DNA of 64,000 bases, counting the filler, from Jimgerdemannia flammicorona (lineage: Eukaryota): assembly GCA_003990765.1 (NCBI GenBank). It is 3 parts of 3 records of this genome, joined end to end, with 100 filler letters (N's around TTAATTAATTAA, not from the genome) between each part and the next. Parts side by side here need not be neighbours in the genome. Positions count along the whole stretch, not along the records: positions 1 to 21,511 come from RBNJ01001436.1; 2 more parts are not named here. One strand, 5' to 3'. The notes beneath the pieces are model-generated. The model was not told the origin of the DNA. It made no database searches and was given only the letters and a program-made list of their open reading frames with translations. Below, piece after piece: positions 1-64,000 of the stretch. The stretch's first letter is position 1; each line of letters begins with the position of its first letter. The position numbers were made by a program, and so were the translations under genes.

Positions 1-380
1 ATTTGAGCTTGAATCCGATGGTAGAAACTCTTGGGGGTTTCATTGGCAGCTTGGCTCATGTAGGTCAAAGCCTCCTGTGCTTCTTGTTGGCACTCGAATC
101 CATTGAACTGGGCACGGAGCCAGGCTTTGTGAATCATGTACCTTGCTACATGGTTCCTATCAGGTTGAAGGCCATCATTCAGTTCCTCTATATGGATTTC
201 TCCTCCGGCTTGCTTGGCTTGATTATACCTCTGTAGGGCTGGTCCTCTCAGGAGCGACTCCACAATTCTGAGTTTTCTCGCAGCATCCCATTGTTTGGTG
301 GCTGCTTGAACTTTGATTTCTCCAAAGAATTCCTCGATATCTTCGTTGTCTGCACCATGGAACTTCTGAAGGTAGCTCAT
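1..380 (-). CDS. gag: Gag capsid-like protein of element A (partial, open to window edge)
   Basis: Hand translation from ATG at 380: MSYLQKFHGADNEDIEEFFGEIKVQAATKQWDAARKLRIVESLLRGPA...ETPKSFYHRIQAQ. It resembles element B Gag (MATSLPTFAGYLEEDPREFL...ESPRAFFIRIQKR). Absent from the ORF track because there is no stop inside the window. Confidence 0.75.
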   Translation of the reverse strand, partial: MSYLQKFHGADNEDIEEFFGEIKVQAATKQWDAARKLRIVESLLRGPALQRYNQAKQAGGEIHIEELNDGLQPDRNHVARYMIHKAWLRAQFNGFECQQEAQEALTYMSQAANETPKSFYHRIQAQ

Positions 381-1262
381 GTCTGGCTCGTCTTCACTAT
401 CTGAGTATTGTTCAGGGGTAGGGGATCTGACAGATCCTTGGGGTGATGGGAAAGGTGGTGGTGCTAGTACTTGATGAACTAGTGGTGCTGGCAGAGGGTG
501 GTGTCTTGGTGAGGGTGAGGGTAATCTGGCTCTCCTAATTAATGCTGGGGTTGAAGTCCTGGGTAGTGGTGGAGATCTTCTGATTGACTGGTGATAGTGG
601 CGAGGTGTGAGTGACCAGGGTACTGAAGTTCGAGCAACTGATGGTGGGAGTGGACTAATATAACTGATAGTAAGTTCGTCTGCCCCTTGCTGTTGTGAAG
701 TAGTGAGGTCTGGTTCGTCTGGTTGCTGCTGTGGGTCAGTGTCGCTGTCTGAATAATAGTATAGGTTGAATTCGTCCCTTTGATGGTCTGATCCCCAATC
801 GTCGTCTTGCTCTAGTTGATATGGATGGTAGTCCTCTTCTCCTTCTGATGTTTCAAAGTATACCCAGTCTAGTGGAGTGACTCGAGTGACAACAGTAGTG
901 ATGTAGTTGCTTCTGTCTGAGTTCTTCCTATGGATAAGGGTCTGATACTCCTCGGGGATATCCTCTTCTTCTTCTTCTTGGCCTAAGTCTTGGATCTGAA
1001 GGGGCTTTTCTGGTTGCCCTCTGAGTTGTCTCCTTTCTCTTGAAGTCAAGCTGTAATCTGGGTCACTTCTTTCTTCTGATTCAGTTTTCTGGCTACTGGT
1101 GTTGAGTAGGGTTCTGGCTACTGTTCTGACAAGGGTGTGGGCTTTCTTTTCTGCTGAGGAGGGCTGTTGCTGCCCCTGGTTCAGTTGCTGACTTGGTCCT
1201 GCTAAGTTCTCCACTGTAGATTGCTGGGTTCTTGAGCCAAATGGTCAAGTCTTTTGAAAACT

Positions 1263-1280
1263 TTCCCAGTTGAGCCCCCA
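1263..1280 (-). promoter_or_regulatory. Primer-binding site of element A, tRNA-Pro-like
   Basis: TGGGGGCTCAACTGGGAA starts 3 nt after the LTR end. TGGGGGCTC is the start of the tRNA-Pro PBS (as in MLV). Near-identical PBS at 13409-13424. Confidence 0.8.
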
Positions 1281-1889
1281 AAATGTGACGTTGGTTATGT
1301 ATAATGAACTTCGACTGCATGGCTCAATGTATGCCACTTGGTGAAGCGTGCAGCGCAATGTATAACTGAGTGCATTGGTGACGTTCGCGGGTCGATGGTC
1401 ACGTGACAGGTCGTTCGATTCGTGCAGCAATTGATAATAGAATAGCGGGACTTCGATTGTTCAACGATGGTGGCTCAATTGTTTAGTGGATGAGGTCGTT
1501 TGATTGTGCTGGCTAAGTTTCCTGGTGGCGATTAACTTGGCGGCAAACTTGGCGGGCGATGGTCTTGACTTTAAGCGGTTCGTGGTGCAGTAGCTCGGAA
1601 AAACAGAGGTTGATGGCTCGCTCATCCGTCTTAACTTGTTAGGTTGAAGGGTTCCTGGCAGTCGTTCGAGTATCTTGGCAGGTCTTAGGCTGCGGTCTTG
1701 TTTGGCTGGGTATCCTTGGGTCCTTGATTTTCCGGGTCTTGAATCTCGAATGGCAGTCGAATTGCGCGGTCTGAATGGCGGTCTGGTCTTGAATCCTTTT
1801 CGTGGGTCTCGGGTCTCAAATGGCGGTCCGAATGGTGGCGGTTGTGGTCTTGAATCCTTGGGTTTCCGGGTCTTGAATGGCAGTGGTCG

Positions 1890-2628
1890 GTCTTTGGTGG
1901 TCTAGTGCGGCTTTCCTTAGCGGCGGGTCTTGAACGTTTTCTTTCTTTCCATGGCAAGAGAAAATTCTTTAACTCAAACTTCCGAGCGATCTATTGCTCT
2001 AGGTTATCTTGTTCTCAGAATTTATCCGGTCTCTTGGAGGCAGTGGTTATTTCTCAAAACCAATTGACTGACTTTGCGGGTGGTCCGTGGTCTTGAATCC
2101 TTTTCATGGTGGCGGTCTTGTAACATTTTCTTTCTTTCTGTGGCAAGAGAAAATTCTTTAACTCAAACCTCGAGCGATTGTTGCTCTAGTTATCTTGTTC
2201 TCAGAATTTATCCAGTCTCTTGGAGGCAGTGGTTATTTCTCAAAACCAGTTGACTGACTTTGCGGGCGGTCCGTGGTCTTGAATCCTTTTCGTGGTGGTG
2301 GTCTTGTAACGTTTTCTTTCTTTCCATGGCAAGAGAAAATTCTTTAACTCAAACCTTGAGCGATCGTTGCTCTAGTTATCTTGTTCTCAGAATTTATCCA
2401 GTCTCTTGGAGGCAGTGGTTATTTCTCAAAATCAGTTGACTAACTTTGCGGGTGGTCCATGGTCTTGAATCCTTTTTGTGGCGGCGGTCTTGTAACGTTT
2501 TCTTTCTTTCTGTGGCAAGAGAAAATTCTTTAACTCAAACCTTGAGCGATCGTTGCTCTAGTTATCTTGTTCTCAGAATTTATCCAGTCTCTTGGAGGCA
2601 GTGGTTATTTCTCAAAACCAGTTGACTG
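1890..2628. repeat. Four ~186-bp tandem repeats in the R/U5 part of LTR A
   Basis: GGCAAGAGAAAATTCTTTAACTCAAAC recurs at 1953, 2142, 2328 and 2514 (spacing 189/186/186). Confidence 0.95.
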
Positions 2629-2631
2629 AGG

Positions 2632-2667
2632 TTTATTCACTCTAAGAATATGGGTTATTTATACAAG
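2632..2667 (-). promoter_or_regulatory. LTR A TATA box and poly(A) signal
   Basis: Minus strand CTTGTATAAATA-N18-AATAAA. The same module occurs in the other LTRs. Confidence 0.7.
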
Positions 2668-3089
2668 TTTGCTAGCTATGAGGGGGCGCAACTAAGGCTA
2701 AGGTATACTACGTTGTGGCAAACTTCGCTATGCTATTGGCTTGCATGATGTGAAGGGCTGACTTGCTGACAAGATGCTGAAAACAGTTGCACTGGATAGC
2801 AACACTGGATTCGGTTGTGCTGGGTAGCAACACTGAATTCGGACTTGCTGACTTGCTGACACGGACGGATATGGATGCGGCGATTGTTGCCAGAAGCAGT
2901 TGTGGAGGGTAGCAATGCTGAAAACGGACTTGCCGACAAAATGCTGAAAACGGAGGTACTGGGTAGCAACGCTGGATTCGGATGAGCTGACATGATTGCT
3001 GATTGTTGCCAGAAACGGTTGTGGGGGGTGGCAATGCTGAAAACGGATGCTGACTAAAAGCTTGGTTCTCACGGCTGATAGGCGGTACT

Positions 3090-4076
3090 CTAGAGGGAAT
3101 AGTACCATTCATCCGCGGTGGGCAAATCTTGCTGGGTTGCGATTTCTTCTTCATCATATCTCTCCTCAAAGGGGGGAAGCGCCGGCCAAGAGGTGAGGGG
3201 GTAGAAAAGTGGCCAGTCATCTTCAACAACATTCTCCAACCCTTGAACAGCTTGAATGCGGACAGAGGACTGGTAGACTCTCTGTCGCTCTTCTTCTTCT
3301 TCTGAAGACTCGTTAGTTTCAGTGTCAGAGGGGGTTTCTTCAGGGGCAGGGTCTTGGAGTTCTTGGGTTTCCTCTTTAAAGACAGGAACTTCTTGGGCTT
3401 CCTCTTGATTCGGTTCCCAAATGATGAGGTGTGAATTGTGGCTGACAGGGTGGTGGGTGGTTGGAGTAGCTCCAACAGGTGTTTCTATAGTGATGGGCAG
3501 TCCTTCAAATATCTCCATGAGACTCATTAGGTGACCTTGATGGTTGTCTCGGAGTGGGGTGGTGTGAAAACCTGGCTGAGTAGGTTCAGTTTGTTGGCTT
3601 CCTATGGCGATGCAGTTGCTGCCAATAGCATTGGCTACTTCAGATTCTATCCAGTCAGCATCTTCAGTTGAAAGGTGGGAGAGGCTGCCAGCTGTTACTC
3701 CTTGTAAGTATGCTATAGCCCAGGGAATATGGTGGAAGATTTGATGGACACAGAGGGCTCTCTTGATTAGCCGACTGGTGGTTAACATTTCAGCAATGAG
3801 GTCTTCCTGGTCTCCTTCTTGAGTCTCATTGCGAAGGTGGTGTCCAATTTCATAGTCATGCCAGAGGGTCATTCGTTCGGTAGTGTCTTTGAGCTGTTGG
3901 GTCATTATATACCAGTAGTTGATGAAGTGTCCAAGGTCCTCAGTGTAGAAGTTCAAGTGTTCGGAATTATCTGGGCACCAGATGGCCTTCTTGATAGCTT
4001 CAAAGATCAGGGTCTTTGGGCCAGGCAAAGGGGTAGAGCGGCGGGAGGTCTGGTTGGTTCGGCGAATGGGAGGCAT
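3090..4076 (-). CDS. LTR(U3)-encoded accessory protein of unknown function, copy 1 (intact, 328 aa from MPPIRR; frame open from ATG 4250)
   Basis: Homologous by eye to 38229-39038 and 58712-59545 (WHDYEIGH, HQIFHHIPW, PLRDN, FEG motifs). All three align from an MP start. TATTTAA at 4132-4138 upstream. Confidence 0.8.
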   Translation of the reverse strand: MPPIRRTNQTSRRSTPLPGPKTLIFEAIKKAIWCPDNSEHLNFYTEDLGHFINYWYIMTQQLKDTTERMTLWHDYEIGHHLRNETQEGDQEDLIAEMLTTSRLIKRALCVHQIFHHIPWAIAYLQGVTAGSLSHLSTEDADWIESEVANAIGSNCIAIGSQQTEPTQPGFHTTPLRDNHQGHLMSLMEIFEGLPITIETPVGATPTTHHPVSHNSHLIIWEPNQEEAQEVPVFKEETQELQDPAPEETPSDTETNESSEEEEERQRVYQSSVRIQAVQGLENVVEDDWPLFYPLTSWPALPPFEERYDEEEIATQQDLPTADEWYYSL

Positions 4077-4446
4077 TGTGTGGTGGGTACTTGGTTCTTT
4101 GGTGCCGATCTCTGAGGCAAAGCAGGGTTCCTTAAATAACGTGGTCTTCATTTGGCTCGGATCTTCTTGTCTCCTTTTGGGATGATCACCTAATGGGTCA
4201 GGCTGTCTATTTGATTGTCCCGCCATTATGTCGTCTGATCTTGTGGTCATAGGGTACTCCGAATTTGGACAGGGTCAATTGTAGATGTCACAATAGATAT
4301 TCTCTAATATAATTTTATTTCTAAATATTATCAATTATTAAATTAATATTAATTAATAACTTAAATCTCTTATTCTTAACTTTATCAAGCTTGAAGGTCC
4401 TCATTCTGAAGAAAATATTATAGATACTTTTATTGGTTATACATAT

Positions 4447-5718
4447 TGTAATATGCCCTGCTCAATGGAGGCAAATTATAAGATTGGGGGTTGATGTAGT
4501 TTGGCTTGAGCCCCTAGTTACTTTGTCAAAAAGTAACAAAATGTTTTAAGATTCCTGAGGTCCTTGGTGTTTAGTGGTATAATAGTCAAGCTGGATATCT
4601 GTGAGTGGTTTCCTTATTGGGATGGTTCTCTAGGTGTAGTGGCGATTTGTGTCTTTCCTTCTTGAATCAACTGGGAATAACAGAATTTGTATGTAGTGTG
4701 ATGATCTCTTTGTGCATGACAGTCTGGCAATTTAGCGGTTCTCCTTATGCAATTTCTGCATGACGATCTTGTGTAGCACAATGATCTCCAGAAGTATGCA
4801 ATTTTTGATGAATAGCTTGATTTGGCACAGCTTCTCCTAAATCAGTGGGGTTCTTGAATGTTACTGGAAATTGTACTGGTGGTGGATAACTTGATAACTC
4901 AGGCTCACTGGGAACAATAGCTTGGGTGGTGCTGATTCTCTGGAAATGCAAATAACTTGAAAGATGGCAGATGACATGAATTCTCCTGAATTAGCGGACT
5001 TCTTGAAAATGGCAGTTTCAACTGGGAATTAACTCAGATTCTTGGAAAGGGTCTCTTGACAAAGTTGCATCAAAGACTGGCTTCATTTGTGTGGAGTTAC
5101 ATCATTAGACTGACTCTATTGTGAAGTTGCATCAAATAGACTGGCTTGTGGCAAGTTCCTTATAGCGGGCTCTCTGGGAATGTGATAACTTAGAAATGGC
5201 AGCTTATTCCTTAAGTGGCGGATTTCTCTTCAAAAGGTTGCAAAGTTCTTTCTCGAACTTAGACAGTAAACTTGAATTCTTCAGACTTATCTGGCAAGCA
5301 TACCAATCAATCTTTGTATTAGAAAGTGGACCGGAGTGGAAATAAGGGGACCAATTGCTCAATCTTTAGAGGCTTCTTTGGTTTGTACTTTAATTCAGAC
5401 TGAGGTTTATTCACTTTTGTCTCTGGGGTAATTTATACAAGTTGGTTACTACCTGGTTACTATGTGGCTAACTATAGATTTGCTACTTATGGTAAGTTGT
5501 GCAGGTTCAGTACAGGTGTGCAGGTTCTGTATAGATATACAGGTCCTATACAGGTATGCAGGTTATGTACAAATGTATCTTATCTGGTAGGTTGGCTATT
5601 TATACAATTTCTGCAGCAATGGTTGCTGGTTACTATTCTGTGTATTCACATCATTTGACTAATTATTCATGTCATTCAACTAAGGTATAATTTGGGTGAT
5701 ATGCCTCAGTTCGTCACA
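4447..5718 (-). repeat. 3' LTR of element B (1272 bp)
   Basis: TGTAAT...GTCACA; direct repeat of 13427-13859 plus 19653-20536; TATA/AATAAA module at 5406-5441. Confidence 0.93.
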
Positions 5719-6249
5719 TCAGTCCCCACTAAAGGATGGTCTGTCCTCAGACTATCCTTTAGTCATCATCCCAGTGTGGGTAAGCATCCTCTGCATCAAT
5801 ACCTATTCTATCATCTTCATTGTCTGTCCCATGGTTTCTCTATTCCAAAGGTTCTTCTTCTTCTTCCAGGAATAGGATTTCAACAGCATTGTTGATGCTC
5901 AAGTAGGTGGCTAGGTTCATTCCTTGTATGTTATGCCAGGAGAATTGTACTTGTATCAGGGCCGTAGGGTTTCATTTATAAAAGGTGTATAGCCTGTCTG
6001 CAGCAGTAGTATCTCTTTTTGATAACCCTATGATACTTCTGATGTATGTTTGTTCTGGAACTGGGAGGTTCTGCAGTTGTTCTCTAATTGCATAATGGGC
6101 CTGCAGTTGGTGGACCTGTAGCAACTGTCTGGTCAGGACAAGATTCTCTTGATGAATCTGGATCTTTTGGAGAGTGTTCCCATTGACTTCTCAGAATTGG
6201 AGTAGGGGAATTGGCAGTGATTGAAATAAGTTGAGGACAAGAGTTTAGA

Positions 6250-7468
6250 GGCAGTTGTTAACTCTCTGGTTCATAGTATAGAGAAAGGTATATCTTGAGG
6301 CAGTTGATATGTACTGGTGTTTTGAGGTCATCTTCTTCATCTTCTTCTTCATCTTCATCATCTTCTTCTCTCTTATTATTATCATCTATATTATAATTAT
6401 AATTAGAATTATAATTAATATATTATTAATATTATTAATATTTATATAATAATATTTACATACCTATAATGTTCATCCATCTATGTTTCTTAAATATATG
6501 CTGGTTTCTCTGATATTATATATAAGATAAGGTCCTTCCCATTTGAGTTCCAGTTTGGCAGGAAAATTCATTTCAATCATGCTTCTCCAAACTAGTACTT
6601 GATCTCCAATCTTGATCTCCTGATCCTTCTGTTTTTGGTTACAGTACTTCTTTTGTCTTTCTTGGGCTTTGATAATCTGTCCTCAGGCTTGATTACATAA
6701 TGTTCTGCCTTCTTGAGGAGGTCTCCAAGATTCTCATAGTCAGCAGTTCTGGTTCTCTTGGCAAACATCATTTCAAAGAGCTTTTGTTTGGTGGAGGTGG
6801 CAGGGGTGTTCTAAATTTCCCATAGGATCTCAGGTAAGCAGATGTCTCAATTAGTAGGATTGACTCAGGTAAGTTCTGTCTTGATGGTCTGGTTCATTCT
6901 CTCTGTCATGCCATTGGTCTGGAGGTGGTATGATGTGGTCCTTTTGAGGTAGATCTTTTGAATTTGGGTATAACTTGTGATTATGTTGTTGATGAATTCG
7001 GTGCCTTGGTCAGAGATGAGTTCTTCTGGGGGTCCATATCTGAGTGCAAGTCCATGGAGGAGGCCTACAATGGTTAAGACATCTGCAATTTCCATTGGGA
7101 AAGCCTTGGGCCACTTGGTCAGATGTTCTACTGTATTTGTTTCTTCTTGGTGTAACTGGTAGAGGTCCAATTACATCTACTCTCCATCTTTGAAGAATGT
7201 GAGTAGGTGGGGGAATCAGTTGCAGAGGGGCTTGATAGTTCTTCTTTCCTTGGTACTTCTGGCAGGTGTCACATTTCTGAATAATATCTTGGACTTGTGT
7301 TCTAAGGTTAGGCCAATGTTGGTATGTTGTTTGCAACTTCTCTTCTATATTTGCCTGTCCTTAGTGGGCTTTCTGATGTTCTTTTCAGATGAGATCTTCT
7401 TGTGCCTTGATGGTCTGAGGAGCTTCCTTTAGGGTGTAGTTCCTTGGGACACCCTTCTTCTGGTTCAT
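6250..7468 (-). pseudogene. Integrase of element B (zinc finger, catalytic core, GPY/F), disrupted
   Basis: CDTCQK, VDVIGPLPVT, ISDQGTEF, YHLQTNGMTERMNQT and KWEGPYL motifs with stops and frameshifts. Confidence 0.9.
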
Positions 7469-8800
7469 TGGAGCTGGTGGGAAAGTACATCAACATTGTT
7501 GTGGGCTTTCCCTGCTTTGTGGATGATAGTGATCTTGTAATCCTGAAGGATAAGGATCCAGCAGGCTAGGATTCTGGTGGGTTCCTTATAGTTGAATAAC
7601 TATTTGAGGCTTGTATGGTCTGTGATCAGGGTGAACCTTTTCTAATGAGGTAATGCTTGAACAGAGTGACTGCCCATATGACTACAAGACATTCCAGTTT
7701 GGTGCTACCATAGTTCATCTGCTGCTGATTAGTAGCTCTGCTTGCATAGGCTATCATATAGTGCTGTTGGTCAGGTCCTTCTTGGGCTAGAACTGCTTCT
7801 AAGCCATCTTTTGAAGCATTTGCATACAAGATGAATGGCTTCTATAGATTGGGGTGCACAAGGATTGGTGCTGTAGTCATACAGTTCTTGAGTTTTTTAA
7901 AGGCTTTTTCTTGCAATTCTGTCCATTTGAATGGTACTCCTTTCTTGAGAAGAGTTCAGATTAGGGCAGCGATTTGGGCAAAATCCTTGATAAACCTTCT
8001 GTAGTAGGATACTAGTATCAGGAATGATAGTGTTTCCTTTGGAGTCTTGGGTACTGGCCATTTGTTGATCTTCTCAGTTTTCTTTAGGTCTGTATGAGTT
8101 CCTTTCTTTGAAACCATGAATCTTAGGAATTTAAGTTTCTGTTTTCCAAAGTAGCATTTCTTTGCATTCAATCTCAAGTGATTCTTGTGGGTGAGCTTGA
8201 AGAATTCCTCTAAGTAGTACAGGTGTTCTTTGAAATTTGCTGAATAGATATTGGAATCATCCATGTATACAATCAGACAGTGGTGGATCAAGGGAGCATA
8301 GACTGAATTCATCATCCTCTGAAAGGTGGGGGGTGCATTGCAGAGTCCAAAGGGCATTTGGAGGTACTCAAACAGTTTTCCTAGAGCAAGGAAGGCTGTC
8401 TTCTGAATGTCCTTGGGGTCCATGGGGATCTCATGGAATCCTGTGAAGAGGTTTATACTGCTGAAGTATCTGGCATCTTGTAACTGATCCAAGAGGTCAT
8501 CAATTCTGGGCAGAGGATATGCATCTTTTTTGGTGACTGAATTGAGTTTCCTGTAATCTACACAGAGTCTCCATCCTCCTTTCTTTGGTACAATGAGTAT
8601 AGGGCTGGCCCAGGGGCTAGTAGAGGTTCGGATGACTCCATTGTCTAAGAGTTCTTAGATGTGCTCTTTTTTGAATATTTTTAGATGATGAGGTATTCTA
8701 TAAAGTTTCTGCTGGATGGGTGTTGCATTTCCTGTATTTATGCTTTAGTGGTATGATGGATTGTATGGCAGATTGCCATAATCAGTAATAAAGATATCTT
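7465..8800 (-). pseudogene. pol: Reverse transcriptase and RNase H of element B, disrupted
   Basis: WRLCVDYRKLN, MPFGLCNAPPTFQR, YMDD, NASKDGLEAVLAQ, GKAHNNVDVLSH. Confidence 0.92.
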
Positions 8801-9286
8801 GATATTTGTTGAGAAGTTCTACTAGTTATTGTTGTTGTTGGGGTGTCAATTCTTCTCCAATATTGGTGGAAGGCTTCACTGTCTCCTGGGTCACAGAGGG
8901 GCCTTTCCTTTCTTCTGGGACCTTTTGCTGTTTCCTGATAGGTTTAGTTCATAAACCTCCCTATAAGTTCGGTTGAGAAAAGGCACCAGATACCCTATGA
9001 TGGTTTCTTTTGGCAAGATAATGGTTTCCCAACTTTGGTTGGTTGCTTAGGAGTGTACTGGATTCATCTTGTCAGAGAATGTGTGTCCCTCTATATCTAG
9101 GTGGGGAATATCTTCCTTGAGTTCAAAGAAAAGGTTTCTGGGGTCAGGTGGTGCAAAGATTTCGAAGGTTGCTTGTTCTCCAGGCTCCAGGATGAGATTC
9201 TTGTACAGTCTGACTGGTTGCCAGTACACTTGTTGGGGAGCATTCTTCTTGAGGTGGTTGACTTGAAGGAGATGTACTTCCTTCTT

Positions 9287-9665
9287 ATCTGAGCTTTCAA
9301 ATCCTTTAGCTTGCCTTATTCCTTCTGTCAGTTCAGATACTTCCTGTAATTGCAGGGTCCTAACTTTCATGAAGACTGCTTGGGCAATCTTCTGTCCTCT
9401 AATGATTCAGTACCATTCTGCACTGCTGTTGTATAAGATAACCTTGATTTCGCCTATGCATCCTGAGTCAATAGTTCCTCCTTCTACAGTTATTCCTTGT
9501 CTGGCAAGTCCAGACCTTGAGGTCAATTGGATATAAGCTCCTTGGGGTGGCTGTATGGCTAATCTGGTTCTGACCATAAAGGTTTTTCCAGACTTGATAG
9601 ATTCATTCTCCAGGCTATGAAGATCATACTCTACATCTTCTGGGTGAACTTTGATTGGTGGTTTG
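9287..9665 (-). pseudogene. dUTPase domain of element B (between protease and RT)
   Basis: YDL, SRSGLARQGITVEGGTIDSG, GQKIAQ and RQAKGFESS correspond to trimeric dUTPase motifs I-V. Confidence 0.88.
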
Positions 9666-10984
9666 GTCTTGGGGTGTAGCAGGGCATACTGGGCAATGTC
9701 CTTGCTGAGTTCAGGCTGTCCTAGAGCTGAGGCTCTACTAGCAGAGAGCCTCCAGGCTCTAAGATTGAGGTGTGGCCATCTGGCTCCAGTAGAGGGATCT
9801 TGGAGATAGTTAATTCTCCTTCTTCCTGTAGGGTCAAGGGATTCCATGAAGTTGGTGGCATCTTCTGCCCATCCTTGACAAGTTGCATGTCTAATGAGAG
9901 CTAGGATGTCTTCATCTAAATCATAGATCTTGAGGGTCCTTCTTTCTGGCTTTTTGGTCTGCCTTTTTTGGATCTGACTTTGGTTATCTCCTCTCTTCAG
10001 AGTGTGGACTGCAACATCAAGGCTGAGGTAAATCTTCTGATGCCTGCAGTCTTGGCAGTCTGGGTGTCTTCCATGGTTGCAATATCCCATTGCTCGGAAA
10101 TGGTATTCCTGGCTGTTGATCTCTTGTTGTCTTGGGAATCAGTATCCATCTTGATCATAAGTTGGGAGAAGGGTAGACAAAGGATATATTTCTGTTTGGG
10201 TGAAGAAGTCTTGTCCTCTAAATTGACTTTGTAACCTTATGGTGATCTCTTGGAAGGTGATTGACTGTATAAGTGTAGTTGGGGGTTCTGGTCTCTGGGG
10301 TCTCTGTCTTTCTTGTTAATCCAACAGATGACACTGATAGCAGTAGTCTTGGAGAGAGTGGAAGATCATTTGGTGTGAGCACCTTCTAAGCCAAAAAGCT
10401 TTCTCCTGGTGAGTTTCTTTCTTGGAGATAATAGTGATTGTACTGGGTCCTTCTTCTGTATTCCAAGGATCATTGTCTTCAGGTGGTGTCCAGCAAGGGT
10501 CATCCCAGGGAATGAGTTCAGAGACCTCTTCTTCCTCAGATACTTCTTGCTCAGGAACTTCTTGGTCAGAGGTTTCTTTTTCCTCAGATGATTCTTGACC
10601 CCAAATTGCTTGTACTTCTGCTGCTTTGGTTGCAGGTATTTCTGGAACATGTCTGTATTTCTTTTTCCTCCTTCTGCATTCTGGGCAGGCTGTGCCAGGC
10701 GATTTCCTTGTTCCCATGATCTTGGAGGAGTGCTCAGGGCACTTGTGTCTCTTAAGGCAGATAGGGCATCCTTTGGCCTCTCCTAAAATGGCTCCAATAG
10801 TGATGGGGATGGTGTTCTTAGCCTATACATTGTCTTCTGGTCTGTCATCCACCAGGTTAATTCGGAGATTGAGTCTGGGATCATTTCCATCTTCAGATTC
10901 TTCCTCTTCTTCTGTGGTAGATTCCTCACTGCTGACATATTCTTCCTGAATAGTGACCTTCTTCTTCTTCTTTGATTGCTCATA

Positions 10985-11370
10985 GCTGGTCACCTTAACT
11001 CTATACTTCTTGCCTCAGTAATCAAACTTGAGTACTTGTTGGCCAATATCGACAACTGCATTCATTTCCTTCATCCAGTTGGTGCTAAGAATCATATCAT
11101 AGATGATAGCTTCAGTGACAACAGCTTTGGAGATGGAGAACTGGATGTGTCCAAGAGAGATGGTGATATTTCATACTTCTCCAAGGGGTTGAGTTTGTGC
11201 TCCATCTGCTACTATGATGCTGAGGTTGGATGGTCCATCAATGGGCCATTGAAGAGTGTCTAGGAACTATTTGGCAATGACACAGACAGCAGCTCCTGTA
11301 TCTATGAGGATTTTCGCCTTTTGTCCTCCAATATCTCTATGTAGGTAGGTGCTGACATATCGTTCGACTG
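10985..11370 (-). pseudogene. Aspartic protease of element B
   Basis: Minus strand KAKILIDTGAAVCVIA (D-T-G active site) ... ILSTNWM. Confidence 0.8.
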
Positions 11371-11499
11371 CCTGAACAGGGATGGGAACTGGTTCTTGCT
11401 GTGGGATTAGGACTTGGTCAGTGCTAGACCTGGTGGTTCTCAGCAATTTGTTTCAGACTCTGGCTGGTGTCAGCTGCAGGAACTGTAGGAGGGAGACTT

Positions 11500-13380
11500 C
11501 CATCTTGGCCTCTTGAATCTTCTGCCAGGCTTCATTGTAAATATCTCTAGGCATGGTCTTTGGAGTATACTTCTTCTTGGGCTTTGGAGCAGCAGGTTCC
11601 CATTCTTCTTGTTCCATTTCTTCATCTTCTGGTGGCAGCTCATTTGTCTCAGGTACAAAAGGTGAAGGGGTTTGGGGAGGTGTTTCTACTTGTTCCTCCT
11701 CATGTTCTTCATCCTCTTCTTGGATAATTCTTCTGCTGATGTTTCTGGATGGTCTTCCTACAGGTCTCTTTCTTTTTTCTGCCAGATAGACTGTTTTCTG
11801 GGTTGTAACCTTAGTGGGGTATAAGTCTAGGTCACTGTAGTCTTCACTGTTGCTTGCTTCTTCGAAATCTTCAACAGGATGGGCTTCAGTCTTCTTGTAC
11901 TGAGTGTCATTCCTTCAGTTTGGTGGTTCTGAGTCCCTTCAATCACTTCTTTTGTTGTCACATTCAGTGGCATAGTGTCCAAATTATCTACAGTAGAAGC
12001 ATTGAATTTGGGCTCTGTCTTGGACAGAGTATCTTCTTTCCTCTTGCTGGTAATTCCTGTTATCTCTTGGTGGATAACCTTGGCTCCTCTGTGGTGGGTA
12101 TCCTCTATTGTCTTGGTAGTCCCAATTTTCACATGTGGTGAATTTTTCAATCTGTCTAACCAATCGGTCTAACTTGGAGCTAAGGTCTTGGATTTCACTT
12201 CTGTCCTTCTTTCCTTCCTTGGCTGGCCTTCTTTCCTTGGACCTTTCTTGTCCTTGAAGGAGTCCTAGTAGGGCTTTGACCAGGATATCTTCTTTATCTT
12301 CCTTCTTGTCATGATCACTCCAGGTCATTCCTTGTCTAATATCAAAGAATTCTTGGGCTGCATCTTCTTGCTCTTCAGACCTTCTGATGCCTAGGGTGCA
12401 GATATGCTGGGCAATATTTGGGGGAATTCCATTCATGAAGGTCATTGGACCTATGATGTCTTGGTTGGTGGCATTGAATCCAGCAGAATGCATTCTCTTC
12501 TGGATTCTTATGAAGAAGGCTCTGGGTGATTCTCCAAGATTCATCTTCATTCCCATGATGGATTCCTGAGCCTTGTAGTGGGTTTCATTTCCTGCATACT
12601 TTTTAATGAGCCAGTGGACCATGGCCTCATATTCTAGCTCATCAGACATTGCTGCTTGTATCTGTCTTGCTAATTCTGAATCTTGGTTGTTTGCTATTCA
12701 ATGGAAAATTCCTCTGGCTGGTTCTCTGAGCTGGGCTTTGTAGATGGTGATTTTTCTTTCATCTGAGAGATTTCTCAAGGCTGCAATTCCTTCAATTCTG
12801 TTAAGAAATTCTCTTGGGTCTTCCTCCAGGTATCCTGCAAAGGTTGGCAATGAGGTGGCCATTTTGTCATCACTTTCTTCTGATTCTGGTTTAATTTCGG
12901 ATTCTGATTCTAATTCACTTTCTGAACTGTCACTAGAGATGAGGGTGCTTGGGTATCTTGAGGATGGTGTCCTAGACATTGGGCAAAGTGGAATGGGTCT
13001 GGGTATTCTTGTAGGAGCTACTTCTGGCTCTGCAAGGGGTTGTGGTAAAGGTTCTATTGGTGAAATTGGTGGGGCTGATCTGGGGCATCTGGCTGTAAGG
13101 TCTCAGGTTTGTGTAATAAGGTCTTCTAGTTCTTGTGCAAGTTCTCTGAAATCTCTAGCAGAGCTGCCTGTATTGTCTGGTTGGTCTGGTTGGGGGTTCC
13201 GAGCTGTACTGCCTTCTGGTTCTAGTTGAGATCCTTCTGATGCTGGGTAATTGGCAAGTCTTGAAGTGATTACTTCTCTTCCTGTCCAAATGCTGGTGAT
13301 AACTGGTTCTCTTGTAGTAGCAGAGATTGGTGTTGTATCAAATGTATCCAGTTTGACTGTGGGTTCTTGTGAGCTAAAAA
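11500..13380 (-). pseudogene. gag: Gag of element B (Pro/acidic leader, capsid-like domain, zinc knuckle), with premature stops
   Basis: ORF pieces 12698-12979 and 11984-12649 (ESPRAFFIRIQ, TFMNGIPPNIAQ); degenerate knuckle CFYCR*FGHYATEC. Confidence 0.82.
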
Positions 13381-13408
13381 GTCATGTTGATTTTTTAAAA
13401 AAAATCTT

Positions 13409-13424
13409 CTCAGTTGAGCCCCCA
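13409..13424 (-). promoter_or_regulatory. Primer-binding site of element B, tRNA-Pro-like
   Basis: TGGGGGCTCAACTGAG 2 nt after the LTR end at 13427. Confidence 0.8.
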
Positions 13425-14142
13425 AATGTAATATGCCTGGCTCAATGGAGGCAAATTACAAGGTTGGGGGTTGATATAGTTTGGCTTGAGCCCTCAGTTA
13501 CTTTGTCAAAAAGCAACAAAATGTTCTAAGATTCCTGAGGTCCTTGGTGTTTAGTGGTATAATAGTCAAGCTGGATATCTGCGAGTGGTTTCCTTATTGA
13601 AATGGTTCTCTAGATATAGCAGTGATTTGTGTCTTTTCTTCTTGGATCAACTGGGAATAGAAGAATTTGTGTGTAGCACAAGCAGTTTCCTTCTTGGGTA
13701 GTGGTTGATTTCTTTGTATAGCATGATGATCTCTTTGTGTATGATGGTCTGGCAATTTAGCAGTTCTTCTTATGTGATTTCTGTATGATGATCTTGTATA
13801 GCACAATGATCTCCAGAAGTATGTGATTTCTGGTGGATAGCTTGATTTGGTGGGGCTTCCGATCCTTTCACCAGTAACATTCAGGTGATACAAGAACTCA
13901 GGCAACACTTTTTACTATGTTTTTAGTATCAAGCGACTATCAACATGGATGGCAACGATCGAACTGGTGAGTGTACTGGCCAGGGGGGTGCTGGTGCCTT
14001 TGGCTGGTAGCAAGTGGGGAGGAGGAGAGATGGTTTGGAGATGCTGGGAGCCTCAATGGCTAGCTAAGGTCCTGGTGGTGGGGGGAGGGGTGGGCTGAGG
14101 CAGAGAGGTGGGGAGAGGTCAACCTTTGCTGACAAGGTCAGA

Positions 14143-15856
14143 ATGGGGAAGATGGCCTCAGGCCTTGACGATTGGCTGGGCCTGGGGAAGGCATCGACAG
14201 CAGCTGCTGAGGGACAGGGAGGTGTATCTAGGAGAGTCTCAGGTAGCAGGGGAGGAGTGGGAGTCGGGGCTAGAGATGGCATTATAACTGCTAATGGGGC
14301 TATGACTGGGGATCTGGCAAAAAATCCAGATGTGACGGCAGTTGGCAATTCAGGACTGGGAGTGGGCATGAGGCCCAGGGATCTGGCAGATGGAATGATG
14401 GGCATTGTGTCAGCCCCATTACTCAAGAAGTCGAGGTCAGAATTTGCAGTCACTATGTATTTCTGGGGCTTAGCAGTGACAGCGAGGATAATTCTGGGGC
14501 TGGTGGTGCAGGAGGCTAAAGAAGCAGCATCGGTGAAGTTTTTGAGGGGAAAGGAAGGGGTTGAGGTGGGGTTTAAGGAGGAGGATGCCTTGTTGGCAGC
14601 CATGGAGAAGGGGGCGACAGTTGACAGGGTTGTGGTCCCTATGGTCTGGTGCATGTGCTGGAATCCCCAAGTGATACAGTTGACAGTGTTGGATCTCCCT
14701 ACCATGTTGAAGGAGAGGACCAGGGAGTTGGTGGTGGAGGCGATCAAGGAGTATGGCAAGATTGTGGATGTTGGGTTCAAGGTCTGGGAGAGCATGGAGC
14801 TTAGGACTGGTGATATCGATGTCAGGGTGAGGCTGGCTGGGAAGGAGAATACAGGGAAGTTGAGGGACTGGCCAGCAATGCTGAGGTGGAGACAAGTGGA
14901 GTGTAAGGTCACAAGGGTGAAGGGGATCCAGGAGGAGGAAGAGGACCTGTTGGAGGCTCTGGAGGATCTGGAAGGGGTGGTTGCAAGGAGGAGATTGGTC
15001 TGGAAGGAGTTTGAGGCCAGGATGGTGGTGGGGGAGGCAGATGGGAAGCGGGTCTAGATAGAGAAGGGGGCTTGGGAAAAGATACAGGGAAGGAAAATCC
15101 AGAAGGAGCTGCTGGTGAGATTGGGTGGGGGTAGGGCTGGTGGAAGCTCAGGGGAGGGAGTTGCAGAGTTGTAGGAGAGCACCTGGGCTGAGAGGGGAGA
15201 AATGGCCCAGAGTGGGGCTCAGATTGGAGTGGGGGAAGAGAGGGAAGGCAATTTGGAGGCCAATGCTGAAATGGGTGAGGGTGTGCACCCTCAGTATAGT
15301 GTCCTGGGTGGAGCTGAGGGGGAGGAGGAGTTGCTGGATGTGCTGAATGAGGAGTGGGATGAGTCAGTGAGAAGGAGCACACTGATGGACCCCGAGGTGG
15401 ATGGGGGATAGTGCAGCAGAGGCAGTGGATGAGGAGAAGTGGATGTGGAAGACCTTGGAAGGGGTAGTGGCTGAAGAGCTAGGGGGTGAGGATTTCTGGG
15501 TGATGGAAGAGAGGCATTGGGAGGAGATCCTATGGGGGGAGGAGATGCCAAGGAAGATGAGGAATGAGATCCTGGCTGTTCTCCTGGAGTTGGTTGAATA
15601 TCAAGTTGATGATCAGTGGGAGAAGGAGCTTCAGAAGATTGTAAGTGACAGAGCACTTTTCTTATGGAATTTGAGGAAGAGACTGGAGAAGTGGTGCACA
15701 GTCTGCTTGGACTACTGGTCAGATATGAAGGTCATGGACAGGGTGGAATGTCAGGAAATCTTGGAGGCACTGGATGCTCAGGCTAATGTGGAGGGTGACT
15801 TGGAAGCTGAATGGTGCTTGGATCTGGCTGGGGATAAGATGAGCATGGAATACTAG
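14143..15856 (+). pseudogene. LINE ORF1 (copy 1), stops and frameshift
   Basis: Pieces 14143-15057, 15202-15411 and 15401-15856 match the intact 572-aa ORF1 at 25264-26982. Confidence 0.88.
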
Positions 15857-15887
15857 GTTGGGGTCGACATTGCAACATTTTTTCAAT

Positions 15888-18800
15888 ATGAACAGTATAA
15901 CTAGGATATTCTCATTGAATGTTAATGGGTTACAGGGGGCAGCTAGGAGGAAGTATATATTTGAATGGCTTAAGGGACTGGATGTGGACCTCTTCTTGTT
16001 ACAGGATGTTCCATATGAGGCAGATGTGGACTTACAGGATTGAACCAAGGAATGGGGGGGCATGGCAGTATGGAGGGGGAAAGTGTGCATTCTCATTCGG
16101 AAAGGGATGGGGGACATTGAGGACATTGGACATTGGGGGTCTCGGGTGGTGTGGGGAATGTAGAAGAGATCTGGATGGGGCTTGTTGATGGTTGGATCTT
16201 GTTACTGCCCAGCTGAGAGAGGGGAGAGGGTGGATTGGATTTGCAGATTGAAAGAGTCTGGTGTGTTGGGAGAAGTTGGCTTAGACTGTATGGGGGGTAA
16301 CTTCAACATAGTATGAGATAAGGAGATGGATAGAACAGATGGCAGGAGAGGTGTGCGAGGCAAAAGTGGTGGGCTGGGTAACTGGTTGGAGACAGAGAGG
16401 TTGTGTTCTTTAGTGGACTCAGGAAGGCATTTTTGGGCCGATCAGCAGGTGTACACCCACTGGGCAGCAGGGCTGGGCTCCTGGATTGACTGGGTTCTGA
16501 CAGTGGAGTATTGGGGAGCAGATGTCTAGTTGGTGCTGGAAGTAGTATGGTGTCCGTGGTCTGATCACTAGGGGCTGCTTGGAGGGGGAAGGTTTGGGGG
16601 AAATGAGGATGGGTCTGAACATTGGTGGCTAAATTCTTCCTTGCTGGAGGATAGGGTATTGTGGGAGGGTTGGGAATTGGAGGTGGTTGGAAATATCGGT
16701 AGGTGGCAGGAACAAGGTCTGGGGATTGGAGACTGCTGGAGAAGACTGAAGGCGACTGCTCAGGGGTATTGGAGGGAAGTGGAGAAAGGAAAGTGTACCC
16801 AGTGAAGGCAGAGGGTGCTGTGGGCCTCATGGCATCTGGCAGCACTTATGGAGAGATGGGCAGGTGTGCTGGAGGATGGGGATGTAACTGATTGGCATAT
16901 TGTGAGAATCTGACAGAAGGTAGAAGAGCTTAAAGAAGTATTATAAAGGGAGGAGGAGGTGAAGTTGCAGGGAATGGTGGCCCACCTGTGGTAGCAGGGG
17001 CTGGAGGAAGGGGAGAGGCCTACTAGGTTTTTATCTTAGATGTTACAAGCACAATGAATGAAGCAGCGGTGGGAGGGGATTCTGGACATGAATGGTGAGC
17101 TGGTGGTGGGGTCTCCAGCCATTCTGGGCCTCTTGAGAACTCAGTGGGAGAATCTATGGAGTGAGGAGGAAGGAGGAATGAATGCTCTAGACATTGAATG
17201 GCAGCTGGGGGATTGGTACCCAGACCCTGTGATGGGACTTGGGGCATTGGGGGACCCAGTGAGTAGTGAGGAAATTTGTAGAGTTGTGGCCTCGATGAGT
17301 AAGAGGACAGCCCCGGGAGAGGATGGACTTCCCTGGGATTTTTGGCAGAAGATGGCTGGAGTGGGTGAGGTGCTAGAGGAAATGACTGCTATGTGTGATG
17401 GAGTTCTTCGGTCTGATGCCTGAATTGGGGGACAGTACTTAGGGCTAGTCTCCTTGCTCTACAAGAATAAGGGAAGGTGCGAAGACTGGAAGAACTGGCA
17501 GCCAATTATGCTTCTTGACATGGACCACAAACTGGTGACAAAGATCTTGGTGATGAGGCTGCAAGAAATTGCTCAGCAGGTGCTTGGTGTGGAGCAGTGT
17601 GGGTTTGTCAGTGGTCAGTTGATTCGAGATGGGACAGCTTGGGTTCATGGAGTGATTGAAGGCACCCAGACAACAGGGGTAGATGGCAGATTGGTATTTC
17701 TGGACCAGGAGAAGGCTTATGATAGAGTGTGGAGGATATGGCTGGAGGGAGTGCTGAAACAGATTGGTATCCCCCCAGGGTTCCGAGGATCATTGATCAG
17801 CCTCTTGGAGGACAGTTAGGCAGCATTGGTCATTAATGGCCACAGGGGGGTGACCTTTCTCCTGAGATGTGGGGTACCACAAGGGGACCCCTTGTCACCC
17901 ATATTGTATGCCCTTTCCCTGGAGCCTTTACTGGACAGAATTCGGCATCAGATTGGGGGTTTGGATATTTAAGGGGTTAATTGGAAGGTGGGGGCCATTG
18001 CTGATAATATGGTGGTCGGGCTGGGCTCCTTGGTAGATGTGGGGGAGTTACAGAGGTCTGTGGAATGGTATGAGAGGGGTTCTGGTGCTAAACTGAACTG
18101 ATACAAATGTGAGACTCTGGTGCTGGGCACTGGAATTGTTGGTGGTGATGTCATTGGGACAGTGGTACCGGCTGGAGAACCAGTGTGTTATTTGGGGATC
18201 TACTTCTTGGTGTTCAGATCTCTTCTTCCCCAGGTATGGTGGGACCATAAACTTCTGGAGTGGAGAAATGTTCTGCTGCAATGGGGAGGCCGGCATATGT
18301 CCCTAGCCGGAAGGGTGATAGTGCTGAATGTGTATTGGATGCCAAAGCTGTGGTATGTGGGATATCATTTGGATTTCCCAACCTGGGTGGTCAAGGGGCT
18401 GTTGAAGATGGTGAGGTTATGGATCTGGAGAGGGTGGTGAAGCTAGGTTGGTTGGGAGGTGCTCACACTGCCCTTGGAAAGAGGTGGGCTGGGCTTAGTG
18501 GACTTTACTAAGTGGCTTCTATGTCTGAGAGCTTGGTGGTTGTGAAGGGCAAGCAAGCTTTGGGGTCAGGAGTGGGTGCCACTCATACAGAGGTTGTGGG
18601 AGGTTCAGTACTCCCCACGTGGTGACTCAGGTGACCTGCTTGCGATGGTGGCCATAGAGGGGAGTAGGAGGATACAGTTTATGGGCTTCTGGTGGGGGGT
18701 GGTGGATGGTGCTAAGAAGATTGGACTTCGGTGGTGAGGTGATGAAGCTGAGGAGGATTGGGGACCACAGATGTGGTGGTGGGACAGATTGCTACTGGGT

Positions 18801-19549
18801 GGTGTTCCAGTAGAGGACTTTCAGCTTGGCAAGGTCTGGAGTGTCTGTGAGGCCTAGGCGGAGACCTGTGGCCTGAAGCCTGGCAGAGGGTTGGAATTGG
18901 GGAGGGGTGGGATTGGAATAGACTCTGGCTTTAGAGCAAAAGGGTGAGGCAGTGGCTGCCCCCCAAGTTCTGGGTGGTATGGTGGCATGTCCTATGGCAG
19001 AATGTGATATTGAACTATCAGTCTGAGCACTTGGTGGCTGGTGGAGTATTCAAGTGCAAGGATTGTTTCAATGTTGGTTAGGAGGGAGGAGTGGTACAAA
19101 TGCCTGAACATTGGCTTAGTGAGTGTGAGGTTTTGGAGGAGTTTTGGAGATATATTATGAACCGAGTAGGGCTGTGTGCCTTGGAGAGAGAGGGAGGGGA
19201 GAGGTGGGGAGAGCTCTGCCGGCAACTGGTGGGTGGAGTTGGGGACAAATAGCTGACCCTTGGTTGGACTTTGGCTATGTGGGTTGGGTTGGCTGGGCAT
19301 TGGATTCATGTCTTTGAGGAAGGGCATTGGGTTGGGGTTGGGGACAAGGTGGTACATTGGGAATGGTTGCTTTTGGACATTTTGAATAGTTGGTGGTGGG
19401 GTTGGGGGCTGGGTGGGGGAAACTGCAGGGGTTTGGTGCAGTGTATCTCACAGAAGAGTGGTGGAAGGATTTGGGTAGTGGGTAATTGGGTAGTGCTTGG
19501 GCAGGAGGAGGTCGAGGGGGGAGGACTGGGCCCATGGGGCATTGGTTGA
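15888..19549 (+). pseudogene. LINE ORF2 (APE endonuclease - RT - C-terminal zinc motif), disrupted
   Basis: SLNVNGL, LQD, TAPGEDGLP, WQPIMLL, LDQEKAYDRV, GVPQGDPLSP, ADN(M), YLGI. Confidence 0.9.
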
Positions 19550-21120
19550 GGGTGGGAGTGACATTGTATTGTTAGTACTATAGACTTTGGTAATAAAGGG
19601 CAGTCCAAGAGGACTCTAGGAAAAAAAAAAAAAAAAGATTTGGTGGGGCTTCTCCTAAATCAGCAAGGTTCTCGAATATCACTGGGAATTGTACTAATGG
19701 CAGATAACTCGATAACTCGGGCTCACTGGGAACAATAGCTCGGGTGGTGCAGGTTCTCTGGGAATGTGGATAACTCGAAAGATGGCAGATAACATAGATT
19801 CTCCTAAATCATCAGACTTCTTGAAAACAGCGGTTTCAACTAGGAATTAACTCGGATTCTTAGAAAGGGTCTCTTGGCAAAGTTGCATCAAAGACTGGCT
19901 TTGTTTGCATGGAGTTACATCATTAGACTGGCTCTACTGCAAAGTTGCATCAAATAGACTGGCTTCTGGCAAGTTCCTTATAGTGGGCTCTCTGGGAATA
20001 TGGATAACTTGGAAATGGCAGCTTATTCCTTAAGTGGCAGATTTCTCTTCAAAAGGTGATGAAGTTCTTCCTCAAACTTAGGCAGTAAACTTGAATTCTT
20101 CAGACTTATCTGGCAACCATACCAATCATCTTTGTATTGAAAAGTGGACCAGAGTAGGAATAAGGGGACCAATTGCTCAATCTTTAGAGGCTTCTTTGGT
20201 TTGCACTTCAATTCGAACTGAGGTTTATTCACTCTTATCTCTGGGGTAATTTATACAAGTTGGTTGCTATCTGGTTACTATGTGGCTAACTATAGATTTG
20301 CTACTTATGGCAAGTTGTGCAGGTTTGGTACAGGTGTATAGGTTCTGTACAAGTGTACAGGTCCTGTACAGGTGTGTAGATCCTGTACAAATATACCTTA
20401 TCTGATAGGTTGGCTATTTATATAATTTCTGCAGTAATGGTTACTGGTTTCTATACTGTGTATTTACATCATCTGGCTAATTATTTGCATCATTCAACTA
20501 AGATATAATTTGGGTGGTATGTCTCAGTTCATCACAATATCTATGAGCTTAAGGTTACAACTAAGATAAAAAAGAAAGACTTACTATCTGGTTAGTATTT
20601 TGAGAGAAGTCTTAAAATAAAACAGATTTTAATGGTTATTTATATTTATATATATAAATTTGTCAACTGAAAATTTTAAGTACAGATTTTGGCCATTATG
20701 ATAGATAATACTATAAATAATATATTATTTTTTTCACATTTTAGTAGTTAACCTTTAATAGAAAAATATAACCTTTAATATAAAAACCTACTATGTGTAT
20801 TATTAGACCTATATACTGAACCTTACTATATAGAATTATCTTATATATATAGATAAAATATCTGAAAGCAAAGGAAATCTGAGTATATTTCCAAGCTGCT
20901 TAAACTAGTTGTATTGGTCTAATTATCTCTACAATAATGAGACAAATTTGTTATATAATACAGAATAGTACTTTTAAACAAATTAAATTATTTTGAATCA
21001 AATTAAATTGAGACTCATTCAAATTGAATTAAATTGAAGATTATTTAAATTAAATCAAATTAGGGATTTTTCAATTTGAATAAGTTTAAACTAAATTGAA
21101 TTTGAATAAAATTGAGGGTC

Positions 21121-21293
21121 TGATTTAAACTCTATTTTTAGAAATATAATAACTTGATGAAAATATATCCAAATTTAACAATCTTTAACTTGTTAGATTC
21201 CCCTTATATAGAGAAATCCAAAATACTAATAATCATTAAATTTAGATGTGTTTTTGTCAAGTTATTATATTTCAAAAAACAGAGTTCAAATCA
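21121..21293. repeat. ~62-bp imperfect inverted repeat in an AT-rich tract (possible MITE/TIR remnant)
   Basis: 21121-21182 (TGATTTAAACTCTATTTTTAGAAATATAATAACTTGA...) is the near reverse complement of 21232-21293. Confidence 0.75.
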
Positions 21294-21511
21294 AATTTCA
21301 ACCTTTGTTGAAAGTACTAATATAGAGTAGTTAGTTTAGTTCTTAAAGAGCTGATATTAAATATTTATATATTGAAACTTGATATTTACAATGATATAGT
21401 ATATGCTGAAGTTTGCTATAGTATATACTCTTTTTTTGGTTAGCTGAAGCAAATTGTTTTAAATGACTAAGAATTATTAATTAATTTTAAAATTGAATTT
21501 TTTTTTTTTTA

Positions 21512-21611
21512 NNNNNNNNNNNNNNNNNNNNNNNNNNNNNNNNNNNNNNNNNNNNTTAATTAATTAANNNNNNNNNNNNNNNNNNNNNNNNNNNNNNNNN
21601 NNNNNNNNNNN
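21512..21611. other. Assembly gap with artificial linker
   Basis: N44-TTAATTAATTAA-N44; the linker has stops in all six frames. Confidence 0.97.
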
Positions 21612-24600
21612 CACCCTCCATCTCCCCCTGCCCAAGCACCACCCGATCACCCACGACCTGAACCTTCCCACCACTCTTCTGGGAGATACACTGCACCAAA
21701 CCCCTGCGGTACCCCCCACCTAGACCCCAACCCTGCCACCAGCTGTTTAAAATGTCCAACAGCAACCATTCCCACCGTGCCACCTTCTCCCCCACCCCAA
21801 CCTGACGCCCATCCTCAAATATATATACCCAATGCCCGGCCAACCCGACCCACATAGCCAAGGCCCAGCCAAGGGTCAGCCATTCATCCCTGACCCCACC
21901 CACTAGTCGCCGGCGAAGCTCTCCCCATCTCCCCACTCCCTCCCCTCTCCCAGCTCCCAACCCTAACCTGTCCATTATACATTTCCAGAACTCCCCCAAA
22001 ACCTCACACTCGCCAAGCCAATGTTCAGGTGATTGTACCACTCCTCCCTCCTGACCAACATTGAAACATTTCTCGCACTCGAAAACCCCTCCATCCACCA
22101 AGTGACCAGACCGATAATTCAGCATCACATTCCGCCGAAGGACCCGCCACCATGCCAGCCAGAACTTGGGGGGCAGCCACTGCCTCACCCGTTTGCTCCA
22201 AAGCCAGAGCCCATTCCAATCCCATGTCTCTCCAATTCCAACCCTCTGCCAGGCTTCAGGCCACAGGTCTCTGCCTAGGCCTCGCAAGCACTCCAGACCC
22301 TCGCTAAGCTGAAAGTCCTCCACCATAACACCACCCAATAGAAGTCTGTCCCATTTCCACATCTGCGGTCCCCAAACCTCCTCGGCCTCGTCACCTCGCC
22401 ACCGAAGGCCGATTTTTTTAGCACCATCCACTGCTCCCCACCAAAAGCCTGTAAACCGCATCCTCCGGCTCCCTTCCATGGCCACCATTGCAAGCAAGTC
22501 ACCGGAGCCACCACGTGGGGAGTATCGAACATCCCACAACCTCTGCATGAGTGGCACCCACTCCCGACCTTGAAGCTCACTCGCCCTCCTTAGCCACCAG
22601 GCCCTCAGACATAAAAGCCGCTTAGTAAAGTCCACTAAGCTCAGTCCACCTCTTTCCAAGGGCAATGTGAGCACCTCCCAACCAACCTGGCTCCGCTGCC
22701 CTCCCCAGATCTATGACCTCGCCACCTTCAACAACCTCTTAACCACCCACAGTGGGAAATCCAAATGATACCCAACATACCACAGTTTCGGCATCCAGTA
22801 CACATTCAACACCATCACCCTTCCAGCAAGGGACATATGCCGGCCTCCCCATCGCATCAAGACATCACCCCACTCCAGCAGTTTATGGTCCCACCATGCC
22901 TGGGGAAGAAGAGATCCGAACACCGAAAAGTAGATCCCCAAGTAGCGCACCAGCTCACCAGCCGGAACCACTGTCTCAATGACATCACCACCAATGATCC
23001 CAGCACCCAGCACCAGCGTCTCACATTTGTGCCAGTTCAGTTTAGCACCAGAACCTCGCTCATACCATTCCAACTCTCCAACATCCCCCAAGGAACCCAG
23101 GCCGACCACCATGTCATCAGCAAAGGCCCCCACCTTCCAGTTCACCCCTAAAATGTCCAATCCGCCAATCCTACACCGAATCCTGTCTAGTAGTGGCTCC
23201 AGGGAAAGGGCATACAATATGGGTGACAAGGGGTCCCCTTGTGGCACCCCACGGCCCAGGAGAAAGGTCACCCCCCGGTGGCCATTGATGACCAATGCCA
23301 CCTGACTGTCCTCCAAGAGGCTGACCAACGACCCTCAGAACCCCAGGGGGATACCAATCCGCTTCAGCACTCCCTCCAGCCATATTCTCCGCACTCTATC
23401 ATAGGCCTTCTTCTGGTCCAGAAATACCAATCTGCCATCCACCCCTGTAGCCCGAGCACCTTCAATCACTCCATGAACCCAGGCCGTCCCATCTCGAATC
23501 AACCGACCTCCGACAAACCCATGTTGCTCCACTCCAAGCACCTGCTGCATGATCCCTTGCAACCGCAACACCACGATCTTCGTCACCAGTTTGCGGTCCA
23601 TGTCCAGAAGCATGATAGGCCTCCAGTTCTTCCATTCCTCCCTTTTGCCCTTATTCTTATAAAGCAAGGAGACCAGCCCCAAGCACTGTCCCCCAATCCA
23701 GGCACCAGACCAAAGAACTTCATCACACATAGCCCTCATTTCCTCCAGTACCTCACGCACCCCTGTCATCTTCCGCCAAAAATCCCAGGGGAGTCCATCC
23801 TCTCCCGGGGCTGTCCCTTTACTCGTAGACGCCACCACCTTGCAAATCTCCTTGCTGCTCACTGGGTCCCCCAATGCCCCAAGTCCCATGGCTGGGTCCG
23901 GGTGCCAATTCCCCAGCTGCCTTTCAATGTCCAGAGCATCCAGTCCTCCTTCATCCTCACTCCAAAGGTTCCCCCACTGGGTTCGCAATAGTTCCAAAAT
24001 CGCCAGGGTCCTCACCACCAGCTCGCCATCATCATTCAAAACTCCCTCCCACCGCTGCCTCGTTCGTCATGCTTGTAACAACCGTGACAAGAACCTGGTA
24101 GGCCTCTTCCCTTCCTCCAGCCCCTGCCACCGCAAGCGGGCCACCATCCCCTGTAGTTGTTCCTCTTCCTCTCTCCGAAGCACCCCCTTAAGTTCCTCCA
24201 CCTCCTGCCGGATTCTAGCGATATGCCAATCAGCCTCAGCCCTATCCTCCAGCACACCTGCCAATCTTTCCATGAGTGCCGCCAAATGCCGCGAGGCCCA
24301 CATCACCTGCCGCCTTCGCTGAGCACTCTTTCCTTTCCCCGCTTCCCTCCAATACCCCTGAGCCTTCATCTTCAACCTCCTCCAGCAGTCCCCAATTGCC
24401 AGGCCTTGATCCTGCCACCTACTGATATCCCCAACCACCTCTGTTTCCCAACCCTCCCACAATGTCCTATCCTCCAACAAGGAAGAGTTTAGCCGCCAAT
24501 GTCCAGGCCCATCCTCATTTCCCCCAAACCTCCCCCCTCCAAGCAACCCCCAGTGATCAGACCATGGACACCATATGACTCCCAGTACCGTCCAGACATC

Positions 24601-25232
24601 CACTCCCCAACACTCGGCTGTTAGCACCCAGTCAATCCTAGAGCCCAATCCTGCTGCCCAATGGGTATACACCCGCCGATCCGCCCAAAAATGTCTCCCG
24701 GCATCCACTAAGGAGCACAACCTTTCCGTCTCCAACCAGTCCGCCAGCCCACTACTCTCACCTCGCATGCCTCTCCCTCCATCAGTTCTGTCCAACTCCT
24801 TATCTTGCACCATGTTGAAGTCCCCCCCCATACAGTCAAACCAAACTTCTCCCAATAATCCAGCCTCTTTCAATCTGCGAATCCAATCCACCCTCTCCCC
24901 TCTCTCAGCTGGGCAGTAGCAAGACCCAACCGTCAGCGAGCCCCATCCAGGCCTTTTCCATACTCCCCACACCACATGCGACTCCCTATGTCCAATGTCC
25001 CCAATGTCCCCCATCCCTTTCCGAACAAGAATACCCACTTTCCCTCTCCAAACTACCACACCCCCCCATTCCTTAGTCCAATCCTGTAAATCCACATCTG
25101 CCTCATACCGAACATCCTGTAACAAGAAGAGGTCTGCATCCAGATCCCGAAGCCAACAAAAATATACTTCCTCCTAGCCACCCCCCATAGTCCATTAACG
25201 TTCAATGAGAATATCCTAGTTGTACTGTTCAT
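21612..25232 (-). pseudogene. LINE ORF2 (copy 2) with a few frameshifts and stops
   Basis: MNSTTRIFSLNVNGL, GGDFN, SRIDW, SDH, WRPIMLL, GVPQGDPLSP, FADD, CEKC...HWLGEC. Confidence 0.92.
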
Positions 25233-25263
25233 ATTGAGTAGATATTGTAGAAGAGACCCCAAT

Positions 25264-26982
25264 CTATAATTCCATGCTCATCTCATCCCTCGCCAAGTCC
25301 AAGAGCTGCTCAGCTTCCAATTCACCCTCCGCAATATCCCGAGCATCCAGTGCCCCCAAGATTTCCTGACACTCCACCCTGTCCACCTCCTCCATATCTG
25401 CCCTGTAGTCCAAGCAGACTACGTGCCACTTCTCCAGTCCCTTCCTCGAGTTCCACAAGACAAGTGCCCTATCACTCACAATCCTTCTAAGCTCCTCCTC
25501 TCGCTGATCATCAACCTGATACTCAACAGACTCCAGGAGGACAGCCAGGATCTTGTTCCTCATCTTCCTCGGTACCTCTTCCCCATGTAGAATCTCTTCC
25601 CAATGCCTCTCCTCCATCACCCTGAAGTCCTCACCCCCCAGCTCCTCAGCCGCTACTCCTTCCAGAGTCTTCCACATCCACTTCTCCTCATCTACCACCT
25701 CTGCTGCCCCCTGAGCAATTTGTCCCCCATCCACCTCGGGGTCCACCAGCGCGCTCCTCCTCACCGACTCATCCCACTCTTCATCTGGCACATCCATCAG
25801 CTCCTCTTCGCCTCCTGTCCCATCCGGAACACTATACTGAGGGCATCCACCTTCGCACATTTCAGCATCCACCTCCAAGTTATCCTCCCTCCCCTCCCTG
25901 ACTCCAATCTGAGCCCTGCCCTGGGCCAACTCACCCCCTTCAGCCCAGGTGCTCTCCTGCAACCCTGCGGCCCCCTCTCTGGAGCTTCCACCCACCCTAC
26001 CTCCACCCATCTTCGCCAACAACTCCTTCTGGATCCTCCTCCCCTGCATCTTCTCCCAGGCCCCCTTCTCTATCCGAACCCTCTTTCCATCCACCTCCCC
26101 CACCACCGTCCTGGCCTCAAACTCCTTCCAGGCTAATCTCCTCCTCGCAACTGCCCCTTCCAGGTCCTCAAGAGCCTCCAACAGGTCCTCCTCCTCCTCC
26201 TGAGTCCCCTTCACCCTAGTGACCTTACACTCCACCTGTCCCCACCTCAGCACCGCCGGCCAGTCCCTTGACTTCCCCGTATTCTCCTTTCCAGCCAGTC
26301 TCTCCCTGACATCAACGTCTCCAGTTCTAAGCTCCATGCCCTCCCAGACCTTGAACCCAACATCCACAATCTCGCCATACTCCTTGATTGCCTCCACAAC
26401 CAACTCCCTGGTCCTTTCCTTCGACACCGTGGGAAGGTCCAACACTGTCAACTGCACCACCTGGGGGTCCCAGTGCATACACCGGGCCATAGGGACCACA
26501 ACCCTGCCAACCATCACCCCCTTCTCCATGGCTGCCAACAAGGCATCTTCCTCCTCAAACCCCACTTCGACCCCTTCCTTTCCTCTCAAGAACTTCACCG
26601 ACGCTGCCCCCTTAGCCTCCTGCGCCACTAGCCCCAAAATCATCCTCGCCGTCACTGCCAAGCCCCAGAAGCACATCGTGACTGCGAATTCGGACCTCGA
26701 CTTCTTGAGTAATGGGGCCGACACCATACCTATCACCTCATCCGCCAGGTCCCCGGGCCTCGTGCCCCCTCCAAGTCCCGAATTGCCAACCACCATCACA
26801 TCTGGATTTTTTGCCAGATCCCCAGTCACAGCCCCATCAACAGTCACATCTCTAGCCCCTACTCTGGCCCCTTCCCTACCACCATAAGCACCCTGGGATA
26901 CACCTCCCTGACCCCCATCAGTAGCCCTCGACGCCTTCCCCAGGCCCAGCCAACTATCCAGCCCAGACGCCATCCTCCCCAT
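25264..26982 (-). CDS. LINE ORF1 protein, 572 aa, intact
   Basis: Lies directly upstream of ORF2; RRM-like segment (LTVLDLP...IKEYGEIVDV); conserved in copies 1 and 3. Confidence 0.85.
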   Translation of the reverse strand: MGRMASGLDSWLGLGKASRATDGGQGGVSQGAYGGREGARVGARDVTVDGAVTGDLAKNPDVMVVGNSGLGGGTRPGDLADEVIGMVSAPLLKKSRSEFAVTMCFWGLAVTARMILGLVAQEAKGAASVKFLRGKEGVEVGFEEEDALLAAMEKGVMVGRVVVPMARCMHWDPQVVQLTVLDLPTVSKERTRELVVEAIKEYGEIVDVGFKVWEGMELRTGDVDVRERLAGKENTGKSRDWPAVLRWGQVECKVTRVKGTQEEEEDLLEALEDLEGAVARRRLAWKEFEARTVVGEVDGKRVRIEKGAWEKMQGRRIQKELLAKMGGGRVGGSSREGAAGLQESTWAEGGELAQGRAQIGVREGREDNLEVDAEMCEGGCPQYSVPDGTGGEEELMDVPDEEWDESVRRSALVDPEVDGGQIAQGAAEVVDEEKWMWKTLEGVAAEELGGEDFRVMEERHWEEILHGEEVPRKMRNKILAVLLESVEYQVDDQREEELRRIVSDRALVLWNSRKGLEKWHVVCLDYRADMEEVDRVECQEILGALDARDIAEGELEAEQLLDLARDEMSMEL

Positions 26983-27264
26983 CCTGACCTTGTCAGCAAA
27001 GGTCGTCCTCTCTCCTCCTCTCTACTGCAGACCGCCCCTTCCTCCGCCGCTGGGGCCACAGCCAGCCATCGAGGCCCCTGGCATCCCTAAGCCATCTCCC
27101 CTCCTCTCCACCTGCTGCCAGCCAAAGGCACCATCACCCCCCTGGCCAGTACGCTCACCAGATCGATTGTTGCCATCTATGTTGTTAGTCATCAGACACC
27201 AAAAACGTTGTAAAAGGTGTTGTCTGAGTCTTGTGTCACCCGAATGTTACTGGTGAAAGGTGTC

Positions 27265-30200
27265 CTCTAGCAGTGTTGGTACTTGGTAAAGTCCACCAGA
27301 CCCAGCTCTCTCCAGTCTACCAGTAATATCAATACCTTTCAGCTAATCTGACTCTATCTCTCTACTTATATCTATATGGCCATCTTCAATAATCTCTTGA
27401 CCACTCATGCTGGAAAGTCTAAGTAATACTTTAGATACTATAACTTAGGTAGCTAATATATATTCAACATTATCATTCTTTCTACCAGAGAGATATATTG
27501 ACCACCTTACTTCAGGAGAGAATTTCTCCACTCAATTAGCTACTATTCCAACTATCCCTGAGGCAATAAGGAACTATATACTGAGAAGTAGATTTCAGAT
27601 ACCAGACTGTCTCTTCTATTGAGATAACTGTTTCAATCACATTCTCTCCTACTATCTCTCTATCTAATATTAGAGTCTCATACTTATACTAGTTAAGCTT
27701 AGTATCTGAGCACTCCTCATACTATTCCACAGCCCTCTTCAGTACTATTACATCCTTTACAGAGCCCAGCTCTACCACTATATCATCAGCAAAGGCCCCC
27801 ACCTTCCAGTTTACTCTCAGAATATTCAACCCCCCCTGTGACTAATCCTATCCAACAGAGGCTTCAGAGAGAGGGTATAAAGGATTGACAACAGTGGGTC
27901 CCCCTGTGACACTCCTCTGCTCAGGGGGAATGACTCTCCCCTATACCTATTTATCAGAATAGCTGCCCAACTTCCCTCCAACAGATAGATCAAAGATTGT
28001 CTAAATCCTGAAGAAATCCACATATGCTTCAGTACTCCCTCTAGCTACACTCACTGGACCCTGTCATAGACCTTCTCTTGGTCCAGGAATATGAGCCAAA
28101 TATTGACCTCTATAGTATATACTCCTTCAATAACACCATGTACTCACACTGTCTTGTCTCTTATCAAATAACCCCCAATGAAGCCCCTCTGCTCTCTCCT
28201 CAATACCTGCTGAACTACTTCTTACAACTTAGTTATCAATATCTTTATAACTAACTTGCAATCCATATTCAGAAGTAGAATTGGCCCCCAGTTCTTCTAT
28301 TCCTCCCTTCTCTCCTTATATCTTATAAAACAGAGCTATAAGACCTAGACACTGCCACCCAATTCAAACACCTGAGCCAATAACTTCATCACACATCTAT
28401 ATCATCTTCTCTAAAACCAACTTCATACCTATCATCCTCTTCCAGAAATCTCAAAATAGACCATCCTCTCTAGGAGCTGTCCTGAGACTTATTGTCACCA
28501 ATACTCTACAGATCTCCTCTCCTTGGACAGATACTCCAAGTTCACCTAAGTTCTCTGCTGGGTCTGAGTGCCAATTCTCCAGATGCTGTTCAAAACCCAG
28601 TGCATACACTCCACTCTCCTCCTCACTCTACACTCACCTCTATCAGAAACTCAACTGGTCCAAGATCTCCAGAGTTCTGACCACTATCTCTTCAGTCTCA
28701 TTCAATACTCCTTCTCACTGCAGCCTTACCCTCTTTGCCTAAAGTAACCTTGATAAGAACTTCATAGACCTCTCTCCCTCTTTCAAGCCCTACCTTTGCA
28801 GCTAAACTTGCATATCCTTTATCTGTAATTCTTTCTCCTTTCTCAGCAGCCCCTATAGTTCCTCCACCTTCAGCCAGATCTGCTGAACTTTCCAATTCCC
28901 CTTCTTCTGGTCATTCAGTAAATCAGCCCACTTCTCCAATAGCTTCTTCAACCTCTGGGAAGCCCATCTCAAATAACTCCTCCTCTGAACACCCCTCTCT
29001 CTCCCTGTCTCTCTCCAGAACTATTGAGTATCTGATTTCAAATAGCACCAATGATCCCCAATCTCCAGCCCCTGTACTCTCTAGCTAATGATCCTGGAGC
29101 TAATATCTCCCTCTCATACATCTGACAAGAAAGACTCCCCCAGTAATAAAGTATTCAGAAACAATGTCCAGGTCTCTCCCCACTTCTCCTGAACCTTCCA
29201 CAATCTAGCAAACTCCAGTAATCTGACTATAGATACTAAACTGTCTCTAAAGAACTCCAGATATCTGCTCCCCAGCATTCAGCAGTCAAGATCCAGTCAA
29301 TTCTCAAACCCAGCCCTACTATCTAGTGAGTATAGATCCTGTAGTCTTTTCACCCAAGATGCCCAGTATTCACCAGTGAGCTCAGACTTTCAATCTCCTC
29401 CCAGCCTTCCATACTACTACTCCTATCAGCTATCTTCCTCTCTCTATCAGTCCTGTCTAACTGCACATCTACATCATATTAAAGTTTCCATCCAGATAAT
29501 TAATTTTCTCCACTATCATAGTATCTACATCTTATAGTTCTCTTATCTACTCTATATGCTCCCCTCTTTCTACTGAGCAATAATAGAACCCAATAGTCAA
29601 GAGACTCTAGCCCAGCCTCCTCTACACTCCCCACATCACCCTGCTCTCCCAATATCTAATGTCTCCAATATCTCTAATATCCCCCTTACTCTTCTGAACC
29701 AGAAGGCCCACCTGACCCTACCATATGACAACATCTACCCATTCTCTCATCTAGTCCAGCATATCTAAGTCCTCATCACATCCTATATTCTGCAGCAAGA
29801 ATAGATCTGTATCCAGCCTCTTTAACTAGCTGAAAATATTCTGATACCTCATTATATCCCTTAATTTATTGATATTCAAAGGAAAGATTTTAGTTGATAT
29901 TGAATAAGATTTGGAGAAACATCACCCATACTACAATTCTATACTCACTATATTACCAGCAACATTCAGGTTTCTCTCTGCCTCAGGCTCATCTACCTCT
30001 CTCTGCTGAGCATCTATTACTTCTAAGATTTCCTGACAGTTCTCACCATCCACTGCTTCCATGTTAGACCAGTACTCATCACACACTACCTGCTACTTTA
30101 CCAACATCTTTCTAAGATCCTATAGATAGACTATATGGTCATTTGTAATTACCAGAAGTACCACCTCTCTGTTATCATCTATCTTATAATTCTCTGTCTT

Positions 30201-31557
30201 CAATAGGCCCACCATTAGCTTATCTTAAAGATTCTGTACCATCTTTCCTCTCTGCAGAATATTATCCCAGTGTCTCTCACTAATTATATAAAAATCCACC
30301 TTATCTAACCCATCTACTACAACATTCATCAGTATCTTCCACAACTATCTCTTATCTCCTATAGTCTCATTGATACCTAGGGCCACCTCCTGCCCCCCAA
30401 CTCTCTGATCTCTCTCAGTATTTATTCTTACTGACTTGTTCTAGTCCTCCTTTAGCATATTCTGCAGCTTGTCCATTCCTCTTCCTCCTATGGACATGCC
30501 ATACTGCACTTGGGCCTCCTCTACCATCACCTCATCCTCAGCTACTGTACTCTGACTAGAGTCTCTACTCTCCCCCAGAGTCACTATAAGAGCCACTCCC
30601 TTCCATCCTGCTCAAGTACTAGCTCTCAATCTAACTTCTTCAGTGGTATTCTCCCCCTCTAGACCCAGAATCCAACATCTATTAGATCTCTATACTCTTT
30701 GATCATGTCAATAATCTGCCCTCCTTCTTTATTATGGATATATTTACCACTATCAGCTGTACCATCTGAGGGTCTCAGAGCAAGCATATAGCTATAGGGA
30801 TCACCATCTCTCTCACTATTACCCTCTTCTCTAATGCTCTCAATATCAAATCCTTCTCCTTGAAGCCTACCTCTACTCCTTCCAGATCCTTCAAGAACTT
30901 TACTGAGGCCACTCCTTTTACCTGCTGGCTCAGAAGCCCCAGAACCATTTTTACCATAACTACTAAGCCCTAGAAGCACAATGTGATAGTGAATTTAAAT
31001 ACTAATTTCTTGAGTAATAGTGCTACCACCAGACCTGCTATACTATCAGCCAGATCTCCAGGCCTTGTGTCCCCCCTCTGCTCAGTCCTACTATCAGTTA
31101 TTATATCTGGATTTTTTTTTCCAAATTAGCAGTCCCTTCTCCATCAGCAGTCCTTTTCTCTACTCAGTCACTACTCTTCCAGCCTCACCACTACTACTAT
31201 CTGGGGTGATCTCTCAAAGTCTAGCTACTCTCTCCTTTCTCTTATCTCTTTGTAGCCAATTCTCTAGGCTTATTGATAGACACTCAGTCTTAATATTGTC
31301 AGTATAGCTCACCTCTCCCATCCCTTGCCTAATAGCTCTGCTGTTTCCCCCTTGACATCCACCTGAAAGAGAGTCTAAAAGACTTCCCCCAAGCTATAAA
31401 TCCATTTAACATACTGTAGTTGAATGTACTAGAGCCACTCAGCCCAGTATACACCTCAGAATGATTAATGGTTTTCATATTACTATTACCTTTTCTCTAA
31501 AAGTTGTATTAAAAGTATTGTCAGAATTGTGTAATCAGAGTGATACTGGAGATAGGT
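27265..31557 (-). mobile_element. Older related LINE (copy 3), heavily mutated, 3' part missing
   Basis: Remnants RGVSQGDPLLSILYTLSLKPLLDRI and ASVKFLKDLEGVEVGF; 5' end CCTATCTCCAGTATCAC resembles the 5' end of copies 1 and 2. Confidence 0.82.
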
Positions 31558-31559
31558 AG

Positions 31560-33060
31560 CAGAAATATGCTCAGTTACTGCACAACTTCCCCTATAGAGA
31601 TAATAGTTTCAATGATGTTCCCATCTACCAAACTATTTTTCAGTACTATTATCTTATATATATATCAGTTTGGCTTTCTCATAGAGCACTTCTCATACTA
31701 GTCTACAGTAATTCTTTAATTCACTCACATTCTCAACAGAGCTAAGTCCAACCATAATATCATCCACTAATGACCCAATCTTCTAGATCACTCCCAGTAC
31801 TAGTAGCTCTGATATCTTGTGATGAATTCTATTTATTAATGGCTCCAATAATAATATATAAAGAATAAGAGACTGTTCTGGAGAACCCCTCTCTCTAATA
31901 AGAAAGTAGCACCATAATAATTATTATACAAAATTACCCCTCAGCTACTCTTCAATAGATAAATTATTAATAACTAAAATCTGTAAGAGATACTAATCTT
32001 AACCAATATCTTTCCTAGCCAGACTTACTAAATCTGATCACAAGCCTTCTTCTGATCTAGAAAGATCAGCTGGCTATTCTATCCTTATCCTCTCACTCAT
32101 ATCATAAACTCAGGGCAACTTATTTCTAATTAGTCTACTACTAATAAAACTCTACTGCTCAACTCCTAGTACCTGCTGAGCCATCTTCTGCAATATTATA
32201 ACAATCACCTTCATGATCAACTTTCTATCTATATTCAGAAGTGTAATTGGTCTCCAATTCTTCCAAACCTTTCTTCTGCTCTTATCATTAAACACCAGTA
32301 CCACTAGACTAAGATCCTGATCTCCAAGTCACTCTCTAGATATAAGAATAAGTTGCATAGTGCTGTCATCTCTCCAAACACCCCAGAGACTCCAATCATC
32401 TTCTTTCAGAAGTTCCAAGACAAGCCATCTTCACCAGAAGCTGTGCCCTACTTTATAGTTAGTAAGATATTCAGAATTTCATCCTCTTAGATAGATTGAA
32501 CTAAGTCCCTAAGACTATCTATATATCTGTAGATAGTGCCAGTCCTCTAGAGAGTACTCAAACTCTTCCTCATCAGTACTCCCTTCTCTTTTACTCTATA
32601 GGTCACCACACCTATATCATAGAGAACTTAAGATCCCCTGTATTCTATTTACTAAAATACTCTTCTCATCAAGTACTCTATTCTATCACTACCTCACCCT
32701 CTTCACCTAAAGAAGCCTAGACAGATATATACTTAGAAGTCCTCTCACTCTCCTCAAGCTCTTGTCACCTAAGTTGAGTCATCATATTCTATATATAAGT
32801 CATCAACTCTACCACCTCTTATAGAGTCTACCTCTATTTCATATCTTCCACATCCTCTTGCTCCAATATCTATTCTCACTCTAACTATAATCTTTCTATT
32901 CTACAGGAGGCCCACCTTATCTACTATCTCTGCTAAACTCTTATAAATCTATCAGCCTCATTTTAGTATATCTTGACAGCCTCTTTTACTTTTATCCAAT
33001 AGACCCCCACTTGGAACCCCTCATATTTCTAGTAAGTAATCTTCAACCCAATATTCTCTA
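31560..33060 (-). mobile_element. Very degenerate LINE ORF2 (RT) fragment
   Basis: Minus-strand remnants such as LIFLDQKKA, TASGEDG and WRPITLL in TpA-rich DNA; boundaries approximate. Confidence 0.6.
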
Positions 33061-34409
33061 CTAGAGAAAGGTATATAGATTTATTTGTTTTGATACTGAG
33101 ATAAAGAGTTAGAGTGAGAATAGCCACTTGTTTAGTCAGGATAGTTATCATTTTATTTGTAAATATTATTTTCTTTATTTTAATTATCTAAGTAATAGAT
33201 ATAATCTTTCTTCAAATACTATTGTCTCAGGAGTAGTATGGCATATAGTTGTTCCTTCTATAATATTACTGAGATGAGTAAATTTTGTAACTAGTTTATA
33301 GATTGTAGTTTTTATAGTATTGTTACTAGATCTTCTATAGTAATTCTTAGTTAGCTTGATGTTCTTAGTAGTGGGTTTATAGCAGTACTGGGGTCATTAG
33401 TATTAGACTCTGGTATTTCTTCTATTACTTTTCTGAGTCAGAATAATATAGTAGAGACTTTGCTAAGACTAGCAGTCTGTAGTTCTTGATATTAAATTAT
33501 CTTTACTAGTATATAGAAGATATAGTAATAGAGATAGAATTTTCTCTAGTTGGTATAATATCTCTTATAATTTAGAAAGGCCTTGGGTTTATAGTAATTG
33601 TTATTAGAGAGAAAGTTTAGAAAATGTTTATTTATAGCTTTGATAGATTCTCATATATATTTCTTATACAAATAACTACTGATTAGCTTTTTGAAATCTT
33701 CTTTGATATCTTTGATATAGGGGACTTCTTTGTTAAGTATTATTAATATAATGAATACTTCTTGTTTAATCTTGTTGTTAAGTTTGTTAAATTTCTCTTA
33801 GCTGGTATAGATCTCAGTTTACTCTGTAATAATTCTATTTACTTTTTCAGCTTAGTTCTATGGAGTAGCCAGAGTGAAGATGTTTCACAATTATTACTAT
33901 CAGTGTTGGTAATATTGGGTGGATTCTTTTGAGGTTTCTGTATTTATAATAGATACTTGAGAAAGATTACTCATAGGTGAGAGAACTTCTGCTATACAAA
34001 ATTGTAATAAAACTATATATTAATAGAATTAACATATTATATATAATCTTAGGTAAAAATTGGCTCTAAGTTCTGAGTTCAATAAGAAAGTACTAAGTTT
34101 CAATTATCTATTACTGAGATAAAGTTTAAGTATTGCTTTTAGGTTTCTGTGTTAAATTGAGATACTGTGCTTATATTCTAAGTTAATCAGGCTTAGAATT
34201 TTTAATAAGTTAGGTCTAAGTGTTTTTAATAAGAATACTGCTTTATTCTTAAGAGGAGGAAGTAGAGCTGAGATTACAATTCACTCAGTATAGAGAATAT
34301 TTATTATGACAGTTGATCTGAATTAGGAATAAAAATCAGATAAATAGATATTTGATCATAATATCTGAATCTAATTCTCAAATATAGTATAGTCTCACAA
34401 ATAGTAGTT

Positions 34410-37406
34410 ATAATATTTTATAAATATTAAAGTTTATGTAAATGTTAAACTCTTTGCAAATGTTAAAAATATCACAAATGTTAAAGTTTTGGCATTTATC
34501 AAAGATTTCACAGATGTCAAAAATTTAATACTTATATAAAATAACTTATAACATCACTACTCTATAGCTAGCAAAACTTGTATAAATATCTCTAGTATTT
34601 AGAGCAAATAAACCTCAGATTGAAATAGTTCAAAGTAAAGAGAAAAGTAAGAGATCTAGCAAGTCTGTAAGTAGATATACTTCAAACTCACCCACTCCTG
34701 TATCCTGAGGACTCCATGGAGTTAAGAAAAATTAAGTTATTATGATATAGAAAGCTGACATACTTATATAGTTATATATCTGCTATGTTACAACTTGGTG
34801 CCCATTAGCTGGTAATTCAAGATGAATTTTCCACTTTCAAGCTAAATAATAAATAACTGCTGCCACTCAAACAATCATACAAATCAAATCAAGACATCTA
34901 GATAAGATAGATATAAGATTACTAGTATTCCACAGATATACTTTAGATGAATCAATTATTATATTTATTGATAATTTCGAGTAGTATACTACTGTAAGAA
35001 CTCTGACAATAATACAGCAAGTAGCCCTTATGTCCTTCAGTCTCTAAGGACTAGCAAGAGTAGCATTCACAGCTGTAACCCATGTGGGAAACAATGACAA
35101 TGCCATACTAGCAGTATAGAAGACCTGGCTCTGAACCACCTACTATACAAATGAGATCAAGTAAGCCTAAAAGGATCAGCTCAACACAATATATCAAGGA
35201 ATGAGTGAGGATCTAAACACATTCTACACTAGAATCTGATATCAGATAATTCTTATAGATTATGCTGCCACTATCTGAGATTAAGTAGCAGAAGCAACCT
35301 TTCTGAAAAGAGTCTACCAAGAGATAGCCCTGGCCATCCACTCATTACCAGTAGTTCTGGATCTAGTACAAAAGGTTATCTATGCCCAGCAATACTGGAT
35401 ACCCAGACATCTACAAGACTATATAATAGAAAGAGTCACTGGAGTCAGAATTGAAGCACTTAAGGCAATCAGTAAGATCTCTATCATGGTGATTAATCAA
35501 AACACACCTCAGCCAAGAGCTACAGAGCAATAGGGAATCAGTGACTCTATGGAGAAACTTACTAAGAAGTTTGCTGAAATAACTACTCATCTAGAAGATG
35601 TGGTAAAGAAAATTAGAGAAATAGACTGCTGTCTAGTTTGGAAGTTTGTCACTATCTCAGATAAGAAGAGAGATGCCTACTATATCTGGAAAGAATTATA
35701 TGAATATATGAGTGAGACTAAGTACAAAGCTTAGCCAAGCAATGCTATAAAGCACAAGGAATAGGCCAATACTATTACCTTTAAAGAAATCAGAGAATTA
35801 GATGAAGAAGAATGAGAGACCTACTCTGCATGGACTACTAAGAAAGATGTCTAAAAGAAACTCTACAAGAGACTGCCAGAGAGACCCAAGAGGAATCCAG
35901 TAGAGAAACAGATAGAGACAGCTATAGAAAGTCAAGCTAAAGAGACAGATCAAGATATGGAACTGGAATAAGCTGTTTAAGATATTATTTAAGAAACTAT
36001 CTTGGCTAGTAAAGGAGAAAAGAAGAAGCTTCACAAAACCAAGACCTTTAAGTATAATATCTTTAAGGATCTTAGTCAACAGAAATTGAATGCAACCTTT
36101 GGCCAGTTGGCAGAAATCCCTACATTTAGACAGCAAATAAGATATGGACTTGCTGAAATAACCATGGATTAAGGTTGGAAGATAACTGAGGCCAACAATG
36201 TTTCCATCAGATTGAAGATAGAATCTTTGAGGCCATCATTAATACTGGAGCAGGAGAATGCCTCCTTAGTAATAAAGCAATAGACCACCTAGATTGGGAG
36301 GTTAAAAAAGCAACCAAATTGATATTTGTCACAGCAGATGGCATAGGAGCCACACTCCTGAGAAAGATCCAAGATGCTCCCATCAAGTTTGGAGGAGCAA
36401 TCAGCTCAGTAGATATGATCATAACTAATACTACTAACTATGATATACTCATTGGCAATCAGTGGCTTTATAAAGCTAGAGCAATAATTATCCTCAATGC
36501 CCAGAAGATACAGATCATCTACTGAGGTCAGAAGATGCGAATTTCCATCAATGTCAACAAAGAAGTACTGTCTGAAATAGAAGAAGAAGAAAGTGAGCAA
36601 GAAGAAACCTACATAATGACTACTTAGAAAAAGAAGAAGAAAGTTAGATAGATAAGTGAAGAAGAATGGTGCAAAAGGATCATTGAAGAAAATGGATTAT
36701 AAGAAGTCTGCCCCATAGAATAAGAATGTACTATATAGAGTATATCAATGACTGCTACCAGTATATCAGTAGAATCAAGAAGATCTACTATGAAAGAAGA
36801 CAGAAGGCTCTTGAGAAACAGGCAAGGGAAGAGAAGAAGGAGAAAGAGGATGACAAATCATCAGCCCTCCTTGAAGATAGTGATGATGAAGAAAAAATCA
36901 AGGTCAAGATTCAGAGGATCTACTCTGGTGTATTTCTATCAGAATATAAGTCAGAAAATACAGCTGAAATAGATATCACTATTATAGAAGAAACCATACT
37001 TGTGCCCCAGACAACTACCCTACTCACAACAAGACTGGAGATGACTATTCTAAAAGATCATGTTGGGATTCTCAAGACAAGCAGCCTGGCTAAGAGTGAG
37101 ATTACAATTGAAGGAGGAGTTATTGATTTAGATTATATTGGAGAAATACTACTCATTACTAGGAACTACAATCCTATGATTAAGAAGAAGAACTGATTGG
37201 TACAGATATTAATCATCCTAGTTCTTTAGCTAAAGATTATGGAAGTCAAGAAGTTGGAGGAAATAGAAAGAAGAAAGGAAGGATTTGGATCCACAAAAGA
37301 GTAGTATTTATCAGTATCAAGATTACTCAACTGGACAACAAGAAGGAGAAAACTATAAACAAGTATAGTTATATCATTGGAAATGAATTCCCACTCAAGA
37401 AGGAAC
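34410..37406 (+). mobile_element. Element E: decayed Gypsy element (LTR, PBS, gag, PR, dUTPase) related to F and G, cut at 37406 by an LTR insertion
   Basis: TATA/AATAAA module at 34577-34612, LTR end GTTACA at 34792, PBS-like TGGTGCCC at 34796, EAIINTGAG, NYDILIGNQWLYKARA, IEGGVIDLDYIGEI, GFGST. LTR start approximate. Confidence 0.8.
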
Positions 37407-39409
37407 TGTAATAACTCTCACTTCTATCCCTCTCTTATCCTTTGGATAATTAGGGAAGTGGACTATTACTTAGAGACTTAGTACACAATGTGTACCAAGA
37501 AGCCTTCAGTTTGAGGAAGCGCTCACTTTAAGTAGTTGTAGCGGCAGTGCCTTATCTTTCAATGGTCTTTCTCTGGTTTGCCTTATCTTTCAAAGGTCTT
37601 TCTCTTGTGCCCTATTTCGAGGGTCTTGTTCTTTGCTGTACACAGACTGAATTCGCCTTGGAATTCAGGTTCAATGGGTTTACTTAAGTCTTTGGGGATT
37701 TATATACCGGTCTCAGTTCTGGCAGAAGTTAGCTAGGCTTCTGGAGTTTAGTAAGAAACACTAGAGTCACTTAGATGTCATTACTAAGACTCAGGGGAAT
37801 GTGTGTGTGTGGGGGGGACTTGATTCTTGTATCAAGGACTGAACTAAAACTGCTTTATTTCGGATGGAAACTGAGGGGTATTTATACAAGTTGGTCCACG
37901 ATTTCTGACTAAGTATGAGTGACTAATTTGGTAACTATAATGAGGTTTGTGATCACAACCTTTGTCAGGTGGTTTTTGGCAAAAACAACTTTGTGATCAG
38001 GACCTCAATTACTAGGTAATGATCAGCAACTGTGGCAACTGTTGCTGTGGCGCCGATTGTTGGGGATAAGCTGGATATCATTTTCCGCATCGTTTCACAC
38101 TGTTCACATCGTTCGTTATTCATATGCCATGCTTGATCATATGATGACGTCATCGCCAGATCACATGATCATTCATCATTCATCGTTTGTTGTTCATTGC
38201 TCATTCATTCTATTACATCCTTTTCTCCTTAGAAATCAATGTCCTCGTTGATTGAGAAATTGAGAACCAGGGGAGAGAAAGGTGAGGAATCTTCCTCAGG
38301 GGCAGGGGGGGTGGTTGTTGCTGATGGCTCGCTGTCCAGGATGGAGAAGTCAATGAGGTCTGCAAATGGTTCTTGCACTGGGTTTTGTGCTGGTGTTGGG
38401 ATTCTCCATCTGATGTGGTTGGGGCCATCCAAGTAGGGTTCTTGATCTTCATGCCTGGGAATATCCATTCGAATAGGTGGTCCTTCAAAGAGGTCAGAGA
38501 GGCCTTGGAGCCATTGGTCAGAGTTGTCATTCAGGAGGGGGCTCCAGTAGGGTTCGCAGTCAGTAGATCTGGGGGTGATCCAGGAGTTGGCTTCTTGGGC
38601 TACCTTGATCTCTAGTTCATTGACCTCAGGGAAAGAGAGGTTCTGGAAGTCCTTCAGTTATACATAGTTGAGGTTGGAGATCATGAAAGGTATATGGCGT
38701 ATGATTTGATGGACCTTCTTGGCAAGTCTTTGCTCATGCCTGTCTAGGTGAGTCCAGTCAGAGACTTGGTCTGTGGGCAGGTCCTTTGCATGTTGGAGGA
38801 GTTGATGGCCAATCTCGTATTCATGCCAGATCTCTAGGCAGCTGGTGGCAAGGTAGGCTCTGTCAATGACTTCATGGCAGTTGAGGACATAGTGTCCTAG
38901 GTTCTGGCTGAAGAGGTTAAGGGCCTCTGAGCGGCGGTTCCTTCCTTGGATGGCAACCTGGATGTGTCCAAAGAGGCGGTCAACCTGGCTTGGGAGGGGC
39001 TGGCTACGGTGGGCAGTTTGGCGGTAGGTGGCAGGCATTCTTGTCTTGTCTTTTCTTTGTGAGGAGAGGGGGATGAGAGTTGCAGGGTATTCTTGCCTTG
39101 GGTATTTTATACTTGTTCACCCATCTGATGTGATCTTCTTTTGGTCATGCTTCCTGGCAAAATGTATGACCTGTGCTGTAAGCGGAGCATGTGCTGGTTA
39201 CATGAGGAAATCCTGATTTCAAAGATCTCATCACCTGTCTGTGGTTACACAGGGTTAACAGGTCTTGGTCCACTTTTTTTTTGTCTGGTTGGCATATTTG
39301 CGAGGACTGGCCATCCTTGTCTAGGGCAAGGGCTCCCATTGTCATGGCTGGGGGTTAGAACCTCTTGGAAATAGACTTTCTTGTAATCTGAGGCAATTCT
39401 TTAGTAACA
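37407..39409 (-). repeat. LTR-like unit D carrying the U3 ORF (probably the 3' LTR of the adjacent chromovirus; right boundary uncertain, ~39202, ~39248 or 39409)
   Basis: TGTAAT begins exactly where element E pol is interrupted. TATA/AATAAA module at 37854-37890. No clear PPT or TSD found. Confidence 0.55.
38229..39038 (-). pseudogene. LTR(U3) accessory protein copy 2 (269 codons, one internal TAA at 38658-38660)
   Basis: Single frame MPATYRQ...WHEYEIGHQL...KKVHQIIRHIPF...PLLNDN...LFEGPPI...FADLIDFS...LNFSINEDIDF; TATAAAA at 39105-39111. Confidence 0.82.
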
Positions 39410-39681
39410 ATATCTGTCACGTAGATGGACTTAGACTGGTTTCGACATTGTCAGCTTTCCTAAGTTTCACATGAAGCATCCGTTATCATCTAGTGGAGAT
39501 GACACAGATGGCGTGAAATAGGGTTGTTCAAATATGTTTTGCTGTACTGTACTAGATTGTTCTGTTGCTTGGGTATCTTCTTGTTGGTTATCCATAGTGT
39601 TCCTTTTTTCGCAATGTTCGGTATTATATGTTTTCAGATAAAAATATGTGGTATCCTTCCACTCGCTGTGTGCTCCTATAC

Positions 39682-42600
39682 TTAGAGCTGTAATTCCTTC
39701 CTTTGCTGGGGGGTGAGTATTTCCATGTAGTCCTGGAGGGCTTCGCATGCATTCTTCAGAACTTTTTCTTTTTCCCAGGTGGCATCATGGGTGGGGTAAC
39801 CCTTCCACTTGATCAGGAAAAAGCACTTGACTGCTTTGGGATATTTGCAGACCTTGTGGTCAAGTACTTCCTCAATTTCGAATTCCTCATGATCATTGAT
39901 CCTAATTGGGGGTGGTGGTGGAACTGTATGCTCAGGGAATGGGTTCTCATGGTAGTCCACCAATTGGCTAATATGGAATACTGGGTGTACTTGGATATTG
40001 TGGGGGAGTTGCAACTTGTAGTTGACTTCGCTGATTTTTTCCATGATCTTGTATGGTCCAATTCTTCTAGCATGGAGTTTCTTGGCTGGTTGTTGTGCCA
40101 GGGTGTCTGGGTGGAGGTGGTCTGTTCTAAGCATGACCTTGTCACTGATATTGTAGGAGGCTTCTCTTTGTTTCAAGTTCGCATACTTGGTCTGGTAGTC
40201 TTGTGCTTCTATGAGAGCATCTCTTGTCATTCGCATAAGGTCAGAAATGGTCTTGGCCAGATCTTGGGCTGCTGGGACTGCTGATTTCACAGTAGTACTT
40301 AGGGTCCTTGGGTGTTGACCATGGTTCAGAAAGAATGGAGTCTTCTTTGTAGAGGTTTGCTGACTGTTATTGTAGGCAAACTCGGCATGGGCTAGGTACT
40401 TGTCCCAATCATTTTACTTGTAACAGCAGAAGATACTAAGCATCTGTTTGAGAGTCCTGTTTGTTTGCTCGGTTTGACTGTCAGTCTGAGGGTGGTAGGC
40501 AGTAGAGAACTTCAGCTTGGTTCCATGGAGAGAGAAAAATTCCTTCCAGAAGTTGCTTATGAACTTGGCATCTCGGTCAGATACAATGGTGCTAGGTATG
40601 CCATGTAGCCTGAATACTTGGTTGAGAAAGATCTTGGCAATTTCTGGTGCTGTAGCAGTGGTCTTGGTGGGTGCAAAATGGGCTTGTTTACTTAGGTGGT
40701 CCATGAATACCACAATGGCATCCCATCCTGCCTTGGTCTTGGGGAGTTGGACAATGAAGTCCATCGCAATCTGGTCCCAATTGTGACTTGGGATAGGCAA
40801 GGGTTGCAGGAGTCCTGCTGGTAGCTTGTTATCACTTTTGAACCTTTGGCACATCTCGCATGAGGCCACAAAGTCTTTGATATCCTTGGTCATCTTTGGC
40901 CAGTAGAACTCTCTTGAGAGGAAGTTGTAGGTCTTTTCAAAACCAAAGTGTCCTGCTGCAGGGGTATCATGGAGTTCCTGCATGATTTTGAGTCACAGAG
41001 TATCATTGTTGAGTACAACCACTCTGTCATGGTCCCTGTAGATAAGTCCATCATGGTAGGTGAATCTCTTGGCCATTTGTCTCATGGGTTCTGGAACCTC
41101 GGCCTCTGGGTCTTGGCAGAATTGAAGGAAGTTCATCAGGGGGCTGTCTTGCTGATAGCCATCCTTGATCATTTGGGTAAGATCTCCAATTACTTCGACC
41201 ATAAAGACAAGTTCATCTTCCATGTACCTGGAGAAACCATCAGCCACACGGTTGGTTTTACCTGGGATATACTTGATTTCCATATCAAAGTTGGTAATGA
41301 TTTCCATCCAGCGGGCTTGTCTGTGGGTCAGCATGGGCTGTGTGTGAATATACCATAGTGCATGGTGATCAGTGTAGGCCACAAATGGCTGTCCTAGGAG
41401 GATGTGGCACCATTCCTAGAGTACAGTGACAATAGCCAGGAGTTCCTTCTCATGGGTGGTATACTGGGTCTCAGCTGGCTTGAGCTTTTGGGAAAGGTAG
41501 GCCACTGGGTGGTCTTCTTGGCTGAGCACTGCTCCAATAGCAATGTCAGAGGCATCTGTGGTCAGAGTGAAGAGTCTGGTAGGGTCAGGTGTAATTAGCA
41601 CTGGGGCCTCAGTAAGGAGTCTCTTGAGATGGTCCATAGCCAGAGTGCATTCGGGGGTCCATTCATCTTTGATATTCACTCCTTTACAGGCCAGGCTGGT
41701 CAATGGGGCTGCAATAGCAGAGTATCCCTGGATAAACCTTCAGTAATAACCGGCAATACCCAGAAAGTGCTGGAGTAGCTTGAGGATAGTAGGGATAGGG
41801 ATATCCTTAAGGGCTGATACTTTTCGGGAGTCCACATTGATACCTTCAGCAGAGATGATGTGTCCCAGGTATTCAATCTGGTCTTGGTAGAACTTGCATT
41901 TGCTCATCTTGGCATAGAGCTGGTGTTCTTGTAGGAGGGTCAGTACTTGTCTAAGGTGGGTGTAGTGTAGCTCTACTGTCTCGCTGTAGATTAGTATATC
42001 ATCAATATACACAAGAACACAGATGTTGAGGAGTGGTCCAAAGATGTCATTCATCAGATACTGGAATGTTACTGGTATATTGGTCAATCCAAAAGGCATG
42101 ACTCAGAACTGGAGTGTCCAAACCGTGTTCGAAAAGCTGTCTTCTCAATGTCCTTCTCATCAATGAGAATCTGGTGGTAGCCATTTTGCAAATTCAGTAG
42201 AGAAAAGGTCTTGGCCTTGAAGATTTGGTGTAGCAACTCATCAATCCTGGGCAAGGCATACCAATTCTTAATAGTGATCTTGTTGAGGGCTCTGTAGTCA
42301 ATACACATTCGCAGAGAGCCATCCTTCTTCTTGACAAATAGAATTGGGGCTCCAAATGGAGAGCAGCTGGGTTCAATGTATCCTTGGGCCAGTAGTTTGG
42401 TCAACTCATCCTTGAGGGTCTTGAGCTCAGGTTGGGCCAGTTGATAGATACTCTTATATAGCGGTTCAGATCCTGGGATAAGATCAATTACATGTTGGAT
42501 TTGGTGCTTGGGTGGGAGTCCTTGAGGGTCTTGGAATACATCTTGGAATTCTTCAAACAGTTCTTGAGCTTCTGTTGGAATTGGGCTACTTGTAGCTTCA

Positions 42601-43120
42601 GTGACTTCTTGTACAGTACAGATGAAGTAGGTGTTTCCCTTTTTTCGAGAGAGTCTCTTCATTTGAATGGCAGAGATGATTTCAATTCCTTAGTGGTTGG
42701 TGCCTTCCTGTGGTGTCAGGGTGATCTTTCTGCCTTTGTGGGTCAGGTTAACCTCGTTGGTTCTCCCGTTGATGTCTGGGTTGTGCTGGGTCAACCAGGC
42801 TTTTCCTAAGATAATGTCTTGTCCTGAGAGGTCTACAATGCTGAAATCTAACTTCTCTTGATATTTGCCAATCTTGAGCAAAAGGTCTTTGCAGATCTTA
42901 GTCAATGGTGCAGTTTTTCCATCACCAAAGGTAACACTTCTTTTCTCAGCAGTGGGTCTGCTTTGGGCTCCAATCCTCTTGGTGGTCTTAGTGCTGATGT
43001 AGTTTCCAGTAGCACCACTATCAAGCAAGACATTGACATTTTGTCTGTGGACTTGGCCTGTGAACTTGATGCAACTATCCTCCTTCTTGATGGTATTGAG
43101 CTCTTCATCCTCATTGTTGT
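39682..43120 (-). mobile_element. pol: Element D pol: chromovirus-type Gypsy (PR-RT-RH-IN-chromodomain), few lesions, 5' part lost in gap
   Basis: [55 protein letters not shown], chromodomain EEFEIEEVLDH...FLIKWKGYPTHDATWE. Confidence 0.93.
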
Positions 43121-43220
43121 NNNNNNNNNNNNNNNNNNNNNNNNNNNNNNNNNNNNNNNNNNNNTTAATTAATTAANNNNNNNNNNNNNNNNNNNNNNNN
43201 NNNNNNNNNNNNNNNNNNNN
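43121..43220. other. Assembly gap with artificial linker
   Basis: N44-TTAATTAATTAA-N44. Confidence 0.97.
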
Positions 43221-43935
43221 TTTTTTAGTAATAGATATTTATTTATTAGTAATAAATAAAATAGTATTATTGTTAAAAATTCTTTTATATCTAAATTAAA
43301 AAATAAAAATAAAAATAAATTATAAAAATATTTACTTATAATACTCTCATACTTAGTTAAAATTAAACTTGTATATTTAGTAGTTTTTATTATAATCAGA
43401 ACTTATAATTTATTTTAATTAATAATATAGTATATATATGTTATAAGAAAACTAAATAATAAATTATAAATTTTATATATTATATATTATACTTTATATT
43501 TTTATTTACTCAATTTTGATCTTTTTAATAAATAATATTTTAATTTTAGCTTTTTATTATTATTTTATTATACTGATATTTAATTAATATTTTATTATTA
43601 TTCAAAAATATTATATATTACTTAAATTTATAAATTCTATATAGCTATAACTCTCTTATTATTTTTTTCAGAATAATAAATATTATTAAGAACTTAATAA
43701 TATAGTTTAAGAGATCTTTTATTTAATTTACTTATAGAGTAAGGAAGTGCTCATTTTTATAATAAGATATTCAATTATCTTAGCTTCTTTTTTACAGTTT
43801 AAGATTTTTTATATATTTACGAAATTTCTTATAATTTAGTTTTAAGATATTTGTCTTTAGATTTATATATCAGTTTTTAATAAAATAGAAGAAGTTAACT
43901 AAGTTTCTGAAGTTTGGTTAGAAATCTAAAGTAAC

Positions 43936-44339
43936 TGTAACAGTTTTAGTTTCTAAATGAGGAAGTGACTAGTTCTGGTAGTTCTAAGTAACTCAAAGAG
44001 ATACTTAAGGATTCAAGTATTCTCAAAGGATTTCTGAGAGAAAATATTCTGAGGCTTTATTCGTGAGAACAAAGGGGATATTTATACAAGATCTGAAAGA
44101 AGGATCCAGAAGGATCTGAGAAATCAAAGGAAAATACCAAGAGGAAAGTTCTTGGCAAAGATGACAAATGATGACAAATAAAGTTCTACAAGTTTCCAGA
44201 ACATTCAGTAACTAGCTAAATAAGTACTAGAGGATGCTCAGTGCCAAGAAAGGATTTCTAAGCATTCAGAAAGTACTGGAAGGTTATAGAATATTGAAGA
44301 AAGACAAAGAAAAGAAATAAACTATGCTAAAATATTCCA
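43936..44339 (-). repeat. 3' LTR of element C
   Basis: TGTAAC...TTCCA, next to the PPT; direct repeat of 53378-53781. Confidence 0.93.
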
Positions 44340-47300
44340 TCTTCCCCTCCTTAAGAATCAACATCCTCATTGAATTCTCAAAGTTACACATAATAAATAA
44401 TAAGACTAAAAGAAACTTCAAATTAAATATATTGACTCATTGGCAAGGATTGGCTGTCCTTGTATAAGGTAAGGGCCAAAGTATCATCTTGATCAGATGA
44501 GAACTGGTTTGAACCTCGTTGGTTGCAGAATTTATAGGGTTTTCCTATATCTCTTGTTTCTGATGCTGTATCCCTTAGAGAGCTCCAATGCATAATGTAC
44601 CTGATCAGCACAGTAGGTCATCTACTATCCAAGGAGAGAACCTCACAGGCAGTCAATGAGTTCCTTTTTGCTTGAACTCTTGGATGAGGTCTTGGGAGTT
44701 CTTAAGATTGGTGGTAGGTTCCCAGGTGGCATCATATTCAGGGTAACCCATTCACTTGACTAGATATTCTATGTAATAGTATTGGACTCACTTGTCTAAG
44801 ATTTTCTCAACTTCATACTCGATGTGATCTTCAACTATAACTAGTGCTGATGGTGTCAAAATTCAGCCAGGGTATGGGGGGGACTGGTTCCAGGTCTTGA
44901 GTTATGATATATGGAATACTGGGTATATACACATGGTTGTTGGCAGGTTGAGATGATAAGACTAGGTGGAGACTCACTTAGTGATTTCAAAGGGTCCAAG
45001 GTACTTAGGCTGGAATTTGGCTGACTGGTAGTTGACTTGAGATTGAGCCTTATCAGCTTTGAGTAGAACTATATCACCAATGTTGTATATGATATCTCAC
45101 CACTTCTTATCTGCATACTTAGCTTGATGTTGCTGAGTCTTTTGTAGGTTCATAGTGGCAATCTTGAGAAGGGAATCCATTTTGTCAATAAGGTTCTGGG
45201 CTGTGGGGACTTGTGTGTGACTGGATTGCTGGAATGGAACTAGGCTTGCAGGGGTCTCAGGGTTTTGACTGTGAAGTAGCTGGAATGGGGAAAGGCCAGT
45301 TGATGATTGGTTGGCATTATTGTAGATGAACTCGGCATAGGTCAGATAGTGGTCCCAATCATTTTGCTCATAAGACATGTAGTTTCTGAGCATTTGTTCA
45401 AGTGTTCTGTTCATTCCCTTAGTCTGTTCATCAGTTTGAGGGTAGAAGACAGTGGATATAGCAATTTGGGTTCCAAGGGTCTTGAAGAGTGCTTGCCAGA
45501 AGTGGCTTGTGAACTTGGGGTCACGGTCACTGATAATTACTCAGGGAAGTCCATAATAGCGGAAGACAGTCTTGAAGAAGATTCTTGCAATTTCTGGGGT
45601 AGTGGCATTGGTTGTGGTTGGCTTGGCGATTGTGATCTTAGTGAGATGGTCCACAAATACAACAATAGCATCATAGTCTGTTTTGGTTTATAGGAGTTGT
45701 ACAATGAAGTCCATTGTAACTTGTTCGAACTTCTTGGTTGGAATTTGCAAGAGTTGTAGAAGACCAGCAGGTGCTTGGTTGCTTGATTTGTTTCTTTGAC
45801 AAAGATTGCAGCTTTGGACATACTCTTTGATTTCCTTGAGCATGTTTGGCCAGTAGTAGTCTCGTTGGATATTCTTGATGGTCTTCTCAGTTCTAAGGTG
45901 ACCAGCTAGTGGAGAATCATGATATTCATAAAGAATCTTATACTATAGTTCAGGGTGACTGAAATATATACTTTGTCTTAATAGTATATGAGGTTGTCCT
46001 TGATGGTGTACTTTTTCTTGAATTCCTTGGGTTTCCTTTGTAGAACCAGAGAGTCTTGTTCATATGCCTTCTTGATCTAATTGAGGAATTTGGGTGCCAT
46101 GGTGACTTATAAAATTGTAGCAAGGTTAGGTCTTCTTGAAAGTATATCTAGTATAACCAGAGTTTTGCTGGGCTTGTAGATGATGTTTGGGGTAAAGGTC
46201 TGAAGTAGTTGACTCCACTTGGCTTGTTGGCAAGAAAGAGTTGGTTGAGTGTTGATGTACTGAAGGGACCTGTGATCAGTGATCATGTCGAACTCAACTC
46301 TTTCTAGATAGTGTCGCTAAGTCTTGAGGGCATGCATGATTACAAGGAGTTCCTTTTTATGAGTAGCCAGCTTTTGTTTCGCTGGGGACAATTTTCTTGA
46401 CTCAAAGGCAATAGGTTGGTATCCTTGACCATCATCTTGAGAAATGACTGCACCAATGGCAAAGTTAGATGCATCTATAGTGACTGTGAACTTCAAGTTT
46501 GGGTCCATGTTTCTAAGGACAGATACATGGGTCAGGCAGTTCTTGAGTTCTTGAAAAGCTTGTTGACAGAAAGCATCCCAGATGTAGGGGACATAGAGGT
46601 CAGAGTTGGGTTCCTTTTGCAGGAGATTTGTCAAAGATTCTGCAATGCCAGAGAAGTTCTTGACAAATTGACAGTAGTATCCAGCCAGACTAAGGAAGGA
46701 CCTGAGTTCAGTGAGGTTTGCTAGTACAGGCCACTGTTCAATGACTTGTATTTTTCTTGGGTCTACTTGAATTCTTTATGTGTCCAAGGTATTTGACTTG
46801 ATTCTTGAAAAATTCACATTTCTTGAGCTTTGCGTAGAGCTTGTTCATGCGAAGGATCTTGAGGACTTATTCAATGTACTTGAGGTATTCTTCTTCAGTG
46901 CTACTGAAGATCAAGATGTCATCAATGTATATAAGTACAAAGATATAGAGCTGATCCTTGAAGATAGTTTGCATGAGATCTTAAAAGGTTGCTGGCACAT
47001 TGGTGAGACCAAAGGCCATGACTAGAAATTCATAGAGTCTGAAGAGTGTCATGAAGGCAGTCTTGGATATGTCTTCTGGCTTGATTCGAATTTGGTGATA
47101 CTCAGAGGTGAGATCAATCTTGGTGAAGTACTTTGCATTCTTGAGAGCATCAAAGATTTGATCTATGAGTAGTAGTGGATAATGGTTCTTGACTGTGATC
47201 TTGTTGAGTACTTGGTAGTCTATGTACATTCACAGAGTATCATCCTTTTTCTTGACAAATAGGACTGGGGAGCCAAAGGGTGACTTGCTTGGCTGAATGG

Positions 47301-47893
47301 CTCCTCACTTGAGTTTCTTCTTGACTGCTTCAATTTCGAGTGGAGATATGTAGTACATTTTCTTCTTAGGTATAGCTGTATCAGGTACCAACTTGATTTC
47401 ATGGTCATGGTCTCTTGAAGGTGGTAGACCAGGTAGTTTATCTGGGAAGACATCCTTGTACTTTTTCAGCAGTAACTTGATGCTTTCACTAATTGATAGC
47501 TTCTTGTCTTCTTTCTTTGGTCAGATTAGTACCACAAAGGCACAGGTAGCTTTCTTGAGGGCCTTCTTGAACTGAATTGCTGAAAGGGTAGCAATTGGGG
47601 TTCTTATCTGAGTCTTGTCTGGCTTGATAGTAATGTTGGCTCCATCCGGGATCAAGGTGACTTCATTCTTGGTCCAATCAATCTGAGGGTTGTGTCATGT
47701 AAGTCAGGGTTTGCCTAGAATCAGATCATGGTCTCTTAGTAGTGCTACCTTGAAATCTAAATGTTCCCAGTACTTCTGGATTTTGAGGGGAAGTGTAGCA
47801 GCAATTGAGTTAATTGGTAAGGTGGTGCCATCTGTAGTGACAACTCCACCATTCTTGCCAGCTGGTTTGGTGAGAATCTTGAGCTTGTCAATG

Positions 47894-47898
<5 letters not shown>

Positions 47899-47931
<33 letters not shown>

Positions 47932-50900
47932 TTACTTTGGACTGCCCTTTATTACCACCATCTATAATAATAATAATACAATATCACCCCATCCCCTCAA
48001 CCAATACTCCTCAGACCTATTCCTCTCCCCTAGATACCTCCCTGCCTGAGGACAACTCAGTCACCCACCACCCGAATCCTCCCATCACTTTTCTGGGAGA
48101 TACACTGTATCAAATCCCTGCAACTCCCCCTACCTGGCCCCCACCCCTACTACCAGCCATTCAAAATATCCAGTAACAACCATTCCCAATAGGCTACCTT
48201 ATCCCTAACTCCAACCTGCCTACTCTCCTCAAATACATGCACTCAATGCCCAGCTATCCCAACCCATATGGCCAGAGCCCAGCTGAGGGTCAGCCATTCA
48301 TCCCCAACCCCACTGACCAGCCTTCAGCAGAGCTCTCCCCATCTCCCCCCTACCCCTCTCTCCAGGGCTCACAGCCCTAACCAGTCCATGATATGTCCCC
48401 AGAACACCCCCAAAACATCACACTTGGCAAGCCAATGTTCAGGTATTTGAACTACTCCTCCCTCCTGATCAATATCGAAACATTCTTTACACTCAAAAGT
48501 GTCACTATCCACCAAGTACCCAGACCAATAGTTCAACATCACATTCCACCATAGGACTTGCCACCATATCACCCAGAACTTGGGGGGCAGCCACTGCATC
48601 ACCCACTTGCTCCAAAGCCAGAGCCCATTCCAGTTCCACTCCTCACCAATCCCAACCCTCTGCCAGGCTTTAGGCCAAAGATTGCCACCCAAGCCCCACA
48701 GATACTCCATACCCTCACCAAGCTGAAAGTCCTCCACCAAGACACCACCCAGCAGTAGTCTGTCCCACTGCTATATCCACGGTCCCCAATCTTCCTCTCC
48801 TTCACCACCCTGCCACCAAAGTCCAATTCTCTTAGCTCTATCCACCACCACCCACCAAAAGCCCTTATATCACATCCTCCTGCTCCCATCCATGGCCACC
48901 ATCACAAGCAGGTCACCAGAGTCTCCACAAGGGGAATACCCGACCTCCCACACCCTCTGCATGAGTGGCATCCATTCCCAGCCCCTCAGCTCACTCACCC
49001 TCCACAGCCACCAGGCCCTCAAGCAATGAAGCTGCTTGGTGAAGTCCACTAAACCCAGCCCACCTCTTTCCACTAGTAGTGTGAGTATATCCCAACCAAT
49101 CTGACTTTGCTGGCCTCCCCAGATCCATGATCTCACCATCTTCAATAGCCCCCTGACCACCCAAGCTGGGAAGTCCAGATGATAACCAACATACTACAGC
49201 TTTGGCAGTCAATATATATTCAGCACCATCACCCTTCCTGCCAGGGACATATACCATCCCCCCCACTGCAGGAGTACATTTCCCCACTCTAGAAGTTGCC
49301 GATCCCACCATGCCCAGAGAAGAAGTGACCCATATACTGAGAAGTAGATCCCCAAGTAATGCACCAGCTCGCCTACTGGCACCACTGTCCCAATTATGTT
49401 GCCACCAATGATTCTACCACCTAGCACCAAAGTCTCGCATTTGTGCCAATTGAGTTTAGCACCAGAACCCCTCTCATACCATTCAACAGCCTGTCAGAAT
49501 TCCCCAACATCCATTAATGAGCCCAGTCCAACCACCATGTCATCTGCAAAGGCCCCCACCTTCTAGTTTATCTCTAGAATGTCCAAACCCCTAATGCAAT
49601 ACTAGATCCTATCCAGTAAGGACTCCAGAGAGAGGGCATATAAGATGGGTGACAAAGGGTCCCCTTGTGGCACCCTATGACCAAGTAGGAATGCCATACC
49701 TCTGTGGCCATTGATAACCAATGCAGTCTGACTGTTCTCCAAAAGGCCAATCAACGACCTGCAGACCCCCAGGGGAATGCCAATCTGCTTCAACACTCCC
49801 TCTGGCCAAATTCTCCATACTCTATCATATGTCTTCTCCTGATCCAAGAAGACCAACTGGTCATCCACCCCTGCAGCCTGGGCACCTTCAATCACACTAT
49901 GTACTCATACTGTCCTATCATGGATCAACTAGCCACTGACAAACCCACATTGCTCCACACTAAGCACTTATTGAGCAATTCCTTATAGCCTCATCACCAA
50001 TATCTTCATCACCAGTTTGCAGTCCATGTCGAGTAGTATGATTGGCTGCCAGTTCTTCCAATCTTCCTGCCTCCCCTTATTCTTGTAGAGCAAGGAGACC
50101 AGCCCTAGGTGCTGGCCCCCAATCTAAGTTCCAGACCAAAGAACCTCCCCACACATATCTGCCATTTCCTCCAATACCATGCCCACCCCAGCCATCTTCT
50201 TCCAAAAATCCCAGGGGAGTCCATCCTCTCCCAGAGCTGTCCCCTTACTGGTTGTGACCAAGACCCTGCAAATTTCCTCTCCGCTCACTGGGTCCCCCAA
50301 AGTCCCCAGGCCCATTGCAGGTTCTGGATGCCAATCCCCCAGCTGCCTTTCAATGTCCAAAGCATCCTCCCCTCCTTTCTCTTCACTCCATAAATCCTCC
50401 CAACAGGTTCGCAGCAATCCTAGAATTGCCAGAGTCCCCACCACCAGCTCCCCATCCACATTCAGGACTCCCTCCCATTACTGCTTCATTTGTCATGCTT
50501 GAAGCATCTGTAATAGAAACCTAGTAGGCCTCTCCCCCTCCTCAAGCCCTTGCCACTGCAGCCATGCCACCATCTCCTGTAGCCTCACCTCCTCCTCCCT
50601 ATGTAGCACTTCTTTAAGCTCCACAACTTCCTTCTGAATCCTCACAATATGCCAGTCAGCCACCTCCCAATCTTCTAGCATGCCCACCCATCACTCCATG
50701 AGCACTGCCAAATGCTGTGATGCCCATAACACCCTCTGCTGTCATTGGGCACACCTTCCTTTCCCTGCCTCCCTCCAGTACCTCTAAGCATTTGCCTTCA
50801 GCCTCCTCCAGTAGTCCACAATCACCAGGCCCCAGTTCTGCCACCTCCCAATGTTCCCAATAACCTCCTTTTCCCAGTCCACCCACAAACCCCCATCCTT

Positions 50901-51732
50901 CAACAGAGAAGAATTTAGTCACCAATGTCCAGGCCCATCCTCATTACCCCCAAACCTCTCCCCTCCTAGCAGCCCCCAGTGATCAGACCATGGACACCAA
51001 ACCACCTCCAGCATTGTCCAGACATCTACTCTCCAGCAATCCGCCATCACAATCCAGTCAATTCTAGAGTCCAGCCCTGCTGCCCAATGCATATAAATCT
51101 GACGATCATCCCAAAACTATCTCCTGGAATCCACCAGAGAACTCAACCTCTCCAACTCTAACCAGTCATCCAATCCACCACTCCTACTCCACATTCCTCT
51201 CTCTCTATCTGTCCTGTCCATCTCTTTATTCTGCACCATGTTGAAGTCACCCTCTAAACAGTCCAACCCAACCTCTCCTAAGACACCAGCCTCCTTTAAC
51301 CTGCAAATCCAATCCACTTGCTCCCCTCTCTCAGCTGGGCAATAAATCAACCCAACTGTCAGCGGGCTCTGTCCAGACCTCTTCCACACTCCCTATACCA
51401 ACTGAGACTCCCAATGTCCAATGTCCCCAATATCTCCCATCTCTTTCTGAATGAGGATACCCACCCTCCCCATCCATACCACAACCCCCCCCCATTTCTT
51501 AGTCCAATCCTGTAAGTCTACATCTACCTCATAACAGATATCCTGCAGTAAGAAGAGATCTGCATCCAGTCCCTTTAGCTATCCAAATATGTACTTCCTC
51601 CTTGTTGCCCCCTGTAACCCATTTATGTTCAAAGAAAAAATCCTGGTAGTATTGTTCATATTGAAAAATATTTACATTTGAGATCTCATCCTAGTACTCT
51701 ATGCCCATCTTATCCCCAGCCAGATCCAAGCA
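47899..51732 (-). mobile_element. 5'-truncated L1/Tx1-like LINE copy 4 inserted in the protease of element C
   Basis: T-tract 47897-47929 = poly(A); ORF2 remnants; starts in the last codons of ORF1; TSD core ATGAGGTT at 47891-47898 and 51736-51743. Confidence 0.92.
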
Positions 51733-51863
51733 TTGATGAGGTTCTTGTTAATGAAGTTCCCAACAGCTCCACTATCTATGAGAATATCTAGCTCTTGTCC
51801 CTTGACTAGGCCTTTGAAAATGAGCATTGAATTGGCTCAGTTTTCAGCTATGCTTACAACTTT

Positions 51864-52270
51864 ATCAGTGCTGCCAAAGCCTTTCTAATCTCACTTGGTT
51901 GAAGACAGCTTGGTGACCTCTTTGATGACTGGTAGGGTGGCTCACTCCAGAATGAGCTGTGCAATTCTGTCACCTTCATTGACAGTGTATGGTTGGTTCT
52001 TGTGGTTGACTAGCAGGACTTGCATTTTACCTCAAAAGTCAGGGTCAATGACTCCAGCACCAACATCCAATGAGTGCTTGAAACTGAGGCTAGATCTTGG
52101 TACAATTCTTGCATAATGTTCCTTGGGAATTTCGACTGAAAGGCCAGTTAGAATGAGCCTTCTTTCATGTGCTAGAATAGTGACTTGTTATACTGCTTGA
52201 AGGTCCAAACCAATGGCTCCTTCTGACTGTGCTTGAGGGATCTGGGCCTTGGGGTTGACTCACATGAAAT
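51864..52270 (-). pseudogene. dUTPase domain of element C (between Gag zinc knuckle and protease)
   Basis: Hand translation: GAIGLDL...HYARIVPRSSLSFK...GAGVIDPDF*G...GDRIAQL...KGFGSTD, followed by ILIDSGAVGNF. Confidence 0.88.
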
Positions 52271-53377
52271 TGAGTACAACTTCGTATTCAACTGATTGAC
52301 CTTGAGTGTCTTTGGACAGGACCAGAATCCTCTTTGGTTCAGCAGTTTTCTTGGGACATTTAGTTGCAATGTGACCAGGCTGACAGCAAAAGAAGCAGGC
52401 TCCAGTCTTCTTAAGACACTCCTTTTCCTTGGGTGTAAACTTGTCTTTCTTATTCTTGTCAATGGTGTCTAGGTCCATGGGGGCAGGTCCAACAGTTCTA
52501 ACTTTGGGTTCCTCCCTTCTGTGGTTGTTGTTGTTGTTGAAAGGTGGTCTCTTCTGTTCAAAGCAGTGACCATAGGTGATGATATCAAACCTATCAGCAA
52601 TTTTCATTGCTGTATCTAGGTCCTTGGGTTCTTCTAGTTCAACATGAACTCAGGTTTGACCTTTCAGGCCTTGGATATACTTGTCGACCTTCTCGTCTTC
52701 AGTTACATGTGGTAATTTTAGCAGAATTGACAGGAATTGTACATTGTATAATTGCACAGACTTGAGTTGTTTGACATTTGCCAGACAGTCTCATGCAGCC
52801 TTGGTGCTGTTGACTGGTTTGAATTGGCCTTGGATGGCATCAGAGAATTCATTCCAGGTTCTGATCTGGCCAGCAAATCTGGTATTCTGGATATGGTTTC
52901 GCCACCAGATTGCAGTATTCTCTTGGAGGAGTGTGGCAGTAAATTGGATGAGTGTTGCTTCTTCCAAATTGGTCAGTTCTTCATATTGCTCTAATTGGAA
53001 AAGCCAGGCATTGGTAGACAGTCCTCCTCTTTGACCATCAAAAGTGTCAGGCTTCTGAGACTTGATAGTGACTGCTGTCGGATGTATTGATGTCAGTAGA
53101 GATGTAGAGGTATGAGTGGAGGCCTTGCTTTCCTTTCTTTCTATACATTCTTAAAGTTGAGCAATCTGAGCTAATGCAGTCTGCAAAAGACTCTTGATGG
53201 TCCCATTTGACTGAATAGGGTTTTGCTGTTCCTCTTCTTCTTGCTGATTGTATGAGGTATTGCCTGGACCATAGGTACTGTATGAAGGGTTCCACCCATT
53301 GTCCTCTATAGTATTGTGACTGATATCTTAAGAGGTGTCTTGATAAGGCTAGGTATAACTTAACCACTGCTATCAAG

Positions 53378-53781
53378 TATAACAGTTCTAGTTCCTAAAT
53401 GAGAAAGCAACTAGTTCTGGTAGTTCTAAGTAACTCGAAGAGATACTTAAGAATTCAAGTGTTCTCGAAGGATTTCTGAGAGAAAATATTCTGAGGCTTT
53501 ATTCATGAGAACAAAGGGGATATTTATACAAGATCTGAAAGAAGGATCTGGAAGGATCTGAGAAATCAAAGGAAAATACCAAGAGGAAAGTTCTCAGCAA
53601 AGATGACAAATAATGACAAATAAAGTTCTACAAGTTTCCAGGACATTCAGTGACTAGCTAAATAAGTACTAGAGGATACTTGGTACCAAGAAAGGATTTA
53701 TAAGCATTCGGAAAGTACTGGAAGATCATAGAATATTGAAGAAAGACAAAGAAAAGAAATAAACTATGCTAAAATGTTATA
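53378..53781 (-). repeat. 5' LTR of element C
   Basis: Matches 43936-44339; termini mutated to TATAAC / GTTATA. Confidence 0.92.
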
Positions 53782-53786
53782 GTAAC

Positions 53787-56700
53787 TTACATATTATTAT
53801 TAAGAACTTAGAGAAATTATATATAAAAAACTTAGAGATAGCCTTTTATTAACTAAACTAATTTGTTTTGAATTTACTACTTGAGATATTTAAATATATT
53901 ATTTAACTAATATATAGAGATTTTAATAAAATAATATACTAATTTAGATAGATTATATTTATTTAAATATTTTTCAGAACTTATAGATATAATATTATAT
54001 TAAATAGCTTTAAGACAAATATTCAGACTTAGAACAAACTATAGTTATAGTTAAGGCTAACAATATAAGAGAATTTAGGTATAGAAAGTAAAAAAGACAA
54101 CTATAAGACTTCTATCTATACTATTTATCAGATTGAAAACAGGATTTTTGAAGCTATTATTAATATAAGAGTAGGAAGAAATCTCTTCAATAGAAAAGCT
54201 ATAGACTGCTTAGGTTGGGAAATTGAAGAAGTTATAAAATTAGTATTTATTATAGCAAATGACATAAGAGCTACCACTCTGAGAAAAATTCAGAATATTT
54301 CTAATAAGTTTAAAAAAGCAACTATTCTAGTAGATAAAATCATTATAAATATCACTAATTATGATATTCTCATCAGTAATCAGTAGTTTTACAAGATTAA
54401 GACTATAATTAATATAAACTTCCAGAAGATACAAATTATCTACTGAGGACAAAAGATGTAAATTTCTATCAATTTCAATAAAGAAGTACTCTCTGAAATA
54501 GAGAAAGAAGATAGCAAGCAAGAAGAAGCCTATATGATAACTACTCAAAAGAAGACAAAGAAGGTCAGATAGATTAATGAAAAAAACTAATATAAGAAGA
54601 TTACTGAAGAATATTTCTCTCTTAGAGTATATTCTTATAGAATTTAAATATACTATATAAAGCAGTAGATGAGTGCTGTTAAGATCTATAAGATTTATTA
54701 TAAAGAGAAGAAAAGAAGACAGAAGTAGTAAGAAAAAGAAGACCAAGAGAATAAATTACCAGCCCTTCTAGCAAATAGTAATGATGAAGAAGAAATCAGA
54801 ATTAAGATTTAGATATTTTATTCTGATATAGTCTTACTAGAATATACATTAGAAAATATAACTAGAATAGATATCACTATAGTTGAGAAGGCAATTCTTG
54901 AATCTCAGACAACTATTCTACTTATAACTATACTAGAGATAATCATTATCAAGGACTATATTAGAATATTTAAGACAAGAAGTAGTCTAGCTAAGAGTTG
55001 AAATTTAATTGAAAGAGGAGTTATCAATTCTAATTATATTAGTGAAATCTTGCTCATTGCTAGAAATTTCAACTTTACAATTCTGTTTACAGTTAAGAAA
55101 GAGAACTGACTTATACAAATACTGATCTTTCTAATACTGCAATCTAAGATTTTAGAAGTTAAGAAGCTAAAGAAAATGGAAAGAGAATGAAGAGAATTTG
55201 GGTCTATAGAAAGAGGAGTTATTTTTCAGTATCAAGATCACTGAATTAGACCACAAGAAGGAGAAAATCACTAATAAGTATAGTTATACTATTGAAAATG
55301 AATTTTTATTCAAAAAGGAACTCAAGAAGCTACTATATATATTTAAGGATATTCTTGCCACTAATTTCAAGAATGTTAAAGAAAAGATACCACACTACTA
55401 TTATAATAGAGATATAGAAAACATTAAGTCAATCTATTAAAAAGTAAGACCAATCTTACCAGCATATTATAAATAGCTAAGAGATAAAATTAAGTAGATA
55501 AAAGTAACTAGTATCATTAAAGAAGCCATTAGTCCTTGATTCTTACCAATTATACTAGGCTTAAAGAAAGAAAGCAAGCTAGGAGAATTTGCTCTAAAAC
55601 TCTATACAGACTATAGAAAACTGAATGAAGTTACTAAGTAGGATCACCAACTACTATCTCTCATCAGTAATATTCTAATAATACTAGGAGATAAAGTATA
55701 ATACAATATTACCTTAGATTTATACTTAGGATTCTATAAAATCAATTTCATCAAGAAAGTCAGCAAAAAGTCAGCCTTTATTACTCTTGATGAAATCTAT
55801 ATCTACCTATAAATACCATTCAGAATATGAAATACCCGATTAAGTTTCCAGAGAATACATAATAAATAAGATTTTCTGAGAAAATATGAGAAAATGAATA
55901 ATGGTCTATATAGATAATATAGTTATTTACAATAAGATAGCTAAGGAATATCTGAATCAAATTCATTGTATCCTGCAGAAACTGAGAAATTATAGTCTAT
56001 TTATTAAGCTAAAGAAGTATAAGTTCAGTAAAATCAAGACCTCTTATCTTGAACATATTATTAATCAATAGAACTCATATAGATCCTATTAAGATATAAG
56101 GAGTTGAAGTCTATCTAAGACCTATTACAGTTACTAAAGCATAAGTCTTTATAAGACTTATTACTTATTATAGGAGGTTTATTAAAGGATTCTTCAAAAT
56201 TATAGGCCCTATTTATAAATTGTTCAAGAAAGATATCAAGTCTCAATAGACTGATAGATAATAACAAATATTTGAATATCTCAAGATCTGTTTAACTCAG
56301 GCACCTATTTTGAGAAGACCTTACTGGTCTCAAGAGTTCATTCTATAGATAGATACAAACTCAATTAGACTAGAAGTAGTTTTTGTATAAAGAAAGAATA
56401 TAGTTGAATATATAATTATATATTTTAGCTAAAAAATCTATAAAGGAGAAAGAGAATATAAATCTGATAAGCTGGAACATCTTATAGTTATTTGGATAGT
56501 AGAAAAGATCACTACTAACTTGCTAAAAGATACTTTACTATCTAAATTGATTATTCAATTCTTATCTAGTTATAGATCACAAGTTAACTAAAAGAAATAT
56601 TTATCGGATAGATTACAAAACTGCAAGCATATGATACAACTATCATATACTACTCAGGAAGAAGTAATGCCAATATATATATACTCTTATAGATACTCTA

Positions 56701-57900
56701 AAAGATTTACAATCAGCAAAACTAAAATGAATAAGAAATTTTACTATAAAATTATCATCTATCTGAGACAGTAAAAGATACCCCAATATCTAGAAGAATT
56801 GATCTAAATAATTATCAATAGAATCTGAAAAAAATTTAAAACTAATTGAGAAATGCTAAAGAAATAAAAACTACTAATTATACTAGAATATAAGAAGAAA
56901 TAAGTAATGAAATCAATATATGAACTTTACTATCTAGGAGGAATAAATATATATCTATAATAAAGTAAAATAACAATATAGTAGTCTAGAATAGAGAAAG
57001 ATATTAGATAATTTGTTAAGAACTATAATAAATACTGAAATAAGATCAGTAAAATTAGATATCAGAATTAGTAGATATAAAATCAATACTAATTATCTAT
57101 ATTGTAATAAACATAATTAGCCTACTACTCTTGACATGAACTAGTAACAGATAAATTATTATTATTATAGACCTCTTTATAAAATAGATAAAGTAGAATT
57201 CCTTAAAGAAGCCAATATATAATCAATTACTGATTTCTTTTATAGAGAAATTATCTAATAATTCAAGACCTCAAAGTAAGTAATAACAGACAGAGAAATT
57301 GAATTTATAAACCAGCTCTTTGAGATTTTATACAAGATGTATAAGATGCAGTACATTCAAACCACAGCCTATTATCTATAAGAAAATGGATACTGAAAGA
57401 ACCAATAAGATACTTAAGAATATTATTACTAAGATCTATAATAACTGTGAAAATTGGGACAACTATCTGTCAATAGTATTATCTGTTCTCTGAGATATAT
57501 AATTATAAAACATCTATTTCACTCCTTAAGAATTGTTATTCAGAGAAGAAAGTTTGGAAGAAATCCTATTATTCAATAATGAGGTAGTATAGAAATATAT
57601 ATATACTGAGATATAGAGATTATACTAAATAAAAAAGTAGGCTGAAGATTATATAATTAAGATATAGATATTATAATATAATAATTCAGAGAAGATCTAT
57701 AAGTCCTTGAAGATTATTAAGATAGGAGACAAAGTCCTAGTATATCAGAATATAGTAGAAGCCTTATAATTACAAAAACTGAAGCTTAAGTAGAAAGGAT
57801 CTTATATTATATAAAATATAAAAGAAATTATCTTTTGGTTATAAAAAATATTAGGTACAATCATCTTTACTACTATCTACTTAAACTAACTCAACTATAG
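53787..57900 (+). mobile_element. Element F: extremely decayed Gypsy pol (PR-dUTPase-RT-RH / IN), same lineage as E and G
   Basis: Colinear nucleotide similarity to E (54130-55320) and to the reverse complement of G (e.g. GACTATAGAAAACTGAATG, ACCACAGCCTATTAT, GAAAGAACCAATAAGATACTTAAGAA). AT/TpA-rich, no long ORFs. Boundaries approximate. Confidence 0.82.
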
Positions 57901-58275
57901 CTAATCAATAAGATACTGCTCTAGCTCTTAAGATTTCAAGTATTATCCAGTAAGTTATAAAAAGATAATAGTATTTTACTAAGCTATTAGCTATGGAGGA
58001 ATTCTTTAACAGTATATAAAGTATTATATAGATTTATTTATTATAAATTTCACACTTTAAAGTCTATTAATATTATTATATTGAGTTTTAAGAGTACTTT
58101 AAGTTAAAGAAATTACTAAACAAAAAAAACATAACTAAAGAAAAATAAATCATAGAGTACTAGATATTCTACATCCAGATTATTATAATCAAGCAGGTTT
58201 ATAAACCACATATTCAAGAATAATAAGTAAGCTCTGGCTTATTTCTAAAGAGTAGTCCTAGGAGATTTCTAGTAG

Positions 58276-59787
58276 TGTTACGTAGTGGTCGCTGAGTCCT
58301 TCAAATACATCAGATTCTCTTCAAGGTGTATCTCTTAGACTAACTCAAGTTGTTATAAGCAAGTTCTTATTGGAGTACCTTCCTAAGGTCTTATAGTCCT
58401 TAAACTTCTTATCTTTAACTATCTTGTTATCTCTTAGATTACTTGCAAGGAAGTGTGTATATTGCACTGAGAGGAACTGACTTTATTTCAGAGGGTATTT
58501 ATACAAAATATAATTCAATGGTTGCTAAGATATAAAGCTAAATATAAATTCCAATAACTAAAACTACTAAGTTCTAGGGCTGGCATTATTTAGTATCACA
58601 TCAAAATGTCAGTGCTGGAACAATTTTGCATCACCTCAGAATACCGGTGCTGGCATTATCTGGTATTACATGAGAATACCGGTGCTGGCATTATCCAGTG
58701 TAACAAAGAACTTAGAGCAGAAAGTTCAGGATCATGGGGGCTTCATCATCATCATCACTGAAGGAGATGAGGTCTGCGAATTCGTCATGCAGATCGTGTG
58801 TCTCGCATACTTCGTCATTTTTGCATGCTTCGATGTTGCACGGGATGACATCATCGATGACGTCATCACGTTCGGCTGTGGCGGGGAAATCAGGGACAAG
58901 GTCTGGAGCTCTCCAGTCTATGAGGTTCTCTTCCACAAAATAGGGGACAAATGTAGGGTCTTGGGGGGATCTAACCCGGATGCTTGGGCCTTGGAATACT
59001 GAGATCAATCCTTGCAGGAATTGGTCTAGGTTGTCCTGAAGGATAGGGTGCCAGAAGTCTTCTACTTCTTCGCTGTTGAGGGTGATAGTGGACTGGGCTT
59101 TTATAGCTACCCTGGCTTCTAGTGCATTGATATGGTGGGATGACAGGTCTCTGAAGTCTGAGACTCTAACATACTCCAAGTTGGGGATCGACCATGGTGC
59201 ATATCTGAAGATCTGATGGATCTTCTTAGCTGTTCTTGCCTCACATAGGTCCATGGGAGTGGTATCTTGTAGCTCTTGAGGGCTGGCCTGTGGGAACTCC
59301 CAGCAGAGGAGGTTTCCTATTTCATACTTCTGCTACATTTGGAGGCATTTGGTGGCAATGGTGATCCTTGTTTCCATTTCGCAGTGGTAGAGAATGAAGT
59401 GATAGGGGTCTGCAGTACCCAGGTTGACACTAGGAGTCCTTCTTGAGTGGGTCCTCATGGCTCTTCTGATGTCTTGGAACATCCTTTCCTCGACTGAGAT
59501 ACCTTGGTGGTTCCTTGACCTTGAGGTTTGGCAGGCAGCAGGCATTTTGTTTGTGGCAAGTCTTTGAGCTATTTTGGGATTGGTGGTTCTTATTGGTTGC
59601 TGCTACTATGGTTCCTTGATCCTTCTTTTATATTCTTCAGGATGCTTGTGCTGTGGTCACAATGACTCACAGTTGGTCATTATTGCTCATCTCATATGCC
59701 ATATGATCTTCTTGTGCTTTGATCTGGTGGCTTGCAAGGAAAGGCTGTCTCCTGTGCTGATGTCATCATTCTGGGGTCACCGTTACA
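58276..59787 (-). repeat. 3' LTR of element G (~1.5 kb) containing the U3 ORF
   Basis: PPT AGGAGGAAGA (59788-59797) directly precedes TGTAACG. Other end reads CGTAACA (6/7 inverted match). TATA/AATAAA module at 58482-58505. Confidence 0.72.
58712..59545 (-). pseudogene. LTR(U3) accessory protein copy 3 (277 codons, one internal TAG at 59333-59335 at a conserved Trp)
   Basis: Single frame MPAACQTSRSR...M*QKYEIGNLL...KKIHQIFRYAPW...PILQDN...FQGPSI...FADLISFS...LNFLL; TATAAAA at 59626-59632. Confidence 0.82.
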
Positions 59788-60100
59788 TCTTCCTCCTGAA
59801 TAAGGATCTTCCTGAGCGTCCTTATTCATTGGTCCAGTCCTGAAAAATTTGCTGATCCCATAACCTCTGGAAAGGGGTCGAAAACTAGTGTTTATGGGCT
59901 GGTGTCTTCTCTTTGTATTTTGATGTGATGGTGAAGGGTCGCTCCCTTCATATAGAGCAAGGGCCTGATTCTGATCTTGACCAATCAGTTGATGGTTCGA
60001 ACTCCTCTGACTGTGAAAGTCTCATGGATGAGTAGTTGTCAGTGCTGTATCCCTTAGAGAATAGTTCAGACAGATAGCCTGCTGGTCATAGGACATGCTG

Positions 60101-61348
60101 TTATGATTCGCGAACTAGAACCTCATTGGCAGTCATCACATTTTGCTTCTCTTGTATAGGTTTGTGGTACTTCTTGAGTCTGTTCCTGTATACCATAGTA
60201 GGCAGTATGGTCCCTGAGATTTTTCTAAGCCAGAAGGTAGTTCCCTTGATATCTTGCACATAGAAGGGTCCTTCCCATTTGGGCTCCAGTTTTCACGACC
60301 ATGAGGCTTCTACCATATTTCAATACAGTAGAACCTTTTCTCCAATTCGGATGGGTTCTAGAGCCTTGTGATTCTTTTCCGCATTCTTCCTTGTCAGTGC
60401 TTGTGACTTGGTGATGTAATCTTCAGCCTTCTTCCTGATTTGGTGTAGTCTCCGGATTTCTGCATCAACCCATCTCCAAGTTAGGTCTAGATTTGTGGCT
60501 GAGGTTCCATCAGAATCTTCTTCTCCAAAGAGCAGCTCTCTTGGGGTAAAATGTGTACTCTGTGACCATATGTCTTGTAGGACAGAGAGGGTGGTTGGGA
60601 GATAGTTATCCCAATTCTCATATGTCTCTGAGATCTTCACTAGGATGTTCTTGAGAGTCTTGTTGGTTCTTTCTGTCTGTCCATTTCCTTGAGGATGGTA
60701 TGCGGTGGTCTTGATGTGCTGGATCTTGTATTTCTGATACATTATCTCATGGAATCTATTGACAAATTCCGTTCTGCAGTCTGTTGTGATTTGCTTTAGT
60801 GTCTTGTAGTGGCAGATGATTTCTCGGTGCAGGAAGTCGGCTACAGAGAGGGCATTGGCTTCTTATAATTCTCCTGCCTCTATCCATTTGGTGAAGAGGT
60901 CTACAATAACTATAATATAGCAGTTTCCTGATAGTGTTACTGGTAGTGGTCCAATGATATCCATTGCAATGTGGTGGAAGGGGATAGGCTCAATTCTTGA
61001 TGACCCAGGTGCCTGGTCTTGCTGATCTTGTTTCTGTTTTTGGCACTTGTCACACCCTTTGACAAATTGGTGCAGGTCTTCTTCCATTTTGGGCCACCAC
61101 ATAGTTCTTCTTGCCTTGTTGTATGTGTTGGTTCCTCCTAAGTGTCCTTGCTTGTGTACTTCCTTCATTACTTGATACTTCTTGTGTTTGGGTATTACTA
61201 GCTTTCCTCCTTTTCTGAGTATAGTGTTGTCTAATTCAAACTGTTTCCAAGTCCAGTTGATGATGGTGATTGTCCAGGGTTTGAGGTGGTTGGGCATCTT
61301 CTGCTGCCCAAGGTAGCTGATTAATCCATAGTATAGCTCCTTATTCAT
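60101..61348 (-). pseudogene. Integrase ORF of element G (own ATG, in-frame stops)
   Basis: MNKELYYG...HKQGHLG...CDKCQ...MDIIGPLP...YHPQGNGQTERTN...KWEGPF...RLKKY, ending with TAA at 60101. Confidence 0.88.
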
Positions 61349-64000
61349 GTTGAATAGTCTTGATGGGGGTGTTTCGGGGTGTCCTTGAGAGTGTATCAGT
61401 ATTGGTGTTGGTCTTTCCTGAGTGGTGCTTGACAGTACAGTCATACTCTTGCAGCCTGTAGATCCATCTGGCATATATTCCTTTGGGGTTCAGAGTGTGG
61501 AATAGCTAGGCAAGAGCAGAATGGTCTGTTTGAATGGTGAAGTGTTTCCCAGCTAGGTAGTAGTGGAACTTGTCTACTGCCCAGACTACTGCTAAGCATT
61601 CAAGCTTGCATGACTCATAGTTCTGTTCTGCTCCATGGGTACCTCGGCTTGCATAGGAGATGACATATTCATGTCCATCTTTCTTCTGAGCTAGGACTGC
61701 TCCAAGTCCTATAGCACTTGCATCTGTCTACAGGATGAATTCTAGGTTCCAGTCTGGTCTTCTGAGGATGGGTGCTTGGGTCAACCTGGTCTTGAGTTCA
61801 TTGAAGGTTTCTTGGTGCTCCTTGGTCCATTCAAATTTGGTCTCCTTCTTCAGTAGCTCATAGATAGGTGCTGCAATGTTGGAGTATCCTTTGATAAATC
61901 TTCTGTAGTAGCTGGCCAGTCCAAGGAAGGCGTGGATTTCTGTGGTTGTTCTAGGTCTTGGGTAGGCTGCAATAGCCTCAATCTTCATGGAGTCTGTGTG
62001 GATTCCAGTCTGGTTGATGAGGTGTCCTAGGTAGGCGATTTCTTGAGCTGCAAACTTGCATTTCTTGGGCTTGATGTAGAGGCCATGCTCCTTGAGCCTC
62101 TTGAGGGCTAGCTGGATGTGATTGACATGTTCCCATGCTGTATTGCTGAAGATGATCACATCATCAATATAGACAAAGAGCCATTTTCCAATCTCGTTGC
62201 TGAAGACTCTGTTCATCATTCACTGGAAACTTGCTGGGGCATTGCACATTCCAAATGGCATTCGCAAGTAGATATAGGTGGTATCAGGTGTGATGAAGGC
62301 TGATTTCTTGCTAGCATCTTGAGTGAGACCAATCTGATAGAAGCCTGAGAACAGATCCAAGGTGGTGTAGTATTTGGCTTCACTTCCAAGGGTGGTAAGA
62401 ATTTCTTGAATATTCGGCAAGGGCTGCCTATCCTTCTTGGTGATAGCATTGAGCTTCCTGTAGTCAATGCAGAGTCTTGGCATAAACTCTCCAGGCTTGC
62501 TTCCTTTCTTCAGGGCTAGGACAATGAGTGAGGCCCAGGGGCTGATAGCTTGCTTGATGATTCCGGCTTCCTCCATTTCCTTGAGTTCGGCTTGCAGCCA
62601 CTCTCTGTAGGCAGGTGGTATGGGTTTGGCTTTCTGGTAGATGGGCTTGGTATCACCAGTGTCAACTTTGTGGTGGTACTTGGGTTCTTGATTGTGGATA
62701 TCCCTAAAGTCTGTAGCAAGTACTCCTTTGTTCTGGTGCAGAATCTTGAGAAGTTGTTCCTCCAGGGGAAAGTTTTCTCCAATTGTATATGTGTACTTGT
62801 TCTGATCCTTGTCTTTCTTGTGCTCAAGTTCAGTAATCTTGGTGGCAGCATAGGCTCCTCTTCCAGTAGATCCAAAGCCTTGTTCTCCTCTCTTGGTCTT
62901 GATGAGTTCAATGGCTTCTATGATCTTTGGCTTCTTGACTTCGTGGATCAGCATCTGGCCAATCCTGTCATGCTTCTTGACTTCAAAGGGGGTGGTGTGG
63001 TTGTGATTTCTGACTATGAGAAAGATCTCGCCAGTGTAATCAGGGTCAATTACTCCTCCTTTAACTGAGATTTCGCTTTTGGCCAGACTGCTTCTGGTCT
63101 TGATGATTCCAGCATAGTTTTCTAGTAGCTTGACTCCAATTCCAGTGCCAAGTAGGGTGGTGGTCTGTGGTTTGAGGGTAGCATCTTGAATACTGGCAAG
63201 GTCCATTCCTATGACTCCTTCAGTCTTGTATTCTGGGATCTTGGCTTCAGGGTGAAACTTCTTGTGCTTGAGGGTGATGTCTGATTCTTGTTCCTCCTCA
63301 TCATCACTGTCAGCTTGAAGCTCTGGGGGCTGGTCATCTTCTTCAGCTTTCCTTTTTGCTTTAGCAGCTTCTTGCTCATGTTTCTGTTGGCAGATTTTCC
63401 TGACTTCACTGATATAGGACCAGCAGTCATTCAGGTGTTCAGAGCAGTACATCCTAGTACCATGGGGGCATCTTCCTTGAGGGGCATAGCCATCGATGAT
63501 CTTGTTGTACCACTGCTCATCTGTGAGCTTGGGTGTCTTGCTCTTGTTCTTGTTCACCGAGTGCATGAAGACCTCTGTGTCTTCTTCATCTCCTTCCTCC
63601 ATGTCTGGTAGAACTCCTTTGTGGACATTGATAGAGACTCGTACCTTTCTTCCTCTGTAGTTGATCTGCATCTTCTGGGCATTGAGGTCAATGATGGCCT
63701 TGGCCTTATGAAGCCATTGGTTGCCAATGAGGATGTCATAGTTGGTGGTGCTTATAACAATCACATCTACTGGAATGGTAGCTCCTCCTATCTTGATGGG
63801 GACTTCTCAGATTTTGCCAAGGGGGGTAGCTCGTATACTGTCTGCTGTGACATAGACCATCTTGGTGGACTCTTCAATATCCCAACCTAGGCAGTCAATT
63901 GCCTTCTTGCTCATGAGGCATCCTCCAGCACCAGTATCAATGATGGCATCAAAGATACAGTCTTCGATCTGGCAGGGGGTATAGGCTGATGTCTTGCGCT
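61341..64000 (-). pseudogene. pol: PR-dUTPase-RT-RNase H polyprotein of element G, in-frame premature stops
   Basis: ORFs 62220-63764 and 61728-62219 lie in one frame. dUTPase at ~62860-63270 (GMDL, TRSSLAK, GGVIDPDYTGEI, DRIGQ, RGEQGFGSTG). Confidence 0.92.

Follow-up and report, generated by a model that had tools for sequence, protein, structure and literature searches.

Ty3/Gypsy elements are usually taken to consist of gag and pol only, with LTRs that are non-coding. Among retroviruses, sag of MMTV and nef of HIV and SIV are genes located in or overlapping U3, and Tas/Bel1 of foamy viruses is the product of a 3'-terminal regulatory gene with an internal promoter, located in env, and has an acidic C-terminal part. 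In plant Ty3/Gypsy elements, sense aORFs between pol and the 3' LTR are described as ENV-like (PMC7264820). In Caenorhabditis elegans, the Gypsy-type element Cer1 produces from a spliced mRNA the nuclear accessory protein CERV, which acts in genomic RNA export and is needed for the element's own RNA expression (PMC10309623). Boty-like Gypsy elements of Botrytis cinerea carry an extra antisense gene, brtn (Zhao et al. 2011, described in PMC8365987). A full-text literature search found no description of an LTR-borne gene or a sense 3' gene in fungal Gypsy elements.

The window (the whole stretch of DNA analysed, 64,000 nucleotides) contains three copies of an accessory gene, which occupy the same place in three different elements, A, D, and G (Table 1). 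We lean towards the reading that this is one gene at the 3' end of related Ty3/Gypsy elements, situated in U3 in A and G and internal in D. It would be the position of the plus-strand primer site that settles whether the gene is LTR-borne or internal. Genes are not usually located in the LTRs of such elements.

Table 1 Features of the three gene copies and their elements, with positions in the window.
Feature	Position	Strand	Remarks
Gene copy 1, element A	3090..4076	minus	intact; 328 aa from the conserved Met-Pro start
In-frame extension upstream of copy 1	4077..4250	minus	58 codons; coding not conserved
TATA-like box of copy 1, TTATTTAAGG	4130..4139	minus	TATTTAA 56-62 nt upstream of start codon
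Gene copy 2, chromovirus D	38229..39038	minus	one premature TAA at 38660-38658
TATA box of copy 2, TATAAAAT	39104..39111	minus	66-73 nt upstream of start codon
Gene copy 3, dUTPase Gypsy G	58712..59545	minus	one premature TAG at 59335-59333
TATA box of copy 3, TATAAAA	59626..59632	minus	81-87 nt upstream of start codon
gag of A	3..1244	minus	runs off the window; C-terminal 130 aa resemble gag of Element 1
Primer binding site of A, TGGGGGCTCAACTGGGA	1264..1280	minus	three T past the LTR end; shared with Element 1 (13426-13407)
Candidate 5' LTR of A, TGTGAC...GTCACA	1284..4292	minus	3009 bp; contains copy 1
Tandem repeat of 186 bp in A	1911..2629	minus	~3.9 units; R/U5 of the LTR
LTR promoter/poly(A) module of A	2632..2665	minus	TGTATAAATA 2665-2656, AATAAA 2637-2632
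Direct repeats of 47-63 nt in A	2757..3047	minus	between copy 1 and the LTR TATA box
3' LTR of D, TGTAATA...TATTACA	37407..38217	minus	811 bp; without the gene
Polypurine tract of D, TAAGGAGAAAAGGA	38218..38231	minus	first three bases are the TAA stop of copy 2
5' end of the conserved upstream block of D, TGTAACCACAG	39239..39249	minus	aligns with the LTR starts of A and G; no preceding polypurine tract
pol of D	39685..43172	minus	protease, RT, RNase H, integrase with SH3 and chromodomain (Pfam)
Element X, D-like chromovirus	43936..53781	minus	two 404-bp LTRs (44339→43936, 53781→53378); 5-bp GTTAC target duplication
Candidate 3' LTR of G, TGTAACG...CGTAACA	58276..59787	minus	1512 bp; contains copy 3
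Polypurine tract of G, AGGAGGAAGA	59788..59797	minus	abuts TGTAACGG, upstream of the gene
pol of G	60100..63998	minus	protease, dUTPase, RT, RNase H, integrase (Pfam)

A sequence-only reading had described the copies as three homologous minus-strand frames, one intact and two with one stop each, and both the coordinates and pairwise BLASTP agree. Copies 1 and 2 are 32.2% identical over 202 aa (E 1.3e-21), copies 1 and 3 are 27.6% identical over 181 aa (E 5e-14), and copies 2 and 3 are 38.2% identical over 228 aa (E 1.5e-48). A tblastn search of the whole window with all three proteins found no fourth copy (next match, E 0.55). All three copies share the strand of gag and pol and are therefore in sense orientation.

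The open frame of copy 1 runs from 4250 to 3090 (386 aa), with the conserved Met-Pro start at 4076. This Met-Pro is taken as the conserved start because full-length homologues have MPP or MPA at the N-terminus and because the extension upstream of it is interrupted elsewhere: in each of three soil-metagenome runs, the sole covering contig has a 1-nt insertion at 4150. Copy 2 (39116→38658 and 38657→38229) and copy 3 (59602→59333 and 59332→58712) are each a single frame, broken once; the position of the TAG in copy 3 is a Trp in the homologue P0002. The encoded proteins are ~270–330 aa long. The motifs listed in the sequence-only reading are all visible in the protein alignments, namely the MP start, W-H-[DE]-Y-E-I-G-H, V-H-Q-I-F-R-H-x-P-W, and LS....E..VA, and likewise L.DN, F-E/Q-G, I.W, and the acidic tail.

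Relatives are few. Among 1.84 billion representatives, a profile search retrieved 15 matches at E ≤ 1e-3 and 4 at E ≤ 1e-30, all of them unnamed or 'hypothetical' and from short metagenome contigs. The homologue P0001 is 79% identical to copy 1 and has the same MP start. An 846-aa repetitive protein (P0013, E 5e-4), apparently matched by chance, was not included in the alignments, and fragments of A-type copies (P0004, P0007, and P0015) were excluded from the wide alignment (A3) as well. P0019 is carried by an ENA contig of 19,434 bp. The sole related locus from the metagenome scan (L001) is a 1535-bp contig with an intact 291-aa copy, and intact copies are present in other samples. The best-matching sequencing runs are soil metagenomes (5–13% of words), with contigs of 98–792 nt that are too short to bridge an LTR; a 792-nt contig spans 3121–3912 of copy 1 with 36 substitutions and no gaps. 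RNA runs are absent from the listed matches, and the coverage of the gene in one run presumed to be RNA was disregarded. Two scans of viral contigs yielded two 15-aa chance matches in one and nothing in the other, and a search for longer or fused forms of the family found none. Gene predictors already call the family protein, under the label 'hypothetical'.

The intact ORF of L001 is 57% identical to copy 2. Comparison of the two over 267 codons gives a pN of 0.25, a pS of 0.64, and a dN/dS of ~0.22, and the first 200 codons give a dN/dS of ~0.16. Judged by these codon comparisons, the accessory gene evolves under purifying selection, as had been proposed at the outset. We conclude that the family is conserved, real, rare, and previously unnamed.

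The protein has the conserved Met-Pro start followed by a short basic stretch; the N-terminal 30 residues carry a net charge of +1 to +6 in six of the seven close members, a weak sign of an arginine-rich RNA-binding motif as in export factors of the Rev/Rex/CERV type. An all-helical domain of ~130 residues is confidently predicted (pLDDT 80–95 over residues ~20–150), and the acidic tail is predicted to be disordered (pLDDT <50). The last 35% of the protein has a net charge of −14 to −26 in all seven close members, and two hydrophobic motifs of the tail, F-x-D-L-I-x-F and P-x-x-L-N-F, are conserved. A hydrophobic segment is absent from all seven members (maximum Kyte–Doolittle 19-residue mean, 0.56–1.07), as is a membrane helix from the predicted model. 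The three copies and 19 family members match no Pfam family at the cut-off. PDB sequences include no solved relative, the ESM Atlas gives no match, Foldseek against PDB and BFVD gives no match at E ≤ 0.001, and the best Z in the wide VIA-align comparison is 3.2. Pfam, PDB, and Foldseek thus provide no already described family to which the gene could be assigned, and the earlier suggestion of an undescribed family stands, with database matches that are themselves unnamed or 'hypothetical'.

In D, the LTR start TGTAATAG (38217) and the LTR end TATTACA (37407) form a 7-nt terminal inverted repeat, and the LTR contains its own module (TGTATAAATA at 37888–37879; AATAAA at 37859–37854). Where the polypurine tract meets the LTR, D is homologous to X, whose tract is located at 44352–44340 and whose LTR start is established by two LTR copies together with the 5-bp target duplication. 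Because the tract comes right after the stop codon and is followed by TGTAATAG, in a junction homologous to the verified junction of X, the gene of D is, by these sequence landmarks, a single ORF located internally, after pol and before the 3' LTR. The junction of L001 is the same as that of D, with a sense ORF upstream of the polypurine tract. A TGTGTCATC at ~39506 was considered as the LTR start of D and rejected, having neither a purine tract nor a terminal match.

X lacks the gene body and keeps the last codons before its polypurine tract; the gene can thus be lost while the element keeps matching LTRs. X is inserted in a D-like LTR. The tail of the D LTR (37771→37411) recurs at 43936→43630 (score 184 versus 104 ± 9 for shuffles), and comparison of the U3 of D with 53779–54300 does not rise above shuffles, the last 45 bp excepted.

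In A, the termini and the primer binding site suggest that copy 1 lies inside the LTR, in U3. TGTGAC at 4292 and GTCACA at 1289–1284 are the sole such hexamers in 4350→1250. The AT-rich flank of A ends at 4293, and four soil contigs (run X1) terminate at GTGAC, just upstream of 4242. Upstream of 4292, we found no integrase or other internal sequence and only AT-rich DNA, where Element 1 is inserted with an ATAT duplication. The gag of A matches Element 1 at 12883–12500 (tblastn, 29% over 137 aa, E 1.8e-9). A purine run with TGTTAC at 2139 was considered as the LTR start of A and rejected, being inside the tandem repeat and past the TATA box. In the sequencing runs, the joints 1282→4447/4460 connect Element-1-type LTR ends to the shared primer binding site, with a short side of only 20 letters, and are uninformative on A.

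In G, the termini and the polypurine tract likewise point to a location of copy 3 inside U3. The tract and the LTR start meet at 59797–59780, and the tract ends a post-pol stretch that is homologous to the internal post-pol stretch of X (75.5 versus 25 ± 3 for shuffles). The terminal inverted repeat has one mismatch in seven, and the LTR end CGTAACA (58276) adjoins a transition-decayed plus-strand copy, G'. The candidate LTR includes four 35-nt repeats (58579–58705), TGTATAAATA at 58505–58496, and AATAAA at 58487–58482. A second purine run with TG inside copy 3 (59491) means that the LTR start of G could be 306 nt further downstream. A TGTTACAC at 58703 was rejected as the LTR start, since it is part of a 35-nt repeat and has no purine tract. 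Comparisons of the candidate LTRs of A and G with the plus-strand LTR near 34570 score within the shuffle range. The window includes no second LTR of A or of G. If the LTRs of A and G start before the gene, as the landmarks suggest, it would belong to U3 and each of the two LTRs would receive a copy. The proposal that the ORF lies in U3 of three Gypsy elements is therefore retained for A and G, as the probable layout, and finds no support in D, in which the gene is outside the duplicated LTR, a situation that the sequence-only reading had itself named as refuting.

The sequence-only reading had also regarded the DNA around the genes as largely unalike. This holds for the lineage-specific direct repeats that separate the gene from the TGTATAAATA/AATAAA module, but not for the module itself, which lies downstream of each gene and is common to all three elements, nor for the ~215–240 nt upstream of the start codon, which are alignable among A, D, G, and L001 (alignment A5). 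This upstream block is led by TGT(A/G)AC and is homologous in all four. In D, it is upstream of the gene without being the LTR start, indicating that the motif alone is no proof of an LTR start in A and G. In all three copies the gene has its own TATA box 56–87 nt upstream of the Met-Pro start, and L001 has TATAAAAG ~75 nt upstream of the start; for comparison, TATAAA occurs 10 times on the sense strand in 22.3 kb of these elements (0.45 per kb). The gene would be transcribed from this putative promoter of its own, yielding an mRNA of ~1.1–1.5 kb that ends at the poly(A) signal of the LTR.

The hosts differ, as had been proposed: D has an integrase with a chromodomain, G has a pol with a dUTPase, and A has a gag and a primer binding site as in the dUTPase Element 1. 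The carrier elements are probably fungal. The RT, RNase H, and integrase proteins of D and G are 33–44% identical. A swap of the gene between lineages, also suggested earlier, finds no support, since the gene proteins of D and G (38% identity) are about as similar as their pol proteins; the DNA similarity between D and G is alike as well (gene, 260/425; pol, 372/630).

A rival reading, which we consider unlikely, makes the gene an internal 3' ORF in each of the three elements, never LTR-borne. Copy 1 would then be what remains of the 3' end of a truncated element that lay upstream and shares its LTR with A, and the purine run upstream of copy 3 in G would not be a primer site. D has exactly the order pol, ORF, polypurine tract, LTR, its gene also has the TGTAAC block upstream where no LTR starts, and the window shows none of the three genes in duplicate. 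However, neither A nor G has a purine run with TG between the gene and the LTR TATA box, and the TGTTACAC after the stop codon in G is one of the four copies of the 35-nt repeat. In A, no integrase or internal sequence precedes 4292, only AT-rich DNA with Element 1, and the TGTGAC/GTCACA pair is unique and located exactly at the flank and the primer binding site. The opposite arrangement, in which the gene belongs to U3 in all three elements, seems less probable still. It requires that the LTR of D starts at TGTAACC (39249) or further upstream and that the post-stop purine tract is part of a 3' UTR. Although the TGT(A/G)AC block is homologous in A, D, G, and L001, and TGTAA (39249) and TTACA at the LTR end form a 5-nt pair, no purine tract adjoins 39249. 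Moreover, the post-stop tract is followed by the 7-nt terminal inverted repeat and is aligned with the verified junction of X, and the D-like 5' LTR piece next to X is at most ~320 bp long and meets G' at 54102, leaving no room for the gene unless it is truncated.

It is very improbable that the frames are not a functional gene of the elements at all, being instead a transduced host fragment or decaying frames kept open by composition. Stops in two of the three copies, the tiny size of the family in public data, and the lack of a known domain would fit such an origin. They are outweighed by the shared location of the gene in three elements with pol proteins of no more than 33–44% identity, by a dN/dS of ~0.2, by a conserved start motif, TATA box, and set of C-terminal motifs, and by the intact copies in other samples. 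We therefore keep to the reading of a single accessory gene, located in U3 in A and G and internal in D. On this reading, a conserved, selected gene with its own TATA box and a fold without known relative is found where the internal region gives way to the 3' LTR, and in two lineages it has seemingly been drawn into the LTR, the sole difference being the plus-strand primer site.

As to function, the most likely role, which we put forward tentatively, is that of a nuclear regulator of the element's own expression. From its composition and position, the protein could be a transactivator whose acidic tail serves for activation and whose targets are the lineage-specific repeats just before the LTR TATA box. 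A role in RNA export or RNA binding is the next most likely function. If the protein regulates the expression of its own element, few accessory regulators of this kind would be known from fungal-type retrotransposons. For A and G, it is conceivable, if rather doubtful, that each LTR, including a solo LTR left by recombination, is a self-contained gene for a Tas-like transactivator or other nuclear regulator, forming a positive feedback loop. Such an LTR would combine a promoter, an open frame of 270–330 aa, and a poly(A) signal, all nested upstream of the main promoter of the element, and the protein would recognize the lineage-specific repeats located between its stop codon and the main TATA box. 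A and G would then be 'complex' Metaviridae with an LTR-borne regulatory gene, and the D lineage would have the same gene on the other side of the plus-strand primer site. LTR pipelines that assume non-coding LTRs would misplace the boundaries of such elements.

The layout that we favor for A and G is that of sag and nef, in which coding sequence located past the polypurine tract ends up in both LTRs. In contrast to sag and nef, to which Pfam, Foldseek, and VIA-align showed no sequence or fold similarity, the gene described here has its own TATA box and resides in elements of the Metaviridae type without env. The differing location of the primer site offers a tangible model for the origin of U3-borne genes such as those of some retroviruses. 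Foamy virus Tas resembles the present case in being encoded by a 3' gene with a second promoter inside the element and in having an acidic C-terminal part, and the mechanism that we propose, positive feedback on the LTR, is also that of Tas. No homology to Tas was found, its promoter is in env rather than in U3, and DNA binding and activation by the present protein are putative. The plant aORFs (PMC7264820) are also extra sense ORFs downstream of pol in more than one member of a family, and D has exactly such a layout. They differ in being ENV-like, whereas the protein encoded here has no hydrophobic segment and no Pfam match, and the hosts look fungal. In addition, the gene of A and G is seemingly past the LTR start, and the abstract and conclusion passages of PMC7264820 mention no LTR-borne aORF. 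The brtn gene is likewise an additional gene in a fungal Gypsy element, and is set apart, by its description, in being antisense where the present gene is sense (PMC8365987). CERV, as described in PMC10309623, has a gene position different from the one here and provides a precedent for a regulator in a Ty3/Gypsy-type element.

The window consists of nested retroelements, the majority on the minus strand, as indicated by a Pfam scan of 136 open frames and by self-comparisons with transitions collapsed and not. LTR pairs differ almost exclusively by transitions (the pair of X, a D-like chromovirus, is 94% identical as written and 99.75% in purine/pyrimidine code), and G+C is 24–32% in several blocks. 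Transition-type LTR decay and blocks of low G+C match repeat-induced point mutation as it occurs in fungi, so the host is probably a fungus.

Coordinates of the gene copies and retroelements in the window
Feature	Position	Strand	Remarks
Copy 1 (in A)	4076→3090	−	Intact; downstream repeats: three units, 47–63 nt
Copy 2 (in D)	39038→38229	−	One TAA at 38660–38658; downstream repeats: short pairs containing TGATCA
Copy 3 (in G)	59545→58712	−	One TAG at 59335–59333; downstream repeats: four units, 35 nt
Element 1, dUTPase-bearing Gypsy	Internal part 5719–13426		LTRs 5718→4447 and 20536→13427
LINE-like insert	13861–19636 (LINE-like element 13864–19518)	+	Splits 5′ LTR of Element 1; duplication ~17 bp
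LINE-like copy	21614–27260	−	
LINE-like fragments	27262–32793		
LINE-like copy	47911–51732 (insert 47907–51735)	−	Splits X
D, chromovirus	pol 39685–43172		Integrase with SH3 and chromodomain (Pfam)
X, D-like chromovirus	43936–53781		LTRs 44339→43936 and 53781→53378; target duplication GTTAC
G′, decayed copy of G	54102 to ~58270	+	
G, dUTPase Gypsy	58276–63998; pol 60100–63998	−	

The LINE-like element, which encodes endonuclease/exonuclease/phosphatase and reverse transcriptase (RT) domains, is present in at least three long copies and has an extreme strand asymmetry (GC skew 0.4–0.5). Within the filler between parts, four runs of exactly 44 Ns (21512–21555, 21568–21611, 43121–43164 and 43177–43220), two adjoining a LINE-like copy and two at the gag/protease border of D, look like masked stretches, not assembly gaps. 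Upstream of Element 1, its AT-rich flank contains 205 bp (21105–21309) that match their own reverse complement (93% in purine/pyrimidine code). G′ and G are arranged tail to tail, the LTR end of G reaching G′ within ~25 nt of the expected position of the G′ polypurine tract; composition changes sharply at their junction, indicating that G is the younger insertion. A 1.2-kb protease–dUTPase segment of a G-like element (36203–37407 and 54124–55322; 72% identity as written, rising to 90% in purine/pyrimidine code) forms a direct repeat flanking D, with X inside. D itself, transition-decayed in its 5′ half and not in its 3′ half, with only ~450 bp at the expected place of gag, looks like a recombinant between an old and a young copy.

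The three homologous frames of the accessory gene are as the sequence-only reading described them, with protein identities of 27.6–38.2% (E 5e-14 to 1.5e-48). No fourth copy is found in the window by tblastn (next match, E 0.55). The frame of copy 1 is open as far as 4250; the extension upstream of Met-Pro is not conserved, and the homologues begin at Met-Pro. In the single covering soil contig of each of three runs, there is a 1-nt insertion at position 4150. Outside the window, a word-seeded search returns a single protein (P0001, 79% identity), and a profile run against 1.84 billion cluster representatives returns 15 proteins with E ≤ 1e-3, six with E ≤ 1e-10 and four with E ≤ 1e-30; one of the 15, P0013, is probably a chance match. 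The clusters of 10 of the 15 have 1–6 members, on metagenome contigs of 619–19,434 bp, and are either unnamed or called 'hypothetical protein'. A 1535-bp metagenome locus, L001, carries an intact 291-aa frame of D type. Distant members retain the MPP/MPA start and the Y-x-I-G-H, H-Q-[IV]-F-R-H-x-P and L-S/T....E blocks. The accessory gene is a new protein family.

X serves as the reference for the LTR boundary. Its polypurine tract AAGGAGGGGAAGA is immediately 5′ of the LTR start TGGAATATTTTAGC. D has such a junction right after the gene (...GAC ATT GAT TTC TAA GGAGAAAAGGA followed by TGTAATAGAATG, 38234–38206), as does L001 (TTC TAA GGAGGGAGGAT followed by TGTAATAAG). The D LTR end, TATTACA at 37407, where a different element fragment starts, gives a 7-nt terminal inverted repeat. 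X retains TGTGTAAC and the last seven codons of the gene with the stop before its tract (AAT GAG GAT GTT GAT TCT TAA), yet its chromodomain-to-tract distance is only ~300 nt, indicating that X is a D-type element without the gene body. The tail of the D LTR (37771→37411) matches 43936→43630 beside X (score 184 versus 104 ± 9 for shuffles), and 37809→37765 matches 53825→53781 on the other side; therefore, X is inserted in a D-like LTR. At most ~320 bp of that LTR, which may be truncated, are present before G′ begins, leaving no room for the gene. Since the D junction directly after the stop matches that of X, the gene is very probably internal in D.

In G, the stretch that follows pol (60062→59915) shows homology to the internal post-pol stretch of X (score 75.5 versus 25 ± 3 for shuffles), and AGGAGGAAGA followed by TGTAACGGTGACC (59797–59775) lies upstream of the gene at a distance matching X. 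From the gene to the LTR TATA box there is no purine run with a TG after it. The candidate LTR end is CGTAACA at 58276, where sequence of normal composition meets G′. The gene thus placed is likely in U3 of G. A second purine run, at 59491 inside copy 3, is a possible alternative primer site, in which case most of the gene would still be in U3.

A is known from its 5′ side, where the AT-rich flank extends to 4293. The 3.1 kb from 4350 to 1250 contain a single TGTGAC, at 4292, and a single GTCACA, at 1289–1284. The LTR end is followed by TTT and TGGGGGCTCAACTGGGA, a primer binding site identical to that of Element 1, and then by gag, the C-terminal part of which resembles Element 1 gag. Four soil contigs of one run stop at GTGAC just upstream of copy 1, as expected for the edge of a repeated unit. 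There is a good probability, higher than for G, that the gene is in U3 of A, and in both elements each of the two LTRs would then receive a copy. The U3 location that the sequence-only reading assigned to all three elements is thus retained, by inference from termini, primer binding site and tract, for A and G; it fails for D, where the polypurine tract follows the stop. As to A itself, its gag frame (3–1244) has a ~280-aa acidic, proline-rich N-terminal extension that matches no Pfam family and does not resemble Element 1 gag, and the R/U5 of its LTR contains a 186-bp tandem repeat (1911–2629, ~3.9 units, 94–96% alike) with length variants in soil-metagenome contigs.

A block of about 215–240 nt upstream of each ATG can be aligned between A, D, G and L001; in the three window elements it opens with TGT(A/G)AC. 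Inside this block, D has a TATAAAAT box and G a TATAAAA box 66–87 nt before the ATG; in L001, TATAAAAG stands at a similar distance, and A has TATTTAA 56–62 nt before the ATG. TATAAA is rare on the sense strand (10 in 22.3 kb; ~0.02 expected per 40-nt span), so we read the box as the gene's putative own promoter. The direct repeats downstream of the gene are lineage-specific. Past them comes TTGTATAAATA, with AATAAA 16–27 nt on, a module also present in Element 1 and in the LTR near 34570. The short distance from the LTR TATA box to AATAAA makes it probable that genomic transcripts begin at this signal or beyond it; AATAAA would then be active at the 3′ LTR alone and on accessory-gene transcripts, and the gene's own mRNA would end there. 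The LTR end at 34400–34830 (plus strand) has the module as in A, terminates in TGTTACA and precedes another primer binding site than that of A (TGGTGCCCATTAGCTGG); its upstream part is heavily decayed. The short U3 of Element 1 (5380–5718) has two TGTATAAAT boxes ~165 nt apart (5606 and ~5441), separated by ACCTG-type repeats. It has no ORF, and may be what is left of a two-promoter LTR of the A kind.

Copy 2 and L001 share 57% protein identity, with pN 0.25 and pS 0.64 over 267 codons. The resulting dN/dS of ~0.22 (~0.16 in the first 200 codons), rough because dS is near saturation, agrees with the selection proposed from the sequence alone. A 792-nt soil contig across 3121–3912 has 36 substitutions and no gaps; the soil contig covering the non-conserved stretch upstream of copy 1 does have a gap. 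Between D and G, the accessory protein is 38% identical and RT, RNase H and integrase 33–44%, and the best DNA alignments give 260/425 identities in the gene and 372/630 in pol. The gene is thus conserved like pol, which argues for long co-inheritance of the two under constraint. The suggested swap between lineages finds no support, as the match in identity gives no sign of a recent exchange. What these data show is a gene under selection that lies where pol and the LTR meet, has a promoter-like box, and is followed by lineage-specific repeats and then by the main promoter/poly(A) module.

An AlphaFold model built on 19 sequences (mean pLDDT 67.8) has a helical domain at residues ~20–150 (pLDDT 80–95) that includes a 40-residue helix, then a weaker beta region and a tail disordered from ~residue 233. 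No relatives by sequence or fold are found in Pfam, PDB sequences, ESM Atlas, PDB/BFVD Foldseek or VIA-align (best structural scores: Foldseek E 0.66 for PDB and 0.13 for BFVD; VIA-align Z 3.2). The last third has a net charge of −14 to −26 in all seven close members, and the acidic tail keeps F-x-D-L-I-x-F and P-x-x-L-N-F motifs; the N-terminal 30 residues are slightly basic. Our tentative guess is that the protein may be a nuclear transactivator, for which foamy virus Tas is the model: the acidic tail would activate transcription and the helical domain would recognise the U3 repeats. Next most likely, it could be an RNA-binding or export factor, like CERV of Cer1 (excerpt of PMC10309623), and a silencing antagonist is possible. 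No membrane-type segment is found in the protein, and it is therefore not ENV-like.

Plant Gypsy elements are known to carry additional ORFs between pol and the 3′ LTR (excerpt of PMC7264820), and Botrytis Boty elements an antisense extra gene, brtn (as cited in an excerpt of PMC8365987). Our literature search found no description of a sense 3′ or LTR-borne gene in fungal-type Gypsy elements. The position in D, between pol and the 3′ LTR, is of a known type. U3 genes occur in retroviruses, and the probable position in A and G is unusual and retrovirus-like. The gene is genuinely new, and its apparent shift across the plus-strand primer site between elements is instructive.
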